NCBI GenBank assembly: GCA_030679255.1
Contig: JAUXTO010000042.1
Location: 44,714-108,713 of the forward strand
DNA length: 64,000 bases
Origin: Candidatus Gottesmanbacteria bacterium
GTDB taxonomy: Bacteria; Patescibacteriota; Microgenomatia; UBA10105; UBA927
Direction: 5' to 3'
In this document: one piece after another, positions 1-64,000 of the stretch
How positions within the stretch are numbered: position 1 is the stretch's first letter
Layout: every line of letters starts with the position of its first letter
Position numbers and translations under genes: made by a program
The notes under the pieces: model-generated
Databases searched by the model: none
What the model was told of the DNA's origin: nothing
What the model saw: the letters and a program-made list of their open reading frames with translations, nothing else

Positions 1-174
1 ATAGCCGGGCGTTCGACGGTCGAAAATCTTGTAGAGATCATCGAATTGCCCAAGAACGTCCACCCATTTTTTGTCGGTACCCAGTATCATCCTGAATATC
101 GATCCCGACCGCTTGTGCCGCATCCGCTGTTTCTTAGTTTTATCAACGCCTGCCGCCAACAACCAAAACGATGA
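1..174 (+). CDS. pyrG: CTP synthase, C-terminal fragment (gene starts upstream of window)
   Basis: Frame-1 translation ...[29 protein letters not shown]... matches conserved glutamine-amidotransferase C-terminus of CTP synthase; TGA at 172-174. Confidence 0.65.
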
Positions 175-1565
175 TTGATTGGAACACGATTACTCCTCTT
201 ACGTCACTGACTCATCTGGATGGCAGAAATGCGTCCAAGCTTTTCGTCCTCAAACCCTATTTTTCTGAATTTGCCTGGATGCAGACGCGGCTCACGGTCA
301 TGATCGGGTACGCGATCGCACTTGCATCATCGCACGGGGTTAGTCTTGCCCTCTCCCAACAACGGCAATGCAAATCGTTGCACGCATCGTTTTCATTACG
401 TGATGCTCAAGAGGTCGTTGCCATTGAGCGCACCGTCAATCATGATCTCAAAGCCCTGGAGCTCTATTTGGCGGCTAGCCTTAAAAGGTCTCACCTTTTG
501 AGGCTAATTCCTTATATTAATCTTGGGATTGGATCAGAGGATATCAATTCCATGGCGTTTGCGTTACTCATGGTCGGAAGTAGGGATGACGTGATGATTC
601 CGGCAATCAGGAAGATGGCTAAACAGCTAATCGAGTTAGCGTTTACCCATCGCGCGACTGCCATGGTTGCCAGAACTCACGCCCAACCGGCAAATGTCAC
701 GACGTTTGGTAAAGAGATCGCCAATACACTATCGCGATTGAGCGACGAAATGGAAATCTTTCAAACCATGAAGTTTCAGGCAAAATGTTCCGGTGAAGTC
801 GGCACCTATCAGGCGTTTATGGGGTTGGGGAAGTCATTTGATGCGATGGTTTTTTGTGATCGATTTATCCGTTCCTTCGGGCTCACACCGTGTCCGGTGT
901 CTACACAAATCGCGCCGTATGACAGTCTTGTGCGCTTTTTGCAGAGTCTGTACCGTATCAACATCATTCTCTTGGACCTTTGTAAAAATATGTGGCTCTA
1001 TGTGCTTTTGGGATATCTGAAAGTAAAAAAGCTTGACGCAGAAGTGGGCTCTGCCGGCATGCCGCATAAAGTCAACCCTATCTATTTTGAAGGCGCGGAA
1101 GGGGGGCTGGAAATGGCAAACGGAATTATTGAACTTTTTGTGCGCAAGCTTCCGGTCAACCGCCTGCAACGGGATTTTTCAGATTCGACGATGCGGCGGA
1201 ATATAGTCCTTCCTTTGTCGTATAGCCTCTTGTCGTATCAGAGTATTGTGGAGGCCTTAGAACGGATTGATGTCGATACGGATGCGATTCAAAAAGATTT
1301 GGCGAGTCATGCGGAAGTCTGGACGGAAACGGTGAAAGCATACGGAACGACTCATGGCATCGATGATATGTATGATCGCTTAAAGAAGGCAACGCGCGGC
1401 CGGGTGCTGTCGCAAAAAGATTTGCAGGATATCATTACCGCACTGCCTCTCAATGAAAAAGAACAGCAAGAGTTGCGCAAATTTTGCGGTATGTATCCGA
1501 ATCCCTATCCGGGCAGAATCGTTGATGATGTTATCAAACGGACAAAGAAGGTTTTTAATTACTAA
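171..1565 (+). CDS. purB: adenylosuccinate lyase (fumarate-lyase family)
   Basis: 464 aa; signature ...[10 protein letters not shown]... typical of fumarate lyase superfamily/PurB; 4-nt ATGA overlap with pyrG stop. Confidence 0.8.
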
Positions 1566-4336
<2,771 letters not shown>

Positions 4337-4357
4337 GAAAGCTGGTAGAATAGCCGA

Positions 4358-4777
4358 ATGGCCAATCAAGTCACCTGGACATTGAGTGAAGGAGAGAATA
4401 AACAGTCCGTATTGATTCACATCGGAGATACGGTTCGTGTCCATTACAAACTGATTGAGCACGAAAAAGTAGCCGGCAAAACCAAGCGGGAAGTCAAAGA
4501 AGAAACCCGTGAACGGACCCAGGTCTTTGAAGGCATTTTGATCTCCATCCGCGGTAGTGGCGTCAACTGTATGTTTACGGTGCGTCATATGGGGACGGGC
4601 GCGGTAGGCATTGAACGTATTTTTCCGCTTATGTCCCCGTGGATAAGGAAAATGGAAGTGAAAAAGCACGGCGATGTCCGGCGTGCCAAACTTTATTATT
4701 TGCGCGGACGCCAAGGTAAGTCCGCTACCCGCATCGATGAGACAACGGTTCACATTCGACCCACCGGCGCCAAATAA
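4358..4777 (+). CDS. rplS: 50S ribosomal protein L19
   Basis: 139 aa; [12 protein letters not shown]...[16 protein letters not shown]...RRAKLYYLR matches bL19. Confidence 0.9.
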
Positions 4778-5141
4778 GAATTTCCACAAGAAACGCCTCG
4801 GCAAAATCGGCGAAGACCTTGCCTGTGAGTATCTCCTTAATCACCAGTACACCATCATTGAACGGAATTTCCAGAAACGGTATGGGGAGCTCGATATCAT
4901 CGTGATCAAAGACAAGATACTTATCTTTGTAGAGGTAAAAACGAGAATCGGCAGACGATTTGGGTTGCCGGAAGAATCCGTGACACCCCGAAAACTTCGC
5001 GAAGTTATTCAGACTGCTCATTACTACAAGCTCCTCCATCCCGAGCTACCCGAAAGGATGAGGATCGACGTTATCGCCATAGAACTTGAAACGGACGAAA
5101 CCCTCAAAGCCTTCCGCCACATCGAAAACGTGACTTCATAG
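4737..5141 (+). CDS. yraN: YraN/UPF0102 family endonuclease-like protein (start uncertain; ORF track starts at 4674)
   Basis: [34 protein letters not shown] pattern of UPF0102; first in-frame ATG downstream of plausible overlap with rplS at 4737. Confidence 0.65.
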
Positions 5142-5144
5142 TTG

Positions 5145-5855
5145 TCATTCCCGCGTAGGCGGGAATCCAGTATTTGGGCACGTCTTTGCCTTCCGGAATC
5201 CCGCTTTCACCGCTTCTTTTTCCGTACAAAACCAACGGTCGCCGTGGTGGAGTTCAAGCTTGGTAGTCGCATACGTTTGACAGCCGGGGAAATGATAGGT
5301 GGGGATGCCGTTCGTCGTAACGTTTGCTTTTATGGAACATGATGGGTTTTTTGGATTTGTTTCTTGCGTACATAAGTTACTGAATATACCGACCTTCTTT
5401 TTACGGGCTTGATTTGTGGCATCCTTTAATTCCTGTAAGTCCAAATTTTCGCGGTCATTCATTTCCGCCCACCCGGAGGCGAGCATCGCCGTACTCACGA
5501 GCCCTTCATCCGTATACACGAGGCCCATCGAACGGCTGCCGATGTGATAGAGGACTTTCACATAGAGCGCTTTGTCGAGGATGAGTTTCTCGAGTTCTTT
5601 TTTTGCCTCTTCACTGCCACATTGTCCCATTTCGGGAGTGTTGATGCCCGAGAGCCGGATATACTGTTTCTCTTTGGTCTCAAACGTATCGCCGTCAAAG
5701 ACGCGGATGGCTGTATAGCTGGGGACGGGAACCGATTTTCCCTTTCCGAAGGAGAGCATTAATGTTGCACCAATAGCAACCGTTGCCGCAGCCACTCCGG
5801 TGATTTTCAGTTTGGAGAACCGTGGTTTGATTATGAGATTTACTCTTTCTTTCAC
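5145..5855 (-). CDS. membrane-anchored thermonuclease (SNase-like) family protein with Cys-containing C-terminal domain
   Basis: 236 aa; N-terminal TM helix; VFDGDTFE...IRLSGINTPE SNase motifs; C-terminal ...GIPTYHFPGCQTY...RWFCTEKEAVKAGFRKAK domain. Confidence 0.65.
   Translation of the reverse strand: MKERVNLIIKPRFSKLKITGVAAATVAIGATLMLSFGKGKSVPVPSYTAIRVFDGDTFETKEKQYIRLSGINTPEMGQCGSEEAKKELEKLILDKALYVKVLYHIGSRSMGLVYTDEGLVSTAMLASGWAEMNDRENLDLQELKDATNQARKKKVGIFSNLCTQETNPKNPSCSIKANVTTNGIPTYHFPGCQTYATTKLELHHGDRWFCTEKEAVKAGFRKAKTCPNTGFPPTRE
5148..5165. terminator. possible bidirectional hairpin between convergent yraN and nuclease genes (overlaps last codons of nuclease ORF)
   Basis: ttcccgc-gtag-gcgggaa perfect 7-bp stem. 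Confidence 0.25.
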
Positions 5856-5897
5856 ATTTATATCGTAGTATACGAGCGCTGCTTGCCCTATGAAGGT

Positions 5898-6335
5898 TTA
5901 CCTGTGTTTATTTATCTCGAAGTGTCTATTTGTTATTGCACGAACACAAAAATATTTTCCCGCTATAAAATAAAATATTCTTGCGGTAGATTGAATTTTA
6001 TGCTCCATCAGATCCACGTCGGGACTTAAGTTGCTATACAATTTTTTATATGCTCCGCTATTGACTACCGATAGAATATCAATATTATTCTGTTTTAGGG
6101 TAATTTTATTGTAACAGTTTCCAACAGTGCGAAGGTTCATTAAAGCTTTTCGACCGCCATGTTTTTCTAGGTCTAGTATTTCACACAAATCATCACGGTA
6201 ATATTTGAACGTGATAGCAAATTTTTCATATTCCGGATCTTTTGATTGAGATATTTGAGCAGCAGTTTCGGGTATATATTTGTTTTCCCTTATAGGTTTG
6301 AATTGGGGTATTGGAGATGAGCCGTTGTTATGCAT
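5898..6335 (-). CDS. hypothetical protein; putative toxin partner of Panacea-domain protein (C-terminal R-x5-H HEPN-like motif)
   Basis: 145 aa; 8-nt overlap with upstream DUF4065 gene; C-terminal ...CVRAITNRHFE resembles Rx4-6H. Confidence 0.4.
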   Translation of the reverse strand: MHNNGSSPIPQFKPIRENKYIPETAAQISQSKDPEYEKFAITFKYYRDDLCEILDLEKHGGRKALMNLRTVGNCYNKITLKQNNIDILSVVNSGAYKKLYSNLSPDVDLMEHKIQSTARIFYFIAGKYFCVRAITNRHFEINKHR

Positions 6336-6804
6336 GTTTCAGGCTCTTGAAGTATTTTTTCATTTCCTTCTTGGATATGATATTGGTTGAGGCATCTCCT
6401 GCGCTTAATCCTTCGCGAGCCAACTGCCAGGGTTCTTCATTGTGCGTAAGGGTTTCAAGATATTCAGCTTCAAATTTGCCATACACCTTCCAAACTTCAT
6501 TTAACAGATCATCCGTCTTTAAGGAAGCAATTTCTTTGGGATCAATGATCACATTAATATTTTCATATCCGAATTTACGATATTGATCGTATATACTCGG
6601 TATGGCAGGGCCGTGTACCCAAGCCTGTATATCCTCTTTGAAAAGAGGTCTATCTTTTAGAGCTAAATACCACGCTTGGGCGTAGTACAATAGTTTTTGA
6701 AGTTTTTTGTTTGTGATTGTTTTGCCTTCAGTCGAAGCTTTCCAAATGAAGAATTTAGCAACGAGTGAGGCGCTAAAGGGAGTTTTTATTATCATAAAAA
6801 TCAC
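6328..6804 (-). CDS. Panacea/DUF4065 (GepA/SocA-like) domain protein, putative antitoxin
   Basis: 158 aa; KLQKLLYYAQAWYLALKDRPLF...W..GP motif characteristic of DUF4065/Panacea domain. Confidence 0.6.
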   Translation of the reverse strand: MIFMIIKTPFSASLVAKFFIWKASTEGKTITNKKLQKLLYYAQAWYLALKDRPLFKEDIQAWVHGPAIPSIYDQYRKFGYENINVIIDPKEIASLKTDDLLNEVWKVYGKFEAEYLETLTHNEEPWQLAREGLSAGDASTNIISKKEMKKYFKSLKHA

Positions 6805-6904
6805 CTCCTCTTATATTATTTTCATCTGTAAGAAGGATAATGTCAATATAACAATATTTGTTTTGGGAACCATTGATGAGAAAGTAACACATTTACTGAT
6901 ATTT

Positions 6905-6913
6905 TGCTATAAT
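6905..6913 (+). promoter_or_regulatory. extended -10 (TGcTATAAT) promoter for tRNA-Lys
   Basis: tgctataat 11 nt upstream of tRNA 5' end. Confidence 0.4.
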
Positions 6914-6923
6914 AATCGCCTAG

Positions 6924-6998
6924 GGGTCGGTAGCTCAACGGTAGAGCAGTAGCCTTTTAAGCTATTGGTTCTGAGTTCGAATCTCAGCCGACTCACCA
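6924..6998 (+). tRNA. tRNA-Lys (anticodon UUU)
   Basis: Manual fold: acceptor GGGTCGG/CCGACTC (one G-U), D-arm GCTC-AACGGTA-GAGC, anticodon stem GTAGC/GCTAT loop CTTTTAA, T-arm CTGAGTTCGAATCTCAG, encoded CCA. Confidence 0.85.
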
Positions 6999-8515
6999 AC
7001 TTTGGCAGAGGGGGTACTATACTCCCTAGTCATCGCATATCCACGCCCTAATTCTGGTGTTCGAAATTTTATTCCTTCATAGACAAGTCCATTAGGGAAC
7101 ATCGAACACCCGATAGCCAGTTTGCCCTCAAGAGAGGCATCAATCCATACCCGTTTCATGTGAGAGAAGTAGTATTTGATAAAATTGACGCTGGTATCGA
7201 CATCAAGACGATCTATCTTTTTTTCACTAACAATACCCCGCTTCACTGCTAGCTGGGTTTCAAGATCATCTTTCATGGCGAGATATTCTTTGTCTGTATA
7301 TACACCTTTGGCGTTCTTGAGTCTCACTGTCCTCAACAATTCTTCAAGCTCTGCAATATCCCGGTGAACCTGATCCTCTGTATGGATGAGAAGGTTATTT
7401 TGAGCCTGCCACTTCTCGAGCACCATCTCTCCGAACCACTGCATATAGCCTTCGTCAAAAGTGATTCCATCAACAAGCTTGAGAAATGCTTCCTCTATAC
7501 CGTTCTCGCCGTCCTTACCATAGGAAATCACCTTATGTACGCCTCTTGTTGGACAGGCATAATACCCATATTTTTTGTATTTTCCCTTACTCCATGCGGA
7601 GGAGAGTTTTTTTCCACACTCACACCGGAGAATCCCCCTCAATGGGAAGTCCTCCCGTTGTTTCGCATATCGTTCTAGTTTTGATGGTCGCTTCCCTGTA
7701 AGTATCTCCCGGACACGGTAGAAGGTATCCAGGTCGATCATCGCCTCTTGCTGTCCGGTGGCTTCCCCATACTTCTGTGATACGAGAATACCTGCATAAA
7801 ACTTGTTAGAAAATACCCTGCTTGCTGATTGACGGAGAAACTTCTTGCACCGGCTGTCGTGTGTCAAGGTAAGCCCTAGTTTATTTATCTCTCTGGCTAC
7901 CTGAATCATGGAGAGTTTTTCCTGATCGACCCTATGCCACATAGTCTGAATGACTGGAAACCATGTCGGGTCTTTAACTGCAATGCTTTTTCCGTTCACT
8001 TTTTGCATTAGATATCCGATAGGAGGCTTTGAAGTTATATGTCCTTCGGTAAATCTTCTTTTAAGAGAGTTGGATACGTTCTGTGCCCTTTCCTCATTTT
8101 GATATTGATTGAATGATGCAAGGATCGTTTCGATCATTTTCTCTGCTGGTCTGTCGCCGGATGGTTCTGTAGTGGATATGAGACTGACGCCATGCTTTGC
8201 CATGAGTTCACGGATCACCAGGTAATCGAGTGTATTCCTATTAAGCCGTGAGAAGGCATAGACAATGATTGCGGATATATCGTTTTTGGGGTCTTTGACA
8301 AACGTGAGCATCTCCTGAAGTTGAGCCCTATCGGTCGTGGAAGCGCTAACTCCTTCTTCTCTGAATGTTTTGGCTACGATAAACCCCAATTGATCTGCCT
8401 TCTTTTGACACAGATCCTGCTGACTATCCAAAGAATAGCCATCAATTTGCTTATCACTGCTCACGCGGACATAAGTAACACAGTTTTTCATGCGAGTAGA
8501 TTTTGGGCAGCACAT
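6962..8515 (-). CDS. large serine recombinase (integrase); C-terminal tail overlaps tRNA-Lys 3' end; true start may be 8491 (MKNCVTYVRV)
   Basis: 517 aa; resolvase catalytic motif YVRVSSDKQ, recombinase domain, C-terminal CxxC...C zinc ribbon (CECGKK...YYAC). Confidence 0.85.
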   Translation of the reverse strand: MCCPKSTRMKNCVTYVRVSSDKQIDGYSLDSQQDLCQKKADQLGFIVAKTFREEGVSASTTDRAQLQEMLTFVKDPKNDISAIIVYAFSRLNRNTLDYLVIRELMAKHGVSLISTTEPSGDRPAEKMIETILASFNQYQNEERAQNVSNSLKRRFTEGHITSKPPIGYLMQKVNGKSIAVKDPTWFPVIQTMWHRVDQEKLSMIQVAREINKLGLTLTHDSRCKKFLRQSASRVFSNKFYAGILVSQKYGEATGQQEAMIDLDTFYRVREILTGKRPSKLERYAKQREDFPLRGILRCECGKKLSSAWSKGKYKKYGYYACPTRGVHKVISYGKDGENGIEEAFLKLVDGITFDEGYMQWFGEMVLEKWQAQNNLLIHTEDQVHRDIAELEELLRTVRLKNAKGVYTDKEYLAMKDDLETQLAVKRGIVSEKKIDRLDVDTSVNFIKYYFSHMKRVWIDASLEGKLAIGCSMFPNGLVYEGIKFRTPELGRGYAMTREYSTPSAKVGESAEIRTQNQ

Positions 8516-8660
8516 TTATTGTTGCGCCCCTTTAGTTTATTTTGCAATAGGTCAAGAGCAACATCGGCCAGCCGGGAGAATTTTTGGATCATCTCGGCTA
8601 CTTCTTGATCGGTCATATCTTTGATCTTATCTCCAAGTAGTTGTCTGGTGCGTTCAGTGG

Positions 8661-9023
8661 TCATGGTGTTTGTCTCAAAATAGTCCGAAACGTCCGGACA
8701 CTGTCCAATAGTGATCGTGGCGGGACACTTGCCTTGTTGCTAATAAACGCATTGACTTCTTCTTGTGCTATGTCTCCCGGGGAGAATTCCAGAGTTACCC
8801 TGCCGGTCATGTCCCGTTTCTGGGATATGAGCTTGAGTATTCCGAGCCCCGTTAGGTATAAAAGATAGGTAGCGAGATCCTGATCGCTTGATTTATAGGT
8901 GTCCATGTGTTCTCCTTTTGGCTGCCGGTGTAAAGAATGGCCACAATTTGAGTAATAATCCTTCTTCTCGAACGGTAAACCACTGGTGATAGATGGATTC
9001 ATACTCACGACTATTACGATCAA
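8661..9023 (-). CDS. hypothetical protein (element-encoded)
   Basis: 120-aa ORF in recombinase-primase operon; likely start at internal Met (MDTYK). Confidence 0.3.
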   Translation of the reverse strand: MIVIVVSMNPSITSGLPFEKKDYYSNCGHSLHRQPKGEHMDTYKSSDQDLATYLLYLTGLGILKLISQKRDMTGRVTLEFSPGDIAQEEVNAFISNKASVPPRSLLDSVRTFRTILRQTP

Positions 9024-9270
9024 GAAGCTGTAAGCGTGTTCGTAGCTCTACCTCATGTTTTTTTATGCTCTTGTGTGGATCATCCGGAGCAATCTCACTC
9101 AATTCCTGTAAACTGGCAGATCGAACCCGTTGTCTATGAAGGAGTTCCTTATCTATCTGCTGTAAATTGGTCTTGTCCAAGAAGGCGGGCTTTTCTGCTA
9201 TCCGTTCACGAAGTCTTGTAGCCATGGCTGATAATTTTTCATCTGGTAGTGCGTAGAGTTGTAGTTTCAT
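8893..9270 (-). CDS. hypothetical protein (element-encoded)
   Basis: 125-aa ORF, 4-nt overlap with primase stop. Confidence 0.35.
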   Translation of the reverse strand: MKLQLYALPDEKLSAMATRLRERIAEKPAFLDKTNLQQIDKELLHRQRVRSASLQELSEIAPDDPHKSIKKHEVELRTRLQLLDRNSREYESIYHQWFTVREEGLLLKLWPFFTPAAKRRTHGHL

Positions 9271-10859
9271 TCAATTACCTCCAAATTGTCTAAGAATTCG
9301 TCTTGTTCACTTTTCTTGTCATTGGTGGAGGTTGGTGGAACTTCGTAGGCACGAGGTGGAGCTTCGAGGCCTGTTTTACTAAACTCTCTATGCGAGAAGT
9401 CTCTAGAGGTAGTTTGTGGAAATGACCCTTGAACCTCCACCGTAGCCTCAAAATTGGTTGACGAACCTCCACCTGACAACGAAATTCCCCGGTAGAAATT
9501 GCCCTTTTTGCCCTCTAAGCGCTTGTAGCGTTCTCCTATCTTTTGGTAGAAGGTTTTGCTACCTAGCGATTCCTTTTTATCGTACCCCTGCTCAATGGCC
9601 CAAGCCTGGTATGCTTTCCACAAATCTGATGCTTTTGTTTCCACGGTCGGGAGCAATTCACACTTCTCGTTGATAAAGTCCGCCAACGTATCGCTTTCCT
9701 GTTGGTATTCGCTTGTCGCCTCAAGCACACACTGTGGAATAGGCTGCAAGCCCTCTTGTTGCCACAACAAGCAGCCTTGAATGAGCCAGTTGAGTATTCC
9801 CGATTGTTCTGTCTGGAGCTTTTGGGTCAGCTTGAGGTCTTGTTGGGCCGTGGTAAAAATACGGGTAAAGGGGATCAGTCGAACCCGGCGCCAGAATCCA
9901 AGAGAATCATCGCTCACAAGCGGTTTATGATTGACGAATAACCATATTTTGCAATGGGGCTCAAAGGTAAACCCCTCCGCATACAGGTAACGTGCCGTGA
10001 TTGCATCACCACCGGATATGTTTTTGAGCCTAGATTCATCTATCTTGCGTCCACCTAGCACCTCAGACGATACCACCATGCGCTTGAATTCCAGGGATGC
10101 TAGGTCGTTTGATGTGGTCGTTTGATTCCGTTGAAAGGTATGAAATGGTGCGTCGTGACTGTAATCTCCAAGTACATTCCGAAGTGTTGAAAAGAGGACG
10201 CTTTTACCGTTGCTACCGATCCCATAACAAAAGAACACGACCTGTTCCGATGTATCGCCCGTGAGGGTGTACCCAAGTGCCTTGTGAACAAAGCGAATAA
10301 GCTCCTCATTGCCCTCAAAGATTTCACCGATAAACTGTTCCCACCGTGGGCAGGTAGCAGCCGGATCATAAGATATATGCGTCGACATGGTGATCCGGTC
10401 TTCTTGTTTTCCTTCTCGGAACGATCCGTCATTGAGGTCAATAATCCCGTTTTCACAAGCGAGGAGATTTTTGTGCTGATCCCATTCCTGCCCGTTGTCT
10501 GCAATTGGAAGAAGATTTTTTGCGATTCCTGTTGACGCATCAAGACGCATCTTAGATTCACTTTGTATGGCCCATTTAGCTACTGCGGTACGCTTTGATA
10601 AATCTTCAATATCTTTTGCATCGCTATAGAGTTGTTTGACTGCCAGCACCGCAAATCGGTTAATCTCTCCGGAATCATCGGGACACCATCGGGGGGATTT
10701 CCAAAGCAGCCATCGCTTGCGGCGGTGATCGAAGCGCACCCTATCCCCAAACAGTTCAACGATCTTTTCAGCGTTAGACGTATCGGTGCATCGGATAGGT
10801 TCACTACTTGGGTTGATTAGCTTCATTGTTTTATCGATAATTTGGTCTGCTGTTTTCAT
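9267..10859 (-). CDS. D5/P4-family primase-helicase C-terminal (NTPase) protein
   Basis: 530 aa; Walker A FFCYGIGSNGKSVL typical of phage/plasmid primase P4-family C-terminal domain. Confidence 0.75.
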   Translation of the reverse strand: MKTADQIIDKTMKLINPSSEPIRCTDTSNAEKIVELFGDRVRFDHRRKRWLLWKSPRWCPDDSGEINRFAVLAVKQLYSDAKDIEDLSKRTAVAKWAIQSESKMRLDASTGIAKNLLPIADNGQEWDQHKNLLACENGIIDLNDGSFREGKQEDRITMSTHISYDPAATCPRWEQFIGEIFEGNEELIRFVHKALGYTLTGDTSEQVVFFCYGIGSNGKSVLFSTLRNVLGDYSHDAPFHTFQRNQTTTSNDLASLEFKRMVVSSEVLGGRKIDESRLKNISGGDAITARYLYAEGFTFEPHCKIWLFVNHKPLVSDDSLGFWRRVRLIPFTRIFTTAQQDLKLTQKLQTEQSGILNWLIQGCLLWQQEGLQPIPQCVLEATSEYQQESDTLADFINEKCELLPTVETKASDLWKAYQAWAIEQGYDKKESLGSKTFYQKIGERYKRLEGKKGNFYRGISLSGGGSSTNFEATVEVQGSFPQTTSRDFSHREFSKTGLEAPPRAYEVPPTSTNDKKSEQDEFLDNLEVIE

Positions 10860-11398
10860 ATCAATCTCCTCACCGCATCCGGAAAACTATACTTGTCGTG
10901 ATTCATCAAGTAGTCGATGGCTGACCCACCGTGAGCAGCACATCCAAAGCAGTGGTAGGAGTTGTCTTTGGTATAGAAGTAAAAAGACGCGGTTCGTTCT
11001 TCATGGAAGGGGCAGAGTGCCTTGAAGTTATGCCCGGAACGGATAAGGCGGCCGTCATAGAGTTCGTGGGTGGGATATTCCTTTGCCCTGTCTATCTGGT
11101 CTTGAGAGAGAAAATTAGATGGCTTTGATTCCTGTGGCAAACACCGAAGGTACAAATCGCACCAATAGGCCAACTCTGCTTTTAACTGATCCCGTTTCCG
11201 TTGTTCTGCAAACTGGATATACCACGGTGCGCGGTTGGTTCCCATCCTGTGGCCAAGATACTCTCGTTGGGCAGGTGTGAAACGGCGGGAGTTGTGTACC
11301 ATGGTGGTGTACTCCCAGACCTTCTCCTTGAAGATTGGCTTAATGTCGTCTTTGCCGAATATGTCTATAGTTTGGTTCATTGTCATAATACTCTCCAT
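10856..11398 (-). CDS. CHC2 zinc-finger primase N-terminal domain protein
   Basis: 180 aa; CPFHEERTASF...YHCFGCAAHG zinc-binding motif of DnaG-type primases; ATGA overlap with D5 ORF. Confidence 0.7.
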   Translation of the reverse strand: MESIMTMNQTIDIFGKDDIKPIFKEKVWEYTTMVHNSRRFTPAQREYLGHRMGTNRAPWYIQFAEQRKRDQLKAELAYWCDLYLRCLPQESKPSNFLSQDQIDRAKEYPTHELYDGRLIRSGHNFKALCPFHEERTASFYFYTKDNSYHCFGCAAHGGSAIDYLMNHDKYSFPDAVRRLI

Positions 11399-11573
11399 TT
11401 CTGCCCACTAAAAAACCCCCGTACCATTGGACTAATAAAATCCAATCGTACAGAGGTTGGTCAGACGGTTACCTTATACCGAAGGGTAGCTCAGGATGTC
11501 AGCTTTCTCAGCTCGACTATCGTCCGTTACTGTTCTTTCAACTGACGCCCAAAGACTTTGTGCTATGTGAACG

Positions 11574-11876
11574 TCAGATTTTCTTTTTATCTTTACCCAT
11601 CATTTTAATTTTATCGTCGTGTATAGCAGTAAGTGACGGTGAACGCATAAACTTCATAATGTTTTCACCAAGAACAACATTCTTTCGTCCAACTTTAGAC
11701 GAAACTAGTTTTCCCGATTTCATAAGTTTATAAATAGAACGAACATCGACGTTCATCGTTTCAGCTACTTCGTCCGGTCCGTATACTTTAAGTGGCACTA
11801 TTGGTTTAATATCCATAATCGCAGTATACACCCCATTATCTCTAAATGCAATAGGGCAAAAAGCAATTGAATACAT
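11574..11876 (-). CDS. excisionase/AlpA-like HTH DNA-binding protein (start may be internal MDIKPIV at 11816)
   Basis: KVYGPDEVAETMNVDVRSIYKLMKSGKL helix-turn-helix resembling phage Xis/AlpA family. Confidence 0.45.
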   Translation of the reverse strand: MYSIAFCPIAFRDNGVYTAIMDIKPIVPLKVYGPDEVAETMNVDVRSIYKLMKSGKLVSSKVGRKNVVLGENIMKFMRSPSLTAIHDDKIKMMGKDKKKI

Positions 11877-12032
11877 CTACCTCTTGACACTGATCTCTAC
11901 AGGGTATACGCTTGAGTAGCTTAGAAAGAACCGGTGAGAACATATTGTATAATTACTACGCCATCAGGCGAGATCTTTCTAAGCAATCGATTCTCACCAA
12001 CCTGATGGCAATTTTTGTGGAAAGGAGACAAC

Positions 12033-12152
12033 ATGAGAAATATACTAGCTGACCGGGCCTTCCTGCTCCGGACGATTCAGGCGCTCATCTGTGGCGCGAT
12101 GGCGTTTCTCGCATCTGGGAGTTTAGGGTTGAAAATCGGGAGGATTCTATGA
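12033..12152 (+). CDS. 39-aa hydrophobic peptide (possible)
   Basis: ATG preceded by aaaggagacaac; MRNILADRAFLLRTIQALICGAMAFLASGSLGLKIGRIL; ATGA overlap with next ORF. Confidence 0.2.
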   Translation: MRNILADRAFLLRTIQALICGAMAFLASGSLGLKIGRIL

Positions 12153-12367
12153 GCAGACGCACCGTATTACTCGACAGGATATACAAGCGATTTGCCACAC
12201 CGGAAGACCTACGGATTGTGGATGAGCTATATGCCAAAGGTTCCAAAGGTGTTGCTGTCCGCAAGATGCTTCAAGACATCCTTGAGAGACTGGATACCAA
12301 AGAATGGAATGCGGAGAAAGCACGGAGAATAGATGATTTTGATATCCCACGACTTCTTGCAGCGTGA
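12149..12367 (+). CDS. hypothetical protein (element-encoded)
   Basis: 72-aa ORF with RBS gggagg. Confidence 0.35.
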   Translation: MSRRTVLLDRIYKRFATPEDLRIVDELYAKGSKGVAVRKMLQDILERLDTKEWNAEKARRIDDFDIPRLLAA

Positions 12368-12426
12368 GGCTAGGGGTAGAGGTTCTGCTATGTAGAGGCG
12401 CTTCGGGAAACCGGGGCGCTTTTAGT

Positions 12427-12996
12427 TCAATTAGCAACAACAAGCGCTGTTACAACAGTTGGATGTTTATAAAATTTCCCCTCAAACGCATATACCCCTG
12501 CATCCCATTGCCCTTCGGCAAACAACACTTCTGCGTGTTTAGGGCTATTGATCCATGCGTGTACAATTGTTTCTGAATTAGTAGGACCTAGCGCAAGATT
12601 TTCCTTCATCCTGTCATACCGTAGCCGCAGCCTGGTAATAATGTTTTTCATTGTCGCACCGCTTCGCGTGGCTTCGTGGCTAAACTCGCTATTTTCAAGC
12701 ATATCTTTTGCCCGGAGATAGGCAACGTAAGATAGATCGTGGCTTTCAACAAAAGGAGGTAAATTATTCTCTTGCCTGGCTTGGTTTATGAGAGCAAACA
12801 TTTGTTTTACATCAACGGACGTCGTTGATGAAGGCGGTTCCGGGAGTACCGCAGAAGAAAAAACGTATTGAATGTCACCTTTAACCTCATATACAAGAAC
12901 GCCAAGCGCGCCAAAAGCCAGAAGAATTGCTGCAAGCGTAAGGAGTATCGGGAGTTTTAGGCTTATAGGACGCTTCATACATCTATTATACTCCAA
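12427..12996 (-). CDS. CAP/SCP (YkwD-like) domain protein with N-terminal signal anchor
   Basis: 189 aa; N-terminal TM; WINSPKHAEVLF...GVYAFEG resembles CAP-domain SPxHxxN(I/L)L motif. Confidence 0.55.
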   Translation of the reverse strand: MEYNRCMKRPISLKLPILLTLAAILLAFGALGVLVYEVKGDIQYVFSSAVLPEPPSSTTSVDVKQMFALINQARQENNLPPFVESHDLSYVAYLRAKDMLENSEFSHEATRSGATMKNIITRLRLRYDRMKENLALGPTNSETIVHAWINSPKHAEVLFAEGQWDAGVYAFEGKFYKHPTVVTALVVAN

Positions 12997-13224
12997 ATCG
13001 AATGACTAGCTGTTTACGTAGCATCGTGGTGTTGTGGTGGATGTTTTCTATGACTTATCGTAAAAGGGTAGAATATACCTCTTTTGAATATAAAGCCGTT
13101 TTACCCCTACAGATGAGGCTGGATAAACGGTAACTTACCCTCTTACAGGCGATCCACTATGGAAAGATTAGATAGGGGATTCTTCTTATTGTAAACATAG
13201 GATTATTCTTTATACCATCTTCTC

Positions 13225-13419
13225 ATGGCAAATTGGGATGATATTTTACAGGAATTAAAGAGCATTAAAGACCTCTTGCAACACAGTACGATCACGGTTG
13301 TTTCCAACTCGATAAGCCCTTCACAATCACCAAGTGTCTCGGTTTCTCCAAGCGTCAGTCCGTCAGTGAGCGTCAGTCCAAGCTACTCTCCCTCAATTTC
13401 TCCGTCAGTCTCCTCGTAA
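13225..13419 (+). CDS. small protein with (V)SPS repeat tail (possible; may be repeat artefact)
   Basis: 64 aa; C-terminal SPSQSPSVSVSPSVSPSVSVSPSYSPSISPSVSS encoded by GTCAGTCC-type DNA repeats. Confidence 0.2.
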   Translation: MANWDDILQELKSIKDLLQHSTITVVSNSISPSQSPSVSVSPSVSPSVSVSPSYSPSISPSVSS

Positions 13420-13544
13420 TACAAAAGAGTGTCTTCGTCTCACAATCTACCCTCATATATGAATTGTACGACTCAATAAGGAGCGTAATCTCGTGCCTGT
13501 GAGGTCGTAGGATGCCCTAGGAGGCACGAAGTGGGGTCAGGTGG

Positions 13545-16500
13545 CTATAGTTCCTTCTTAATTTTGGGGTACTTTATAGAAGTGATAGTTTTTAGCTTTG
13601 GCACCTTATATTTCTTGAATTTGGCAAGTCGCTTGGGTTTCTTCAGAGTAAACTTTTTCAGTGCAATCATTTTGACCTTAGGAATCTTCTTGACGGTCAA
13701 CCTTGCTTTGGAGGTAGAAAGATCAGAAAGCACTTCTTTGACTTGGGATACATCAATAACACCGGCGGTCACCGCAGCACTGATCTTGTTCTTTTGTGTC
13801 GTGAGCGCTGACTTGTATTTTGAGAGCGCTTGTTTATCTACCTCATAATTTCCCACCATCTTTGGCTTTTGAGGGATATAAGAAACGTCTACAGAAGTCA
13901 CTGTGCCTGAAGGGGAAACATAGAAAAGCTTTGTCCCACTGCTTGCGGGTTGTCCTGTGAGGCCTACGGTTTGTCTCGCCTTGAGATCTTCTTTGGTTTC
14001 TGCTTGTTGATCCATAAAGTCACTATATGTTTTGGTTCCACCACGGACCAACTCGGATTGATTGGCTGATAGGGGCCGGGCATTACTATCAAAGTACGTC
14101 TGTGCTTGTGGAGTAGAGTATTGTCCGAACAACATGGACTTTACATAGTTGGGGAATGTTTGTTCTACTGGGAAACGGATATTTCCAGTCGGCGTTGTTG
14201 ATTCCCCCTTATTGTAGGATTGTAGACCTTCAACGGTTTTTCTTATCTGTACGCCACCAGGAAAAAACGCTGGTGCTACTTTGATGAGATTGCGCTTGCC
14301 TTCTTCTCTCGTTTGTTCTTCGCCAAAAAGCATTTGTCCTGTTGCTTGTCCCGCCTGCAACGATGGGGTAAGTCTAGGGTTTATTGGTAATAGGTCTAAC
14401 TTCATCCCGAATGCGTCCTTGAGTATTTTTGCCATAACGAGAGTTGCTCCGACGTAGCGCACCAATCCCGCAATATCCCTTTGTGCAACCTTAGTGAGCA
14501 GGAATTCTCCTTGCTTAATGTTGAACGACTGGAACTGAAGAAGTGTTTTGTTGATATCGCTTGATAGCGCAAGGGGTGTGTCGATACTGCCGAACACAAA
14601 TTGTGTTTTCCGAACGATACCCTTTGCGTACTCTATCGCCTGTTGTTCACTCATGTTTTGTGAAAGTGCCTTGGCTTTCGCGCCGTAATAAGCAGCACCA
14701 CGATTGATCTTTTCCGCTTTATCGAACAGGTAGAACAGGCCTTCGTCGAGCTTTGTGAGGATGTTTTTGTAGACGCCGATATTCCTATCCTGAATGAATG
14801 AATCTTTCAGCACTCCTACGCGTTCAAGTTCGTTTGATCCCCAGTTTCGGGCAAGCTTCAAGTAGCCTGTGGCTGTCCAACGTTCCCCAAGCTCTGCGTA
14901 AGTGTTGGCGCCCTGGGAAAGATTTCGAAGCGCCGAAGATACATTCAATCCCAGTGTCCCGCGATAGACTGTCTGCCTGATCGATTGAGATAGAGCCGTT
15001 ACTGGTCGGGGACCGAAGCGGTACCCGATAGGAGTGCTCTTGATGAAATTATCAATGAGGGTATCTATCTCCGTAGGACGAAGATTGATTCTGTCCGTGA
15101 GTTTTTGTAGATATTTATATTGTGACAGTTCGAGGCTTGGTGATTTTGCCTTTAATGCTTCCAGGGCAGGGTCAAGATTATATTTCCTCACTGCCCGTTT
15201 GGTATAAGCATCGAGAGCCGCCCATGTATCTTTGAGATAGTCAATCCTGTCGCTTTTACGCATGAGCAGGAACGGATCGTAGACCCCACCCGCGACCTTC
15301 TGGTCGATAAGTTTAGCGAGGGCAGGGTCAAACTCTCCCTCAACCGCGCCCTTGGTCCAGATGTGGGTGATGTAATTACTTATCTGTTTAGATGGTGGCA
15401 GTTTTAACTTCGTTGCCCAGTCCGCTAAATACCCTCTGATCTCCATTGCAACCCTGCCTTCAACGGGATTGAGTCCTACATTTTCCCCGTCCAAAGCTCT
15501 GAATATCCGTTCGTTGCTCTCAGGCGGAACCCGCTTCTGCCAGTCTGATATTCTCTTTATTTCATCCGGTAATTGCGTGAGATACGATTCGTACTGTGAA
15601 CGAAGATACTTCGCTTCATCTCCCAGCCCGATCTTTTGAAGTACCTGTTCGGGCGTTCTCAAATAATCAACAATGTTTACCTTGTTTTGTACGTTGGTGA
15701 ACGTGGGGTCAATGACGTTTTGTACACGTCCTATTGCTTGCGGGTCGTTGGCGGTAAATGCTTTTTTTACATATCTCTTGGCCTCCTCGACATTTGCGGC
15801 AACCATCTTGTCATATGAGGAATGATCGAGCGGGCTTATCCCGTCATCAAGGATTCGTTGTGCTTCTTTGGCGTCAATAAACCGTATCTGACGGGCGGTA
15901 AATCCACGACTTCCTAACTCTTGGGGATAGTTCAGAAGATTTGACAACCGTTCATTCGGAGTTTTAGGTACTTTAGAAAGTGCTTCATCAATGGTAAATA
16001 TTTTGTCCTCTATGGTACGAATAATACTCCCGACTTGGGTATCATTCTTCATAGTCTGAATGATTGCATAATCTTTTTTGTAGTCTCCTGAACCACCGAC
16101 TAAATTCACTAGTTCCTTGTTGAGTGTTGCCCGTAACGCTTGTAAGTCGTCTTTTGCTCCCGTCTTTATGAGCTTATCCGCAAACTCGTTGTACACGATT
16201 GACGCTTCTTCTGGTGTTTTGGTGAGGGAAAGACGACCACTAAGTGCGTTTTGAATCTCTGGTGTTTTGGTAAACCCCATGATCGCCAGTCGATCTGTCT
16301 CCTGGAGTTGTTTTCCTGCTGCTATTTCTTTTGGGGTAAATGTTGTTTGTCCTCTGTTTGCTTTTGTTAAGAACGATTGCTCCTCCGGTGAGTAAGAGCC
16401 TCCCGTGAGCAGATTCAAGCTAAACTTGGCTATATCCCCAGTCTTTACATCAAAGCCTTCTGGTTTAATAGGATTTCCTACACCCCATTTTAATGTGGGA

Positions 16501-16823
16501 AGCTTATTCAGTTGTGCGTCGATCTGTGGTTGATAGTCCGTCATCACTGCACGGGAGGGGATGATGTTACTCGAATATATTCCTTGTTTCTGAAGGCTTT
16601 GCTGAGAAATTGTATTTTGCTTTAATTGATTGGAAAAATTAGTTACTGCATCATTGACCCTGTTCACAAAGGGTTGTACCTGGGGCTGCAGTTGTTTCTG
16701 TACCCACGACGCTGGTGTTGGATTCTGCTGGATAAACGACTGAGCCTGACCGAACAGTTTACTTGCGGTATTTTGAATTTTCGTTGCTACTTGTTGACTT
16801 AGAGTGTCCCATAGATTAGCCAT
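13545..16823 (-). CDS. very large Q-rich hypothetical protein (virion structural-like); start set at MANLWDTLSQ, ORF track extends to 16991
   Basis: About 1090 aa; 8-nt overlap with stop of upstream gene; Q/N-rich N-terminus, K-rich C-terminus; no family recognised by eye. Confidence 0.5.
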   Translation of the reverse strand: MANLWDTLSQQVATKIQNTASKLFGQAQSFIQQNPTPASWVQKQLQPQVQPFVNRVNDAVTNFSNQLKQNTISQQSLQKQGIYSSNIIPSRAVMTDYQPQIDAQLNKLPTLKWGVGNPIKPEGFDVKTGDIAKFSLNLLTGGSYSPEEQSFLTKANRGQTTFTPKEIAAGKQLQETDRLAIMGFTKTPEIQNALSGRLSLTKTPEEASIVYNEFADKLIKTGAKDDLQALRATLNKELVNLVGGSGDYKKDYAIIQTMKNDTQVGSIIRTIEDKIFTIDEALSKVPKTPNERLSNLLNYPQELGSRGFTARQIRFIDAKEAQRILDDGISPLDHSSYDKMVAANVEEAKRYVKKAFTANDPQAIGRVQNVIDPTFTNVQNKVNIVDYLRTPEQVLQKIGLGDEAKYLRSQYESYLTQLPDEIKRISDWQKRVPPESNERIFRALDGENVGLNPVEGRVAMEIRGYLADWATKLKLPPSKQISNYITHIWTKGAVEGEFDPALAKLIDQKVAGGVYDPFLLMRKSDRIDYLKDTWAALDAYTKRAVRKYNLDPALEALKAKSPSLELSQYKYLQKLTDRINLRPTEIDTLIDNFIKSTPIGYRFGPRPVTALSQSIRQTVYRGTLGLNVSSALRNLSQGANTYAELGERWTATGYLKLARNWGSNELERVGVLKDSFIQDRNIGVYKNILTKLDEGLFYLFDKAEKINRGAAYYGAKAKALSQNMSEQQAIEYAKGIVRKTQFVFGSIDTPLALSSDINKTLLQFQSFNIKQGEFLLTKVAQRDIAGLVRYVGATLVMAKILKDAFGMKLDLLPINPRLTPSLQAGQATGQMLFGEEQTREEGKRNLIKVAPAFFPGGVQIRKTVEGLQSYNKGESTTPTGNIRFPVEQTFPNYVKSMLFGQYSTPQAQTYFDSNARPLSANQSELVRGGTKTYSDFMDQQAETKEDLKARQTVGLTGQPASSGTKLFYVSPSGTVTSVDVSYIPQKPKMVGNYEVDKQALSKYKSALTTQKNKISAAVTAGVIDVSQVKEVLSDLSTSKARLTVKKIPKVKMIALKKFTLKKPKRLAKFKKYKVPKLKTITSIKYPKIKKEL

Positions 16824-18078
16824 AGATCGGTTGACCGTTTTGATCGTATCCTTTGAATACTTTTCCGGATATTTGTCCTGTGTAATTTGGTGTGTTTTGT
16901 CCGTTTGATGAATTGATTGATAACGGTGATGCTGGAGTGGTTGTCGTTTGATTGAAGTAGTTATTGAGTGCTGATTGTGAGCCTTGACCACTCATTTGCA
17001 TCTGTCGGGCATAGGTATCTAACGCTGTTGCAGCCTGGCTTCGTTGAAGTTCTAGGGTTTGCTCAAATTGAATTTTCTGAGAGTTTATTTGAAACACTTC
17101 ATTCCGGAGAGTCTGTAAAGCAGAGAGAGAAGCTTGGGCTTTTGCAGATGCTATTTGTGACCTGCTTTGTGAAATAGAAAGAAGTTTGTTTTGAAAGTCA
17201 CTCTTTGCTTGAGAGAAAGCAGAATCCGTATCGTATTTTAGCTTCGTCTTAGCGGTAGAGTAGCCACGATCAAGATCATATTTTTGAGTGTCAATCTGTG
17301 CCATAGTGTCGCTATAGGATCGCTGTGTTAGTCCCATCTGACGTTGCTGTTCAACAGATGAAAGTTCACTGGCTGCTTCACCTGCGGACGTACTACCACC
17401 AAAGCGTTGCTGATATCCACGACGTAATTCGTCATACAGTCTTCGTGCTGCTGTAAGCGCATCTTCTTTTCGATACCCTGCGCTTGTTGCGTTGCGATCA
17501 AGAGTAGAAAGACCAGAGGTATTTTGATCATTGAGCATCTGAGTGTTCACATCGAATTGCCCTTGGATTGATTTTTGTACATCGGGATATTGAGCATTCA
17601 GAGTATTTTCAGCTTCTGTGAGATATTGAAACGAGGGGTTATACAGTGCATCAATCTGGGATTGAATATCGGGCTGGCCTTGGCCTTGTTGTGCCATGAG
17701 TTCTCGATAGCGGGATTCTTGTGAGGGGTTACGATCCATCTTAGATAATTGTTGAAGTTCTGAATCACTTGGGCCTGTGGGGGTTGTGTTCGCTCTTGTT
17801 GTTACTCCATTAACCTGACCCGTTCCTGTGTTATTGTTTCCACCGGTAACCATTCCTGAGGGCTTGGGTTGTATGTAAGGGGTGTCGTATGTTCCGGTAA
17901 CTGGTTTTCCTGCGATCGTGTTAGCTAGACCTGTGACGGGTCCAGCGCCTACGACATTAGGAGTCACCATGCTTCCAATATTTGCCACGGTTTGACCCAG
18001 TGCCTGACGTGCCTGCCCAGAACCAAATTGATTGACTGCAAGATCGTACCATCCACCTAAATTTTGAATTGCTCCCAT
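16816..18078 (-). CDS. Q/N/S/T-rich hypothetical protein (start at MGAIQNLGG with aggaga RBS)
   Basis: About 420 aa low-complexity protein; RBS AGGAGAA 5 nt upstream of ATG at 18078. Confidence 0.45.
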   Translation of the reverse strand: MGAIQNLGGWYDLAVNQFGSGQARQALGQTVANIGSMVTPNVVGAGPVTGLANTIAGKPVTGTYDTPYIQPKPSGMVTGGNNNTGTGQVNGVTTRANTTPTGPSDSELQQLSKMDRNPSQESRYRELMAQQGQGQPDIQSQIDALYNPSFQYLTEAENTLNAQYPDVQKSIQGQFDVNTQMLNDQNTSGLSTLDRNATSAGYRKEDALTAARRLYDELRRGYQQRFGGSTSAGEAASELSSVEQQRQMGLTQRSYSDTMAQIDTQKYDLDRGYSTAKTKLKYDTDSAFSQAKSDFQNKLLSISQSRSQIASAKAQASLSALQTLRNEVFQINSQKIQFEQTLELQRSQAATALDTYARQMQMSGQGSQSALNNYFNQTTTTPASPLSINSSNGQNTPNYTGQISGKVFKGYDQNGQPIYG

Positions 18079-18286
18079 ATGTTCTCCTGTGCCTAATCCT
18101 ATCCAACCGATATTTATGTTTACAATGACCAAAAATTAAGTCCTGGAATAACGGGAGGAAGTAAAATGAAAATTTGGCCTCTCCATTAAGATACACGCCT
18201 CCCGTTGTCTCAAATCTTAATCCTAAGGGGCGTTTTGGTCGTCACCTCACGCCCCATGATTATTAGTTGTTTTATAAAAGAACCAA

Positions 18287-18502
18287 TTACACACCTTTAG
18301 AATGAATCACTGAGCTTGCTTTTCCTTTGCCTGCTATGCCTGCTGTTTTCTGTAACTTGGAAGTCAATGCTCCTGTTTTGTTTGCATTTGAGACATACTT
18401 TGCATGTGCCAGCGACAGGTCACCCGCATGAACGTACTTAGCTTGTTTTGCTCCTACGTTTGCCGCTACGTCTTTACTCCATCCTTGTTTATCGATTGCC
18501 AT
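18287..18502 (-). CDS. small K/A-rich hypothetical protein
   Basis: 71-aa ORF in TerL-downstream block. Confidence 0.3.
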   Translation of the reverse strand: MAIDKQGWSKDVAANVGAKQAKYVHAGDLSLAHAKYVSNANKTGALTSKLQKTAGIAGKGKASSVIHSKGV

Positions 18503-18520
18503 ATAGTATTTTCACCTCCC

Positions 18521-18724
18521 TTATGTAAATCTTCTTTTACCTACGAAATCAATCAACATTTGAATGATCTCTTTTTTACTTAACTGCTCACCATTAGCGA
18601 TGATGAAAGTAAAAATCTCATCCTCTATGGTCCTTTCACCAATCTGTGCCTGTCCATGATTTGCCGTATTAGCCCACTGTGTGGCTACGGAATCCATGTG
18701 TTCTAAAACGTTATATGTTGTCAT
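18521..18724 (-). CDS. small hypothetical protein
   Basis: 67-aa ORF. Confidence 0.3.
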   Translation of the reverse strand: MTTYNVLEHMDSVATQWANTANHGQAQIGERTIEDEIFTFIIANGEQLSKKEIIQMLIDFVGKRRFT

Positions 18725-18748
18725 ATAGTTTTTCCTTTCTAAATGTTT

Positions 18749-18931
18749 TTATATTTTTGCTTTTAACACTCTCCATTCCATCTCGTCTCTTGTAAAAAGT
18801 TTCTTGTCGATATTTACCCGCATGGGTGGATCTCTCGGTTCACCTTCTGTTTTTCTAATGGCATCGTACTTCTTGATCCGTTCCATAATCTCAACATCAT
18901 TTGCCGTTGGTTCTGTTGTTTGTTTTGTCAT
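18749..18931 (-). CDS. small hypothetical protein
   Basis: 60-aa ORF. Confidence 0.25.
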   Translation of the reverse strand: MTKQTTEPTANDVEIMERIKKYDAIRKTEGEPRDPPMRVNIDKKLFTRDEMEWRVLKAKI

Positions 18932-18993
18932 ATCTGTTTATTCACCTCCTCTAAATTGTGAGATAAAGCTATTCATGTTTGCACGAGCAAAAA

Positions 18994-20298
18994 TCATCCG
19001 ATTCTCCATTTCTTTTTTAGTTCTTTTGCTTTTTGTAGCGATTGGTATGAGTTTGTCTTTGGTGTCTGATCAAGATTCCAGCAGTAATATTCAAACGCTC
19101 TCATGGCGTGGGAGTATTGGTTGTGAATAGGTATCTCGTTGGATTGGTTTACCATGGTCTCTCGTTTTTGAGGGTAACAATAGTTCACAAGACAGTCTCG
19201 AAACCGAGAACAATTTGGATTTGAGGATGATACATATAGCCGTGACATAAAACGATGCGCATTCCGTATCTGCGTTGGAATATCAGGGATAAACGAAGTC
19301 TTTACATAGTGTCCGAGTCTTGCAAGTTCCTCTATTGGTGATTTGCCGGTTGTTAAGTCTCTTGCAGTTCCCGCAATATCACCTGCTTCAAAGGAAGGAA
19401 TTATATATGGCTTTGCACTGACAGCTTGGACAAAGTGGTCAATATTGGCATTTGAATCTTCGATATAGTCAATCAAGCGGATTTCTGAACCTCTTTGCTG
19501 AAGAAATAGAATAACCGTTGGATCATTCACGCCAAAGTCCCACGCTAAATGAAGAGGAAGCAAAGGATCATAGTCAAAAGGAATGTATCGTGTCTCCATG
19601 TCCCAGTCTTCATACACAACACCGTGAGGCTTTTCGTATTCTGCAAGAATTTCCTGTCGATAATATCCCATGCCCATTTGTTTATATTCAGTTATCAATG
19701 CTTGTAATTCCTGGGGATCAAGTTCAGGATTATCTGAAGAAGTAAAGTGAAAACACTTGAACAGACCGCTTTGTTCTAGTGAGTAGAGTTGTCTAAATCC
19801 TTTGGGAGTTCCTGCCATGATAGCGGGAGCTTTATTGGTTATAAGGTTTGGACGAATAACTGTTGGCCATATATTTGATTCCCAATCATCAATCTCATCA
19901 CCCGCGAACGCTCCCCAATTTGAAATACCACGAAGTGCCTCCGCATTTTCAACACCAAGTAGTTGTACTTTCCCACCATTAGGAAGTGATATAGAGAGTT
20001 CCGCCTCATTCTTTTTATAGGGAAGTTTTATCCCTGTGAAATGGTCAAGCATCCGTTGTACATGGTCTGACCACACGATGTTTTTACTCTGTACTCTGTT
20101 TGGTGAAACATACGGGCATGTGAGGTTCGTTTTAAGTGCCATTTCAAAAAGCCATGAGATAAGAAGGCTTGTTTTTCTCCATTTACGGCCTGCACGAAGT
20201 TGAATAAACCGAAAACCATCATCAAGAGCCTTCAATACTTCCTTTTGTCCTGAGTGTGGTTTTGTCGGATAGAATGTATTTACTTTTATTTCGCTCAT
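18994..20298 (-). CDS. terL: terminase large subunit
   Basis: 434 aa; FIQLRAGRKWRKTSLL Walker-A-like motif and overall layout of phage TerL (ATPase + nuclease). Confidence 0.75.
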   Translation of the reverse strand: MSEIKVNTFYPTKPHSGQKEVLKALDDGFRFIQLRAGRKWRKTSLLISWLFEMALKTNLTCPYVSPNRVQSKNIVWSDHVQRMLDHFTGIKLPYKKNEAELSISLPNGGKVQLLGVENAEALRGISNWGAFAGDEIDDWESNIWPTVIRPNLITNKAPAIMAGTPKGFRQLYSLEQSGLFKCFHFTSSDNPELDPQELQALITEYKQMGMGYYRQEILAEYEKPHGVVYEDWDMETRYIPFDYDPLLPLHLAWDFGVNDPTVILFLQQRGSEIRLIDYIEDSNANIDHFVQAVSAKPYIIPSFEAGDIAGTARDLTTGKSPIEELARLGHYVKTSFIPDIPTQIRNAHRFMSRLYVSSSNPNCSRFRDCLVNYCYPQKRETMVNQSNEIPIHNQYSHAMRAFEYYCWNLDQTPKTNSYQSLQKAKELKKKWRIG

Positions 20299-20299
20299 A

Positions 20300-20740
20300 T
20301 TATTCTCCCCTAGTTAGAACAACCTCAATGTTTGTTTGTTGCATCTGTGCTGGTATATCGGTTTCTATACCGAGGAGTTTTCCGAGTTTGTCGTGATAAT
20401 CTTTTCGTGTCTTATGATCCGCATACATCTCACCGGAGAATTGATCTCGTTTAGTAGCTTCTACCCCCTGACGAAGCTGATCAAAGTATTTCTCATGATC
20501 TAGACCATAGGCTTGCATGATCTCTTGTTTGTTAACTCGTGCTAACCATCGTGATCCCAAGACCCGTGAGGAGTGATCGTCAACAGAAGGGTGCAATTCC
20601 TTGTATGCTTTTGAGGCATTTAGTCCGCACTTCACCCACGTAAGATAAAAAAGCATCAGATCTAAGTTTCCATCAAACGCTTTCTCGAGATCCTTAATGT
20701 TAGGTGTTATTTTATTTTTCATTGGTATCTTTCTTCTCAA
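20300..20740 (-). CDS. terS: terminase small subunit-like HTH protein
   Basis: 146 aa immediately upstream of terL; CGLNASKAYKELHP resembles TerS N-terminal HTH. Confidence 0.5.
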   Translation of the reverse strand: MRRKIPMKNKITPNIKDLEKAFDGNLDLMLFYLTWVKCGLNASKAYKELHPSVDDHSSRVLGSRWLARVNKQEIMQAYGLDHEKYFDQLRQGVEATKRDQFSGEMYADHKTRKDYHDKLGKLLGIETDIPAQMQQTNIEVVLTRGE

Positions 20741-20927
20741 AGTATCGAAAGCGGTGCTGTACTATTTTCTTTGGATCGATCTCAGGATAATCAGAGACCA
20801 TGTCTCTCCCCCCAAGTCGAAGGAAAAGATAACACCGTAAACAAAGCGTATCGACGATATCGTGCATAGTTACACGAAAAAAATACTCTCCAACCACTTG
20901 TGTACAATAGAAACATACCCGCTTCAC
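20712..20927 (-). CDS. hypothetical protein
   Basis: 71-aa ORF overlapping neighbours in operon. Confidence 0.2.
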   Translation of the reverse strand: MKRVCFYCTQVVGEYFFRVTMHDIVDTLCLRCYLFLRLGGRDMVSDYPEIDPKKIVQHRFRYFEKKDTNEK

Positions 20928-21223
20928 TTTGCCCCTTCCTGATTTAGTTTTGTCACAATTTCGTCTGCGGTGTTCAGTGTCAACTCGGTATTACTCTCGG
21001 ATATCATGGCCGCTCCGTCATTCACCGTTTGCATAGCCTCATTGTTTTTTTTCATCTGCTCTAGCAAGCTCATGTTTCGCAGCGCTAGTTCGTTTGAGAG
21101 CTTGAGGACACAGTCAATGTGCCACGACCCCTGTTGAAGACCAATCTTTGTGGTGAGTTGTGTTTCTCCCGTGCCACAATAAGGGCAATTGCCGTCGCTT
21201 ATATGCTCCATTGAATCGTTCAT
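20924..21223 (-). CDS. zinc-ribbon hypothetical protein
   Basis: 99 aa; CPYCGTGE ... C pattern. Confidence 0.35.
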   Translation of the reverse strand: MNDSMEHISDGNCPYCGTGETQLTTKIGLQQGSWHIDCVLKLSNELALRNMSLLEQMKKNNEAMQTVNDGAAMISESNTELTLNTADEIVTKLNQEGAK

Positions 21224-21316
21224 ATTGACCTCCTCATTGAATAATAAAAAAGAGATATGTATGTTTACAAGTGCCCTTTATTGCATACATACAAGTTCCC
21301 GATATAGGATTGATTT

Positions 21317-21595
21317 ATGAATACATTACAGACGGAATTCCACCAGAAGGTGAACGAGAGAAACCGGATCATCTTTGAGCGGTACAAAATGGTATCGGGG
21401 GATGTGCTTTCCATAGAATATGGTATCAGTCACCAACGGATTCATCAGATTGTTCGTAAAATAGAAAAAGAAACCGGTGTTAGCATGCGCCAGATTATCA
21501 GAGAGCGAAAGCGGGTTGCCGTGGTTGATGCGTGGAGGGCAAAGTCAATGATTTATAAGCATGACTGGGGGTCGGTACAGTATCAACCTGTTTAG
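21317..21595 (+). CDS. hypothetical HTH-like protein
   Basis: 92 aa; LSIEYGISHQRIHQIVRKIEKE resembles sigma-70 region-4-type HTH. Confidence 0.35.
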   Translation: MNTLQTEFHQKVNERNRIIFERYKMVSGDVLSIEYGISHQRIHQIVRKIEKETGVSMRQIIRERKRVAVVDAWRAKSMIYKHDWGSVQYQPV

Positions 21596-21730
21596 CATAA
21601 GAGGCTACGCTGTCATAAACATTGGTACATAGACATGAAGTTGCTGATATATACTGTTATATTCTCTTAGAAGGTGTTCGAAATAGAGCAATTCGGGCTC
21701 ACTATTTTTGAAACATAAATTGTTTTATAT

Positions 21731-22276
21731 ATGAAACCACGAATCATATATATTCATGGGAATCAGACGACGCATTGGTCTTTCGCGTGGGCTGCGTGGC
21801 TGAAGCAGGAATTGGAAAAGAAAGGCTATATCACGTTTTTTGAAACATTTCCGGATTCTATCATCGCCCGATGCGAATATTGGTTACCGTTCCTCAAAGA
21901 CCATGTGAAGGCGGGGGAACATGATGTGCTGGTTGGTTGGTCTACCGGTGCAGTAGCGGCACTTCGATATGCGGAAACGAATAGAATACTCGGTTCAGTC
22001 TTGATCTCCCCAAGCTACACGGATTTGGATGACGAGATGGAAAAGCAGGGCGGGTACTTTACGACTCCTTGGGATTGGCAAAGCATCAAAAAAAATCAAA
22101 AGCAAATCGCATTATTTTACGGCGACGATGACCCGTACATCCCACAGGAACAGTTTGAATTTATAGCAAAACAACTTACTGCTAGGACGATGAAAATTCG
22201 AGGAGCAAAACACTTTATCGAACAAAACACCTTCCCCGAGCTTCTTGCCTACTTACTCGAAGTATGTTCACATTAG
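21731..22276 (+). CDS. YdeN/RBBP9-like alpha/beta serine hydrolase
   Basis: 181 aa; IYIHGNQTTHW, GWSTGA nucleophile elbow. Confidence 0.6.
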   Translation: MKPRIIYIHGNQTTHWSFAWAAWLKQELEKKGYITFFETFPDSIIARCEYWLPFLKDHVKAGEHDVLVGWSTGAVAALRYAETNRILGSVLISPSYTDLDDEMEKQGGYFTTPWDWQSIKKNQKQIALFYGDDDPYIPQEQFEFIAKQLTARTMKIRGAKHFIEQNTFPELLAYLLEVCSH

Positions 22277-22293
22277 CATGATAATAATTTTGA

Positions 22294-23262
22294 TTGTATA
22301 ATCAAATAATGCCTTACCCATCATCTGCTAAAGATCAATTCGTAAACGGCGTGCTGCATGAGTCAGATAGACTAATTACTGACCAAGTTAGAACTAGGTG
22401 GTCAGGATATGAGATGAAAAGGATCGCTAAGACAATTCCATTAATTGAAGGTGATCTTAATGATAGTCCGTTTCCATACCATTTTGATCTGAGAACAGGA
22501 GGATTTGTCGATATGGGAGCGTCTGATAGTCAAACTGTGACTGGTGTTAATCGTGATGTCATTTATCGAGTCCAATACCAAAACAGTCATGGAGAACTTG
22601 AGCAATATCCGCCTTTTAAAATCGGTGGTTTAAATATAGTTGAAGGGATCAAAGGAACATCGTTGCCTAAAGATCAGGTCGGTGGGTTGAAACGAGCGTT
22701 GGCAATGATCGAACCAAAACGGGATTTTGTTTTAGATGGAGTTGATTGGAAGGATCTAGCTATGATGAAAGCGTTGAGTGTGATAGGAGTATCCGGGCAA
22801 GATTTGCCCTGGACTACTCTCTCTGAGCGGTTTGAAGAATCTAATTCTGTAGTCCCTCAACTATTACAGTATAAAAATTTCGACGACATTCCTAATTTAT
22901 TTACTCCAGATGAACTTAAGCTAACATTTGGAATAGAATCGAAATTTAAATTATCACGTTTATTTAAAGCGCTCGCCGCAAATCCATCATCCCCTGCTAG
23001 CATATCAACGGACAATTTTTATGCAACTGTTGTAACTTATATGTTGCAAAAATCTTTACCCTCACTTTATGATTTAACAAAAGGTATAAGTACGAAGAAG
23101 CAGCTATCTGCAGATGAGCAGCAAGCGGTTGAGAAAATTACAAGTTTTTGTGTAGATAAAGGTTTGGCTATATGGGAGAATATAGAATCTGATAAGAGAT
23201 TGGTACTAAACCCGCACGTTATTAATTGGATAAGAAGTATGGTTCCCGACAAAGCTGAGTAA
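22294..23262 (+). CDS. hypothetical protein (low-GC cargo at element edge)
   Basis: 322-aa ORF, no recognisable motif. Confidence 0.45.
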   Translation: MYNQIMPYPSSAKDQFVNGVLHESDRLITDQVRTRWSGYEMKRIAKTIPLIEGDLNDSPFPYHFDLRTGGFVDMGASDSQTVTGVNRDVIYRVQYQNSHGELEQYPPFKIGGLNIVEGIKGTSLPKDQVGGLKRALAMIEPKRDFVLDGVDWKDLAMMKALSVIGVSGQDLPWTTLSERFEESNSVVPQLLQYKNFDDIPNLFTPDELKLTFGIESKFKLSRLFKALAANPSSPASISTDNFYATVVTYMLQKSLPSLYDLTKGISTKKQLSADEQQAVEKITSFCVDKGLAIWENIESDKRLVLNPHVINWIRSMVPDKAE

Positions 23263-23297
23263 TTTGTTTCATGAGTCTGAGACCAAATTTTTAACGT

Positions 23298-23537
23298 TTA
23301 CCGAAATTGGACGATGGCCAGGATGACTTGGGCTACTGCGAGGATCACTTGGGAAACGGCGAGGTAGAGCATCATACGCTGCACCCGGTCCGCGTCTTTA
23401 TTAAACCGCTCAATAGTACCGATGAGCCTCCGGAAAATTTCTGCGTGTGCGCTCTCCGTGTACTGCCGCTCTTTATTGGAGAGGAGCGTATCCACGATTG
23501 CTTCATTTGATTGTTCTTTGGGGTTAGTAGTTGTCAT
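23298..23537 (-). CDS. small membrane protein (C-terminal TM with internal SQVILAVAQVILA repeat)
   Basis: 79-aa ORF, hydrophobic C-terminus. Confidence 0.3.
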   Translation of the reverse strand: MTTTNPKEQSNEAIVDTLLSNKERQYTESAHAEIFRRLIGTIERFNKDADRVQRMMLYLAVSQVILAVAQVILAIVQFR

Positions 23538-23556
23538 GTGATCGTATTCTAAGATA

Positions 23557-24300
23557 TTAGCTACCCTTTTTCCACTTTACAGAAGTAAGCAGGGGCGCAT
23601 ACATATCATCGTCAAGAGAAATTTCTAATGCTTGAATCTCTTTTTGGTTCGGCGGACGGCTCAGATATGATGCAAAAGGGAAATTGCGGATGAGAGCGAG
23701 GGGCGTCTGTTCATTTCCTTCGCCCATGACGCTGACCGCTGCGGCGGCCAGGCTATCGATGACACTGGCTTTCGTGGCATGCAGGTTTTTGCCAAAAATA
23801 TCCGGCGTCCCGATGTAATTTTTCAAAGGCTCGATACCGCACCAGGCAATCGACCGGCCCAGTGTGCCCCATTGGAGGGGATCAACGTGGGTATCCGTCA
23901 CGATGACGCCGATGTTTTTGAGATGAGATTTTTGCTGGACATGCGTCCAAATCATTGCCGCTGACTCAAAAGGGTTCCGTGGCCAGAGAATGAAATATCC
24001 ATTGCCATTGCTTTCGTCGATGCCGGAATTGGCGACAAGTTTATGGTTTTTGATTGTGATCGTCATACCATACGTTTCTGAAAGCGGTAAATCCAGGTAG
24101 CGATCCGCTTCCTGTTTGATAAGTGTGAGCTTGTCCGTCTGTCCGTCATTTTTGACGAGCGACTGCTCGCATATGCTCACGATTTTGGATGTGACGGCCA
24201 GGATGTCTCCTTCATGAAGTTTTGGAAGATACTGGTCCAGTATTGCCAATAGCTCATCGCCTGGTAAGATGGGTTTGGTTTTGATGGCGGTCACTTCCAT
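23557..24300 (-). CDS. CofE-like gamma-glutamyl ligase (F420-0:L-glutamate ligase family) protein
   Basis: 247 aa; LPGDELLAILDQYLPKLHEGDILAVTSKIVSICE pattern of CofE/F420 ligase family. Confidence 0.6.
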   Translation of the reverse strand: MEVTAIKTKPILPGDELLAILDQYLPKLHEGDILAVTSKIVSICEQSLVKNDGQTDKLTLIKQEADRYLDLPLSETYGMTITIKNHKLVANSGIDESNGNGYFILWPRNPFESAAMIWTHVQQKSHLKNIGVIVTDTHVDPLQWGTLGRSIAWCGIEPLKNYIGTPDIFGKNLHATKASVIDSLAAAAVSVMGEGNEQTPLALIRNFPFASYLSRPPNQKEIQALEISLDDDMYAPLLTSVKWKKGS

Positions 24301-24336
24301 ATAATCGCATTATATATCAGGTGGTATACTACATCT

Positions 24337-25170
24337 ATGAAGGATAAATATTCCGCCATATGGGTTTCTCATTCCTCAATCGGTGACTATCTCAAATGTC
24401 CGCGGGCGTATTATTTGCGTAATGTCTACCGTGATCCAAAAACGAATCATAAAATTTCTCTTATGGCGCCTGCCTTGGCTCTTGGGCAAATAGTCCACGA
24501 AGTAATTGAATCGCTCTCGACCCTCCCGGTAGAAGAACGGTTTACCCAACGCCTCATTGACCGATACGCCAAAAGTTGGGAGAAAGTCAGCGGGGAGCGC
24601 GGGGGATTTGCCTCAGCGGAGGAAGAAGAAAAATTCCGTATCCGGGGAGAAGAAATGATTGCCCGGGTGGTCGATCATCCCGGACCCCTCACCCATAAAA
24701 CCATCAAGATCCGTCAGGAGCTCCCGTACTTTTGGCTTTCGGAGGAAGACAATATTATTCTCTGCGGTAAGATCGATTGGCTAGAGTATCTAGAGGAGAG
24801 TGATAGTGTCCGCATCGTGGACTTTAAAACGGGTAAGTTTGATGAAGAACCCGACTCGCTGCAGCTCCCGATTTATTATCTCCTGGCCTCCCGCTGTCAG
24901 ACGAAGCCGGTCACCGGTATAAGCTACTGGTACCTCAATCGTGATCCGGAGCCGGTTGCCATGGATCTGCCGGACAAAGATGACGCTATCACCCGTATCC
25001 TTGAGTATGCCAAACGGATTGCTCTCGCCCGTAAACTTGGACGGTTTGTTTGTAAAGATAAAGACGGATGTCGCGCATGCCGTCCTCTTGAGGCAATTGT
25101 GTCAGGAAAAGCAAAACTTGTGGGGGTCAATGATTTTGGACAGGACCTCTATGTTCTTTTATCCGCGTGA
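24337..25170 (+). CDS. PD-(D/E)xK nuclease superfamily protein, Cas4/RecB-like with Cys cluster
   Basis: 277 aa; N-terminal CPRAYYL Cys plus C-terminal CKDKDGCRAC; D...IVDFKTGK nuclease motif. Confidence 0.6.
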   Translation: MKDKYSAIWVSHSSIGDYLKCPRAYYLRNVYRDPKTNHKISLMAPALALGQIVHEVIESLSTLPVEERFTQRLIDRYAKSWEKVSGERGGFASAEEEEKFRIRGEEMIARVVDHPGPLTHKTIKIRQELPYFWLSEEDNIILCGKIDWLEYLEESDSVRIVDFKTGKFDEEPDSLQLPIYYLLASRCQTKPVTGISYWYLNRDPEPVAMDLPDKDDAITRILEYAKRIALARKLGRFVCKDKDGCRACRPLEAIVSGKAKLVGVNDFGQDLYVLLSA

Positions 25171-25611
25171 AGAGCGTTTAACGAGTTTGGCGACAAACAC
25201 GATCTCGCGCACCTCTCCGTCATCTGTTTCAAACTCCGTCGATCCCGTGAGGCGTGCAAACTCGCGTAGGTACTCGGAGAGCGACGCATCCGCCTCTTTG
25301 ACCTCTGTCGCCAGTTCATTTGCTTTATCAACGAGTATCTTATTTGCCGGTGCTTTCATGAGTTCTGATTTGGTCGCAGCTTTCACTTTTGCTGCTTTTT
25401 TTGCTTCCTCTTCATGGAGTTTATAGGTTTCGTCATTGGATAGCGCACTTGCGACCATTTCTCGGAGCTTCTTGAGCTCTGTTTTATTTGCATCAATTGA
25501 GGTTATGTGTTGTTTGATCAAGCCTTCTAGGCTCGTCAGTACCGTGGGATCAGCGTGTGGTTGAGTAGAAGGTTCGGAACTGACAATTTGCGCGTCTTGT
25601 ATGTCTGCCAT
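25159..25611 (-). CDS. hypothetical coiled-coil protein
   Basis: 150-aa ORF convergent with nuclease. Confidence 0.4.
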   Translation of the reverse strand: MADIQDAQIVSSEPSTQPHADPTVLTSLEGLIKQHITSIDANKTELKKLREMVASALSNDETYKLHEEEAKKAAKVKAATKSELMKAPANKILVDKANELATEVKEADASLSEYLREFARLTGSTEFETDDGEVREIVFVAKLVKRSSRG

Positions 25612-25682
25612 AGAACTATACTATACGGGGCATACACCCGCGAAATCAATAGGGAAGTTTATGGTATACTAGTTTCTCACGT

Positions 25683-26369
25683 ATGTGGAAACATGTCATT
25701 GGTATTGGCGCAATCGTTTCCCTTATCGGGGTGATTGGGTTTCTGGTGGTGAAGCCCACACCGCAACCCGAGGAAACGAGAGTATTGCCCAGTCCAAGTC
25801 CGACACAAGCGGCTGTCGATGTGTTAAGTGAAACTATATCCGTGACACCGACATCAACAGCCGTTACGCCGACACCGATGACATTTGATATGAAAAAATC
25901 CTACACCGCCATCCTTCACACAGAGAAAGGGGACATTACGATTGTCCTTAATGCCCGCGACACGCCCAAGACAGCGGAGAACTTTGTGACACTCGCCCGG
26001 AAAAGTTTCTATGATGGTACGGTATTTCACCGGGTGATCCGCGGTTTTATGATTCAGGGGGGAGATCCCAAAGGCGATGGCACCGGAGGACCAGGATACA
26101 AATTTGCCGATGAACCGATTACCGGAGAATATAACCGCGGGACGGTCGCTATGGCCAATAGCGGCCCCAATACGAATGGTAGCCAGTTTTTTATCATGCA
26201 CGCGGATACCGCACTCCAGAAAGATTACGTCATTTTTGGCCGTGTAACGAAGGGTTTGGATGTTGTGGACGCCATTGCCACCGCAGCTGTTAAAATGAGC
26301 CCGTCGGGTGAGGATTCTACACCCGTGACACCGGTCAAAGTAACATCGGTTGATATTATCGAGAAGTAA
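25683..26369 (+). CDS. ppiB: cyclophilin-type peptidyl-prolyl cis-trans isomerase with N-terminal TM anchor
   Basis: FHRVIRGFMIQGGDP...GTGG...FFI cyclophilin signature. Confidence 0.85.
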   Translation: MWKHVIGIGAIVSLIGVIGFLVVKPTPQPEETRVLPSPSPTQAAVDVLSETISVTPTSTAVTPTPMTFDMKKSYTAILHTEKGDITIVLNARDTPKTAENFVTLARKSFYDGTVFHRVIRGFMIQGGDPKGDGTGGPGYKFADEPITGEYNRGTVAMANSGPNTNGSQFFIMHADTALQKDYVIFGRVTKGLDVVDAIATAAVKMSPSGEDSTPVTPVKVTSVDIIEK

Positions 26370-26586
26370 TGCGGTCGGGCATAGCGGTTGTGTATTGAGC
26401 CAGAGTATGCTATACTCCTATCTACTGTTGGATTGAAGTAATCCATCTGCTTAACAAAGATAAGTTTCCTAGAAGTGTAAGAGAAAAAACGCCCCAAGAT
26501 TTATTAATAACTTCTGCGTCTTTTCCTCATTTCCGTTAATTTTCCGGTTTTAAGCAGTTATATTTTTTCAATAGGCTCTCAATACT

Positions 26587-27780
26587 ATGAGATTTGACCG
26601 TCCTCACTTTCAACGCCGCGGGTTTTCCGGAGGGAATCGTTCCCGTCCGATTAAAACCGTACCCAAAGCGGCTCTTATGGCCAGTATCGCCCAAAGTAAG
26701 ATCGCGTCCCAAAGAGAACCGGTAGTGTCAAATGAGCCCATCATCACCCACGTTTTTGCGGATTTCGCCCTTGACCGGCAATTACAGGAAAATATCCGGG
26801 CCAAGAGCTACGTTACCCCGACTCCCATTCAGGATCAGGTCATTCCGGCGATCCTTGCGGGCCGGGACGTCATCGGGACCGCTAAAACCGGCACAGGAAA
26901 GACGGCCGCGTTTCTCATCCCCCTTATCCAAAAAGTGACCCTTGACCGCGCCCAACGCGTGCTCGTCGTTGCTCCCACGCGGGAGCTTGCCTACCAAATT
27001 CATAAAGAACTTCGGGATTTTGCACGAGGTCTATCGATCCGTAGCGCACTTCTCATCGGTGGCACAGGGGAGTGGCGGCAGAAGGAAGACCTCTACCGCG
27101 ATCCGCACTTTGTCATCGCCACACCGGGACGGCTTAAAGATTTCATTGAAACCCGGGCGATTCGATTGTCAGGATTCCGCAACGTAGTCCTTGATGAAGC
27201 GGACCGTATGGTCGATATAGGTTTTATCAACGATATCAAATATTTCATATCGCTTATCCCGAAAGAACGACAATCGTTATTTTTTTCCGCGACCATCTCT
27301 GGCGGCGCTGGAGAGATTCTTACGGATTTTGTCCGTAATCCCGTGAAGGTTTCCGTCAATACTCAGGACTCAAAAGCCACCATCATGCAGGATGTCATTC
27401 CTGTCCCCGGAAACACGACGAAGCTTGCGATGCTTCATGAAATGCTTAAGAAAAAGGAATTTGACAAGGTGTTAGTGTTCGGGCGCACCAAGCATGGGGT
27501 TCAGCGGCTCTCTGATGAACTGGAAAAACGCGGGGTGAGGGCGGGCGCCATACACGGCAACAAACGGCAAAACCAACGGCAATATGTCCTTAACCAATTT
27601 GCCAGAAGCGAGATCCAGATATTACTGGCCACGGATGTAGCCAGCCGCGGTCTGGATATCCCAAACGTTTCCCATGTCATCAATTGGGATCTTCCGGAGA
27701 CCATGGATGACTATACGCACCGCATCGGACGCACCGGCCGCGCTAATAAACAGGGGATTGCCCTTACCTTCATTGACTGA
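26587..27780 (+). CDS. DEAD-box ATP-dependent RNA helicase
   Basis: PTPIQ, AKTGTGKT, DEAD (LDEADRM), SAT, HRIGRTGRA motifs. Confidence 0.9.
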   Translation: MRFDRPHFQRRGFSGGNRSRPIKTVPKAALMASIAQSKIASQREPVVSNEPIITHVFADFALDRQLQENIRAKSYVTPTPIQDQVIPAILAGRDVIGTAKTGTGKTAAFLIPLIQKVTLDRAQRVLVVAPTRELAYQIHKELRDFARGLSIRSALLIGGTGEWRQKEDLYRDPHFVIATPGRLKDFIETRAIRLSGFRNVVLDEADRMVDIGFINDIKYFISLIPKERQSLFFSATISGGAGEILTDFVRNPVKVSVNTQDSKATIMQDVIPVPGNTTKLAMLHEMLKKKEFDKVLVFGRTKHGVQRLSDELEKRGVRAGAIHGNKRQNQRQYVLNQFARSEIQILLATDVASRGLDIPNVSHVINWDLPETMDDYTHRIGRTGRANKQGIALTFID

Positions 27781-27802
27781 CCATTAGGCCATAGATAATT
27801 TC

Positions 27803-28168
27803 TTGGAAATAGTGTATAATGCACCCATAATCCAACAATCCGGAATCAGTAATTATTCTACGAAAAATCAGCGGGACATTATCCTCGACACTGCTGATAA
27901 TCTCACCCAGATAGGGCAGTGGGCACGGGATTGTTTTCATAAAGAAGAGGAGCGTATTGAGCTGTTTTTGACGCTTACCCGCAAAAATCTCAATTCTCTT
28001 CAGGGATTTCCTCTATCCACTGCGTTTGTCCATGACTATAAGAAATTTTGTAAAGGATTTGAGAAATTGGAAGAAGAATACCGCATCGGCATCAGCGACC
28101 GCTCTGAGTGGTCCAAAGGAATCCTCAAGTGGGCATCAAGCCTCACCCAAAGCTCGCATTTACTGTAA
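27803..28168 (+). CDS. hypothetical protein
   Basis: 121-aa ORF. Confidence 0.3.
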   Translation: MEIVYNAPIIQQSGISNYSTKNQRDIILDTADNLTQIGQWARDCFHKEEERIELFLTLTRKNLNSLQGFPLSTAFVHDYKKFCKGFEKLEEEYRIGISDRSEWSKGILKWASSLTQSSHLL

Positions 28169-28464
28169 TTATATCCCATAATGTGATATAATATGGGGTA
28201 TGAGTGATGAACAAGATACATGGCTAAGTATTAAAATTAAACCAACAAATTTGACGGCAGACGTTAGTGCGCTGGATGCCAAATTGGAATCAACTTTTCC
28301 TGCTGGTGTGACACAACATTATGAAGATGGAAAACGAGCTAATAGACAAAACGTGTTGGTAAAAACGGTACTTTAGATTGTTCTTTTGCCCCATATCTAA
28401 ACAGTTATGCTTCTGGTAGCATAATCCGCATGAAAAAACACTCTGTTCTCACTGCCAAACCCCT

Positions 28465-29409
28465 ATGCAGCGGTGGGGAAAAACTGCTGCAGGAAATATC
28501 CGCTGGTACTGCCCACGATGTCTTCATTCGCGCATTAGAAGACGGAAGGATGTTTCGATTCGATCGGCACATGCTCTGTTTGTCACATGGCTTACCGGTA
28601 CAGCATCGTTAGGAGAAATTGCTCGTTCAAAAAGGGTTTCTGTCAGAACACTTGAACGCCGATTTTCGTGTTTCTTGGAAAAAAAGAGCCCGGTTACATG
28701 GTCATCATCTGTCGATGTTCTTATCATCGACGGCCTCTATTTAGAACCCAGAGAGAACTGTGTTCTTATTGGAAAAACAAAAACAACAATCGTTCAGTGG
28801 TTGTTTGTCCAACGAGAAAACTATGGTTCATGGCGTCTCTTTTGCCAACATATTCCTGCCCCGCGCGTGGTCGTCTGTGACGGTCAACGAGGGATGCGGG
28901 CAGCTTTGCGTGACGCATGGCCGCATACTCTTGTCCAACGGTGCATGGTCCATATATTTCAGTTAGCAACAGCACGATTAACAAGGAGACCAAAAACTCC
29001 TGCAGGGCAAGACCTGCGTGTTTTGGTCCAGCAGCTTTTTGCTATCCATACAAGGAGACAGAAACGCCGATGGATCAGGAAGTACAGAAAATGGAGAAAA
29101 CGATATGACCATTTCCTCAAGGAACGAACAATTGGGCAGCAACCAGGCAAGAAACGGACGTGGTGGTATACCCATAAACGGATCCGGTCTGTGCGTACGC
29201 TCCTGGACAATGCACTCCCAGAATTATTTACCTACATCGGACACCCGGAAATCCCAAGGACCACGAACCACGTCGAGGGAGGAATCAATAGTAGGCTTTC
29301 AGAATTACTGTACCGTCATCGAGGAATATCCTTGGAGAAAAAGGAGGTGTTGGTTGCAACGTTCTTGGGGAGGAAACAGGGGCAAAAACCAACACGAAAT
29401 GTCTATTAG
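28465..29409 (+). CDS. IS1595-family-like DDE transposase
   Basis: 314 aa; N-terminal Zn-ribbon RWYCPRC; C-terminal TTNHVEGGINSRLSELL (TNxxEsxNxxlK) typical of IS1595/ISXO2-like transposases. Confidence 0.55.
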   Translation: MQRWGKTAAGNIRWYCPRCLHSRIRRRKDVSIRSAHALFVTWLTGTASLGEIARSKRVSVRTLERRFSCFLEKKSPVTWSSSVDVLIIDGLYLEPRENCVLIGKTKTTIVQWLFVQRENYGSWRLFCQHIPAPRVVVCDGQRGMRAALRDAWPHTLVQRCMVHIFQLATARLTRRPKTPAGQDLRVLVQQLFAIHTRRQKRRWIRKYRKWRKRYDHFLKERTIGQQPGKKRTWWYTHKRIRSVRTLLDNALPELFTYIGHPEIPRTTNHVEGGINSRLSELLYRHRGISLEKKEVLVATFLGRKQGQKPTRNVY

Positions 29410-30043
29410 CTCTGGAAAACACAGTTTTAGACCTGAAGCTGATGGCACTTATGAAGTAAGATTATTAGTGCCCTCAGTGAGACCTCACGTAGAACAAACA
29501 ATCTATTCACACAATTTTGAGCTGATTCAAATCATGGAGCAACCGGGTGATAAAGTTCTTCCTCTAACCTCTCGAGTTTAATTTTTTATTATTGTAGCTA
29601 GTAGTAAGTACTCTGTTTCCACAAAATTCAAACCCATTTCAAAGAAAATTTGTGATCGCCAGGCTCCAGCATGGTCGTCCTCCGCGCTTTCGTTTAAAAA
29701 CATTTTTCTACCTCCCTACAAGATAAAAGCCCCGCCTCGGCGGAGCAAAAAAATCCTACTATTATCGATAGACCATACGCAGATGATATACTCGAAATAT
29801 GTATTTAGTTCTTATAGCGTTATCGCTTATTACTCTTGTTGTATTAGATTGGAAAGTTGGATTACCCGTGGCTATTATAGTATTTTGTTTAGATAGGGTT
29901 ATAGATCGTTCTAGAAGAGAGTTAGAGGAAAAAATCAATAAACCACTGTAATTCGATTCTTTGTTTGAATAGGCCCATCAATCTTCCAGGTTAAAGTGCT
30001 AAAATAAGCGCAGCAATTCATTGTGTTGAAAGGAATGTACCTA

Positions 30044-30375
30044 TGACAAACCCAATTACAATATTTGAAGAAATAAAGAAAATGAATGAATACCAGTCGG
30101 AGTATTGGTCTGCGCGTTAGTTCGCGAAAATTTTGGAATATGCAGATTATCGTAACTTTGAGACTGTTATTAAAAAGGCTAAGGAATCGTGTAAACATAG
30201 CGCCCAGTCAATCCGCGATCATTTCGTTGACGTCACCGATATGATCGAAGTAGGTAAAACTGCATCACGAAGATTCGTCAAACCATACAAGAGCTTGGCG
30301 GTACTATGCCTGAGCGGTTATGGGCGGGTGATGATATTACAAAAGCAAAAAGAAGAATATCATCACAGAAATTAA
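30044..30375 (+). pseudogene. disrupted DinD/DNA-damage-inducible protein D-like gene (in-frame TAG after 25 codons, 3' frame change)
   Basis: MTNPITIFEEIKKMNEYQSEYWSAR*FAKILEYADYRNFETVIKKAKESC... matches N-terminal consensus of DinD-like proteins but interrupted. Confidence 0.4.
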
Positions 30376-30497
30376 CGAAACAATTGAGCGTCGGTGATGA
30401 ACATGATACTTCGTAAGGTTGTCAACAACCTTCCTGGTTAATTATCGAACCTCACCCAAAGCGCACATTTGTTGTAACGTCACGTTTCCCCAATTAT

Positions 30498-30995
30498 CTA
30501 TCCAATACTTGTTTGCGAATAATAGAGTGATTCGATGACTTGCAGATCGGAAGTAGGTACATCAGCAGAGAGCGATTCCAATATCGTATGAGTTTCCGGA
30601 TCTTCTAATGCTATTTTCCATTTGCCTGTATCGTTATATGCGCAACTTGGTGGAAACATATGATGATGCCACAACGCACCTTTACTAATGAGTTCCTGAG
30701 CGCGCTTTGCAATGAGCATGGAAGACGGAGAAAGATTACTTTCCATAGTATTCGATTTTTTTACATCAACATTATGGAGAAGTGCCAACAGCTCTTTGCC
30801 AAGCTCCATCATGGGTTTGGAAGAGTAGGAGATATACATTGTATTATTCGTCCGATCTTCTACCACAAATCCAAATTGTGATTTTGTATTAAACCTGCAC
30901 GTTGGGGAAAATAAGTGATAATGCCAAGTGGCTCCACGAGATTGGCAGTCAAGAGCAATTTTTTTGATCGATTTTTTATCTACCTCTATGAACAT
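30498..30995 (-). CDS. hypothetical protein with internal tandem duplication
   Basis: 165 aa; two homologous ~75-aa halves (GATWHYHLFSPTCRFN / GALWHHHMFPPSCAYN). Confidence 0.4.
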   Translation of the reverse strand: MFIEVDKKSIKKIALDCQSRGATWHYHLFSPTCRFNTKSQFGFVVEDRTNNTMYISYSSKPMMELGKELLALLHNVDVKKSNTMESNLSPSSMLIAKRAQELISKGALWHHHMFPPSCAYNDTGKWKIALEDPETHTILESLSADVPTSDLQVIESLYYSQTSIG

Positions 30996-31157
30996 ATTTT
31001 CTATAGTATCATTTTTTACAAAAATAGATGGCTTGCAAACCGCAGCTCAAGCGAAAGATGGTACCCCGTGCCGAATTGCCGCGAGTACGCGGCGTTCGCC
31101 AGCAGAGGTTTATCGTGTTAGATAGCTCCAAAATGTTTTATAGGCTATAATCACGCC

Positions 31158-31499
31158 ATGCCATCTGGTGTCTGCGCCAATTGTCATAATAAGGGTTGTG
31201 AAATCAAAGATCCCGTTGTGGCCAAATGGGATCTTTCGGCAACCACTTGGCTGGAATGCGCCTTCTCTTCATGCGCCGACGGATTAAAGGCAGCCAGAGA
31301 TGCAAGAGATTCAGGACAGTACGAAGACATTTTCCTTGCTGACGGAAGCCAAATACAAGCAGCGATGTTTGGAACCGCGGAAAAGGAAACTGCAGACTAT
31401 TACCCACATCGCGGTTGCACCAAAGCAGGGATAATACTCGGCGAAACACTGGAAGGTTATAAGCCTACGGGTCAAACTCTTTATACGCGAAGCGCCTAG
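31158..31499 (+). CDS. Cys-rich hypothetical protein
   Basis: 113-aa ORF; CANCHNKGC...C...C..C. Confidence 0.3.
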   Translation: MPSGVCANCHNKGCEIKDPVVAKWDLSATTWLECAFSSCADGLKAARDARDSGQYEDIFLADGSQIQAAMFGTAEKETADYYPHRGCTKAGIILGETLEGYKPTGQTLYTRSA

Positions 31500-31533
31500 T
31501 AAGGAGAAGCAGTTTTTGATAGTATATAAGGGT

Positions 31534-31605
31534 GGCCCCATCGTCTAGCGGTTAGGACAACGGGTTTTCAGCCCGTTTACACCAGTTCGAATCTGGTTGG
31601 GGCTA
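31534..31605 (+). tRNA. tRNA-Glu (anticodon UUC), CCA not encoded
   Basis: GGCCCCATCGTCTAGCGGTTAGGAC start typical of tRNA-Glu; anticodon arm ACGGG-TTTTCAG-CCCGT; T-arm ACCAGTTCGAATCTGGT. Confidence 0.8.
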
Positions 31606-31651
31606 CTTAAATCGCAGCAGAATAGTTATATTTATTGGAAGGAGAAATAAT

Positions 31652-32113
31652 GTGAGCGTAAATCAATATAACTTTAGAGGTCGTCTTCAGGATGTTGCAA
31701 AGGGTACTATAACTCTAAACCAGAAACTTAGTGCCATAACTACGTTAATATCATCCGTGTTAAAGCAAGATTCAACACTTCGAATTAGATATGTAGCTGG
31801 AAGAGTTACTTCCGATGGGCAGGATTTCATCAGTCAGAATCTGATAAAACTGAATATATATACTGACAAGCTTGAAAATATGTACGGGCAATACGTATTT
31901 TCTGCAGCAGATGTTTTTCCGGACGAAACATATTGGAAAAAAAATATAACGACAAAGGAACTTAAATACATCTACATAGATTTTTGGCAGAAGATATTAA
32001 AGAACGGAATTACAGATATGTATATGTCTCCTGGATGGGAGACATCAAACGGTGCAACGTTTGAACACGAATTTGCACAAAAAAACGGAATAGAAGTTCA
32101 CTACCCTATCTAA
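31652..32113 (+). CDS. DUF4406/nucleoside 2-deoxyribosyltransferase-like protein
   Basis: 153 aa; IRYVAGRVTSDG (like IYLAGPMTG) and C-terminal YMSPGWETSNGATFEHEFAQKNGIEV motif. Confidence 0.45.
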   Translation: MSVNQYNFRGRLQDVAKGTITLNQKLSAITTLISSVLKQDSTLRIRYVAGRVTSDGQDFISQNLIKLNIYTDKLENMYGQYVFSAADVFPDETYWKKNITTKELKYIYIDFWQKILKNGITDMYMSPGWETSNGATFEHEFAQKNGIEVHYPI

Positions 32114-32136
32114 CTCTTCCCGAAGATTCCGTACAA

Positions 32137-32601
32137 TTACACCCCCCGGGGGTGTGGGTTCACGCTATACGATTCATCCGCATGTACCTTTTTTGCCTCT
32201 TCTTTAGTATACGGCGAGAAAAAGACTATAATCACGCCGTCGGGATCGCGGACGACAAATTCCAATTTCCCCCAATGGTAATGCCGGACTCCAACGACCG
32301 GCTCGATTCCGGCTTTTTTGCATATCGCCAACATTTCGGATATTGAATCGACCTGAATGAAAAGGGAAATTTTTGAGGAATTCACCGTTTCCTGAAATAC
32401 ATGCGGTTTCACGCCACGGTGTCCGTCTGCAATTTCGAGGATGGTGTTACCATATTGGAAATCAGCACCGCTATATTGTTCTTTTACTTCCTGATCCGGA
32501 CCAAACGAACTGACTTTCTTAAATCCCAATGATTCATAGAATGCAAGCGATTGCTGAAAATTTTTGACTTTAATATGGATGTTGATCGATGAAATTGCCA
32601 T
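32137..32601 (-). CDS. glyoxalase/bleomycin-resistance (VOC) family protein
   Basis: 154 aa; paired beta-alpha-beta-beta-beta module pattern (SLAFYESLGF ... LEFVVRDPDG). Confidence 0.65.
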   Translation of the reverse strand: MAISSINIHIKVKNFQQSLAFYESLGFKKVSSFGPDQEVKEQYSGADFQYGNTILEIADGHRGVKPHVFQETVNSSKISLFIQVDSISEMLAICKKAGIEPVVGVRHYHWGKLEFVVRDPDGVIIVFFSPYTKEEAKKVHADESYSVNPHPRGV

Positions 32602-32722
32602 ACATTTAGTGTTTACGTCAGATTCATTGTACCATTTGGCCCGAAGGAATCAATGTATTTTGCCCCCTGATATATATTTCCAAAGTGTGGTATAGTACGG
32701 GTACTGAAAGGAGACAAAAACT

Positions 32723-32920
32723 ATGCAAGGTACAGTCAAAACAAAGACCGATAGAGGATTTGGTTTTATTACCCGCGAAGGCGAAGTAAAAGACCTTTTC
32801 TTTCATTCTAAGGACTTGGTTGGTGTGACCTATGACGAGCTTCAAGTTGGAGACGTCGTAACATTTACCGTTGAAGATGGTCCAAAAGGCCAAAGTGCGA
32901 AGAATGTAAAGAAAGTATAA
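32723..32920 (+). CDS. cspA: cold-shock protein
   Basis: MQGTVKTKTDRGFGFITREGEVKDLFFH cold-shock domain. Confidence 0.85.
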   Translation: MQGTVKTKTDRGFGFITREGEVKDLFFHSKDLVGVTYDELQVGDVVTFTVEDGPKGQSAKNVKKV

Positions 32921-32944
32921 CTTTTTTTGATTCAAAAACACATA

Positions 32945-32976
32945 AAAAGTTCCCCGCTTCGCGGGGGACTTTTTTT
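32945..32976. terminator. bidirectional rho-independent terminator between cspA and tdk
   Basis: aaaagtccccgc-ttc-gcgggggactttttt with A-run/T-run on both sides. Confidence 0.6.
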
Positions 32977-33559
32977 ATGCATCCCAACACGCCCTGCAGC
33001 GGGCTTCAAAGACGGCGTCGTCAAGTTTGGCGACGAATGCAGGATCCGGCTCGAGAGCATTGGCTTTGGTTTTTACGATTCCTACACGTTTGTGATACAC
33101 GGCATCAGATCCGCAAAGCATGCAGATGGCCGAGAGTTTGGTGACTTTATCTGCCATCGCCATGAGCGCCGGCACGGGGGTAAACGGCTGGCGGTCGAAG
33201 GTGAGCGCTAGTCCGGTGACGATCACCTGTTTGCCCTGCGAGAGGAGCGTTTCTACAACAGCGATTAATCCCTCGCCCATGTGTTGGGCCTCATCGATGC
33301 CGACGATATCCGTATCCTTAGTCACCAACGTAAGGATGTCTTTGGCAGATTTGATCATTTCACTGTCAAACGTCAGCCCCGCATGAGAGTAGAGCTTTTT
33401 TGCGCGACCGTAGCGTATATCGATATCCGGCTTGAACACCTGTACTTTTTTCTTGCCTATGGTCGCCCGTTTGACCTGGCGGATGAGCTCCTCAGTCTTG
33501 CCGCAATACATGGGTCCGGCGATGACTTCCAAATAACCGAGTTTAGTTTTCATGTTCAT
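32975..33559 (-). CDS. tdk: thymidine kinase
   Basis: GPMYCGKTEELIRQ P-loop, IVGIDEAQ, C-terminal Zn cysteines. Confidence 0.85.
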   Translation of the reverse strand: MNMKTKLGYLEVIAGPMYCGKTEELIRQVKRATIGKKKVQVFKPDIDIRYGRAKKLYSHAGLTFDSEMIKSAKDILTLVTKDTDIVGIDEAQHMGEGLIAVVETLLSQGKQVIVTGLALTFDRQPFTPVPALMAMADKVTKLSAICMLCGSDAVYHKRVGIVKTKANALEPDPAFVAKLDDAVFEARCRACWDA

Positions 33560-33602
33560 ATTCTACGCCCCCATTTTTCATAAATGAAGAAGGAAAAAGC
33601 CT

Positions 33603-33636
33603 ATCACAAAATTATGCACGTGCATAATTTTGTGAT
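33603..33636. promoter_or_regulatory. 34-bp perfect palindrome (candidate operator) in tdk/orf84 divergent region
   Basis: ATCACAAAATTATGCAC|GTGCATAATTTTGTGAT, 44 nt upstream of tdk start. Confidence 0.5.
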
Positions 33637-33823
33637 GATATGGTTTGATGGGATTGACGCGACAGGCATTCGGGTATATTTTTAATAGTGATAGATTAAT
33701 TTAGATACGAAAGGTTCATATGCCAGGTAGTAGATTTTCGATATTTTTCGATATGAAAAATGTTAATTTTGTTAAAAATACCTTACTAACAATACAAAAC
33801 ATAGTTATCTGAGTTTATGCATC

Positions 33824-33843
33824 ATTGCATAAATCGAAAATTC
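33824..33843. promoter_or_regulatory. second palindrome sharing TTATGCA half-site
   Basis: TTTATGCA-tcat-TGCATAAA 11 nt upstream of orf at 33854. Confidence 0.4.
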
Positions 33844-33853
33844 ACTACCTGGT

Positions 33854-34108
33854 ATGGCGGAAACTATCGATGAACAGGTTTCGGTAAATTTATTATTTAA
33901 CCATATTAAGCGGTCGGCTGCTCCGACGTCTCTTTACTGGCGGGGGCGGCGGTATACGATCACGAGCGTCGGACTGCATCACACCACGCGGGAAGGGCGG
34001 ACGCTCCTCCATATTTTTTCCGTAACGGACGGAACAACGGCTTTTAAGCTGGAGCTTAATTCAGAAACGCTTGGGTGGAGGCTATTGGAGATAGACGCTC
34101 AAGCATAA
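33854..34108 (+). CDS. hypothetical protein upstream of Y-family polymerase
   Basis: 84-aa ORF co-oriented with downstream polymerase. Confidence 0.4.
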   Translation: MAETIDEQVSVNLLFNHIKRSAAPTSLYWRGRRYTITSVGLHHTTREGRTLLHIFSVTDGTTAFKLELNSETLGWRLLEIDAQA

Positions 34109-34244
34109 GCACCAAATTCCAATATTCAAGCATCAAATAAATCACAAGCATCAAATGAAAATAAACAAGAAGTAATTCGTGTTGTTTATATATTAGTACT
34201 TGTGTTCGTTTGTTTGGTGCTTGGCACTTGATGCTTGGAATTTC
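34105..34244. repeat. dispersed imperfect-palindromic intergenic repeat, copy A
   Basis: words CCAAATTCCAA / CAAGCATCAA / TTGGTGCTTGGCACTTGATGCTTGGAATTT shared with copies at 39650 and 47818; ends at start codon. Confidence 0.5.
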
Positions 34245-35594
34245 ATGAATACATTTAGTCTTTTCCCTCCTACTATCATGCACGTCGATCTCAATTCGTG
34301 TTTTGCCAGTGTGGAGCAGCAGGCAAACCCGTTACTTCGGGGAAAACCAATTGTCGTAGCCGCCTACACGACCGACAGAGGGTGTATTTTAGCAGCGTCT
34401 GTAGAAGCCAAACGCCTGGGCATCAAAACCGGCATGCGGGTGGGGGAAGGGAAAGCATTGTACCCGCGTCTCGTCGTCCTTGCACCGGATCCGGAAAAGT
34501 ACCGGTGGGTCAATAGGAAGCTCTTCGCGCTTCTTTCCTCCTACACGCCGCATATTTCGGTCGAATCCATTGATGAGATGGTGATGGATTTACGCGACAC
34601 TCCAGCGTTAGAGCGTCACATCAAAGGATTGACAGGGTCTCGCCCTGTCAATAAACAGGGCGAGACCCCTACAAGCCAACACATTGACGCTATGATTTGT
34701 ATTGGTAAAAATATCAAGAAGCGCATCAAGGATGAGATTGGCGAGTGGCTCACGGTCTCGATCGGCATTGCGCCCAATCGATATCTGGCCAAAGTCGCCT
34801 CAGGGCTCCATAAGCCCAATGGACTGGATATCATCACCCAAGAAAACATTGAGGAGATCTTTACCGGACTTCGGCTTGAGGATTTATGCGGTATCAAGGA
34901 AGGCAACGCAGGGAGACTTCGGATGGCCGGCATCAATACGCCGGTTGAGTTTACCCGCGCTTCGGCAGCAGCACTGGTTGCCGCACTTCACAGTAAAACA
35001 GGTTTGAGTTGGTGGCAGCGGCTCCATGGGTATGAAGATGGGGTCATGTATAAAAATTTTAATCAATCAGAAGATATTCAGAAAACTTTCGGGCAATCAT
35101 TTGCTCTGGGTACCCCGCGCGTGCCGAGCGATCCACAGACAGCAAAAATTATGGCTCAGCTCATCGTCAAGATGGGCCGGCGGCTTCGCGGTGCGGGCTT
35201 TGTGGCTCAGGCGTTGAGCGTGTCATTTTTATTTTCCGATTATTCTCATTGGGTGAAGAATATACGGACAACGGAGCCTCTGTTTGCCGATAGTGATTTT
35301 TTAGCGCATGCCGGTAAACTTTTAGTGATGGCGCCACATAAACCCGTGAGAATTCTTGCCGTGACCAGCTTTCATTTGAGCGCGCGCGGATCGGGGCAAA
35401 TAGGACTATGGAATACCGATGAGACGAAATGGAAAATTACTGATGCTCTGGATGCCATTGCCAATCGGTGGGGTGAGTTTGCGGTTACGCCGGGCCGCAT
35501 GTTGGGGATGGAACCCGCTTCGACTCGCGAGTCAGGGCGAGTTCAGCGAGGCGAGCAGAAGGTGCAGGACAGGATAGCGTTCGGGAAAGTATAA
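34245..35594 (+). CDS. Y-family DNA polymerase (DinB/UmuC-like); start trimmed to MNTFSL
   Basis: MHVDLNSCFASVEQ...GKPIVVA...catalytic palm motifs of Y-family polymerases. Confidence 0.8.
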   Translation: MNTFSLFPPTIMHVDLNSCFASVEQQANPLLRGKPIVVAAYTTDRGCILAASVEAKRLGIKTGMRVGEGKALYPRLVVLAPDPEKYRWVNRKLFALLSSYTPHISVESIDEMVMDLRDTPALERHIKGLTGSRPVNKQGETPTSQHIDAMICIGKNIKKRIKDEIGEWLTVSIGIAPNRYLAKVASGLHKPNGLDIITQENIEEIFTGLRLEDLCGIKEGNAGRLRMAGINTPVEFTRASAAALVAALHSKTGLSWWQRLHGYEDGVMYKNFNQSEDIQKTFGQSFALGTPRVPSDPQTAKIMAQLIVKMGRRLRGAGFVAQALSVSFLFSDYSHWVKNIRTTEPLFADSDFLAHAGKLLVMAPHKPVRILAVTSFHLSARGSGQIGLWNTDETKWKITDALDAIANRWGEFAVTPGRMLGMEPASTRESGRVQRGEQKVQDRIAFGKV

Positions 35595-35689
35595 AAATTA
35601 TAAAAATTTAGTTCTTGACGAATGAATACTCGGTAGGGTAGTGTAGAGATACAATTTAATATATCCAGAGTGACGGGCTAAACGGAGAA

Positions 35690-35830
35690 CTCACTTCATA
35701 GCCGTCCAGCAACCGACCCCGAGCTTGTCGAAGGTCACGGTGCTCCCATGAGCCCCCGCAATAGGCGGGGAATGATAGGCCCCATAGGGAAACAAAAAAC
35801 TCTCCTTAGGGAGAGTTTTTTCGTATTGAA
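35690..35830 (+). promoter_or_regulatory. structured GC-rich leader with intrinsic terminator (35794-35821) upstream of metK; riboswitch-like, class not assignable
   Basis: stems GACGGGCTA/TAGCCGTC and CCCCGC-aatag-GCGGGG; terminator AACTCTCC-ttag-GGAGAGTT+T6 ending 35 nt before metK ATG. Confidence 0.4.
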
Positions 35831-35855
35831 ATGTGTTTTTTATGAAAGGAGTACT

Positions 35856-36959
35856 ATGAAAACTTTTTTTACCTCTGAGTCGGTGGCTTCGGGCCATCCT
35901 GATAAAATTTGTGATCAGATATCCGATGCGATTGTAGACGCAGCGATAACCGTTGATCCCCAGTCACGCGTCGCGGTAGAAACGCTCGTGACCACCAATC
36001 GGATTGTTTTAGCGGGAGAAGTCACCTGTTCCAAGCGGTTGCCGTATGAATCGATTGCTCGTCGCGTCATCCATTCACTTGGGTACACTACTGGTATCTA
36101 TAATTTTTCGCATCATTCGCCGATGTCTATCTATATCCATGAGCAATCTCCGGATATTGCCCAAGGGGTTGACACCGGCGGCGCGGGTGATCAGGGCATG
36201 ATGTTTGGCTATGCATGCCGGGAAACGCCGGAGCTTATGCCGCTGCCTATTATCCTCGCTCATCGACTCGTTGAACGTATGGACGAGGCGCGTGAAAATA
36301 AGACCTTGGCGTTTTTGCGTCCTGATGGAAAAAGTGAAGTAAAAGTTGCCTATGAAAAAGGTAAACCTATTAGCGTCGAGCATGTGGTGTTAGCCGTCCC
36401 GCACGATCCCAAAGTGACAAACGAGGAGGTTAAGGGCATGTTGATCGCTCAGGTGATCAAGCCCGTGATGAAACAATATGGACTGGCGATGCTGAAGGAA
36501 AAAGATGTCATCGTCAATGGCACCGGTAAGTGGGAAATAGGCGGTCCGGCTTCCGATACCGGAGTCACGGGAAGGAAAATAATTGTTGATACATACGGGG
36601 CCTATGCGCGCCACGGTGGTGGATGTTTTTCCGGGAAAGATCCGACGAAGGTTGACCGGAGCGCGGCGTACGCGTGCCGGTACATCGCCAAAAATGTCGT
36701 TGCGGCGGGCCTTTCTGACCGCGCGGAAGTGCGGGTGGCATACGTGATCGGGCATCGGGAACCGATCGCCAAATCCGTCGAATGCTTTGGGACAGAGAAA
36801 AAATCCATCAAGGCTGTGGAGCAATTTGCCTGGAAGCTTTTGGATTTGTCCGTTCCCGGAATCCTAGAAGGACTATCTCTGCGGCAGCCGATTTACCAGA
36901 AGACCGCCCGCTACGGCCATTTCGGACGGGATGGATTTCCATGGGAAGTAGTACTGTAG
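35856..36959 (+). CDS. metK: S-adenosylmethionine synthetase
   Basis: FTSESVASGHPDKICDQISDAIVDA and GGGAFSGKDPTKVDRS motifs; start trimmed to MKTFFTSE. Confidence 0.9.
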   Translation: MKTFFTSESVASGHPDKICDQISDAIVDAAITVDPQSRVAVETLVTTNRIVLAGEVTCSKRLPYESIARRVIHSLGYTTGIYNFSHHSPMSIYIHEQSPDIAQGVDTGGAGDQGMMFGYACRETPELMPLPIILAHRLVERMDEARENKTLAFLRPDGKSEVKVAYEKGKPISVEHVVLAVPHDPKVTNEEVKGMLIAQVIKPVMKQYGLAMLKEKDVIVNGTGKWEIGGPASDTGVTGRKIIVDTYGAYARHGGGCFSGKDPTKVDRSAAYACRYIAKNVVAAGLSDRAEVRVAYVIGHREPIAKSVECFGTEKKSIKAVEQFAWKLLDLSVPGILEGLSLRQPIYQKTARYGHFGRDGFPWEVVL

Positions 36960-37049
36960 GAAAAAAGTATAATACTACATAGTACTGTACTTTTGCATAA
37001 TCAGCAGTAAGCTGGAGTTATTGCGCGGCATTCTATACAATAGCAATCA

Positions 37050-38306
37050 ATGACTGATTATCGGCCATTGGCAGAGATTTTGCGGCCCAAAACTCTCGAT
37101 GAGGTCGTTGGGCAGGATCATTTAGTGGGAGCGTCTGGAATCATCCGGAAAATGTTGGGGAGCACCTTCCTCCCTTCCATGATTTTCTGGGGGCCGCCGG
37201 GTTCGGGAAAAACGAGTCTTGCATTTCTTTTGGCAACATTGTCCAACGCACATTTTGTCGCCAAATCCGCGGTAACGTCTTCTCTTGCCGAAGTCCGTAC
37301 CATTGTCAAAGAAGCTCAAGCGCTTTTGGATTCATCGGGACAGAGGACGGTTTTTTTCCTCGACGAGATTCACCGGTTTAACAAGGCACAACAGGATGCG
37401 CTTCTTCCCCACGTCGAACATGGCACGGTCATCTTCATCGGGGCAACGACCGAGAACCCTTCGTTTGAAGTCATATCGCCTCTCCTTTCGCGTTGCCGCG
37501 TCCTCGTTCTCAAGCCTCTTGAAGACAAGGATTTAAACGCGATTATAGATCGGGGGTTGTCATACCTGAAAAGAAAATTAGATGATGATGCCCGCACGTT
37601 CCTTAAGGAAGTTGCCAATGGTGACGGGCGAGCATTATTAACCATTTTAGAAATTTCAGCCCGTTTGACTGATTCAAAAATTACCCGAAATAAGTCAGGC
37701 ACGATACCGGCCCGCCTGCCGGCGAGGCAGGGAATCAAACGATCAAACAGTATCAGTGCTTCGGATATCGAGGAGGCGGCACAGAAGAAGATGTTGCAAT
37801 ATGATCAGACTGGCGAGGAACACTACAACACGATCAGCGCGTTTATCAAATCCATGCGGGCAAGCGATATAGACGCGGCACTTTATTACTTGGCGCGTAT
37901 GGTCGCAGCCGGCGAGGATCCGCTTTTTATTGCCCGCCGCATGGTGATATTTGCTTCCGAAGATATTGGACTAGCTCAACCTACCGCCTTGGTCGTTGCC
38001 AACGCAGTCTTTGACGGCTGTCATAAGGTCGGCTATCCGGAGGCGCAGATACTGCTCGCCCACGGCGTGAGTTACTTGGCTCAGGCCAAGAAGGACCGGA
38101 GCGCCTACGACGCTTTTTTTGCCGCTCTTAGTGATGTCAAACAATTCGGCAATCTTCCGATTCCGCTCATGATCCGCAACGCACCCACGAAACTTATGAA
38201 AGATTTGAATTATGGGAAGGGATATCAAAAGTATACGACAGAAAGCTTGCTACCGGAGAAACTGAAAGGAAAAAAGTATTACAATAGGACTGGGTCGTCC
38301 GCCTGA
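37050..38306 (+). CDS. rarA: replication-associated recombination protein A (AAA ATPase)
   Basis: GPPGSGKTSLA Walker A, DEIHRFNKAQQDALL. Confidence 0.85.
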   Translation: MTDYRPLAEILRPKTLDEVVGQDHLVGASGIIRKMLGSTFLPSMIFWGPPGSGKTSLAFLLATLSNAHFVAKSAVTSSLAEVRTIVKEAQALLDSSGQRTVFFLDEIHRFNKAQQDALLPHVEHGTVIFIGATTENPSFEVISPLLSRCRVLVLKPLEDKDLNAIIDRGLSYLKRKLDDDARTFLKEVANGDGRALLTILEISARLTDSKITRNKSGTIPARLPARQGIKRSNSISASDIEEAAQKKMLQYDQTGEEHYNTISAFIKSMRASDIDAALYYLARMVAAGEDPLFIARRMVIFASEDIGLAQPTALVVANAVFDGCHKVGYPEAQILLAHGVSYLAQAKKDRSAYDAFFAALSDVKQFGNLPIPLMIRNAPTKLMKDLNYGKGYQKYTTESLLPEKLKGKKYYNRTGSSA

Positions 38307-38426
38307 CCTTACTTCTCGCCTTTTCAATTCTATTCGAATACGGCTCGAAGAGCGGTCTTAGGCGGATGTAAGAAACACTAAGCCTCGAAATCTCGGCAAG
38401 TGTTTCTAACAGGAGGTGAATGAGCT

Positions 38427-38681
38427 ATGGATATTCAAATCGGGAAAGTGACACATTATTATGACAAAATATTTGTCGCAGTGATTACGGTCATGAACCA
38501 GCCGCTTAAAGTCGGCGATACCGTGAAAGTATCGGGGCATGATAATGAGTTTACCCAGAAGATTACGTCCCTGCAGATAGAACACGATCAGGTACCAAGT
38601 GTCGCCGTTGGGGAGACCTGCGGCATGAAAGTAGACCAACCGGTCAAGGCTGGGGACGTGTTATACTTGATGGGTTCATGA
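38427..38681 (+). CDS. hypothetical small beta-barrel protein
   Basis: 84-aa ORF with RBS aggagg. Confidence 0.35.
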   Translation: MDIQIGKVTHYYDKIFVAVITVMNQPLKVGDTVKVSGHDNEFTQKITSLQIEHDQVPSVAVGETCGMKVDQPVKAGDVLYLMGS

Positions 38682-39151
38682 AAATAGCATTATCAGCCGG
38701 CGGGGTCATCATATGCTCTGATCATAATGAATGGTATGTCCTTATGTTAAAGGACATGAATGGCGCCTGGACGTTTCCGAAAGGGATGATCGAAATTGGG
38801 GAAACGCCTCAAGAGGCAGCAGTACGGGAAATTCATGAAGAAACCGGTATTTCCGGTATTACATTGCTTCATCCGCTTCCTCCTATACACTATTTTTATA
38901 AGCGTAACGGGACGGTCAAAAAAATGGTACACTATTTTATTTTTCAGTCGAAAACCCGCGTCATCCCTCACGTACAGAAAGAAGAAGGAATTCAGGAAGC
39001 CAAGTGGGTGGGTATTGAAGACGCGATTGCTACCATTGGCTACCGGGAAACAAATGTGCAGTTGTTAGAAGAGACGAGAAAGAAGATTACGACAATGGAC
39101 AATAAACAGAAAACAGGAAGCAGTAAAGAGGAAAAACTAAATAACAGATAA
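38678..39151 (+). CDS. NUDIX hydrolase
   Basis: GMIEIGETPQEAAVREIHEETGI Nudix box. Confidence 0.75.
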   Translation: MKIALSAGGVIICSDHNEWYVLMLKDMNGAWTFPKGMIEIGETPQEAAVREIHEETGISGITLLHPLPPIHYFYKRNGTVKKMVHYFIFQSKTRVIPHVQKEEGIQEAKWVGIEDAIATIGYRETNVQLLEETRKKITTMDNKQKTGSSKEEKLNNR

Positions 39152-39173
39152 TGATAATTGAGAATATATTTCT

Positions 39174-39653
39174 ATGGAAGTAGAAAATGCCCCCGATGTC
39201 ACCAAAATTATGCGTCAGATTCTCAAGCGGACACCGTTTGAGCATGTGAAAGCAGATCAGATAACCTGTATGCGCAGTACCGGTGCCACAAGCCGGGCCT
39301 ACGCACGCATATGGAGTTTTCCCAAAATTTGGCAGAAAGCACTCGCGCACCCTCCTCATTACATCATTGAAGTTCTTGCGCATCACTTTGACAAACTCAG
39401 GGATGACGATAAAATCCGCACGATCATCCATGAGCTCATGCACATTCCGAAGAATTTTTCCGGAGCATTGGTTCCCCATCATGGGAGATACCATCGGATA
39501 GACAGAAGGACGGTAGAGAAATTGTTTCAAGTGTACGGTGTAAATTCTCAGCCAAAGGCTGATCAGCCTTTGGCTGACAAATCACAAGCTTCAAGCACCA
39601 AGCAAACGACGAAAACACCAATAAATAAAATCCGAAACTTTCTTAATTTGTAA
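39174..39653 (+). CDS. putative zinc metallopeptidase (HExxH)
   Basis: 159 aa; IIHELMH motif. Confidence 0.45.
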   Translation: MEVENAPDVTKIMRQILKRTPFEHVKADQITCMRSTGATSRAYARIWSFPKIWQKALAHPPHYIIEVLAHHFDKLRDDDKIRTIIHELMHIPKNFSGALVPHHGRYHRIDRRTVEKLFQVYGVNSQPKADQPLADKSQASSTKQTTKTPINKIRNFLNL

Positions 39654-39702
39654 TTCGTTTAGAATTTGTTTGGAATTTGGTACTTGTTGCTTGGAATTTA
39701 TG
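39650..39702. repeat. dispersed intergenic repeat, copy B (right-arm only)
   Basis: GTAATTCGTTTAGAATTTGTTTGGAATTTGGTACTTGTTGCTTGGAATTT ending at holA ATG. Confidence 0.45.
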
Positions 39703-40395
39703 TTGATTTTATTACATGGTGATCATATCGTCGCTTCCCGCGCTGCACTGACCGAGCGTATTGACGAGGCTAAAAAGCAGGGGAAGGAAATCCGTCAGCT
39801 TGACGGCAACGCTGTCGATGCGCCGTCTCTGACCCAAGCGCTTGAATCCTCGTCTCTATTTGGGGGAATCGTACTCGTCGTCATCGAAGGATTACTCACG
39901 AAACTGGGAAAAAAAGAGAAGCAGGCGGTACAACTTACTGATATCATCAAGCGGTCGGGAGAATCCGGAGATATTATTCTCTGGGAAGGAAAAGAGATTG
40001 GCAAAATCCTTACGGGATTACTGGGAACAAAGACTTCCATCCAATTATTTAAAACTCCGGTCGTTATATTTAAATTCCTGGACGGTGTTGCTCCGGGTCG
40101 GGCACCCGGGCTATTATCGCTCTTCGGTGAAGCGCTCGCGGTAGACGCTCCCGAGCTTATTTTTACCTTGCTCGTCCGACGCGTACGGCAACTTATCCAA
40201 TTACGGGATAATGTGACGCCGGATGGACTCCAGGGGTGGCAGGCTGGGCGTTTGACAAGCCAAGCCAAGTCCTTTACCATGGATAAACTTCTCTCTATGG
40301 AGAAAAATCTTCTTGATATTGATGTCTCCATCAAAACCGGCACCTCGCCGTTTCCCCTCGCACAACAACTCGAATTATTTATTGTCGACCTTTAA
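39700..40395 (+). CDS. holA: DNA polymerase III delta subunit-like; start trimmed to MLILLHGD
   Basis: N-terminal LLHGD..., size and delta-subunit-like helical layout. Confidence 0.55.
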   Translation: MLILLHGDHIVASRAALTERIDEAKKQGKEIRQLDGNAVDAPSLTQALESSSLFGGIVLVVIEGLLTKLGKKEKQAVQLTDIIKRSGESGDIILWEGKEIGKILTGLLGTKTSIQLFKTPVVIFKFLDGVAPGRAPGLLSLFGEALAVDAPELIFTLLVRRVRQLIQLRDNVTPDGLQGWQAGRLTSQAKSFTMDKLLSMEKNLLDIDVSIKTGTSPFPLAQQLELFIVDL

Positions 40396-40483
40396 GTTAG
40401 ATTGGATTTTTCAAGAGATGTATGTTGCAAGATGCGGTCGCATCTAATTATATACAGGCCTATACTGTAAAAGGAGGAAAAAT

Positions 40484-41902
40484 ATGAATGCAAAAATTCC
40501 TGATCATGTATTCCGAGGATATGATTTGCGCGGACTCGTGGGAAGCGAGCTTAATGAGGAAACGGTTGCGCTATTGGGTAAAGGCTACGCGACGTGGCTT
40601 CTGGAGCGGCGTATTTATGATTGTGTTTTGGGCTTTGATTGCCGGCTCACCGGTCCAACATTCCGTGATGTGATGGTTCGGGAATTAACGAGCGCGGGTA
40701 TCACAGTATTTGACATCGGCATGACGCTTTCGCAAATAGCCTATTTTGCCGGTTACTTTTTTCGTACGCGCGGGATGGTGATGATAACGGCTTCCCATAA
40801 TCCCAAGGAATATAACGGATTTAAATTTGGAACTGGGTATTCAGAGACCATGTTGACGGATGAGGTCATTGCTCTGCGGGATCTTGTCAAATCCGGGAAA
40901 TTTAAGACGCGGCTACCAGTCGGTAAACACATTCGACAGGATATTAAAAAAGAGTATAGTGACGATCTCATGCGGCGCGTAGACACAATTGGAAAATTTA
41001 AAGTCGTCGTCGATTCCTGTGCCGCAACGACAGGTATTTTTCTTCCCGATATATTGCGCCGTGTCGGATGCGAGGTCATCGAGCAAAACACGACTCCGGA
41101 TGGTAATTTTCCGGTAGGCACTCCGGATCCGACCGAGCGAGACGTGCAGGAGCGCCTTGCCAAACGAGTGAAAATAGAGAAAGCGGATCTGGGGTTTTCG
41201 TATGATTGTGATGGAGACCGGATCGGTGTCGTAGACGGGCAAGGAAATCTTATTTGGAATGACACATTAGTTTCTCTTTTTGCCAAGGACATTCTTACTT
41301 CATTGCCGGGCGCTAAAATCGTATACAACGCGCTTTGCTCCAAGCAAGTTGATGATGTGGTTCGCGGAGCCGGTGGTAAACCCGTCATGTGGCTCACCGG
41401 TCATTCCTTTATAAAAGCCAAAGTCCGTGAAGAACACGCGCCGTTTGGTGGCGAGCTTTCCGGACATATGTATTTCGTTGATAATTTTTACGGGCATGAC
41501 GATGGGGCAATAGCTTCCCTTCGACTCCTCGCGTACCTTACACGAATCGGTAAATCTCTTAAAGAAGCGATCAGTGATCTTCCCAAATACATTTCGAGCC
41601 CGGAAATCAAATTAGGCTGCCCGGACGCAGTAAAATTTGATCTCGTGAACCAAAAAATTGGCGGGGAAATCAAGAAACTTTACCCTGATGCACGTTATAC
41701 GGAGATCGATGGCGTTCGCATGGATACGATGGATGAAATGCTTATCGTACGCGCTTCGCAAAACGGTCCGTATCTGACCGTCAAATTCGAGGCAAAGGTG
41801 CAAGCGCAATATGATCTATTACGTCAACAGGTTAGCGAAATTTTGCATCGCTACCGTGAAGTAGATTTTACCAAAGGCGTCAATACAGATTCTCTACAAT
41901 GA
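40484..41902 (+). CDS. phosphomannomutase/phosphoglucomutase family protein
   Basis: TASHNPKEYNGFKF active-site Ser loop. Confidence 0.85.
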   Translation: MNAKIPDHVFRGYDLRGLVGSELNEETVALLGKGYATWLLERRIYDCVLGFDCRLTGPTFRDVMVRELTSAGITVFDIGMTLSQIAYFAGYFFRTRGMVMITASHNPKEYNGFKFGTGYSETMLTDEVIALRDLVKSGKFKTRLPVGKHIRQDIKKEYSDDLMRRVDTIGKFKVVVDSCAATTGIFLPDILRRVGCEVIEQNTTPDGNFPVGTPDPTERDVQERLAKRVKIEKADLGFSYDCDGDRIGVVDGQGNLIWNDTLVSLFAKDILTSLPGAKIVYNALCSKQVDDVVRGAGGKPVMWLTGHSFIKAKVREEHAPFGGELSGHMYFVDNFYGHDDGAIASLRLLAYLTRIGKSLKEAISDLPKYISSPEIKLGCPDAVKFDLVNQKIGGEIKKLYPDARYTEIDGVRMDTMDEMLIVRASQNGPYLTVKFEAKVQAQYDLLRQQVSEILHRYREVDFTKGVNTDSLQ

Positions 41903-42714
41903 GCGCTACATATTATCAACAACTGCAAAAAGATGCGGAGTTTATAGTCCAGCGCGCCGCCATATTGCTTCGACGCTACCAACAGAAGGCAACCATTGTC
42001 GTACAAAAAGACATCGGAGATTTTGCGACGACTGCTGATCTGGCATCAGAATCGCTTATCAGAGCATATATTCATAAAAGATATCCTACCCATAGCATCT
42101 ATGGTGAAGAGGGAGGACTCGAGGATAATCAGTCAGAATACGAGTGGATTATCGATCCATTGGACGGCACCAAGGAATATGCCCGCGGTGTCAAAGAATA
42201 TAACTGTTTGATTGCGGTGGAACATGATAAAAAACTCGTTGTTGGGGTCATCCGGCGAGCTGGATTAGATGAGCTGTATAGTGCAGTGGTCCGGCAGGGC
42301 GCAAAAAAAGATGGGAAAACAATCGGGGTTTCGAAGATAAGAGATTTACCGATATCCCACGTTGGGTACCATCTACCGGTCGGGATGCCACGATTTGAGC
42401 GAGCACGAACCGAGAAACATTTTTCTTTGTTAAAGGAATTGACATTTATGTGCTACCGGCTCCGTCCGAGTTGGGATGATGCGAAGTCACTCGGATATGT
42501 CGCAAGTGGTGTCATCGAGGCTCATATTATCCCCGCCGAACTTCCCAATGCGTGGCATGATCTTGCCGCAGGATTGCTTCTCGTGCAGGAAGCAGGCGGC
42601 CGCGTCACCCACCTGGATGGGAGTGAACTCAAAACTCATGACATGAGTAGAGGCTTTTTGGCAAGTAATGGTTTGGTTCATGATAAACTTATACAGTTAA
42701 TAGGAAAGGACTAA
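41899..42714 (+). CDS. inositol monophosphatase/FBPase-family phosphatase
   Basis: WIIDPLDGTKEY metal-binding motif. Confidence 0.8.
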   Translation: MSATYYQQLQKDAEFIVQRAAILLRRYQQKATIVVQKDIGDFATTADLASESLIRAYIHKRYPTHSIYGEEGGLEDNQSEYEWIIDPLDGTKEYARGVKEYNCLIAVEHDKKLVVGVIRRAGLDELYSAVVRQGAKKDGKTIGVSKIRDLPISHVGYHLPVGMPRFERARTEKHFSLLKELTFMCYRLRPSWDDAKSLGYVASGVIEAHIIPAELPNAWHDLAAGLLLVQEAGGRVTHLDGSELKTHDMSRGFLASNGLVHDKLIQLIGKD

Positions 42715-42716
42715 GT

Positions 42717-43160
42717 ATGGCAGGAGGATTTGATCCGAAAAAATTTTCTATAACACCGTTTCAAAAACGGGTGGAGAAGCCGTGGGGGTATGAAATTATT
42801 TATACACCGGATGATGCGCCCGCGACGGGCAAAATTCTCCATGTGAACGCCGGAAAGCGGCTGAGTCTCCAATATCATGATGTGAAACGGGAGACCTTAT
42901 GCCTCATCAATGGAGAGGGGAACATCACGCTCAGCAATGACCACGATGAAACGGTAGAGATTCCCATGGAACTTTACAAGGGATATCATGTCACCCCAGG
43001 ACAAGTACATCGCGTCACGGCGGTCACGGATATGGATTTTATCGAAGCATCAACACCGGAATTGGGTAACACTTTCCGGCTTCAGGATGATAATAACAGA
43101 CCGACGGAGACAGAAGCATTACGGAAAGAAGATAATCGTGGATGGAAAAATGGAACATAG
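42717..43160 (+). CDS. cupin-domain protein (mannose-6-phosphate isomerase-like)
   Basis: 147-aa cupin; LHVNAGKRLSLQYH... Confidence 0.5.
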   Translation: MAGGFDPKKFSITPFQKRVEKPWGYEIIYTPDDAPATGKILHVNAGKRLSLQYHDVKRETLCLINGEGNITLSNDHDETVEIPMELYKGYHVTPGQVHRVTAVTDMDFIEASTPELGNTFRLQDDNNRPTETEALRKEDNRGWKNGT

Positions 43161-43184
43161 TTAATTTTTTAAAGGAGGATCGTT

Positions 43185-43790
43185 ATGAACGTTGATTTTA
43201 CATTTGTCCCTAAGCATTATGCGGCAAGGACGCATGAAAAAATGCAGGAAGTGCTCATGGATCCGGCGGGCCGCGGTCCGGCGATCCATTACTACATGAT
43301 CCGCGGAGGCGTGGCCCAAAAGAATATCACTGTTTGGGAACCGGGCACTGTAAGCGGAGAATATATCAAAACGTACGGTCACTACCACGTAGGGAAGCTC
43401 GATGAAACGTATTGGGTGCTTTTTGGCGAAGGAGTAGCGCTTCTCCAAAAGCTTGCGCTGGATGCTCAAGGCGCTATGATACCGGAAGTCGTCGAGGAAT
43501 TTAAGGCGATCCGGGTAAAAGCAGGTGATAGCGTGTATATGCCGGAAGGATATGGGCATCTCGTCGCTAATGTAGGTCCGACGTATTTTGTGACGGCCGA
43601 TGATAGTCCGGTCAATTTTGACGAAGCGAATGCAGTAAGCATGCCCGGACACGCGGATTACGAACCCGTCAAAAAGATGCAGGGTTTTGCGTACTATGTG
43701 GTCGAGTACGAAGGTAAACCGGCACTCAAGAAGAATCCAAAATATAACGAGGTAAAAAAAGAGGACTACGGCGGTCTGCTACTCGTTTAG
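43185..43790 (+). CDS. cupin-type glucose-6-phosphate isomerase (archaeal cPGI-like)
   Basis: 201 aa; TYGHYHV...E motif reminiscent of cupin PGI T(x)GHxH. Confidence 0.55.
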   Translation: MNVDFTFVPKHYAARTHEKMQEVLMDPAGRGPAIHYYMIRGGVAQKNITVWEPGTVSGEYIKTYGHYHVGKLDETYWVLFGEGVALLQKLALDAQGAMIPEVVEEFKAIRVKAGDSVYMPEGYGHLVANVGPTYFVTADDSPVNFDEANAVSMPGHADYEPVKKMQGFAYYVVEYEGKPALKKNPKYNEVKKEDYGGLLLV

Positions 43791-43843
43791 TTCTGAAAAC
43801 TGACCCCTTGAATTTTCTGCTCCATCCGCTAGAGTAAACGCAT

Positions 43844-44113
43844 ATGCTTACGAAAAAAGACATCACGTTACTTATAGTGACGATGAAGGAAGTCTTTGCA
43901 ACGAAAGATGACCTTAAAGCTCTAGAAAGTCGCATGAACGATCGTTTCGCAACCAAGAACGACATGCTTGAGTTTAAGGATGCTATTTTACACGAAATAG
44001 TTAAGATGCGCGATGAAGTCGCCATCGTTGGCGGCCAACGCGATATGCTTGAGGATCATGAACTGCGAATAGAAACGGTCGAAAAACATCTTCACATTCA
44101 ACCCGGCGTGTAG
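43844..44113 (+). CDS. hypothetical coiled-coil protein
   Basis: 89-aa ORF. Confidence 0.3.
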   Translation: MLTKKDITLLIVTMKEVFATKDDLKALESRMNDRFATKNDMLEFKDAILHEIVKMRDEVAIVGGQRDMLEDHELRIETVEKHLHIQPGV

Positions 44114-44158
44114 GTGTTGCCAGTTGATAAATCTTCAAATATTCTCCATACTAAATAT

Positions 44159-46453
44159 ATGCTACCCAAATTTGTTGTTTGGTTTAACGAAGTAGACAAG
44201 GAAGATATTCCTCTTGTGGGCGGCAAGGGGGCAAATTTAGGCGAGATGACCAAGGCGGGGTTTCCGGTGCCGGGAGGATTCATTGTCACCTCTGCGGCAT
44301 ATAAACATTTTCTCGACGTGACCCATTTGCGGTCGAAAATCGAATCAGCACTGCATAATTTGGATGTCAGTGACAGCAAAAGACTCGACATGGTGTCTCA
44401 AGCTGTCCGCGAGCTTATCACCGGCTCCGAATTTCCCCGCGAAATTGCCAATGAAGTGATTACTGCCTATTTCAAGCTCGATGAAGGATTAGTCAAGCAC
44501 GCTATGGTTGCCGTACGGTCATCGGCAACCGCTGAGGATCTACCCGGCGCATCATTTGCCGGTCAACAGGAAACGTTTCTCAATGTGTATGGGGAGGCCA
44601 ATCTCATTGAAAAGATTAAAGAAGCCTGGGCATCGCTCTTTACTTCCCGTGCTATTTTTTACCGGGCGACAAATAAATTTGATCACTTCAGAGTCGCGAT
44701 AGCTATCCCCGTACAACGCATGATTGAATCGGCCGCCTCCGGCATCATGTTTACGATTGATCCAGTGACGAATGATAAGAGCGTCATTGTCATTGAAGCG
44801 ATCCATGGATTGGGTGAAATGATCGTGCAAGGAGCCGTCACCCCGGACCACTACGAAGTGGATAAGGCTACGTTTGCGATCAAAATGAAAACCGTCAAAA
44901 CACAGGAAAAAAAGATGGTGAAGAAGGGAAATGGGAATGAAATTAAAATTATCAGTAAAAAAGATGGTTCGAAACAAAAAATTAGCGATGCGCACATTGT
45001 CGCTCTTGCCAAAATTGCCAAAAAGCTTGAAGAGCATTATTTCTTTCCGCAGGACAGTGAATGGGCGATCGAAAAGGACAAGATTTACATCGTGCAAACC
45101 CGTCCGGTGACGACGACGGGGAAACAGTCGTCAGTCGTCAGTCGTCAGTCTTCAGACAGTCTGATAGCTGATAGCAGAAAGCTGACAGCTTTATTAAAAG
45201 GAGACCCTGCGAGCCCCGGTATGGCCAGCGGTCCGGTGAAAATACTTTCTTCTCCCAAAGAGATCCATAAAGTGATGGCGGGAGATGTGTTGGTTGCTGA
45301 GATGACCAATCCGGATTATGTCCCCGCTATGCGTAAAGCAGTTGCTATCCTCACTGAACGCGGAGGAAGGACTTCCCACGCGGCGATCGTATCGCGGGAA
45401 CTGGGAATTCCGGCCGTCGTCGGCGCGAAAGGAGCAAAAAAGCTCCTGAAAGACGGTATGATCATCACGGTCAATGGAAGTACGGGAGAGGTTTACCGCG
45501 GAGCGGTACGATCAAATACTACAAATACTACCAATACTACCAACGAAAAAAATTCGAAAATTAAAACGGCGACGAAGGTATATGTCAATCTCGCCGAACC
45601 CAGTCGCGCCAAAGAAGTCTCAAAATTACATGTGGATGGGGTTGGGCTACTTCGGGCTGAATTTATGATGGCGGGTATCGGGACACACCCCAAAAAGTTT
45701 ATTGAAGACAAAAAACAAGCGCTGTTTGTATCCCAGTTGTCCGAGGGTATGGGGACTATTTGTGAAGCGTTTTCCCCCAGGCCGGTCATCTACCGGGCGT
45801 CGGACTTTCGGACCAATGAATTCCGTAATCTCAAAGGCGGCAAAGCATATGAACCCGCTGAGGATAATCCGATGTTGGGATTCCGCGGGGCAGCCCGCTA
45901 TATCGCTGACCCAAGGGTTTTTGAACTTGAACTGGAGGCCATCAAGGTTGTGCGGAACAAAAGAGGCTTCAAAAATTTACATCTCATGATTCCGTTTGTC
46001 CGGTCTCCCAAAGAAATGCTCGAGGTCAAGCAAATTGTGGCAGGGAATGGTCTTATCCGCTCATCGAACTTTAAATTGTGGATGATGGTCGAAATTCCGA
46101 CCAACGTTATCCTCATCGAGGATTATCTGGACATCGGACTCGATGGAATATCCTTTGGATCGAATGATTTGACCATGCTTATTTTGGGGACGGACCGGGA
46201 TAATAGCGAAGTTGCCCATGACTTCCGGGAAACGGATCCGGCTGTCATGTGGGCATTTGAACGCGTCATAAAGGCTTGTGTCAAACGGGGCGTGACGACT
46301 TCTATGTGCGGACAGGCGCCGTCCGATTATCCGGATCTTGTGGAAAAGCTTGTTGAGTGGGGAGCGACCAGTGTCTCGGTGAATATCGATAGCGTTGATA
46401 ATGTCCGCCGGACGATTGCAGAAGCGGAAAAGAAGAGAGTCAATAAAGTCTGA
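44159..46453 (+). CDS. ppsA: phosphoenolpyruvate synthase (pyruvate, water dikinase); start trimmed to MLPKFVVWF
   Basis: LVGGKGANLGEM ATP-grasp, GGRTSHAAIVSRELGIPAVVG phospho-His domain, PEP-utilising C-terminal domain. Confidence 0.85.
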   Translation: MLPKFVVWFNEVDKEDIPLVGGKGANLGEMTKAGFPVPGGFIVTSAAYKHFLDVTHLRSKIESALHNLDVSDSKRLDMVSQAVRELITGSEFPREIANEVITAYFKLDEGLVKHAMVAVRSSATAEDLPGASFAGQQETFLNVYGEANLIEKIKEAWASLFTSRAIFYRATNKFDHFRVAIAIPVQRMIESAASGIMFTIDPVTNDKSVIVIEAIHGLGEMIVQGAVTPDHYEVDKATFAIKMKTVKTQEKKMVKKGNGNEIKIISKKDGSKQKISDAHIVALAKIAKKLEEHYFFPQDSEWAIEKDKIYIVQTRPVTTTGKQSSVVSRQSSDSLIADSRKLTALLKGDPASPGMASGPVKILSSPKEIHKVMAGDVLVAEMTNPDYVPAMRKAVAILTERGGRTSHAAIVSRELGIPAVVGAKGAKKLLKDGMIITVNGSTGEVYRGAVRSNTTNTTNTTNEKNSKIKTATKVYVNLAEPSRAKEVSKLHVDGVGLLRAEFMMAGIGTHPKKFIEDKKQALFVSQLSEGMGTICEAFSPRPVIYRASDFRTNEFRNLKGGKAYEPAEDNPMLGFRGAARYIADPRVFELELEAIKVVRNKRGFKNLHLMIPFVRSPKEMLEVKQIVAGNGLIRSSNFKLWMMVEIPTNVILIEDYLDIGLDGISFGSNDLTMLILGTDRDNSEVAHDFRETDPAVMWAFERVIKACVKRGVTTSMCGQAPSDYPDLVEKLVEWGATSVSVNIDSVDNVRRTIAEAEKKRVNKV
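45125..45185. repeat. coding tandem repeat (CAGTCGT)x3+ within ppsA linker
   Basis: cagtcgtcagtcgtcagtcgtcagtc...ctgatagctgatagc encoding SSVVSRQSSDSLIADS. Confidence 0.6.
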
Positions 46454-46522
46454 AAGTCTATAAAGTCTATAAAGTCTATAAAGTCTAATGTTCTTTTTCG
46501 ACTTTCGACTTTCGACTTTAGG
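46446..46522. repeat. tandem repeats (AAAGTCTAT)x4 followed by complementary (CGACTTT)x3 immediately after ppsA stop; can fold as long hairpin (terminator-like)
   Basis: aaagtctataaagtctataaagtctataaagtcta...cgactttcgactttcgacttt. Confidence 0.6.
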
Positions 46523-46532
46523 GACTTATTGT

Positions 46533-47804
46533 ATGTCTACCAAAATTTACACCATCATTGCGCGGGAAATTCTTGATTCCCGTGGTAATCCGACGATAGA
46601 AACTATGGTAATCCTCGAAAGCGGATACCGTGGCGTTGCGGCGGTTCCTGCCGGGACATCACTCGGAAAATATGAAGCGAAGGAGCTGCGCGACGGCGAT
46701 GGCGCACGCTATTATGGCATGGGTGTATTAAAGGCGGTCAATGCGGTCAACACGACGATCGTATCGAAGCTGCGTGGTATGGACGCTCTCGACCAAGCGG
46801 GGATTGACCAGGCGATGATTGTCCTGGACGGTACGGAAGATAAATCTAAACTTGGGGCCAATAGCATCCTCAGTGTCTCGCTGGGTGTCGCTGCTAGTGC
46901 GGCCGCCGCGTCGCGCATCCCTCTCTACCGGTACCTGAATACACTCTTTACTCCGCTTGTGCCGACGACCCTTGCAAAAATTCCCACGCCGACGGTCAAT
47001 GTCATAAACGGCGGCAAGCACGGCGCCGGTAATTTAGATTTTCAGGAATTTCAGGTGATACCGGCGAGTAATCGTAGTTTCACGGATGCGCTCCGGCTTG
47101 CCGTGGAAGTCTACCAAAAACTCAAAGGGATACTCCAATACCGTAATGCCTCGACTGCTGTGGGATATGAAGGCGGGTTTGCGCCAAATCTCTATACCAA
47201 TATCGATGCGATGCAGCTTCTTCAGGAAGCGGTGCGCGCCACACCATACCGGTTTGGTGTCGACGTTTTTTTTGGGCTCGATGTAGCGTCCAGTCATTTT
47301 AAAACAGCCCGTGGGTACCAGATAAAAGATAAGGAGACTCCGATGAGTCCCAAGGATTTTGTTACTTATCTGGCAGATCTCCATAAAAATTACCGCCTGC
47401 TTATTCTTGAAGACGCGCTTGATGAAGATGATTGGGAGGGCTGGATGGAACTCACCGCCCGGTTTGGTGCTGAGGTGATGATCGTCGGAGATGATTTGCT
47501 TGCGACGAACCCCAAACGGCTCGAGAAGGCGATTGCCCAAAAAGCATGTACCACGATACTCCTCAAACCCAATCAAATCGGCACACTCACCGAATTTTTC
47601 CGTGTGGTCGCTATGGCCAAAAAAAATCATATTCAAACCATTGTTTCCCATAGGAGCGGTGAGACCAATGATGCGTTTATTGCCGATCTCGGCGTTGCCG
47701 TACAGGCCGACTATGTCAAATTCGGCGGCCCCACTCGTGGAGAGAGAGTAGCCAAATATAACCGTTTGTTGCAGATAGAAGCAGAGCTATTTTCACAAAA
47801 ATAA
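46533..47804 (+). CDS. eno: enolase; start trimmed to MSTKIYTII
   Basis: IIAREILDSRGNPTIE N-terminus and enolase C-terminal motifs. Confidence 0.9.
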   Translation: MSTKIYTIIAREILDSRGNPTIETMVILESGYRGVAAVPAGTSLGKYEAKELRDGDGARYYGMGVLKAVNAVNTTIVSKLRGMDALDQAGIDQAMIVLDGTEDKSKLGANSILSVSLGVAASAAAASRIPLYRYLNTLFTPLVPTTLAKIPTPTVNVINGGKHGAGNLDFQEFQVIPASNRSFTDALRLAVEVYQKLKGILQYRNASTAVGYEGGFAPNLYTNIDAMQLLQEAVRATPYRFGVDVFFGLDVASSHFKTARGYQIKDKETPMSPKDFVTYLADLHKNYRLLILEDALDEDDWEGWMELTARFGAEVMIVGDDLLATNPKRLEKAIAQKACTTILLKPNQIGTLTEFFRVVAMAKKNHIQTIVSHRSGETNDAFIADLGVAVQADYVKFGGPTRGERVAKYNRLLQIEAELFSQK

Positions 47805-47817
47805 GCACATGTGTGTA

Positions 47818-47945
47818 TAAATTCCAAGCATCAAGCGCCAAGCACCAAACAAACGAATACAAGCACCAATATACAAACGTTTAGAATTTGGAATTTTGAT
47901 ATTGGAATTTGTTTGGTAATTGGAATTTGGTACTTGATGCTTTTT
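47818..47945. repeat. dispersed imperfect-palindromic intergenic repeat, copy C
   Basis: AAATTCCAAGCATCAAGCGCCAAGCACCAAACAAACGAA... / ...TTTGTTTGGTAATTGGAATTTGGTACTTGATGCTT arms. Confidence 0.5.
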
Positions 47946-47947
47946 TT

Positions 47948-49588
47948 ATGGTCAAACCAGTTGTCCTCATTGTTTTAGATGGTTGGGGTCTCGCGCCCCC
48001 CGGGCCCGGGAACGCCATTAGTCTCGCGCATCTTTCGGCGATGCCCTTTCTTTGGCACACCTACCCCCATACACAACTTGCCGCATCCGGCGAAGCAGTC
48101 GGCCTACCGTACGGCGAAGATGGGAATACAGAAACCGGACACATCAATATCGGAGCCGGACGCACCGTTTATCAGGATCTTCCGCGTATTTCTATGGCGG
48201 TCAAAGACGGAAGTTTTTTCACCAATGATGCACTCCTTGCCGCCGTATCCCACGCGCGGACTAATCACTCTGCTATTCATCTTATGGGAGTGGTGTCTGA
48301 CGGCGGGGTCCATGCAAGCCGCGAGCATGTGTATGCAATTCTCGAGCTCATTAAGAAGCAGCAGTGCGAGAGTCCCGTCTATATCCATGTATTTACGGAT
48401 GGCAGGGACGCTTCTCCTACATCAGGCGAGCGGTTTGTCGGTGAATTAGAAGACCGGATACATGCCCTTGGGGTGGGTCAGATTGCGACCATCATCGGCC
48501 GGTATTTTGCGATGGACCGTGACCGTCGGTGGGACCGGACGGAGCGGGCGTATCGAGCGCTTACCGAAATAGACGGAGGAACGATTGCCGTGTCGGCAAC
48601 CATTGCAATCCGGGATTCCTATGCGCGTCATGTGACCGATGAATTTATCGAGCCGGTCATTATCGCAGATACGTCCGGCAATCCATTACCGAGAATTCAG
48701 GATAATGATGCGGTGATTTGTTTTAATTTCCGTATTGACCGGCCGCGCCAATTGACGCGCGCACTCGTGCTTCCGAACTTTGAGACGGTAGAGCCCTCGA
48801 CCGCGTTTGATCCTTATGCGGTCAAATATTATCACCGCCATGTGGTCCTTCAAGATGACCGTGCTCATCCGTTTACCCGGTCTGTCGTCCGGAAAAACCT
48901 GTTCGTGGTCACCATGACTCAATACGAACCAAATCTTCCTGTGAGTGTCGCATTTCCGCCTCAAAAGGTATTTGCCCCACTGGGAAGTGTATTTGCTGAC
49001 CATAAAATTCGACAGCTGCGCGTCTCAGAAACGGAAAAGGAGCGCTTTGTCACCTACTATTTTAATGGTATGCGTGAAGTCGCCTACGAGAGGGAGGACC
49101 GGCTTATCATTCCATCAGTGAACGTCCCCACGTATGATTTGAAGCCGGAGATGGCAGCTCTCGAGCTCACCGAACACGTGTTACACCGTATCGTCATTGG
49201 GGTATATGGATTTATCCTCATTAATTTTGCAAATCCTGATATGGTTGCCCATACCGGAAATATCGCGGCTTCGGTCAAGGCATGCGAAGTAACCGATTCC
49301 TGTCTGGGATCTATCGTCAAGGCAGTTATGGCTCAAGACGGCACTTGCGTCATCACCGCGGATCATGGTAACGTGGAAGAGATGCTTGGGGTCGGTGGAG
49401 AAATGGACACCGAGCATTCGACGTTTTCCGTTCCTTTCATTATGGTACATTCCTCGTTACAGGGGTATCCACAAGTGCTTTCTACTGGCAAATTGGGAGA
49501 TATAGCTCCCACCATCCTCTCTCACATGCATCTCCCTATTCCTCCGGAAATGACCGGTAAAAATTTATTACAGGATTTTTCTTTGTAA
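47948..49588 (+). CDS. gpmI: 2,3-bisphosphoglycerate-independent phosphoglycerate mutase; start trimmed to MVKPVV
   Basis: VLIVLDGWG N-terminus, iPGM Mn-binding pattern. Confidence 0.85.
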   Translation: MVKPVVLIVLDGWGLAPPGPGNAISLAHLSAMPFLWHTYPHTQLAASGEAVGLPYGEDGNTETGHINIGAGRTVYQDLPRISMAVKDGSFFTNDALLAAVSHARTNHSAIHLMGVVSDGGVHASREHVYAILELIKKQQCESPVYIHVFTDGRDASPTSGERFVGELEDRIHALGVGQIATIIGRYFAMDRDRRWDRTERAYRALTEIDGGTIAVSATIAIRDSYARHVTDEFIEPVIIADTSGNPLPRIQDNDAVICFNFRIDRPRQLTRALVLPNFETVEPSTAFDPYAVKYYHRHVVLQDDRAHPFTRSVVRKNLFVVTMTQYEPNLPVSVAFPPQKVFAPLGSVFADHKIRQLRVSETEKERFVTYYFNGMREVAYEREDRLIIPSVNVPTYDLKPEMAALELTEHVLHRIVIGVYGFILINFANPDMVAHTGNIAASVKACEVTDSCLGSIVKAVMAQDGTCVITADHGNVEEMLGVGGEMDTEHSTFSVPFIMVHSSLQGYPQVLSTGKLGDIAPTILSHMHLPIPPEMTGKNLLQDFSL

Positions 49589-49600
49589 GAAAGGAACAGT

Positions 49601-50707
49601 ATGAAAACAACTATCTCTGTCATCAAAGCAGATACCGGTTCCGTCGGAGGACATAATAGGCCAAGCAACGCAATGCTTGCCAAAGCACAGGAACAAGTCG
49701 ATATGGCGGTCCAAAAGGGTTTATTGAGCGATGCCCGTATTACCTTTACCGGCGACGATATTGCCCTCCTCATGATTCACGGCAAAGGCGTAGATAATCC
49801 GGATATTCATAAACTCGCCTGGGATACGTTTGTCGCAACGACGGCGATAGCTAAGTCTCAGGGACTTTACGGGGCGGGACAGGATCTCCTCAAAGATGCA
49901 TTTTCCGGCAACGTGCGGGGCATGGGACCGGGGAGCGCGGAAATTGAACTTGAGGAGCGACCAGCTGAACCATTTGTCGTGTTTGCGGCAGACAAATGCG
50001 GTCCCGGTGTTTTTAATTACCCGCTCTTCGAAGCATTTGCCAATCCGTATCACAACGCAGGGCTCCTCCTCGCGCCGGAGATGAAAGATGGATTTACGTT
50101 CACGATCATGGATGTCAATAATGTTGATGCCGATCGGGTGATTACCCTTAAAGTTCCGTCGGATTATTATGATATCTGTACGCTTCTGCGCGATCCTAAT
50201 CATTATGTCATCGAGAGCGTCACGGAAAACGCGAGCGGGTTGCAGGCGGCAGCGTCATCGACAAGCAGACTTCATAATATATCCGGGAAATATGTAGGTA
50301 AGGATGATCCGGTGGCAATCGTGCGGACCCAAAAGACCTTTCCATCGACCGGAGAGATTCTTTCTCCGTGGGCCCTCGCACACTTTACGCTAGGAGATAA
50401 CCGTGGGTCCCATCATGTCGCCGTCATGCCGGTCAAGCAAAATAGTATAATTTCATTTTTTGACGGACCGACGATCGTATCGGCCGCCGGGTACTGTGTC
50501 CATGAGGGGAAACTCACGGAGGCCGTGGATCTTTTTGATCAGCCATTTTGGGATCTGATCCGGACAAAAGCGTCGGAAAAGACCCTATCTATCCGGGCGC
50601 AAGGATTTTACGGACCTGCTATGGCAGGGATGGATGAGCTCGAGTATACCGGAGTCGTCCAAAATCTCAAACGGTTGGGTGAGAAATTTGTCATACGACA
50701 GAAATGA
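49601..50707 (+). CDS. fbp: fructose-1,6-bisphosphate aldolase/phosphatase (archaeal-type class V FBPase)
   Basis: MKTTISVIKADTGSVGGH N-terminus characteristic of FBP aldolase/phosphatase. Confidence 0.75.
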   Translation: MKTTISVIKADTGSVGGHNRPSNAMLAKAQEQVDMAVQKGLLSDARITFTGDDIALLMIHGKGVDNPDIHKLAWDTFVATTAIAKSQGLYGAGQDLLKDAFSGNVRGMGPGSAEIELEERPAEPFVVFAADKCGPGVFNYPLFEAFANPYHNAGLLLAPEMKDGFTFTIMDVNNVDADRVITLKVPSDYYDICTLLRDPNHYVIESVTENASGLQAAASSTSRLHNISGKYVGKDDPVAIVRTQKTFPSTGEILSPWALAHFTLGDNRGSHHVAVMPVKQNSIISFFDGPTIVSAAGYCVHEGKLTEAVDLFDQPFWDLIRTKASEKTLSIRAQGFYGPAMAGMDELEYTGVVQNLKRLGEKFVIRQK

Positions 50708-52434
50708 AATCAGACGTGTACACAAAGCACCCGGACCCCAAGAAGCCCGCTAATCTCGATGACTATGATCGGGTCTATCGTTCGTTTGACTGGAAACAGG
50801 CCCGAAAGGAAATAGATTGGTTTGACGGGGTAACGATGAATGCCGCCTATAACGCGATAGACCGGCATACGCAGACCTGGCGGAAAAATAAAATTGCCCT
50901 CTACTGGGAAGACGAAGACGGTTCCACAAAACAATACACATTCGAACAACTTTCTCTGTTGTCCAATAAAATGGGTAACATCCTCAAGGATTTTGGAGTC
51001 ACCCGTGGACAAAGGGTTTTTATTTTCCTTCCCCGTGTACCGGAACTCTATATTAGTTTCTTAGGGATACTCAAGATCGGAGCAATAGCGGGTACGCTTT
51101 TTAGTGCTTTTCAGGAACAGGCCCTTGCAGACCGGCTAGGCAATAGCGATGCGGAAGTGGTGATCACGAACACTGAGCTTAAAAAACGGATTGACAAAGT
51201 CCGGAGTAAACTCCCTGCGCTCAAACATATTATTACTATAGATAGCCCGGACTTTGCTACATCCATGGAACACGCAAGTGATGAACTGCATATTGCCCAC
51301 ATGGATCCGGATGAGTATGCGTTCATGCTCTATACGAGTGGCACGACCGGTAAACCGAAAGGTGTCGTTCACGTCCACAGAGCAATCCTCCAGGAGCATA
51401 TGACCGCTAAGTGGGTTTTGGATCTGCGGGACGACGATACCTATTGGTGCACTGCTGATCCGGGTTGGGTGACGGGCATTGCCTATGAAATACTCGGCAG
51501 CTGGTCATGCGGAGTGACCGCGGTCGTTTTTGCCGGACGGTTTGATCCAAAACGGTGGTATCAACTATTAGATAAATACAAGGTCACGGTTTGGTATACG
51601 GCCCCCACGGCTATCCGCATGCTGATGGCCGCAGGGAGCGCTCTTGTCAAAGAATTCGATCTCTCGGCACTGCGTCATATGTGTTCCGTCGGAGAGCCGC
51701 TTAATCCCGAAGCCATCACCTGGGCGATCAAGACGTTTGATAAGCCGTTCCACGACACGTGGTGGCAGACGGAGACGGGTGCGATCTCTATCGCCAATTT
51801 TCCCTGCCTGGATATCAAAATTGGCTCCATGGGCAAACCCGTTCCGGGTATACACGCGGCAATCGTCGATGATACTGGGCGCGAGTGTAAACCCAACGAA
51901 GAAGGACATATTGCCATCAAGCCCAAATGGCCGTCCATGATGCATACCATTTGGAGAAGACCCCAGAAATACAAAAGTTATTTTGAACACGGGTGGTACA
52001 TCAGTGGCGATCGAGGGATGCGGGACGCAGACGGATACTTCTGGTTTATCGGGAGGGCCGATGATGTCATCAAAACTGCCGGAGAACGTGTGGGCCCGTT
52101 TGAAGTGGAATCCGCGCTTGTGGCTCACCCTGGAGTGGTAGAGGCAGGAGTCATCGGTAAGCCCGATGCCATGCGGGGGGAAATCATTAAAGCGTTTGTG
52201 GTACTTACGGAGAGTCAAAAGTCAAAAGTCAAAAGTCAAAAGTCTGCTGATGCATTTAAGGAGGAGCTTTCGCAGTATGTGAAAAAGCATCTGGCTGGAC
52301 ATTCCTACCCCCGTGAGATAGAATTCATCGATAAGTTGCCCAAAACCCGTTCCGGCAAGATCATGCGCCGTATTTTGAAAGCCAAAGAAATGGGCTTGCC
52401 GATAGGGGATACGAGCACATTAGAGGAGTATTGA
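50704..52434 (+). CDS. acs: AMP-forming acyl/acetyl-CoA synthetase
   Basis: YTSGTTGKPKGV AMP-binding motif; contains coding (GTCAAAA)x4 repeat. Confidence 0.8.
   Translation: MKSDVYTKHPDPKKPANLDDYDRVYRSFDWKQARKEIDWFDGVTMNAAYNAIDRHTQTWRKNKIALYWEDEDGSTKQYTFEQLSLLSNKMGNILKDFGVTRGQRVFIFLPRVPELYISFLGILKIGAIAGTLFSAFQEQALADRLGNSDAEVVITNTELKKRIDKVRSKLPALKHIITIDSPDFATSMEHASDELHIAHMDPDEYAFMLYTSGTTGKPKGVVHVHRAILQEHMTAKWVLDLRDDDTYWCTADPGWVTGIAYEILGSWSCGVTAVVFAGRFDPKRWYQLLDKYKVTVWYTAPTAIRMLMAAGSALVKEFDLSALRHMCSVGEPLNPEAITWAIKTFDKPFHDTWWQTETGAISIANFPCLDIKIGSMGKPVPGIHAAIVDDTGRECKPNEEGHIAIKPKWPSMMHTIWRRPQKYKSYFEHGWYISGDRGMRDADGYFWFIGRADDVIKTAGERVGPFEVESALVAHPGVVEAGVIGKPDAMRGEIIKAFVVLTESQKSKVKSQKSADAFKEELSQYVKKHLAGHSYPREIEFIDKLPKTRSGKIMRRILKAKEMGLPIGDTSTLEEY
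52213..52244. repeat. coding tandem repeat (AGTCAAA)x4 in acs
   Basis: agtcaaaagtcaaaagtcaaaagtcaaaagtct encoding SQKSKVKSQKS. Confidence 0.6.
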
Positions 52435-52449
52435 TTCACGATCAAATAT

Positions 52450-52731
52450 ATGAGCGAATTTATTGCAGTAAATGGATGGTGTGCCCATTTGAAAAATAGG
52501 CACATGGGTCAAACTGAGTATGTGTCTGTGAAGTTCGAAGATGTAGCAGATGATCAAGGAGTTCGTGTCGGATCAGAAGGTGTATGTATGGCTTCTTCTT
52601 TAGAGATGAGAGCATGTGGCCATGCCTGTCGTACCGTTAAAGTCACAGACCGAACTGATCATGCTTTGATAAATTCTGAAGGAGGATATATTGAATTTGA
52701 GCCCTCTCCTGCCGTGGAACCTACTTCGTGA
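52450..52731 (+). CDS. hypothetical protein
   Basis: 93-aa ORF. Confidence 0.2.
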   Translation: MSEFIAVNGWCAHLKNRHMGQTEYVSVKFEDVADDQGVRVGSEGVCMASSLEMRACGHACRTVKVTDRTDHALINSEGGYIEFEPSPAVEPTS

Positions 52732-52784
52732 ATGGATTTTTATGTATTCCTAATCTCCACTCCCGGAGTGAAGTAGCTCTACAC

Positions 52785-53606
52785 TTAAGGAGAAGAAGGA
52801 AGACGCAGGAGAAGGACGAATTCTCCTTGAGGATCGGAAAAATGGGTGAGAGCCTCTGAAAGCGTTCCCCGCCAGAGTTCTTCATGGACCTTCGTAAGCT
52901 CTCGGGCGATCACAATATCAATGTCACCCAGTACTTCCTTCATGTCCCCAAGCGTTTGTAGGAGCTTATGAGGGGCGCAGTAGAAAATATATGTGCAGCC
53001 ATGCAAGGCACTTCTTTTCGTGCCTGCGAGAAAGTAGCTGAGATTCTCAAAAAGTTTCCTACGGTGAGATTCTTTTTCCGGTGGGTAGCCCAAGAATAGA
53101 AAATTGTTGGCAGGCAGTCCGGAGACGGAGAGCGCGGCGATTGCAGCCGAGGGTCCTGGGATACTTACCACCTTGATTCCCCGCTTTATCGCTTCTCGGA
53201 CGAGCGTATACCCCGGATCGGAGATGAGGGGCGTTCCGGCGTCGCTCGCTAGGGCGACGGATTTTCCTTCTGATAATTTTTGAATGAGTAACGGAGTCTG
53301 AGTTAGTTCATGGTTGTCATCGTAGCGGATGAGTTGGGGGTTCAATGTCATTCCGGCCCTAGAGCCGGAATCCATCTTCTGAACACTGGATCCCGGGTCC
53401 CTCCATTTCGGCGGGCAGGCAAGCCCGGGATGACGAATTAAAAATATATAGCGTTCCTTTAACTCATGAAGCAATAGGCCCGTTCTTCGAGTATCTTCAC
53501 AGGCGATGATATCGACGGAGAAGAGAGTTTTGATAGCACGGATCGTGATATCTTCCATGTTCCCAATTGGGGTGGCGACAATATATAATGTACTCATGGA
53601 TTTCAT
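52785..53606 (-). CDS. rsmI: 16S rRNA (cytidine1402-2'-O)-methyltransferase; start trimmed (ORF track extends to 53834)
   Basis: LYIVATPIGNMEDITIRAIKTL...ACEDTRRTG tetrapyrrole-methylase-fold RsmI motifs. Confidence 0.8.
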   Translation of the reverse strand: MKSMSTLYIVATPIGNMEDITIRAIKTLFSVDIIACEDTRRTGLLLHELKERYIFLIRHPGLACPPKWRDPGSSVQKMDSGSRAGMTLNPQLIRYDDNHELTQTPLLIQKLSEGKSVALASDAGTPLISDPGYTLVREAIKRGIKVVSIPGPSAAIAALSVSGLPANNFLFLGYPPEKESHRRKLFENLSYFLAGTKRSALHGCTYIFYCAPHKLLQTLGDMKEVLGDIDIVIARELTKVHEELWRGTLSEALTHFSDPQGEFVLLLRLPSSP

Positions 53607-54267
53607 TTTACATCTGGACCGGTATTTAAGCCAGTTTGTCAGTACGTACGGGATGCTCTCATACGCGGTGTTATTTTTGATCGTGTTTGCCGAGACCGGA
53701 TTTATCGTCACACCGTTTCTCCCCGGCGACTCACTCCTGTTTGCGGCAGGTGCCATAGCCGCACTCGGCGCACTGAACGTTTGGATAGTTGCCGTGATTC
53801 TTATCATTGCCGCGATTTTGGGTGACACCGTCAACTACTGGATCGGACACTACTTCGGGCAAAAAATTGTGAACCACCCACGTATTCCTTTTATCAACCA
53901 AGAACATATTGATAAAACGGAACAATTTTACAAAAAGCACGGAGGAAAAACGATCATCCTGGCGCGGTTTGTGCCAATTGTCCGCACCTTTGCGCCGTTT
54001 GTCGCAGGAATCGGGACCATGGAGTACCGGAAATTTTTACAGTATAACGTCATCGGAGGGGTGATCTGGGTAGGAATTTTTACGTTTGCAGGATATTTTT
54101 TCGGCAATATGGCTTTTATCAAAGAAAACTTCCACTATGCTATTGTGGCGATCGTCGTATTGTCTGTTCTCCCCATGATTTATGAGTACATCCAGCATAA
54201 ACGTCATCCGGATGTGCCTGGGGTATCGACCAAGAAGCTTCGCGGGATGGTCAATGACAAGAAGTAA
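53596..54267 (+). CDS. DedA/SNARE-associated family membrane protein
   Basis: VTPFLPGDSLLFAAG DedA motif; start trimmed to MDFILHL. Confidence 0.75.
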   Translation: MDFILHLDRYLSQFVSTYGMLSYAVLFLIVFAETGFIVTPFLPGDSLLFAAGAIAALGALNVWIVAVILIIAAILGDTVNYWIGHYFGQKIVNHPRIPFINQEHIDKTEQFYKKHGGKTIILARFVPIVRTFAPFVAGIGTMEYRKFLQYNVIGGVIWVGIFTFAGYFFGNMAFIKENFHYAIVAIVVLSVLPMIYEYIQHKRHPDVPGVSTKKLRGMVNDKK

Positions 54268-54278
54268 TGGCGTTCCTA

Positions 54279-54914
54279 TCAGTTAATCGAAAATTTGCGG
54301 ATAAGTCCCACACAGCGTCCCTGGATCTTGACGTGGGTCGCAAATATCGGAGACATCTGAGCATTAGCCGGCATGAGCTTAATCCGATCTTTTTCAAAAA
54401 ATATCCGTTTCAGGGTCGCGAGCCCATTTGGGAGTAAAGCGACGACAATATCTCCATTCTTAGCATCCTGCTGGTGCTGGATGACGACGAAATCGCCGTC
54501 CAGAATACCGTCTTCAATCATCGAGTTACCTTTCACTTGTAATATGTAGTGGGGTTTGCCTGCCGATACCATGGCAGGGGCAACCGATACATAATAATTA
54601 GGGTCTGTATAGGGCTCCAGGGGACTACCGGCGGCGATAAAGCCCAAGACGGGCAGTTCGATAGCTCCTTCGTTCCCTCCGGCTTGCGACCGGTAGGTGT
54701 CTTTGACGACTTCCAGTCCCCGTGCCGTACCGTCAAGCTTTTTGATAAATCCTTTTATCCTCAGACGGTCGATATGCTCGTGGACCGTCGCCGGTGAGCG
54801 TATCCCCATGGAATCGCCGATTTCTTTGAGGGTCGGCGCGTACCCATAGCGTTGGATGAACTGCGTGATAAAATCAAGAAGCTGGCGTTCACGGACATAG
54901 AGTATAGCTGGCAT
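54279..54914 (-). CDS. lexA: LexA repressor
   Basis: N-terminal winged-helix, S24 peptidase (VKGNSM...K) domain; start trimmed to MPAILYV. Confidence 0.8.
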   Translation of the reverse strand: MPAILYVRERQLLDFITQFIQRYGYAPTLKEIGDSMGIRSPATVHEHIDRLRIKGFIKKLDGTARGLEVVKDTYRSQAGGNEGAIELPVLGFIAAGSPLEPYTDPNYYVSVAPAMVSAGKPHYILQVKGNSMIEDGILDGDFVVIQHQQDAKNGDIVVALLPNGLATLKRIFFEKDRIKLMPANAQMSPIFATHVKIQGRCVGLIRKFSIN

Positions 54915-54979
54915 ATCTGTTATACTTTTACATAATATACCCGAACTGTCAAGGGCATTTATATGACACAAACTCTATC

Positions 54980-57004
54980 ATGTTTCAACTAAAAACCGAG
55001 TATAGTCCAAGTGGTGATCAACCGCAGGCAATCGAAAGCCTTGTTTCCAATATCAAATCCGGAGCACGCGAGCAAGTACTTCTTGGGGTAACGGGAAGCG
55101 GAAAGACCTACACCATGGCCAGTGTCATAGAGCGGCTGCAGCGTCCGACGCTTATCATCTCGCACAATAAAACGTTGGCCGCCCAACTTTATCAGGAGTT
55201 TCGGGATTATTTTCCTCACAATATCGTCTCGTACTTCGTCTCGTACTACGATTATTACCAGCCGGAGGCATATATTCCTCAGACAGATACGTATATAGAG
55301 AAAGAAACGCAGATTAATGAAGAAATAGACAAGCTGCGCCTGGCTGCAACCGCCAATCTTCTCACCAGGCCGGATACGATCGTCATTGCTTCGGTTTCCT
55401 GTATTTACAATATTGGGAGTCCGAAAGAATACGGACATTTCGTATTGGAGCTTAAACCAGGGGTTCGCATTACCCGGCAAAGCATCATGGAGCGTCTCGT
55501 TGCTCTCCAGTATGAGCGTAATAATTATGGGTTTGTCCGGGGAACTTTCCGCGTCCGTGGGGATACGATCGATCTTTTTCCGGCCTATGAGGATTTAGGA
55601 TTACGAATGGTTGTCCAATTAGACAAAGTAGTCCAATTAGTCAAATTTGACTCGCTGACGGGTAAAACCGTAGAAGTACTACCCGCAGTGATGATCCACC
55701 CGGCCAAGCACTATATGACGGATCCCCGGACATACAAGGATGTATTTCCTAGGATCCGTGAAGATTTAAACCGACAAGTTGCTGCATTTAAAGCGCAAGG
55801 CAAACTATTGGAAGCCCAACGGCTTAAAGAGCGGGTAACGTATGACCTCGAGATGATCCAGGAATTAGGCTACGTCAATGGCATAGAAAACTATTCCCGG
55901 TATTTTGACGGAAGAAATCCTGGAGACCCGCCGTATACCCTACTCGACTATTTTGACGAGGCTGCAACTCAAAGCCAGGCTTTAAGGGCCCCAAAGCCTG
56001 GCTTTGATTCATCAAAAGAGTGGCTTTTGTTTCTCGACGAGTCACATATGACGGTACCTCAGATACGCGGGATGTATAACGGCGACCGCTCACGCAAGCA
56101 AACGCTCATTGATTTTGGGTTTCGTTTACCATCGGCCATAGATAATCGTCCTTTGCGATTTGAAGAATTTCAAAGGAGGATGCCACAAACCGTGTATGTT
56201 TCCGCAACCCCGGATGAGTGGGAGATTGCACGCGCTTCGAACGTAGTCGAACAGCTCGTCCGCCCGACGGGGCTTGTGGATCCACAGGTCACGGTGAAAC
56301 CTTCGAAGGGACAAATCGATGATTTACTTATCGAAATTAAAATACGGGTAGAGCGTCACGAACGCGTACTCGTGACGACACTTACCAAGCGTATGGCGGA
56401 AGATCTTTCTGCGTTTTTAGAAAAAGAAGGGATAAAGGTGCATTACCTCCATTCCGATGTGCAAACACTTGAGCGGAGTGACATATTAGATGACCTGCGG
56501 CGCGGAACCTACGATGTGATCGTCGGCATCAATCTCCTTCGCGAAGGCTTGGATCTACCGGAGGTTTCTTTGGTCGCGATTTTAGACGCAGATAAAGAGG
56601 GGTTTCTCCGAAGCCGCACGAGTCTTATTCAAACTATGGGCCGGGCATCGCGGCATCTCTCAGGATCAGTCATCATGTATGCGGATCGCGTCACGGATTC
56701 TATGAAAGCGGCAATGGGTGAAGTGGAACGCAGGAGAACCGTACAACTTGCGTACAATAAAGCCGGCAACATTACCCCCATAAGTATCACCAAACCCATC
56801 CGTGACCGGCTCGTCGAAAAAGCAAAAGAGGTGGAAGTGAAACCGCTTATCGCCCAAGCCGCACAAGCGGAACTTGACCGAATGACCCCGCAGGATAAAA
56901 AGAAGTTGATCGTGGAGATGACCAAAGCCATGCGGCGGGCCAGCCGCGACCTCGACTTTGAATCCGCCGCCCGCCTTCGGGATACGATCACGCAGATATC
57001 GTAA
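54980..57004 (+). CDS. uvrB: excinuclease ABC subunit B
   Basis: GVTGSGKT, helicase motifs, C-terminal UVR domain. Confidence 0.95.
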   Translation: MFQLKTEYSPSGDQPQAIESLVSNIKSGAREQVLLGVTGSGKTYTMASVIERLQRPTLIISHNKTLAAQLYQEFRDYFPHNIVSYFVSYYDYYQPEAYIPQTDTYIEKETQINEEIDKLRLAATANLLTRPDTIVIASVSCIYNIGSPKEYGHFVLELKPGVRITRQSIMERLVALQYERNNYGFVRGTFRVRGDTIDLFPAYEDLGLRMVVQLDKVVQLVKFDSLTGKTVEVLPAVMIHPAKHYMTDPRTYKDVFPRIREDLNRQVAAFKAQGKLLEAQRLKERVTYDLEMIQELGYVNGIENYSRYFDGRNPGDPPYTLLDYFDEAATQSQALRAPKPGFDSSKEWLLFLDESHMTVPQIRGMYNGDRSRKQTLIDFGFRLPSAIDNRPLRFEEFQRRMPQTVYVSATPDEWEIARASNVVEQLVRPTGLVDPQVTVKPSKGQIDDLLIEIKIRVERHERVLVTTLTKRMAEDLSAFLEKEGIKVHYLHSDVQTLERSDILDDLRRGTYDVIVGINLLREGLDLPEVSLVAILDADKEGFLRSRTSLIQTMGRASRHLSGSVIMYADRVTDSMKAAMGEVERRRTVQLAYNKAGNITPISITKPIRDRLVEKAKEVEVKPLIAQAAQAELDRMTPQDKKKLIVEMTKAMRRASRDLDFESAARLRDTITQIS

Positions 57005-57051
57005 CTCAGGTATAATACCTATGCCCCGGCACCATCCGAGGAGTTAATACT

Positions 57052-60024
57052 ATGGATACATTGATTATTAAAGGAGCCAGACAACATAATCTCAAAAACA
57101 TCAATCTTGAGCTACCGAAAAATAAACTTATCGTTTTTACGGGATTATCGGGATCAGGCAAAAGTTCTCTTGCGTTTGACACAATTTATGCCGAGGGCCA
57201 ACGGCGGTACGTTGAGTCTCTGTCCTCCTATGCCCGGCAATTCTTAGGTATCATGGATAAACCGGATGTGGATAGTATCGTAGGGCTTTCTCCGGCTATA
57301 TCCATCGATCAGAAATCTACCTCCCATAACCCGCGATCGACGGTCGGCACCGTCACGGAAATCTACGATTATCTGCGCCTCCTTTATGCCCGTATCGGTC
57401 ACCCACACTGTCCTACGTGCGGCAGGGAAGTCACGAAATTAGACAAAACGCAGATTGTTTCGATGATTTTGGATGCAGCAGGAACTGCTTTGGCCCGCGA
57501 AGGCAAAAAAATATTTAAATGTGCAATATTGGCGCCCATAGTCCGGGACCGGAAAGGCGAGTTTACCGGATTACTCGATAACGTCAGGACAAAAGGATAC
57601 CGCAGTATCCGGGTTGATGGTCATTTTTTTGGGATTGATGAGGACATTAGTCTCATCAAAACGAACAAGCATACGATTGATGTGGTGATTGATAAATTGG
57701 TGCTTGATCGAGACACGATTGAATTTCTGAAAAGGTCTCACCTTATCAAAAAACAAGGTGAGACCTTAAAACAACTCCCGGACGTGGCTATGAGATCGCG
57801 TATCGCTGACGCGGTCGAACAAGCGCTCACACTTTCAGAAGGGTATGTGGTTCTCGCGCATATCCAAGATAAAGGGTTTGATCTACCCGATAAACCGAGG
57901 GAAACGATCGATACGCTCTTCAGTGAAGCCCTGAGTTGTCCCAATTGCGGTATATCACTGGCCGAGATCGAGCCACGGTCGTTTTCGTTTAACTCTCCGC
58001 ATGGGGCGTGTCCTACATGCACGGGACTTGGAAAAATAATGACCGTTGACCCTGATCGCGTCATAAGTCCCATTCTGTCGATTTCCGAAGGGGGAATCTT
58101 GCCCTTTGCCAAGATGTTTTTTCACGATACATGGTTTTCGCGGATTGTGTCGACGGTGACTCAAGAACATAAGATTGATATGCGTGCCCCTCTTTCGCGG
58201 TTAACCCTAGCGCAACGAGATGTGCTTCTTTATGGCACCGGAGACCGGATGTATCACGTGCACGGTAAAAACCGGTTCGGGGATGATACGTCTATATCAG
58301 AAGCATTCCCCGGGTTTGTCAACGAACTCAAACGGCGCTTTGTAGAGTCACAATCAGACTTTGTCCGCGAAGAAATACAAAAGTATATGCGTGAGGAAAT
58401 CTGTACTTCCTGCGACGGCGCGAGACTCAAAAAAGAAACACTTACCGTGACGGTTAATAATCAATCTATTGCCCAGGTGACGGCGCTATCGATCGAGTTA
58501 TGTTTTATTTGGATTACGGAGTTGGGAAAAACGATGACGTCCAATTCCGATAAGACTATTGCCATCCCGATTATCAAAGAAATAGCCGCTCGGTTACAAT
58601 TTCTGCTTGCCGTGGGTCTCGAGTACTTGACACTCTCGCGGACAGCGACCACCCTTTCCGGAGGAGAGGCGCAGCGCATCCGTTTGGCGTCCCAAATCGG
58701 ATCCGGACTTTCCGGGGTGCTCTATGTCCTGGACGAGCCATCAATTGGGCTCCACCAACGGGATAACGATAAACTCATCGGGACCCTCAAGAAACTTCGT
58801 GATTTAGGCAATACCGTCATCGTCGTCGAGCATGATCGGGAAACTATGGAGGAAAGTGATTGGCTGGTGGATTTCGGCCCCGGCGCGGGGGAACATGGTG
58901 GATCGATTGTCGCCGAAGGCACGATTGGTGAAATAAAACGCAATACCCATTCGCTCACCGGCCAATACCTTACGGGAAAACGGGTTATTCAACGCGAACA
59001 TTTGCGGCTCGTTCCCTCTGTGAGAAGTGGGGAATTGACGATCATTGGTGCTCGACAAAATAATCTGAAGAATCTGGAGGTTACTGTTCCCTTAGGAAAA
59101 TTAGTCTGTGTTACCGGAGTATCCGGGAGCGGAAAATCAAGTCTCATCGTCGAAACACTCTATCCTGCGCTCACGAATCATTTTAACCCGATGAGTCGAT
59201 TAGACGTAGGATCCTACGATAAACTTATCGGATTAGAACTCGTGGATCGCGCGATCCTCATCGATCAATCGCCGATTGGAAGGACTCCGAGAAGTAATCC
59301 AGCGACGTATACCGGTGCTTTTACGTATATCCGGGATCTCTATGCCCAGCTTTCCGAATCAAAACTCCGGGGGTATCAACCCGGCCGTTTTTCTTTTAAC
59401 GTAAAAGGCGGACGCTGCGAAGCGTGCGAAGGCGAAGGGCAGAAAAAAATCGAAATGCAATTTCTCTCAGACGTCTATGTGACGTGCGAAGTATGTCATG
59501 CCACGAGGTATAACCCGGAAACATTGGAAGTTACCTTTCATGGGAAATCTATTGCGGAAGTGCTCGCGATGACCGTCGCCCAAGGGAGAGAGCTTTTTGT
59601 GCATCATCCGGTGTTAGTCAGTAAATTTCAAACGATTATTGATGTAGGACTGTCGTATATCAAGCTTGGTCAACCAGCCCCGACCCTTTCCGGCGGAGAA
59701 GCGCAGCGGGTAAAATTGGCCACAGAACTTTCCAAACGGGCAACCGGGAAAACGATGTATATCCTGGATGAGCCCACGACCGGACTTCATTTTGATGATC
59801 TTCAGAAACTTTTGACTGTCCTTCACCGGCTCACACAAACCGGCAATACCGTCATCGTTATTGAACATAATTTGGATATTATTAAAAATGCGGATTGGAT
59901 CATTGATTTGGGCCCCGAAGGAGGAGACGCGGGAGGGAACATTATTGCCCAGGGTAGGCCCAGGGATATAGCAATGAGTACACAATCCTATACAGGACAA
60001 TTCCTGAGAAAAATAATAGAATAA
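57052..60024 (+). CDS. uvrA: excinuclease ABC subunit A
   Basis: two ABC ATPase modules GLSGSGKSSLA / GVSGSGKSSL, zinc fingers. Confidence 0.95.
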   Translation: MDTLIIKGARQHNLKNINLELPKNKLIVFTGLSGSGKSSLAFDTIYAEGQRRYVESLSSYARQFLGIMDKPDVDSIVGLSPAISIDQKSTSHNPRSTVGTVTEIYDYLRLLYARIGHPHCPTCGREVTKLDKTQIVSMILDAAGTALAREGKKIFKCAILAPIVRDRKGEFTGLLDNVRTKGYRSIRVDGHFFGIDEDISLIKTNKHTIDVVIDKLVLDRDTIEFLKRSHLIKKQGETLKQLPDVAMRSRIADAVEQALTLSEGYVVLAHIQDKGFDLPDKPRETIDTLFSEALSCPNCGISLAEIEPRSFSFNSPHGACPTCTGLGKIMTVDPDRVISPILSISEGGILPFAKMFFHDTWFSRIVSTVTQEHKIDMRAPLSRLTLAQRDVLLYGTGDRMYHVHGKNRFGDDTSISEAFPGFVNELKRRFVESQSDFVREEIQKYMREEICTSCDGARLKKETLTVTVNNQSIAQVTALSIELCFIWITELGKTMTSNSDKTIAIPIIKEIAARLQFLLAVGLEYLTLSRTATTLSGGEAQRIRLASQIGSGLSGVLYVLDEPSIGLHQRDNDKLIGTLKKLRDLGNTVIVVEHDRETMEESDWLVDFGPGAGEHGGSIVAEGTIGEIKRNTHSLTGQYLTGKRVIQREHLRLVPSVRSGELTIIGARQNNLKNLEVTVPLGKLVCVTGVSGSGKSSLIVETLYPALTNHFNPMSRLDVGSYDKLIGLELVDRAILIDQSPIGRTPRSNPATYTGAFTYIRDLYAQLSESKLRGYQPGRFSFNVKGGRCEACEGEGQKKIEMQFLSDVYVTCEVCHATRYNPETLEVTFHGKSIAEVLAMTVAQGRELFVHHPVLVSKFQTIIDVGLSYIKLGQPAPTLSGGEAQRVKLATELSKRATGKTMYILDEPTTGLHFDDLQKLLTVLHRLTQTGNTVIVIEHNLDIIKNADWIIDLGPEGGDAGGNIIAQGRPRDIAMSTQSYTGQFLRKIIE

Positions 60025-60051
60025 GTAAATAAAAGAATAAGGAATAAGCGA

Positions 60052-61929
60052 ATGAAACCCTACTTGAACATTTTATTTCGCAATACTCTCGTGGGCATCA
60101 AACGTATTCCATTCAATTATTCTATTATTCTGTTATTCGTTTATTCTCTTATTTCTGCGCCGATGGCGCAGGCGGCAGGTGAGTTTACCGCCAATTATGA
60201 TGTTTCCTACGCCATCGCCCCAAACGGCGTGACGATCGTCACCCAAACCGTATCGCTCGTCAACCGTCAAACAAATTTTTATCCCAAACAGTATTCGATA
60301 CTCCTGGATACGCTCAATGTCCGTAACATCATAGCGCGGGATGACGGGGGGACCGTGACCCCGAAGATTACCCAGACAGACGGAAAAACGGAGATTCTGA
60401 TTACCTTCAATAAACAAATTGTCGGACTCGGTAAACAAACACAATTTACTCTGCGGTTCGAAAATATGGATATTGCCCAAAAAAATGGGAATATTTGGGA
60501 GGTGAATATCCCGGGTATTACTGATGATGAGAATTTAGGAACGTATGCGGTGAGCATTCAAACCCCACCGACGTTTGGGGCCACCAGTTATCTCAAACCA
60601 TTGCCTGCCGACGGGAAGCGTTGGAGCCGGGATCAGATGACCCGGGGCGGCATAAGTGCCGCATATGGTGATACTCAATATGCAAAATTGACCCTACGGT
60701 ATTATCTCGACAATCCGGGAGTGAGGGGTACCCGCCAGGAAATTGCTTTGCCTCCCGATACGGCATTTCAACGGGTAGCAATTGACGCGATCAACCCAAA
60801 ACCTCTCGAAATGGTCAAAGATGATGATGGGAATTGGCTTGCCCGTTATTTGGTTAGTCCGGGTCAAAAATTGTCGATTGAAGCAGTCATTTCCGTGACA
60901 TTGCGCTTGCCATCCCTTAATTCGGAAATTGCTTCATCTTCAGGTGTTTATCAAGATCGTCAACTCAATGACTATCTGAAGCCATTACCGTATTGGGAGT
61001 CGAGCGATCCTACGATCAAATCTCTTGCTGCAACATATGCCACGCCCAAAGATATCTATGATTACGTCGTGTCAACACTAAATTATGATTATGAGCGTGT
61101 CAAAACTATCCCTAAACGGAAAGGTGCCCTCGAAGCCACCAAAACCCCAAAAAGCGCGCTTTGTATGGAATTTACTGATTTGTTTATTGCCATTGCCCGT
61201 GCGGCAGGAATACCAGCCCGTGAAGTCGTAGGATATGCCCATACGACCAATGCGATCTTGCGCCCGCTCTCTCTCGTCACGGATGTACTCCACGCATGGC
61301 CGGAGTATTATGACCGGGAACGGGGCAGATGGATGCCCATCGATCCGACGTGGGGAAGTACCACGGGAGGCGTCGATTACTTTTCGGTACTGGATTTTAA
61401 CCATATCGCATTTGCCATCCACGGAAAATCCAGTTCTCAGCCACTGCCTGCCGGGTTTTACCGGGAAAATGGCCGTGAAGGAAAAGATGTACTCGTTGAA
61501 TTTTTAGGAGAAGTCATCTCGTCCGCCACGGCTAAACTTATTCCCCGGATTGAATTCCCAGGAACCGTCACGGCTGGATTCCGGGGAGTTGGTATGGCAA
61601 CGGTAGAAAATACGGGTGGCGTAGAAGCTACGGATGTTTCCGTTCATATAGAGACCGTACCTTTTTCGTATACGATGAACAAAGACCATCAAACCATTGC
61701 CCCCTACAGCAACCTTACTTTGCCCTTGACGATGTCTATACCTGCTTTACTCGGCCGATCAAAAGGAAGAATCACGATGACCGTGGGTGACCGCTCGGTT
61801 GAGCATTCCTTCGATATACAACCCATTTCTTGGCTTTATTTGTCTCTATCCGGTATGATCGGAAGCGCAGGGATTTTGTTATGGATCGTCATCGTACATC
61901 CTTTTTCAAAAAAAGTACCCAAAAAATAG
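60052..61929 (+). CDS. transglutaminase-like domain membrane protein
   Basis: 625 aa; N- and C-terminal TM; ALCMEFTDLFIAIARAAGIPAR transglutaminase-like Cys core. Confidence 0.65.
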   Translation: MKPYLNILFRNTLVGIKRIPFNYSIILLFVYSLISAPMAQAAGEFTANYDVSYAIAPNGVTIVTQTVSLVNRQTNFYPKQYSILLDTLNVRNIIARDDGGTVTPKITQTDGKTEILITFNKQIVGLGKQTQFTLRFENMDIAQKNGNIWEVNIPGITDDENLGTYAVSIQTPPTFGATSYLKPLPADGKRWSRDQMTRGGISAAYGDTQYAKLTLRYYLDNPGVRGTRQEIALPPDTAFQRVAIDAINPKPLEMVKDDDGNWLARYLVSPGQKLSIEAVISVTLRLPSLNSEIASSSGVYQDRQLNDYLKPLPYWESSDPTIKSLAATYATPKDIYDYVVSTLNYDYERVKTIPKRKGALEATKTPKSALCMEFTDLFIAIARAAGIPAREVVGYAHTTNAILRPLSLVTDVLHAWPEYYDRERGRWMPIDPTWGSTTGGVDYFSVLDFNHIAFAIHGKSSSQPLPAGFYRENGREGKDVLVEFLGEVISSATAKLIPRIEFPGTVTAGFRGVGMATVENTGGVEATDVSVHIETVPFSYTMNKDHQTIAPYSNLTLPLTMSIPALLGRSKGRITMTVGDRSVEHSFDIQPISWLYLSLSGMIGSAGILLWIVIVHPFSKKVPKK

Positions 61930-63257
61930 CGCCGGATTCTACCGGTCTTGCTTCCGTCACGACGCGTCCCGGTGTTTATCTCTATTGCGATTCCCATGGT
62001 ACAGTTCTTTATGTAGGAAAAGCGAAAAATGTAAAGAAAAGAGTCCGGCAATATTTTGTCCGCAGAGAGAGACTCACGACGAAAACGCAAACCTTGGTTC
62101 CTCAAATCAGCTCTATCCAAACGATTGCAACCGACAGCGAATTTGACGCCCTCCTCTTGGAAGCACATCTTATACGGGAATTTATGCCGAAATATAACAG
62201 TATTGCCAAGGATGATAAAAGTCCGCTCTATATCGCAATCACATTTGAAGAACTATTGCCACGCATCATTTTGACAAGAAAAACGACGATCGATTCATGG
62301 AAATCTCATCCAAAACGTGCGATTTTTGGTCCGTTTCAATCGGGTCGGATAGCGCGCCGGCTCTTGCTCTCCGTGCGGCATAGTATTCCATTCTGCAGCC
62401 AAAAACAACGTAATGGAAACCCTTGTTTTTATACCCACATAGGACTTTGCGACCCCTGTCCAAGTCTCATAAGCAAAATGCCGGAAGGAATAGGCAAGGC
62501 TCAATTACTTCGAAGGTATAAACACAATATTCGACGTGTTGCTCTGGTCCTCTCAGGACAGGCAAGTAAAGTCCGGATCGAACTGACGCACGCGATGAAT
62601 GCGCGCGCTGGTGTCATGGCGTATGAGGAGGCAGGAGAGATAAAAAAACAAGTGGATGCGCTCGATATGCTCCTGACCCATATATTTGATCCGAGTGTAT
62701 ATACCGATGGGGCAAGTCAACCCTCCCACATTCATGAGACACGACTTACCGACCTTGTCCGGGTATTATCGGGTGCAGGGATGACCTTGACATCGCTCAA
62801 AAGAATCGAGTGCATCGATATTTCCACCATACAAGGTTCATGGTCTACCGGATCGCTTGTCGTATTTACGGATGGTATTCCTGATACGGGACAGTACCGC
62901 AGATTCCGTATCAAGCTCGGGGGCAAGCCGAATGATGTGGGCATGATGACTGAAGTTATCACACGCCGGTTTGGGCACGCGGAGTGGCCAAATCCTAATT
63001 TACTGATTGTTGACGGAGGAAAGCCGCAGGTGAAAGGAGCGCTCAATGCGCTATCTGGATTTTCAAATATTCCCATTATTGGCCTCGCGAAGCGATTTGA
63101 GGAAATTATTATTCCATCAGGCAATCCTTCATCTCCTTTCTTTTCAACGATTCGACTTGAAACCTCCCGCCCTGCTCTCCAGATACTCCAGCACATCCGG
63201 GATGAGGCCCACCGGTTTGCAAAAAAATATCACACCTCGTTGCGATCGCTCTCGTAG
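61881..63257 (+). CDS. uvrC: excinuclease ABC subunit C (short form, ~459 aa)
   Basis: GIY-YIG PGVYLYCDSHGTVLYVGKAKN..RVRQYF; 49-nt overlap with upstream gene if start is 61881. Confidence 0.75.
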   Translation: MDRHRTSFFKKSTQKIAPDSTGLASVTTRPGVYLYCDSHGTVLYVGKAKNVKKRVRQYFVRRERLTTKTQTLVPQISSIQTIATDSEFDALLLEAHLIREFMPKYNSIAKDDKSPLYIAITFEELLPRIILTRKTTIDSWKSHPKRAIFGPFQSGRIARRLLLSVRHSIPFCSQKQRNGNPCFYTHIGLCDPCPSLISKMPEGIGKAQLLRRYKHNIRRVALVLSGQASKVRIELTHAMNARAGVMAYEEAGEIKKQVDALDMLLTHIFDPSVYTDGASQPSHIHETRLTDLVRVLSGAGMTLTSLKRIECIDISTIQGSWSTGSLVVFTDGIPDTGQYRRFRIKLGGKPNDVGMMTEVITRRFGHAEWPNPNLLIVDGGKPQVKGALNALSGFSNIPIIGLAKRFEEIIIPSGNPSSPFFSTIRLETSRPALQILQHIRDEAHRFAKKYHTSLRSLS

Positions 63258-63305
63258 GAACCGCTTTCGTTGGTAATTCACCCGGTTTATGGTAGCATTT
63301 ATAGT

Positions 63306-63710
63306 ATGAAAAAGTTCCTGCGTTCGATCGTATTTCATGTGTTTGCGCTCTGGCTGACCAGCACGCTCATCACGAGTCTCTCCATATCCGGAAATGCATG
63401 GGGCATGCTCTCGGCCGGGTTTATGCTCACCGTCATGATGGTGCTTCTCAAGCCTTTGGTGTCTCTTATATTTCTCCCGATCAATATCTTGACACTTGGA
63501 CTCCTGAGTTGGTTTGTCAACGTCGTTGTCCTTTACCTTTGGACGCTATTCGTGCCCAACGTGTCGCTCGTACCATGGGTATTTCCAGGGTTAAATGTTG
63601 GCGGATTTATCATGCCTTCGGCCCAATTAAGCATGCCCTGGACTCTGGTGATTGTGTCCTTGGTCATCATGTTTATCGTTTCTGCATTGGAACGGTTAGA
63701 TGATCATTAA
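63306..63710 (+). CDS. 4-TM membrane protein (phage-holin-4/DUF360-like family)
   Basis: four hydrophobic segments; start trimmed to MKKFLRS. Confidence 0.45.
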   Translation: MKKFLRSIVFHVFALWLTSTLITSLSISGNAWGMLSAGFMLTVMMVLLKPLVSLIFLPINILTLGLLSWFVNVVVLYLWTLFVPNVSLVPWVFPGLNVGGFIMPSAQLSMPWTLVIVSLVIMFIVSALERLDDH

Positions 63711-63721
63711 ATTGGTTCCCT

Positions 63722-64000
63722 ATGCAACATAAAGTTCATTATCCGAGAGTGGTCTGTATTGGGGGAGGAACGGGTACCTTTGTGGCTCTAAAGGGACTCA
63801 AGGAATACCCCGTCGATCTTACGGCAATCGTTACCATGGCAGATAGTGGCGGAAGCAATAAGCGGATCCGTGATGAATTCGGACTTCTTCCGACGAGCGA
63901 TATCCGTCAATGTTTCGTGGCCCTTGCCGATGAAAATGGCGGCGCGGGACTTATGCGTAATCTTTTTATGTACCGTTTTGAAAAGGGCCAGGGAATAGCC
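63722..64000 (+). CDS. yvcK: YvcK/UPF0052 gluconeogenesis-factor family protein, 5' fragment (continues past window)
   Basis: MQHKVHYPRVVCIGGGTGTF...MADSGGSNKRIRDEFGLLP. Confidence 0.7.
   Translation, partial: MQHKVHYPRVVCIGGGTGTFVALKGLKEYPVDLTAIVTMADSGGSNKRIRDEFGLLPTSDIRQCFVALADENGGAGLMRNLFMYRFEKGQGIA

Follow-up and report, generated by a model that had tools for sequence, protein, structure and literature searches.

Several families of bacterial MITEs form RNA hairpins, among them Correia/NEMIS in Neisseria, ERIC/IRU in enterobacteria, RUP, and Nezha. REP sequences and the REPIN-RAYT system provide intergenic hairpins of ~100 nt that consist of two inverted units and occur in many copies per genome. 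Rickettsia palindromic elements (RPE) are palindromic repeats of reduced genomes that can be read as an in-frame peptide and insert mainly inside genes. Hairpins built from 7-bp units are known in filamentous cyanobacteria, where the STRR hairpins are found for example between hupS and hupL; roles in the stability of transcripts or in translational coupling have been suggested for them (PMC2670836). Heterogeneous intergenic heptameric SSRs have been described in Xanthomonas and Nostoc, with 70–75 cases of two convergent arrays that are able to form stem-loops (Rehm et al., 2015, PMC4692102); they lie between the same gene pairs in relatives while their length and sequence vary strongly (PMC4692102). 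Direct repeats of the heptamer TAACTGA occur in Beggiatoaceae, cyanobacteria, and Bacteroidetes, mostly end 1 nt upstream of a start codon, and have been suggested to play a translational role (MacGregor, 2015, PMC4679880). Here we analyzed a repeat family in a 64-kb window (the whole stretch of DNA under study, 64,000 nt) from Candidatus Gottesmanbacteria and compared it with these systems.

Three palindromic elements at gene junctions

The window carries three dispersed, imperfectly palindromic elements of about 125–150 nt each in short gaps between neighbouring genes, namely between orf84 and the Y-family polymerase gene (polY), between a phage-type metallopeptidase gene (mpep) and a holA-like gene, and between eno and gpmI. 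Copy 1 (34109–34244, minus orientation) is a full-length family member that is inverted versus copy 3; its main hairpin spans ~34114–34243, and it is flanked by the orf84 stop codon TAA (34106–34108) and the polymerase ATG at 34245. Copy 3 (47805–47947, plus orientation) is located between the eno stop codon TAA (47802–47804) and the gpmI ATG at 47948. It has the conserved end AAATTCCAAGCATCAAG at 47818 and a remodelled right arm that terminates in T7, and its sequence is identical in an independent Logan assembly. Copy 2 (39577–39699, minus orientation, with the insertion starting at ~39550) is degenerate and truncated and abuts the holA-like ATG at 39700. The original prediction had placed this copy at 39650–39702; an element is indeed present there, but it is larger and includes a degenerate left arm at ~39577–39625 as well as a perfect, GC-rich palindrome of 30 nt (39548–39577, TCAGCCAAAGGCTGA followed by TCAGCCTTTGGCTGA) at the left edge of the mpep/holA insertion. 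The left arm is read as a C-terminal extension of ~38 aa of the metallopeptidase ORF, with the stop codon TAG at 39651–39653; the Pfam match of this ORF ends at residue 105 of 159.

In the alignment, copy 3 runs opposite to copies 1 and 2. In a common orientation all copies share one well-conserved end, AAATTCCAAGCA[T/A]CAAG..CCAAACAAA (..CCAAGCACCAAACAAACGAA), and the second end reads ..TTGAATATTGGAATTTGGTGCTTA. The right arm of copy 1 (34184–34243) is 92% complementary to the left arm of copy 3 (47819–47878) over 60 nt. The word CAAGCAYCAA occurs nine times in the window, eight of them in the three loci (0.34 expected), and a 25-mer searched with up to three mismatches matches copies 2 and 3 only (0 expected). 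The three loci are also the top local inverted repeats of the whole window. The dispersed family of three imperfect palindromes with common words, as originally predicted, is thus confirmed by word counts, by the 92% match over 60 nt, and by hairpin folding (see below). The copies are not duplicated flanks, since the flanking sequences are unrelated. The source genome was examined over ~70 kb, and no further copies were found in the ~0.5 kb to the left and 6 kb to the right of the window along the source contig.

Hairpin folding and the heptamer lattice

RNA folding of the arms, which had been recommended as a check, gave a long hairpin at each locus. The predicted plus-strand hairpins of copies 1, 2, and 3 have energies of -40.7, -26.0, and -38.9 kcal/mol (z = -4.3, -1.5, and -4.3, respectively). 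The minus strand folds with similar energies, and neither strand is consistently preferred. Each arm is a lattice of degenerate heptamers, NNNNCAA in the 5' arm and WRYTTGK in the 3' arm. The 3'-arm unit W-R-Y-T-T-G-K is a consensus over 80 arms from many loci, and the 5' arm is its complement, A/C-rich and G-poor. TRF reported period 7 at 47824–47848 and 47880–47930. Detectors based on a composition switch or on RNAfold were too unspecific, and a heptamer-chain detector was used instead, in which TTG cores are mostly 7 nt apart (steps of 7, 4, 11, or 14) with 5–7 units per arm; it matched the three loci and nothing else in the 64 kb, and gave no match in shuffled sequence. A candidate conserved apex motif, AAACGTTT, was rejected. 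Only 5 of 26 elements have it (9 of 26 when one or two additional central bases are tolerated), and it is explained by two abutting lattice words, hence it is not an independent feature.

A fourth junction hairpin (46437–46528) occupies the ppdk/eno junction, with (AAAGTCTAT)n in its left arm, which contains the ppdk stop codon, and (GACTTTC)n in its right arm. It belongs to a separate word family (AAAGTC/GACTTT; z = -3.2), and related hairpins are found at the same junction in two relatives (L306 and L309; relatives carry L numbers throughout). The three junctions discussed above hold other hairpin "flavours" in other relatives, made of CGAA/TTCG, CTAA/TTAG, or TTGGATAA words. Period 7 is the commonest among the tandem repeats of the clade (46 of 187 arrays in 851 kb), and periods 14 and 21 account for 24 and 9 arrays. 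Heptamer and 9-mer arrays were also seen within coding linkers of PPDK and other genes, and tracts of CCAA words occur in the PPDK linkers.

Filled and empty sites in relatives

A metagenome scan with the PGM protein retrieved 80 syntenic relatives with 71–92% identity. In most of them the orf84/polY, mpep/holA, and eno/gpmI junctions are ATGA stop/start overlaps or gaps of 10–50 nt. Empty sites are also found in relatives that are 88–92% identical in protein, including L121 and L173 (PGM 92%) and L306 (GpmI 90%). The orf84/polY junction is an ATGA overlap or a gap of at most 15 nt in L124, L127, L130, L131, L150, L152, and L154, and the empty site reads ..CCATGA.. in L127 and L130. At mpep/holA the empty site reads ..CTATGA.. 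in L121, L173, L122, and L141; these four have 11 nt only at the position of the 30-nt palindrome, which was not seen in relatives. The eno/gpmI junction is an ATGA overlap in L306–L308 (GpmI 90%; relatives found via GpmI homologues), and L309 (GpmI 88%) carries at this junction a 153-nt element that is orthologous to copy 3. In L122 and L306 a family member is located after mgsA, where the window site is empty; the copy there is followed by a Shine-Dalgarno (SD) sequence and then by the next gene. The suggestion of a MITE-like repeat with insertion polymorphism between relatives was borne out by these filled and empty orthologous sites.

Copy 1 and the L309 eno/gpmI element differ in both locus and genome; they match at 86.5% identity over ~134 nt, and the coding genes of the window and L309 are 76–80% identical in DNA. 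The conserved half of copy 3 is identical to the orthologous L309 copy at 55 of 60 positions (92%), above the surrounding genes, and the right arms of the two orthologues differ by heptamer-scale rearrangement. Within-genome copies are mutual best BLAST matches in three genomes. The higher similarity of the conserved half is a hint of constraint or concerted evolution, neither of which is expected if the element is purely selfish. L306, whose site is empty, is a closer relative of the window than L309, whose site is filled; this implies either a precise loss in L306 or a second gain at one site.

A TGA direct repeat flanks the L309 copy (gaagTGAccatg...ctatggTGAaacc) and is intact in that copy only; the matching positions of copy 3 are TAA and TCA, and nothing convincing as a target-site duplication was seen at copy 2. 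Filled alleles have one extra codon after the ATG. GpmI begins with MVKP versus MKP, and PolY begins with MNTF or MSIF when the site is filled versus MIF, MDF, or MEF when it is empty, that is, with one residue more. The TGA repeat and the extra codon would fit an insertion at the TGA of the ATGA overlap with a 3-nt duplication, in which the tip of the element provides the new ATG, a pattern that is intact in one copy only.

These comparisons show that the copies were pasted into pre-existing, very short junctions, mostly ATGA overlaps, in either orientation, and were gained or lost between close relatives. The filled and empty sites, the identity between loci, and the occurrence of both orientations together indicate that a defined unit was copied between loci, with gain and loss on the time scale of species divergence. 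Neither the window nor 49 element-bearing loci yielded a transposase or another mobilising gene whose ends match, no recurrent neighbour gene family was present across these 49 loci, and the annotated ORFs of the window include no RAYT (Y1 transposase)-like gene. The window has a single IS, an IS256-like remnant (28336–29412), which was considered as a mobiliser and rejected: its inverted repeats are unrelated. A BLAST search of copy 3 against PLSDB plasmids gave no match, and the low-complexity filter may hide matches in such a search.

Start codons and Shine-Dalgarno sequences

The elements end 0–1 nt upstream of the ATGs at 34245, 39700, and 47948, so the claim that they terminate at start codons stands while the predicted distance of 0–3 nt had to be corrected. 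The true starts on the plus strand are 34245–34247 for the Y-family polymerase gene, 39700–39702 for the holA-like gene, and 47948–47950 for gpmI, the last in agreement with an independent gene call. ORF extensions that begin at 34200, 39670, and 47909 had been regarded as artefacts of reading into the repeat, and they are: homologues align from residues 1–5 of the ATG-started proteins, and gpmI is called at 47948. The ppdk/eno hairpin is likewise read into an ORF, and the real eno ATG is therefore 46534 rather than 46488; the Eno proteins of relatives align from residue ~16.

The three downstream genes lack an SD sequence, as had been noted, but this is not a distinctive property. Even a 4-mer SD core is present at only 16 of 60 putative starts of the window, leaving ~73% without SD. 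A TATAAT-like box lies 6–12 nt ahead of the ATG in many window genes, which points to mRNAs that are leaderless or have short leaders. The element-free relatives also lack SD at the three junctions, the gene that follows the family member in L122 and L306 does have an SD, and the sequence adjoining the ATG differs between the two orientations of the element. The missing SD is an ancestral and genome-wide trait, and the flush position beside the ATG results from insertion into gaps of 0–15 nt. A role in SD-independent initiation, one of the functions offered in the original prediction, is not supported, given the abundance of SD-less starts in the window, the SD-less empty junctions, and the L122 and L306 members that precede an SD-bearing gene. 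Delivery of a promoter fared no better. A promoter and terminator consensus scan found no sigma-70-like promoter inside the elements, and the leaderless-promoter idea was dropped for this reason. None of the Rfam covariance models matched the elements, either at the gathering threshold or with E values of up to 10.

Similar hairpins in other phyla

We scanned one genome per species with an 18-mer pattern that forced 2.5 shared heptamers and did not force the hairpin partner, the lattice, or the polarity; about 277 chance matches are expected by our own estimate, and the counts are not prevalence estimates. Among the matches listed, same-style hairpins were found in MAGs of more than 10 phyla, including Patescibacteria, Planctomycetota, Verrucomicrobiota, Acidobacteriota, Nitrospirota, Aminicenantes, Chrysiogenota, Proteobacteria, and others. 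The polarity is a CAA arm followed by a TTG arm in 20 elements of other genomes and two in relatives, with none reversed (among the matches listed). The AT-rich shared vocabulary is retained in genomes of 58–67% GC among these matches, and the word TGACCAA/TTGGTCA recurs in other loci. Similarity between phyla reaches 90% over 51 nt in BLAST; it is partly inflated by the forced shared heptamers and is therefore not proof of homology. The gene settings in other genomes, among the matches listed, are co-directional in 16 cases, convergent in 5, and divergent in 3. The link with start codons on which the original prediction was built thus does not extend to same-style elements. Their presence between convergent (5) and divergent (3) genes is the outcome that the prediction itself had named as refuting, a plain MITE that is not associated with start codons.

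Phages were considered as vectors of the hairpin form and rejected, as only 2–3 of 10 AT-type pattern matches are real elements. Of the 95 matches to the first pattern, most are GC-richer arrays of the direct type, (NGCTTGN)n, located between phage genes. In phage contigs, direct (CAAGCNN)n arrays also follow stop codons; they are related to the hairpins but distinct from them.

These matches raise the possibility that the window repeat is a local representative of a so far undescribed class of intergenic hairpins found across bacteria, 5'-(NNNNCAA)n ... (WRYTTGK)n-3', with fixed polarity on either strand. We put this forward tentatively, as an idea with perhaps a modest chance of being correct. 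A limited literature search turned up neither a report of elements of this kind in CPR bacteria nor one of a CAA/TTG lattice class that spans phyla. If the class were real, it would call for very promiscuous spreading or for a universal factor that recognises the 7-nt unit; a single-strand binder of the cold-shock type, whose footprint is 7 nt, would be one candidate, and Rho, through the C-rich and G-poor first arm, another.

Discussion

The three loci are probably copies of one non-coding, non-autonomous palindromic repeat of ~135–150 nt that is specific to a Gottesmanbacteria lineage, is MITE-like or STRR-like, is tolerated at coupled junctions, and is essentially selfish or neutral. The unit may have been copied whole by a transposition-like or template-switch mechanism, after which its arms would have been remodelled locally by heptamer slippage. 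Judging from synteny and gap size, the element is likely co-transcribed within the operon, and the foot of the long predicted hairpin would place the stop codon of the upstream gene next to the start codon of the downstream gene. With stop and start kept adjacent, a translational coupling (termination-reinitiation) that existed before insertion could survive. Survival of coupling would explain both the tolerance of the elements at junctions and their adherence to SD-less ATGs. The element would then at most modulate mRNA stability or coupling and would not be a dedicated initiation device. In a simple folding model in which a ribosome is parked on the stop codon and the hairpin foot is melted, the predicted pairing of the AUG was ~0.5 before and after.

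Selection for a cis-acting RNA or DNA element, one that enforces coupling, stabilises or processes the polycistronic mRNA, or binds a protein that reads 7-nt single-strand units, with mobility as a secondary property, appears rather unlikely to us. It would account for a conserved half that is identical at 55 of 60 positions between orthologues and a full unit that is 86.5% identical between loci, against 76–80% for the DNA of genes, but recent copying or gene conversion can also give high similarity. The continued or repeated presence of hairpins at the same junctions of several relatives, in differing word flavours, is also in line with selection, as is the strict order of CAA arm and TTG arm (20 + 2 elements and none reversed, among the matches listed), and cyanobacterial 7-bp-repeat hairpins have been proposed to serve transcript stability or translational coupling (PMC2670836). 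However, essential-gene junctions are empty in close relatives, both orientations occur, and the convergent, divergent, and co-directional settings of same-style elements are roughly those of any intergenic DNA; the sense strand has no consistent energy advantage, and the ribosome-melting model showed no effect. The word flavours that differ between relatives at one junction could also be taken as a sign of a purely local origin, in which heptamer SSR slippage and fold-back (palindromic) duplication occur in place with no movement between loci. Heptamers dominate the tandem repeats of the clade, heptamer and 9-mer arrays exist inside coding linkers (PPDK and others), and polymerase slippage has been given as the origin of the heptameric SSRs of Xanthomonas and Nostoc, whose convergent inverted pairs differ between close relatives (PMC4692102). 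We nevertheless regard an exclusively local origin as improbable. The identities between loci (92% over 60 nt and 86.5% over 134 nt) include non-lattice sequence and therefore cannot come from shared vocabulary alone, and AT-rich elements with the same words are present even in genomes of 58–67% GC.

Two further functional readings give the element a dedicated role in expression. As a bidirectional intrinsic terminator or attenuator, made of an A-rich arm, a stem, and a U-rich arm, it would show the geometry that is in fact seen on both strands, with an A/C-rich 5' arm and a U/G-rich 3' arm. Copy 3 ends in U7, and 5 of 24 same-style elements in other genomes (among the matches listed) lie between convergent genes. 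The copies, however, immediately precede holA, gpmI, and polY inside conserved operons, and no promoter lies downstream of them; the U-tract is absent from copies 1 and 2; the convergent junctions of the window itself have no element; and the terminator scan made no call on the elements, whose stems are long and AT-rich rather than short and GC-rich. Termination is accordingly very improbable as their function. Least credible of all, and largely refuted by the comparative data, is a structured 5' leader or promoter-bearing element that gives SD-independent initiation to the downstream gene. All three copies end 0–1 nt before an SD-less ATG, the filled alleles of gpmI and polY have slightly different first codons, and TAACTGA repeats 1 nt before starts have been proposed as translational regulators in Beggiatoaceae (PMC4679880). 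But ~73% of the window starts have no SD and the same genes are SD-less in element-free relatives, opposite orientations give the ATG a different neighbouring sequence, the L122 and L306 members precede an SD-bearing gene, elements elsewhere lie between convergent genes, and no promoter consensus is present.

A mobile, tolerated palindromic repeat has practical consequences for annotation, as the elements create false N-terminal extensions (polY, holA, gpmI, and eno) and a false C-terminal tail of the metallopeptidase in a CPR genome. They also explain odd "spacers" of 100–150 nt in otherwise tightly packed operons. An ultra-compact, reduced genome still hosts an active palindromic repeat family, and its repeats land on ATGA overlaps without destroying either gene, which offers a natural test bed for coupling across a 130-nt hairpin. 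Should the cross-phylum heptamer-lattice class prove coherent, it would represent a non-coding element of unusually wide distribution, strictly polar and with neither a mobilising enzyme nor a function known.

Comparison with known elements

The elements resemble bacterial MITEs in being non-coding units of ~100–150 nt with no ORF of their own and with long terminal inverted repeats, the whole unit folding as a hairpin. The arms are 30–60 nt long and 73–92% complementary, with ends AAATTCCAAGCATCAAG and ..TTGGAATTTGGTGCTTA. Like MITEs they are dispersed, found in either orientation, intergenic, probably co-transcribed with their neighbours, and present or absent between relatives; there are three copies in 64 kb and other sites in L122, L306, and L309. 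They differ from MITEs in having heptamer-lattice arms, no cognate IS or transposase in the window or in the 49 loci, and no clear TA-type duplication. A classical MITE family is confined to one genus or species; same-style elements, by contrast, cross phyla.

Compared with REPINs, the elements have no GTAG-type REP head in the alignments, and their arms are multi-heptamer lattices. The likeness to RPE lies in the ~38 aa that copy 2 adds to the metallopeptidase and in the CCAA-word tracts of the PPDK linkers, but the elements studied here insert at gene junctions. They share with the TAACTGA repeats the intergenic heptamer arrays by start codons and a patchy cross-phylum distribution; the TAACTGA arrays are direct rather than inverted, gene-oriented, and made of another word.

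The cyanobacterial STRR hairpins are similar in architecture, being intergenic 7-bp-repeat hairpins between co-transcribed genes; here tandem 7-nt units are present in the arms, and co-transcription of the flanking genes is likely. The STRR2 word TTGGTCA/TGACCAA also occurs in these elements. The differences are the phylum, the degenerate WRYTTGK unit, and a unit of ~140 nt with distinct ends that is copied between loci. STRR hosts are heterocystous and carry the canonical words CCCCAGT, TTGGTCA, and CAACAGT, whereas the host here is Candidatus Gottesmanbacteria and only TGACCAA/TTGGTCA recurs. The Xanthomonas/Nostoc SSRs differ in being G-rich (GGGAATC) and are discussed as G-quadruplex formers, and no dispersed unit with conserved non-repeat sequence was reported for them (PMC4692102). 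The repeat family described here is real and is related to known kinds of element: the bacterial MITE is the closest kind by behaviour, and the STRR hairpins and the Xanthomonas/Nostoc heptameric SSRs are the closest by architecture.

Junction Hairpins in the Window and Its Relatives

At the same three gene junctions that carry copies 1-3 of the hairpin family (orf84/polY, mpep/holA and eno/gpmI), both close and distant relatives have hairpins of unrelated sequence, made up of TTGGATAA, CTAAATC, CGAAATC and CTAAT words. Such inserts were found in L306 (3112-3210), L310 (9884-10000), L136, L129, L163 and L126/L128. Since unrelated hairpins occupy identical junctions, these ATGA-overlap junctions appear to have been hit repeatedly and independently. 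A fourth junction hairpin, of a word family different from that of copies 1-3, lies between ppdk and eno in the window (46437-46534). Its left arm, (AAAGTCTAT)n, contains the ppdk stop and is complementary to (GACTTTC)n, with ATG 46488 lying in between. The true eno start is 46534 (ATGTCTACCAAAAT), matching L306 and L309, a relative with a filled eno/gpmI site; with this start the 438-aa Eno ORF is overlong by about 15 aa.

When window copy 3 was compared with its orthologue in L309, the conserved half of the element was identical at 55 of 60 positions (L309 2294-2353), the second arm was wholly remodelled, and the surrounding genes shared only 76-80% DNA identity. The high identity of the conserved half may reflect constraint, concerted evolution or re-insertion.

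Heptamer Arrays in Coding Sequences and Phage Contigs

Tandem heptamer, 8-mer and 9-mer arrays also occur inside coding sequence, at window positions 45125-45190, 45515-45543, 52213-52244 and 60111-60153 and at 5463-5494 of comparison locus L123. The inter-domain linkers of the window PPDK carry CAGTCGT (x4.4), CTGATAG (x4.3) and AATACTACC (x3.2), the gene at 50704-52434 has AGTCAAA (x4.6) close to its end, and the PPDK linker of L123 holds a CCAA-word tract typical of hairpin arms. In IMG/VR, the 18-mer pattern, which forces 2.5 shared heptamers, gave 95 matches. Phage contigs among comparison loci L201-L295 (terminase small subunit, GP88) contain long direct (NGCTTGN)n arrays, for example L217 1900-2110 and 2960-3400 and L288 3274-3379. 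On the strand of the genes, the arrays take the form (CAAGCNN)n; they lie immediately 3' of stop codons, and CCGGCCGG hairpins adjoin them.

Probable and Remnant Mobile Elements, Gene Starts and Possible Regulatory Signals in the Window

The region from 6924 to ~21000, adjoining tRNA-Lys (6924-6998), is a probable integrated mobile element. It encodes a large serine recombinase on the minus strand (6962-8515) and a D5-type primase-helicase (9267-10859), together with large ORFs that match nothing in Pfam, one of which spans 13545-16991 (1148 aa). An IS256/Mutator-family transposase remnant (28336-29412; 314 aa, partial domain matches) is bounded by 25-nt inverted repeats (88%), and its ends show no relation to the hairpin family.

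A SAM-I/IV riboswitch match at 35656-35805, which at 34.6 bits (E = 0.02) falls below the gathering score of 41.1, lies directly 5' of the SAM synthetase gene and overlaps the ORF start at 35748. Because of this overlap, and because alignments to Pfam and homologues begin near residue 30-39, the true metK start is probably downstream of 35748. Many SD-less window genes have TATAAT/TATACT-like boxes ending 6-12 nt 5' of the ATG (for example at starts 24337, 31158, 25159, 23557 and 30498), which suggests that leaderless or very short-leader mRNAs are widespread in this genome. The thymidine kinase gene and the orf84-polY operon diverge from a 294-nt intergenic region that contains a perfect-looking 34-nt palindrome, ATCACAAAATTATGCACGTGCATAATTTTGTGAT (33603-33636), which may be an operator, and near it a twofold repeat of TTTTCGATAT (33735-33754). 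A LexA gene is present at 54279-54914 on the minus strand.

Follow-up and report, generated by a model that had tools for sequence, protein, structure and literature searches.

A conserved SAM-clan leader of SAM-I lineage with an intrinsic terminator upstream of metK in a Candidatus Gottesmanbacteria bacterium

The 64-kb stretch of DNA analysed here (the window) carries metK, the gene for S-adenosylmethionine synthetase, behind a 261-nt gap that separates it from a Y-family DNA polymerase gene and holds a structured leader. The locus raises the question of whether this leader is a SAM riboswitch and, if so, how it relates to the known classes of the SAM clan. A first-pass annotation had proposed a leader of this type with a terminator before metK, had been unable to match the SAM-I core motifs in it, and had therefore suggested a SAM-II/IV/VI-like or novel class. 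We conclude, with a probability of roughly 0.8, that positions 35651-35821 are the leader of the metK transcript and contain a riboswitch of the SAM-I lineage that senses SAM and is linked to an intrinsic terminator.

The metK locus and its leader

The genes and the signals that surround the leader are the following.

34200-35594, Y-family DNA polymerase gene, upstream of the leader (Pfam IMS)
35615-35644, + strand, promoter-like site (-35 TTGACG at 35615-35620, 18-nt spacer, -10 TAGTGT at 35639-35644), a pattern shared by related leaders
35845-35851, + strand, Shine-Dalgarno sequence AAAGGAG of metK, read from the sequence
35856-36959, + strand, metK, the regulated gene (S-adenosylmethionine synthetase, 367 aa; Pfam PF00438, PF02772 and PF02773)

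The three S-AdoMet synthetase domains found by Pfam confirmed the identity of metK, and the next gene downstream encodes a RarA/MgsA-type AAA ATPase. A protein search showed that the MetK protein is 100% identical to one annotated in a Candidatus Gottesmanbacteria MAG, indicating that the window comes from a candidate-phyla-radiation (CPR, Patescibacteria) bacterium.

The leader element occupies positions 35662-35821 of the + strand. Its RNA is conserved and covarying and closes with an intrinsic terminator, whose end lies 34 nt short of the metK start codon (ATG, 35856). The leader is more structured than expected by chance, with an MFE z-score of -3.9 and 0/200 dinucleotide shuffles folding as well. 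The three hairpins named in the first-pass annotation (35672-35706, 35754-35770 and the terminator at 35794-35821) were all recovered from the sequence and by folding, and the terminator was correctly placed upstream of metK. The start proposed at 35690 had to be moved 28 nt upstream: the element begins at about 35651-35662, and a boundary at 35690 cuts away P1, J1/2 and half of P2.

The promoter-like site falls in the gap after the polymerase gene, ahead of the element. Its pattern, TTGAC[GA]-N17-19-TAnnnT, stands 16-19 nt before the 5' strand of P1 in 10 of the 13 related leaders, and the site at 35615-35644 was absent from the list returned by a generic promoter scan. Judged from this sequence pattern, transcription probably starts near 35651, about 10 nt before P1; with such a start, the terminator would belong to the metK leader and not to the upstream gene.

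A four-way junction maintained by compensatory changes

The leader is made of the following parts.

35662-35665, + strand, P1 5' strand UAUC, pairing with GAUA at 35774-35777; invariant in 13/13 leaders, recovered by RNAalifold and aligned to P1 of RF00162
35666-35671, + strand, J1/2 CAGAGU, including AGAG, which in SAM-I is the core of the binding pocket; matched in alignment to the consensus AAGAG of RF00162 and RF01725
35672-35706, + strand, P2 (P2a, internal loop, P2b and terminal loop); P2a and P2b covary across relatives
35690-35693, + strand, PK-1 5' strand CUCA in the P2 loop, pairing with UGAG at 35749-35752 in J3/4; supported by covariation
35708-35744, + strand, P3, made of the base AGCA/UGCU, a bulged A, CC/GG and a variable distal hairpin; the base covaries and is aligned to P3 of RF00162
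35745-35753, + strand, J3/4 CCCAUGAGC, which holds the PK-1 3' strand UGAG; from the comparison of leaders
35754-35770, + strand, P4, the internal hairpin CCCCGC-AAUAG-GCGGGG that completes the four-way junction; supported by covariation and aligned to P4 of RF00162
35771-35777, + strand, J4/1 (AAU) and P1 3' strand (GAUA); from leader comparison, RNAalifold and the RF00162 alignment
35780-35789, + strand, H5, the additional hairpin CCC-CAUA-GGG, which begins 2 nt past P1; in the same place in 13/13 leaders and aligned to the 3' hairpin of RF01725
35794-35821, + strand, intrinsic terminator AAAAAACUCUCC-UUAG-GGAGAGUUUUUU; from a terminator scan, -15.0 kcal/mol

Positions 35662-35777 form an aptamer in which the helices P1 to P4 meet in a four-way junction, each of them supported by covariation or by invariance. 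P1 is only 4 bp long, and no conserved pairing that would extend it was found across the leaders in the stretch 5' of it, which varies from 5 to 12 nt. P2 corresponds to the hairpin GACGG(G)CUA...UAGCCGUC at 35672-35706, in which P2a (GACGG/CCGUC) is extended by CUA/UAG with a bulged G, followed by an asymmetric internal loop of AAC (35681-35683) opposite A35698, P2b (GGAG/CUUC) and the terminal loop AACUCA (35688-35693). P3 contains the core motifs GCAACC and GGUGC. Downstream of P1, H5 is followed by an A-rich tail at 35790-35798.

The SAM-I core motifs, which the first-pass annotation had reported as absent, are present and in order: UAUC/CAGAG at 35662-35670, GCAACC at 35709-35714, GGUGC at 35739-35743 and AAUGAUA at 35771-35777. 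The motif that is missing, as had been noted, is that of the K-turn (GGAGGGA / GAUGAA). The nucleotides of the binding core are nearly invariant among relatives and match the consensus in the RF01725 and RF00162 alignments; AGAG of J1/2 is found in 12/13 leaders and is replaced by GGAG in L187. In J3/4, A35748 pairs with U35773, a pair that is C-G in L187.

Scans of genomes and metagenome contigs with MetK gave, among the matches listed, only distant metK genes encoding proteins at most 60% identical. Relatives were therefore collected by a protein search (MetK 74-89% identical) followed by exact-protein look-ups of the loci, which gave 12 further distinct leaders (L161, L164, L165, L175, L178, L180, L183, L185, L187, L188, L189 and L190). 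The element precedes metK in 12/12 of these loci, all on Gottesmanbacteria-like contigs, and is kept with metK even in loci with another upstream gene or with one on the opposite strand (L175, L178, L185 and L187). A Pfam search of small Cys-rich ORFs present in some of the relatives returned nothing significant.

Each leader was cut by hand into 38 segments, and the segments were verified to rebuild the real sequence. P1 is unchanged across leaders (UAUC/GAUA), and compensatory changes were found in P2, P3, P4, PK-1, H5 and the terminator. P2a occurs as GACGG/CCGUC, GAUGG/CCAUC and GGUGG/CCACC; P2b as GGAG/CUUC, GUG/CAC, GAA/UUC, CAG/CUG, GAG/CUC and CAC/GUG; the base of P3 as AGCA/UGCU, GGCA/UGCC and GACA/UGUC. 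Six versions of P4 were found, including CCGC/GCGG, CUUCGC/GCGGAG, CCCGAC/GUCGGG and CCCCGAU/AUCGGGG. H5 is CCC/GGG, UCCAAAA/UUUUGGA, UCUAGUAA/UUACUAGA, UCCACA/GUGGA or UCCUGAA/UUCAGGA, and the terminator stem is ACUCUCC/GGAGAGU, ACUCACC/GGUGAGU, ACACUCC/GGAGUGU or AUCCCGC/GCGGGAU. The pseudoknot PK-1 also has six versions (CUCA:UGAG, UUCA:UGAA, CUCG:CGAG, CUAG:CUAG, UUGG:CCAG and UUCG:CGAG), with changes on both sides in 3 of its 4 pairs.

In a trimmed alignment of 11 relatives from which the window was left out (A1), 99.1% of cells were paired, against 27-42% when the partners were slid, and double changes were found in 15 of 29 pairs, PK-1 included, values that 0/500 shuffles reached; the registration of this alignment to the structure was manual, and the 13 leaders, being related, do not count as independent. 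The covariation result was repeated on the real sequences aligned by a covariance model, and RNAalifold run on an unedited MAFFT alignment independently recovered P1, P2a, P3 and P4.

A covariance model built from the relatives alone, without the window (R1), gave one match in the window, at 35658-35793, with 59.7 bits and an E-value of 2.6e-12. Applied to a test set of 160 metK loci from other phyla, taken among the scan matches listed, R1 matched the leader of another Patescibacteria genome (L001) at 46.3 bits, for which no Rfam match was found at E <= 1e-3, and gave ten weak matches (19-35 bits), all of which coincide with Rfam SAM-I riboswitches of 69-87 bits. Since the weak matches fall on bona fide SAM-I riboswitches, the leader family is homologous to SAM-I and yet lies outside the Rfam annotation. 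Together with the 12 covarying relatives and the full-length matches below the Rfam thresholds described later, the unique match of R1 bore out the proposal of a SAM riboswitch-type leader with a terminator before metK. The suggestion of a SAM-II/IV/VI-like or novel class was not sustained: the core, the four-way junction and PK-1 are those of SAM-I, which R1 cross-detects.

Terminator and proposed control of metK

The terminator of the window has a 12-bp stem, a 4-nt loop and a run of six U. A hairpin with a U-run is found at this position in 13/13 leaders, with U6-7 in 12 of them. In L175, the 3' arm of the terminator may double as a Shine-Dalgarno sequence.

The conserved core and the nature of the regulated gene both point to SAM as the ligand, which would turn the switch OFF. 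The mechanism is most likely the classical S-box logic. When SAM is plentiful, it would bind the junction and lock the 4-bp P1 together with the junction strands; with P1 locked, the terminator's 5' arm, rich in pyrimidines (ACUCUCC), would be left free, the terminator would form and RNA polymerase would stop before metK. At low SAM, ACUCUCC would instead be paired with a purine-rich strand of the core in its unliganded state, leading to read-through. The antiterminator strand may be provided either by J1/2 (AGAGU) or by the 3' arm of P4 with J4/1 (GGGGA).

Folding of transcripts cut before the 3' arm of the terminator showed that the MFE structure pairs ACUCU with AGAGU of J1/2, instead of forming P1, in 10/13 leaders. 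This candidate helix has 5 bp, compared with 12 bp in the terminator, and when set against shuffled terminator arms it gave p values of 0.01-0.83, unconvincing alone, purine and pyrimidine tracts pairing easily anyway. The other candidate joins the 3' arm of P4, J4/1 and the 3' strand of P1 to the 5' arm of the terminator over 5-8 bp; it reaches -7 to -11.5 kcal/mol in 9/13 leaders and is longest in the most divergent ones (L183, L187 and L189), with p values against shuffled arms (0.02-0.77) that are again unconvincing alone. Its layout is nearer to the classical design, at the cost of melting the stable P4.

Two other pairings were considered and rejected. A local swap between H5 and the terminator, in which the 5' arm of each would pair with the 3' arm of the other, costs 3.5-8.7 kcal/mol relative to H5 plus terminator, and 5/13 leaders lack it, so that it is not conserved. 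Pairing of the 3' arm of P4 (GGGG) with the 5' arm of H5 (CCCC) was dropped, being by eye far weaker than P4 plus H5.

Place within the SAM clan and alternative readings

At gathering thresholds, a search of the whole 64-kb window with Rfam returned only two tRNAs and no match to the leader. In E-value mode, the only meaningful match, and the best-scoring one, was to SAM-I/IV (RF01725), with 34.6 bits and an E-value of 4.9e-4 over the full model (1-99), for a gathering score of 41.1. The SAM-I model (RF00162) matched 35662-35777, leaving H5 out, with 25.5 bits (E 4.9e-4; gathering score 44.4); P1, J1/2, P2a, P3, J3/4, P4 and J4/1 aligned to it as annotated, and the alignment skipped only the K-turn/P2b part of the model. 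The best Rfam model for the relatives was SAM-I, also below threshold (31.9-38.9 bits). The scan with covariance models suggested in the first-pass annotation was thus empty at gathering scores and informative below them. Standard database thresholds miss the element because the usual K-turn is lost, the closing helix is very short and an extra hairpin is present.

With SAM-I, the leader shares the four-way junction P1-P4, the motifs AUC-AGAG, GCAACC, GGUGC and GAUA, a pseudoknot of the same topology between the P2 loop and J3/4, a site upstream of metK, an intrinsic terminator after the aptamer, and reciprocal detection between R1 and RF00162. It differs from SAM-I by its P1 of 4 bp, where the canonical metK leaders that were retrieved have 7-8 bp, by the replacement of the K-turn by an AAC/A internal loop, by the conserved extra hairpin directly after P1, and by the lack of an obvious antiterminator built on the 3' strand of P1; its score of 25.5 bits also stays below the SAM-I gathering score.

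SAM-IV (RF00634) was defined in Actinomycetales, whereas the element of the window comes from a CPR bacterium. The two have in common a 4-bp P1, a loop other than a K-turn between P2a and P2b, PK-1, and a hairpin directly 3' of P1, called P5 in SAM-IV (PMC6890682). SAM-IV has no internal P4, whereas the window has a covarying P4 at 35754-35770; SAM-IV also has a second pseudoknot, PK-2, between the P3 loop and the 3' tail, and none was detectable in the window. A search for PK-2 between the distal part of P3 and the tail in the 13 leaders gave best duplexes of +1.1 to -5.6 kcal/mol, with shuffle p >= 0.14 in all of them, and found none in the closest relative, L161. PK-2 as known from SAM-IV and SAM-I/IV was thus rejected, the complementarity being no better than chance.

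The kink in P2 varies within the family. A K-turn, with a 3-nt bulge and tandem G.A/A.G pairs, is absent from P2 of the window, where such tandem pairs are impossible because the 3' strand CUUCAUAGCCGUC contains no GA dinucleotide; the asymmetry of the AAC/A loop is the inverse of that of a K-turn, the 5' side being the longer one. Among the relatives, the K-turn is canonical in L164, L165, L187, L188 and L189/L190 and near-canonical in L178, which has A at position 2n. L183 and L185 carry an extra hairpin on the non-bulged strand right after GA, the layout of a k-junction; in L161 and L180 the junction is three-way and devoid of G.A pairs; L175, like the window, has only a bulge in P2. PK-1 is kept throughout, whatever the type of kink.

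The K-turn is described as conserved in SAM-I aptamers (PMC2258182) and as kinking P2 so that the P2 loop can dock (PMC4316175). An engineered SAM-I aptamer with the G2nA substitution, the same as in L178, still folds in the riboswitch context, one in which the K-turn was swapped for a pk-turn still binds SAM, and related species use other kinks in place of K-turns (PMC4316175). TPP riboswitches are known to contain k-junctions (PMC4005666); for SAM-I, a literature search found no report of them. The metK leader family shows such swaps of the K-turn in nature.

Collectively, these comparisons indicated that the leader is a conserved riboswitch of the SAM clan, closest to SAM-I, with a mosaic architecture: the junction, P4 and PK-1 are those of SAM-I, the short P1 and the P2 without a K-turn are SAM-IV-like, and a hairpin follows P1 with no PK-2. 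It lies below the SAM-I gathering score, lacks the K-turn, and lacks the defining features of SAM-IV and of SAM-I/IV.

Membership of the SAM-I/IV family (RF01725) was weighed as an alternative, as this model gave the highest score and covered positions 1-99. The leader has in common with SAM-I/IV a SAM-I-like core, a hairpin and an A-rich tail after P1, and an environmental (metagenomic) origin; the hairpin and the tail align to the 3' hairpin of RF01725 with high posterior probability, and the H5 region resembles, by eye, GGCCC-GAGA-GGGC-AAC of the crystallised env87 RNA (PMC5393176). The score nevertheless lies under the gathering score, and SAM-I/IV has an undivided P2, no PK-1 and a PK-2 (PMC6890682, PMC2864571), whereas P2 of the window is divided by an internal loop, PK-1 covaries and the PK-2 search described above gave no support in the 13 leaders; the close relatives, moreover, score best with SAM-I. 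Membership of RF01725 is therefore largely refuted, and we regard it as very unlikely. The control of metK could also be mainly translational, or dual, if the aptamer is real but the terminator-like hairpin sequesters a GGAG ribosome-binding sequence. The 3' arm of the hairpin does read GGAGAG, the arm at that position in L175 stands about 12 nt ahead of the ATG, where no further Shine-Dalgarno sequence is present, and the Rfam consensus of SAM-I/IV has 'aggag' in the equivalent 3' tail. Against this, the AAAGGAG of the window is a separate sequence, located outside the terminator hairpin, 24 nt past the U-run and 4 nt before the ATG of metK, and the U6-7 found after the hairpin in 12/13 leaders is the signature of an intrinsic terminator. 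Because the window has this separate AAAGGAG at 35845-35851, termination is likely its main mode, and mainly translational or dual control appears improbable.

A structured leader that is constitutive and carries a terminator, or a riboswitch that has decayed and lost its sensing, would account for the absence of an Rfam match at the curated threshold, the loss of the K-turn, the 4-bp P1 and the lack of a convincing antiterminator, and the terminator might then serve the upstream Y-family polymerase gene. We consider this highly improbable, as compensatory changes maintain every helix and the pseudoknot in 13 lineages, the core nucleotides hardly vary within the leader family, the element travels with metK next to different or opposite-strand upstream genes, and a conserved promoter-like site separates it from the upstream gene. 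The same fold could, finally, recognise another ligand, such as SAH or another SAM derivative, given the unusual peripheral architecture and the altered-specificity subgroups of other riboswitch families, e.g. the guanine/2'-dG variants (PMC6847200). The regulated gene, on the other hand, makes SAM. The SAM-contacting positions of SAM-I, namely the A-U and U-A pairs of P1, the G of J1/2, the A of GCAACC and the U-G of GGUGC, are unchanged in the leader when mapped through the alignments, and a change of ligand is barely credible. The preferred reading is that of a SAM-sensing riboswitch of the SAM-I lineage acting through the terminator.

We tentatively extend this reading to the whole family, in a form that is itself doubtful: the metK leaders of Gottesmanbacteria/Patescibacteria might make up a sub-class of their own within the SAM clan, a SAM-I/SAM-IV mosaic in which H5 would be integral to the aptamer and offset the 4-bp P1, the K-turn would be dispensable and replaced by a bulge, a three-way junction or a k-junction, and an unusual antiterminator would pair the terminator arm with the junction strands of the binding pocket. 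If this were true, the sub-class would be a living intermediate for the interconversion of the peripheries of SAM-I, SAM-I/IV and SAM-IV.

A literature search found no paper linking SAM-I riboswitches, or SAM riboswitches in general, with CPR/Patescibacteria. The leader described here means that ultrasmall bacteria of the candidate phyla radiation use SAM riboswitches that are unannotated at current Rfam thresholds. The basic picture of SAM-dependent metK attenuation is unchanged, and SAM feedback on metK is ordinary biology. Closely related leaders of this family form a natural series: some retain the K-turn, some have a weakened version of it, some have a k-junction-like three-way junction in its stead and some have lost it, while PK-1, supposedly enabled by the K-turn, is preserved. 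The combination of the internal P4 of SAM-I with the post-P1 hairpin of SAM-IV and SAM-I/IV bears on the relationships between the classes of the SAM clan, and structural and evolutionary work on RNA has something to gain from the K-turn replacement series and from the mosaic architecture.

P2 architecture in related metK leaders
Two related metK leaders retained a K-turn signature in P2:
L183:1285-1345, P2 of metK leader, K-turn signature and extra hairpin
L185:1379-1437, P2 of metK leader, K-turn signature and extra hairpin
The signature comprised 5' G-GA and 3' GUU-GA-U or GAC-GA-U, and the additional hairpin was found on the non-bulged strand, directly after GA. This is the layout defining k-junctions, which is known from TPP riboswitches (PMC4005666); we found no published report of a k-junction in SAM-I. 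In loci L161 and L180, P2 contained another kind of three-way junction, without G.A pairs.

Among the 160 metK loci searched with R1, a covariance model built from related leaders with the window left out, a Patescibacteria locus (L001; metK 60% identical) was matched at 46.3 bits:
L001:1722-1890, metK leader
This leader had no match to Rfam at E <= 1e-3. Its P2 is straight, made of 9 bp without an internal loop, its P4 is minimal (UCCU-GAAG-AGGA), and both a post-P1 hairpin (CCCUU-GUCG-AAGGG) and a terminator are present. It looks like a further variant, closer to SAM-I/IV.

Possible pairing across the terminator and candidate upstream metK starts
Analysis of the window leader identified complementary segments on either side of the riboswitch:
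Window 35651-35661, ACAAUUUAAUA, 5' leader
Window 35824-35834, UAUUGAAAUGU, just 3' of the terminator
These paired at 10/11 positions and were paired with each other in the MFE fold of the leader; the equivalent segments of L161 paired at 11/11, including two G.U. The resulting helix could form in read-through transcripts only. It is missing from relatives lacking a spacer after the terminator, and the complementarity may therefore be due to chance in A/U-rich sequence.

An ATG at window 35748, inside J3/4 of the riboswitch, is in frame with metK and opens a 403-aa ORF to 36959, spanning P4, H5 and the terminator before continuing into metK. Several MetK homologues from the database are 389-452 aa in length. 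The called start of one (P0075) falls within the H5 hairpin of the riboswitch, and the called start of another (P0021) lies upstream of a better ATG preceded by an SD.

Gene order and a Cys-rich ORF upstream of metK
Searching the whole 64,000-nt window against Rfam at gathering threshold returned nothing beyond two tRNA genes:
Window 6924-6995, tRNA gene
Window 31534-31605, tRNA gene
The order Y-family polymerase (IMS), metK, RarA/MgsA ATPase, small EF-Tu-domain-2-like ORF and NUDIX hydrolase (window 34200-39151) was kept in many related contigs (L161, L164, L165, L180, L183, L188).

Two lineages carry a small Cys-rich ORF, absent from the window, between the riboswitch terminator and metK:
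L165:1262-1477, small Cys-rich ORF region
L166:1154-1477, small Cys-rich ORF region
L179:1265-1504, small Cys-rich ORF region
Its two versions (71-79 aa) both contain MSRN and a C..C...CPxCH pattern; a Pfam search gave only insignificant zinc-ribbon hints. Since it lies 3' of the terminator and 5' of metK, this ORF would be SAM-regulated jointly with metK.

Follow-up and report, generated by a model that had tools for sequence, protein, structure and literature searches.

The long inverted repeat that separates eno from gpmI in this contig is probably one copy of a foldback repeat resembling REP and MITE elements, whose RNA hairpin is a by-product, rather than a dedicated regulator of the eno-gpmI junction. 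We refer to this repeat as copy C, to two further copies as A and B, and to the whole 64,000-nucleotide (64-kb) stretch of DNA that was analysed as the window; features and coordinates are collected in Table 1. The initial annotation described an imperfect inverted repeat that recurs in the window and ends 2 nt before the gpmI ATG, and on each of these points it holds. The arms (left, 47819-47878; right, ~47880-47942) are approximate reverse complements meeting at the palindrome AAACGTTT, and position 47945, where the repeat was said to end, falls within the T7 run (47941-47947), with the ATG directly after. The inverted repeat itself (bases 47819-47942) takes up most of the 143-nt spacer between the eno stop and the gpmI ATG. 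Its architecture is a 5' (CCAAnnn)n arm and a 3' (nnnTTGG)n arm. The left arm can be written as the heptamers AAATTCC AAGCATC AAGCGCC AAGCACC AAACAAA CGAATAC AAGCACC AATATAC AAACG. Tandem Repeats Finder (TRF) reported period 7 in both arms (47824-47848 on the left; 47880-47930 on the right, with 7.7 copies and the consensus TTTGGAA), and an autocorrelation peak was seen at lag 7. These arrays are degenerate, with 65-77% matches, and are arranged as an inverted pair. Look-ups with the exact proteins returned contigs from run SRR13727518 alone, and copy C is unchanged there.

Table 1. Features of copy C, its flanking genes and the other elements of the window
Feature	Position	Strand	Evidence or remark
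eno gene	46488/46533-47804		NCBIfam-confirmed
eno stop codon TAA	47802..47804	+	ORF 46488-47804; NCBIfam TIGR01060 eno, 509 bits
14-nt non-repeat spacer GCACATGTGTGTAT, eno stop to element	47805..47818	+	sequence
Copy C left arm, C/A-rich	47819..47878	+	degenerate heptamers; match to foreign-arm profile
Centre of symmetry, palindrome AAACGTTT	47875..47882	.	sequence
Copy C right arm, T/G-rich, (nnnTTGG)n	47880..47942	+	TRF, autocorrelation, nhmmer
T7 run right after basal stem	47941..47947	+	in copy C alone; sequence
gpmI start codon	47948..47950	+	TIGR01307, 585 bits, from residue 3
gpmI gene	47948-49588		NCBIfam-confirmed
Copy A, inverted relative to copy C	34100..34244	.	fold -40.7 kcal/mol, z -5.0
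Copy B	39579..39699	.	fold -28.7 kcal/mol, z -2.3; nhmmer E 3.9e-9
Related element, other vocabulary, (ATAAAGTCT)4 ... (CGACTTT)3	46437..46527	.	fold -31 kcal/mol, z -3.8

That copy C belongs to a repeat is evident within the window. Its outer 23-nt motif, AAATTCCAAGCANCAAGNNCCAA, occurs exactly at 47819-47841, and the window holds four matches with up to three mismatches (three exact and one with three mismatches) against 0.00 expected. Copy A fills the spacer ahead of the dinB ATG at 34245. The reverse complement of its right arm is identical to the left arm of copy C at 55 of 60 positions (92%), all five differences being transitions, and the two arms lie 13.6 kb apart in opposite orientations. 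Copy B, which shares a AAACGTTT-type centre, adjoins the holA ATG at 39700; an upstream metallopeptidase-like ORF of 159 residues, whose Pfam domain stops at residue 105, runs through the left arm of copy B, which thereby supplies its C-terminal tail. Both copies end in GGAATTT at the place where copy C has its T7 run. The fourth hairpin, built from a different heptamer vocabulary, occupies the space between ppsA and eno, its end lying 5 nt short of the true eno ATG at 46533; this start was deduced from relatives, in which the ppsA-eno junction is compact or overlapping.

The initial annotation proposed that the repeat folds into a long hairpin in the eno-gpmI transcript, and named shuffled controls as the check. 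We found that RNA 47805-47950 is predicted to form one long imperfect hairpin of -40.8 kcal/mol, compared with -25.5 +/- 3.2 kcal/mol for 200 dinucleotide shuffles (z -4.7), none of which was as stable. The opposite strand folds at -37.3 kcal/mol (z -3.9), and the hairpin is retained with wider flanks, at a z of only -2.2. The stem is ~55 bp overall and AU-rich, and the GCACATGTGTGTAT spacer is predicted as a small hairpin apart from the main one. At the base, a predicted 10-bp stem (47826-47835 paired with 47933-47942) includes 4 G-C pairs and has U7 directly after it. In this predicted fold, the geometry is terminator-like, and the U7 tail, found only in copy C, could allow transcription attenuation. 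The U7 run is missing from copies A and B and from the copy in a related genome (L121, below), and a scan for consensus terminators did not call copy C.

Co-transcription of eno and gpmI, which the proposed hairpin presupposes, is very probable: the genes lie on one strand, the element contains no promoter-like site, and the two genes abut or overlap in relatives. We detected no sigma-70-like site in 47800-47950, and in no copy does the sequence at -12 to -7 relative to the ATG resemble TATAAT; we therefore rejected both a promoter within the element and a leaderless gpmI promoter. The gpmI start, which fits the N-termini of gpmI products in relatives, M(K)KPVVLIVLDGWG, has neither a Shine-Dalgarno sequence nor a -10 box upstream. 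In many genes of the window the ATG is preceded, at a distance of 6-8 nt, by a TATAAT-like box, and the organism seems to make use of many leaderless starts. In the window, each of the four junction elements ends 0-6 nt upstream of a start codon that has neither a Shine-Dalgarno sequence nor a -10 box, as does the element of L121; this proximity could reflect function, besides genome compactness.

We compared 33 related eno-gpmI junctions, drawn from 80 gpmI relatives that were fetched and that come from groundwater 0.1-um filtrates. In most of them the gpmI start directly follows or overlaps the eno stop, as ATGA in the clearest cases, and hence the element is a lineage-specific insertion. 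The closest relatives form the gpmI tree ((L121,L122),W), where W is the window, with amino-acid identities of 85.7/79.7/78.0%. The junction is filled in the window and in L121, where the element has a perfect 24-bp outer stem and a AAACGTTT-type centre, and empty in L122 and in most of the other junctions compared. L121 and L122 differ in this respect although their eno 3' ends share 97.9% identity. As a possible target-site duplication we noted AT/AAT at two junctions, which is inseparable from the need for a stop and a start codon. Since the element is absent from most of the 33 junctions, it is not a conserved regulator of the eno-gpmI operon.

Beyond this clade, (CCAAnnn)n/(nnnTTGG)n foldback repeats form a family, which we delimited by the outer 23-nt motif and of which copy C is a member. 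At least 119 stretches matching the motif were identified in species-representative genomes, compared with ~1 expected by chance. Look-alike elements occur in more than ten bacterial phyla, with hosts among CPR groups, Omnitrophota, Aminicenantes, Planctomycetota, Verrucomicrobiota and Bacteroidota isolates, including cultured Flavobacteriaceae, and some foreign genomes have several family loci. Host loci range from 35 to 69% GC, and the arms stay at ~35% GC even in hosts of up to 69%. CAA triplets are spaced 7 nt apart in 327 of ~500 intervals across the family; CTTGG and TTTGG dominate among the units, with ATTGG in the minority. Across phyla, the units follow one another along the arm in a conserved order. 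Two inner-arm strings that do not follow from the search motif are enriched (CAAAYAAA, 45 of 124 against 3.3 expected; AATGAYC, 28 against 1.5), and the AAACG arm end peaks at 61-62 nt. Polarity is strict, with the T/G-rich arm 3' of the C/A-rich arm in 54 cases and 5' of it in one. Of the 67 cases with a partner arm, 61 have it at a distance of 37-280 nt, on which basis we rejected a long element with cargo.

A profile (nhmmer) built solely from foreign arms and run on the 64-kb window gave four strong arm matches (E 4e-9 to 5e-5), all in copies A-C. Two of them are the arms of copy C: the left (E 5e-5) and the right (minus strand, 47942-47877; E 2e-6), the latter not carrying the seed motif. 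The left arm of copy A matched more weakly (E 0.1), as did one extra stretch within copy C, and there was no match elsewhere in the 64 kb. At gathering thresholds, Rfam reported only tRNAs, both for the window and for 19 foreign loci; under permissive settings the best sub-threshold hits were plant miRNA-precursor models (25 bits against a cut-off of 120), a generic hairpin likeness. Six arm strings of 16-17 nt had no match in full-text literature, and we found no description of the element in the literature on heptamer, palindromic, CPR or MITE repeats. A phage origin was rejected, with the motif in only two viral contigs, as was a plasmid origin, with no BLAST match to a plasmid. We saw no transposase or longer parent element near family loci and no RAYT gene near the foreign copies. 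All-against-all clustering of 781 neighbouring ORFs from 119 foreign loci gave no recurrent neighbour family except generic ABC ATPases, and an associated gene was rejected accordingly.

In being multicopy, in both orientations, in any kind of spacer and at filled and empty sites, the family resembles REP/MITE-type selfish or near-neutral repeats by analogy. Like MITEs, it has inverted repeats, small size, several copies, and filled and empty sites among relatives. The closest systems of this kind are the Correia/nemis MITEs of Neisseria, ERIC/IRU and RUP-like elements: these too are non-coding, ~100-150 bp long and multicopy with terminal inverted repeats, lie next to or between genes in both orientations at filled and empty sites, and are co-transcribed as hairpins. 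The hairpins of nemis are reportedly substrates of RNase III. The present element differs in that no TA or other target duplication is demonstrable and no parent IS is known for it. Its arms are 55-70 nt long, consist of degenerate 7-nt subrepeats and match only loosely within one copy, and the family spans more than ten phyla, whereas Correia-type elements are found in one genus. Rickettsia palindromic elements are likewise palindromic repeats of ~100-150 bp in intergenic DNA; they are said also to settle in frame in permissive parts of proteins and to be restricted to Rickettsia. Their sequences are unrelated to ours, and here in-frame insertion is seen for related heptamer arrays, which in this clade also lie in ppsA interdomain linkers, but not for the CCAA-type foldback. 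Eukaryotic Foldback (FB) transposons are of kilobase scale, some with a transposase. They share long inverted terminal repeats made of short tandem subrepeats in variable number, with a short or absent middle, a likeness in architecture alone. Bidirectional intrinsic terminators are A-rich 5' and U-rich 3' on both strands, and copy C likewise has a stem followed by U7. However, its stem is ~55 bp, AU-rich and has many mismatches, most family members have no U-tract, and the family is found in divergent spacers and within operons.

REP/BIME/REPIN repeats, which RAYT transposases mobilise, are short imperfect palindromes too; they lie in intergenic DNA, also inside operons, commonly form mosaics with other small palindromes, and are thought to influence mRNA stability or termination. 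According to PMC3733652, REPs are 20-40 bp, GC-rich, headed by GTAG or CGTC and specific to a species or genus. Set against that description, the present element is AT-rich, three times longer and of 7-nt period, with no GTAG/CGTC head, such that copy C is not itself a REP or REPIN in the sense of a 20-40 bp G+C-rich palindrome with this head. Heptanucleotide LSSRs of cyanobacteria, and the TAACTGA repeats of Beggiatoaceae, Cyanobacteria and Bacteroidetes, are intergenic and patchily distributed across phyla (PMC4679880). They share the 7-nt period and often end a few nt from a start codon (PMC4679880), but they are direct arrays of one near-perfect unit, whereas here degenerate CCAAnnn units are ordered and paired with an inverted complementary array.

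Under the reading that we favour, copy C would have been inserted or copied into an eno-gpmI junction that was ancestrally abutting or overlapping (ATGA). It would be transcribed in a ppsA-eno-gpmI-fbp message and fold into a stem of ~55 bp, which we infer would leave only ~26 unpaired nt between the stop codon of eno and the AUG of gpmI. The latter gene, with neither a Shine-Dalgarno sequence nor a promoter of its own, could then still be translated by post-termination re-initiation, which would account for tolerance of the insertion. There may be side effects: some transcripts may terminate at the U7 run after the stem, and RNase III could cleave the long duplex, or the duplex could make the 3' end of eno more stable.

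A further reading, which we hold only tentatively, is that copy C represents an undescribed cross-phylum element with a dedicated mechanism. Such an element might be non-autonomous and mobile, spread by a widely distributed enzyme; it might arise by directional, templated addition of C/A-rich repeats at DNA ends; or it might be an RNA or single-stranded DNA platform for a universal protein with a 7-nt footprint, e.g. a cold-shock protein. Strict polarity, conserved unit order and AT-rich arms in hosts of 69% GC would then be the signatures of that mechanism. Judged from the sequences, the GC content of the arms and their conserved internal order argue for some constraint beyond selfish spread. 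These features and the strict polarity tell against the reading that we favour, as do the lack of an established target duplication and of any transposase or parent element among the loci studied.

It is unlikely that the hairpin is a cis-acting RNA selected for its effect on the operon, whether as an attenuator or partial terminator or by uncoupling the two messages at a site of RNase III processing or stability. In one variant, cleavage at the stem base would give a near-leaderless gpmI message. The stable hairpin with U7 after its 10-bp basal stem fits such a role, and the organism does use canonical hairpin-plus-T-run terminators, e.g. at 35794-35823. Consistent with it too are a gpmI start with no Shine-Dalgarno sequence or promoter, in a window where TATAAT-like boxes precede many ATGs, and junction hairpins that all end within 6 nt of an ATG. 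Against it stand the many empty junctions, the absence of U7 from copies A, B and L121, and the silence of the terminator scan. The location of copy C is also not that of an intrinsic terminator, since the junction in which it lies is conserved in relatives, where the two genes mostly overlap or leave no gap. Furthermore, the family occurs in both orientations relative to transcription and is not depleted in divergent or convergent spacers: flanking genes, taken from crude longest-ORF calls in the foreign loci, were co-directional in 36 cases, convergent in 13 and divergent in 6, against a background of 243, 60 and 52. Family members thus occupy all spacer classes near background, which is not what a terminator or a 5'-UTR element would be expected to do. 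The hairpin of the initial annotation is therefore upheld as a stable, long, imperfect structure ending at the gpmI ATG, and a terminator or 5'-UTR role as the reason for its presence is not.

Nor are the arms specifically co-adapted. In copy C, the two arms pair with each other at -37.8 kcal/mol; of 45 right arms from unrelated genomes, which average -32.0 kcal/mol with the left arm of copy C, 14 do at least as well. Family-wide, cognate arms reach -42 and non-cognate arms -34 kcal/mol, with ranks broadly spread. We rejected co-adaptation of the hairpin, since cognate arms barely outpair foreign ones; pairing comes mostly from the family-wide vocabulary and not from arm-to-arm matching within copy C. 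Among the mismatches, sense-strand G.U pairs are in weak excess (79 against 54; z about 2.2, a rough estimate), which hints at some RNA-level selection and is a point for a cis-acting role; this excess is absent from the window's own copies.

Somewhat more doubtful still is a purely local, mutational origin, in which 7-nt slippage expansion was followed by template switching to a palindrome, with no movement between loci. PMC4679880 describes heptanucleotide repeats as the commonest long simple repeats in prokaryotes and ascribes them to polymerase slippage (Mrazek 2007, as given there), which would suit a local origin. In this clade, period 7 predominates in the longer arrays of relatives, and near-identical strains vary in array content or copy number. 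The ppsA-eno array begins within the last ppsA codons, as if locally seeded. The rapid turnover of 7-nt arrays in this clade is also a point for the reading that we favour. A local origin does not account for the 92% identity over 60 nt between the left arm of copy C and an arm 13.6 kb away in opposite orientation, for the match of both arms to a profile from other phyla, or for the conserved unit order. Slippage followed by inversion should also yield both polarities, and the observed ratio is 54:1.

We give little credence to the proposal that the arms are, in the main, arrays of binding sites for a conserved single-strand nucleic-acid-binding protein with a 7-nt footprint, for which cold-shock proteins are the best candidate. 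A protein on the T/G-rich arm would open the hairpin beside the start codon, and a shared protein specificity would explain why the vocabulary does not differ between phyla. The period is strictly 7 nt, the T/G-rich arm is always on the side facing downstream starts, and arm composition is kept in GC-rich hosts, all points in favour of this proposal. B. subtilis CspB binds heptanucleotides with the consensus GTCTTTG/T, and a Y-box core, ATTGG, was reported earlier (PMC1904285); the units GTCATTG, GTGCTTG and GACTTT(C) resemble this consensus, though at 5-6 of 7 positions and in low-complexity sequence. A similar proposal exists for TAACTGA repeats upstream of start codons (PMC4679880). However, ATTGG is the minority unit beside CTTGG and TTTGG, and binding leaves conserved unit order and the copies in convergent spacers unexplained.

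A chance inverted repeat in low-complexity spacer DNA can be dismissed: the arms are indeed AT-rich and of low complexity, and the fold is less distinct with wider flanks (z -2.2), but the recurrence of the motif in the window (4 against 0.00) and in the genome collection (at least 119 against ~1), the fold z of -4.7 and the matches to the foreign-arm profile (E 2e-6 to 4e-9) refute it.

Taking copy C as a copy of a REP/MITE-like foldback repeat has consequences for how such loci are read. Annotation of the hairpin as an eno-gpmI riboregulator is unwarranted, since it is a recent insertion into a formerly tightly coupled junction. Elements of this kind also lead to wrong gene calls. The called eno ORF has 15 codons too many, and reading through copy B adds ~50 residues to the end of the metallopeptidase-like ORF. 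In public assemblies, elements coincide with contig ends (L001 and L203). The eno-gpmI junction offers a natural test of how translational coupling withstands the insertion of 143 nt where stop and start overlapped. If a specific enzyme or binding protein does lie behind the family, it would be a new and widespread piece of bacterial genome biology, testable in culturable carriers such as Salinimicrobium (S. xinjiangense DSM 19287) and Planktosalinus (P. lacus).

Both genes flanking copy C, the foldback element between eno and gpmI, are firmly identified (eno, TIGR01060, 509 bits; gpmI, TIGR01307, 585 bits). The initial annotation described 47818-47945 as a complete imperfect inverted repeat with arms of about 60 bp, and the sequence matches that description. 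Folded as RNA, the region 47805-47950 gives a single long imperfect hairpin of -40.8 kcal/mol, as against -25.5 +/- 3.2 kcal/mol for its shuffles (z -4.7). The proposed hairpin is thus stable relative to shuffled controls; it is kept with wider flanks, with a basal stem at 47826-47835 / 47933-47942, but z drops to -2.2. The opposite strand is nearly as stable (-37.3 kcal/mol, z -3.9).

Features of copy C, the related copies in the window, and inserts at the eno-gpmI junction of relatives
Feature	Position	Description
eno stop	47802-47804	TAA
Spacer		14 nt, between eno stop and copy C arm
Copy C left arm	47819-47878	C/A-rich
Copy C centre	47875-47882	AAACGTTT
Copy C right arm	~47880-47942	T/G-rich
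T7 run	47941-47947	
gpmI start	47948	ATG
Copy A	34100-34244	directly 5' of dinB ATG at 34245
Copy B	39579-39699	directly 5' of holA ATG at 39700
L121 junction insert		CGAAATC-type arms
L139 junction insert		(GCAATGTA)n hairpin
L153 junction insert		(TATTAGC)5

A repeat search ties copy C to two more sites in the window, copies A and B. The left arm of C and the right arm of A are 92% complementary over 60 nt, which makes copy A inverted with respect to C; all five differences are transitions, and the partner arms are far less alike. The 23-nt outer motif AAATTCCAAGCANCAAGNNCCAA has three exact occurrences in the window and a fourth with three mismatches (0.00 expected). Both arms of copy C have a 7-nt period, by TRF and by lag-7 autocorrelation, with units AAATTCC AAGCATC AAGCGCC AAGCACC AAACAAA ... 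in the 5' arm and ... TTTGGAA TTTGTTT GGTAATT GGAATTT in the 3' arm. Two more perfect or near-perfect palindromes, TATCACAAAATTATGCACGTGCATAATTTTGTGATG and TCAGCCAAAGGCTGATCAGCCTTTGGCTGA (33602-33637 and 39541-39570), are unrelated to the heptamer family. In a phage-metallopeptidase-like ORF at 39174-39653 (+), the Pfam domain stops at residue 105 of 159, and the C-terminal tail comes from reading on through the perfect palindrome of 30 nt (39541-39570) and then the C/A arm of copy B; the tail is probably an artefact or a consequence of the insertion.

We scanned one genome per species for exact matches to the motif (20 specified bases in 23 nt; 1.2e12 positions), and identified at least 119 stretches where about 1 was expected. 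Among the matches listed, hosts from the CPR include Saccharibacteria, Kaiserbacteria, Falkowbacteria, Microgenomates, Peribacteria and Parcubacteria. Other hosts listed are Omnitrophota, Aminicenantes/Acidobacteriota, Planctomycetota, Verrucomicrobiota, Desulfobacterales, Nitrospirae, Elusimicrobia, Cloacimonadota, Chloroflexi and Bacteroidota, the last including cultured isolates (Salinimicrobium, Planktosalinus) and one complete chromosome. The motif is embedded in arrays of degenerate heptamers in these foreign loci. In the matches listed, the arms are ~35% GC throughout, though the host loci range from 35 to 69%; successive CAA triplets are 7 nt apart in 327 of ~500 intervals; and AAGCACC, AAATTCC, AAATCCC, AAGCTCC and AATGACC are the most frequent heptamers. 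Three features that the motif does not impose recur at fixed distances along the arm: CAAAYAAA at ~27 nt (45 of 124, 3.3 in shuffles), AATGAYC at ~46 nt (28, against 1.5) and an AAACG peak at 61-62 nt. The arm is therefore homologous or strongly constrained over ~60-65 nt, and we reject the possibility of a random simple repeat. A complementary arm is present within 330 nt of about half the matches listed (69 of 130). The polarity is strict: in 54 of 116 the T/G arm is on the 3' side of the C/A arm, and in one it is on the 5' side.

A profile built exclusively from 52 foreign arms, run against the window, strongly matched four arms, namely both of copy C and the right-hand ones of A and B (E 4e-9 to 5e-5). 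Its matches to the left arm of A and to the copy C centre were weak; there were no matches in the window beyond copies A-C. The right arm of C, which lacks the seed motif, is still a strong match (E 2e-6). Neither in the window nor in 19 foreign loci did the element match Rfam at gathering thresholds, and permissive matches reflect generic hairpin similarity. Among viral and plasmid sequences, the motif was found in two viral contigs but in none of the plasmids. A second small hairpin motif, G+C-rich (GTCACCCTGAGC...GTCGAAGGGTC), occurs in unrelated genomes (loci L002, L079, L120, L144, L155), with a look-alike at window 35716-35738; it is sometimes nested within heptamer foldbacks, giving BIME-like mosaic elements. 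In Aminicenantes-type loci (L025, L026, L027, L033, L092, L111), conservation extends outward from the C/A arm into a flank of other heptamers (ACGGnnn ...GTAAGACTA); therefore, the family unit in these loci exceeds the arm defined here.

We fetched 80 loci with gpmI relatives (51-80% identity) from groundwater and sediment metagenomes, some of them 0.1-um filtrates and some on contigs of ~0.85 Mb, and read the eno-gpmI junction in 33. Synteny is kept in all 33, and in most there is no gap, the stop of eno being adjacent to the start of gpmI or overlapping it (ATGA in the clearest). A few of these junctions have spacers, all of which are short-repeat or palindromic inserts of other vocabularies. 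By gpmI identity, the window (W) groups outside two relatives as ((L121,L122),W). In L121 the junction is filled and the outer stem is a perfect 24 bp (-40.5 kcal/mol, z -6.2), whereas L122 is empty, although the eno 3' ends of the two are 97.9% identical; thus, the junction has gained, or precisely lost, elements repeatedly and recently. Their gpmI genes are 79.5% identical at the nucleotide level, as against 97.9% for the eno 3' end, and this contrast points to a recombination breakpoint at the junction where the element sits. We conclude that copy C is an ordinary family member that landed in the eno-gpmI junction. The functional reading made initially, as a terminator/antiterminator or processing site, has partial support only: the stable hairpin stands; the element is an insertion and not a conserved regulator of eno-gpmI.

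The ppsA-eno junction (46437-46527) is filled by a hairpin of another vocabulary, (ATAAAGTCT)4...(CGACTTT)3 (-31 kcal/mol, z -3.8), whose first unit overlaps the final ppsA codons. Most relatives have a compact or overlapping junction here (ATGA in L122), so repeated, recent gain or precise loss of elements applies to this site as well. Judged from relatives, the true eno start is 46533 (MSTKIYT), not 46488, and the ORF from 46488 is 15 codons too long. Heptamer arrays vary even between near-identical strains: two relatives that are 99.1% identical overall (L134 and L135) have entirely different ppsA linkers, and another pair (L182 and L185) differs by one 8-nt unit.

Heptamer arrays also lie inside ppsA coding linkers and one other gene of the window. 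Short tandem repeats make up the coding sequence of both PEP synthase interdomain linkers (45125-45190 and 45515-45543, within ppsA), as in relatives (L122 1439-1470, L124 1686-1703, L134 1809-1842); examples are (CAGTCGT)n, encoding SVVSRQ, and (AATACTACC)3, encoding NTTNTTNTT. Identical heptamers appear in different ppsA linkers of different relatives. The AMP-binding enzyme gene at 50704-52434 contains a perfect in-frame (AGTCAAA)4.4-4.6 array (52213-52244), also present at L139 8389-8419, in a relative with only 61% gpmI identity, and its unit, rotated, is found in the ppsA linker of L122. Two short-read contigs in public data, from this same organism, start at window 46456, inside the ppsA-eno repeat (L001), and at ~33610, at the 33602 palindrome (L203), which suggests that such elements break assemblies.

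Using crude longest-ORF gene calls, we placed 36 hairpin-type members among the matches listed in co-directional spacers, 13 in convergent and 6 in divergent ones, where the background of adjacent gene pairs in those loci is 243, 60 and 52. Neither the depletion of divergent spacers expected of a terminator nor the depletion of convergent spacers expected of a 5'-UTR or promoter element was detected among the members listed. Also for the matches listed, the elements lie close to both the next start and the previous stop, at distances that scatter widely, no recurrent protein family adjoins the elements, and the partner arm, where present, is 37-280 nt away in 61 of 67; thus, no long parent element is visible. 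The signal of selection on the hairpin itself is weak. Cognate arm duplexes average -42 kcal/mol, versus -34 for non-cognate ones, with widely spread cognate ranks, and for the left arm of C, 14 of 45 right arms from foreign loci are pairing partners at least as good as its own. Stability therefore derives mostly from the family's common vocabulary and inverted arrangement. Transition mismatches show a slight excess of sense-strand G.U (79 versus 54), which is absent in the window's own copies.

Gene starts in the window are of two kinds, with either a TATAAT-like box 6-8 nt 5' of the ATG or a clear SD. The former, lacking an SD, are numerous (e.g. 24337, 31158 and 37050 (+); 24300 and 25611 (-)) and suggest that leaderless mRNAs are frequent; other genes have strong SD sequences. 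dinB, holA, eno and gpmI, which follow junction elements, have neither, and copy C contains no promoter-like site. gpmI would still be co-transcribed with eno. The predicted fold leaves ~21 unpaired nt after the eno stop and ~5 before the gpmI AUG, so the two would remain close in space across the 143-nt insert and post-termination re-initiation could continue. This would account for the survival of self-complementary inserts, in particular, at overlapping junctions of a compact genome. A stem followed by U7, a terminator-like geometry, is seen in copy C only and could lower gpmI relative to eno; the organism uses canonical terminators, e.g. at 35794-35823. Neisseria nemis/Correia repeats are RNase III substrates, and by analogy the ~55-bp duplex of copy C is a plausible one. 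Upstream of metK, a SAM-I riboswitch match below threshold (35658-35781 (+); RF00162, 29.5 bits, cut-off 44.4, E 7e-5) is followed by the canonical terminator AAAAAACTCTCCTTAGGGAGAGTTTTTT (35794-35823), an AAAGGAG SD and the ATG at 35857; this is probably a divergent S-box leader.

Like MITE/REP-type repeats, the family has TIR-like arms and several copies in either orientation, and its sites are filled in some relatives and empty in others. However, of the features that define a MITE, no target duplication is established and no parent IS was found, and the family lacks the GTAG/CGTC head and G+C-richness of REPs. Heptanucleotide simple repeats (Mrazek 2007 and the TAACTGA repeats; PMC4679880) share the 7-nt period, the position just 5' of start codons and the patchy occurrence across phyla, but are direct arrays of one perfect unit. 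CspB recognizes the heptamer GTCTTTG/T, and the Y-box core is ATTGG (PMC1904285); by analogy, we speculate that cold-shock proteins might bind the 7-nt units through TTGG/ATTGG-like cores. Eukaryotic Foldback elements are alike in architecture, with long inverted arms of short subrepeats, and Rickettsia palindromic elements are alike in that related arrays lie in protein linkers. No paper turned up in a full-text literature search for the arm strings. The description that suits the element best is as a member of a foldback heptamer-repeat family within the theme of intergenic palindromic repeats, one that, as far as we found, has no earlier description and is unusually widely distributed.
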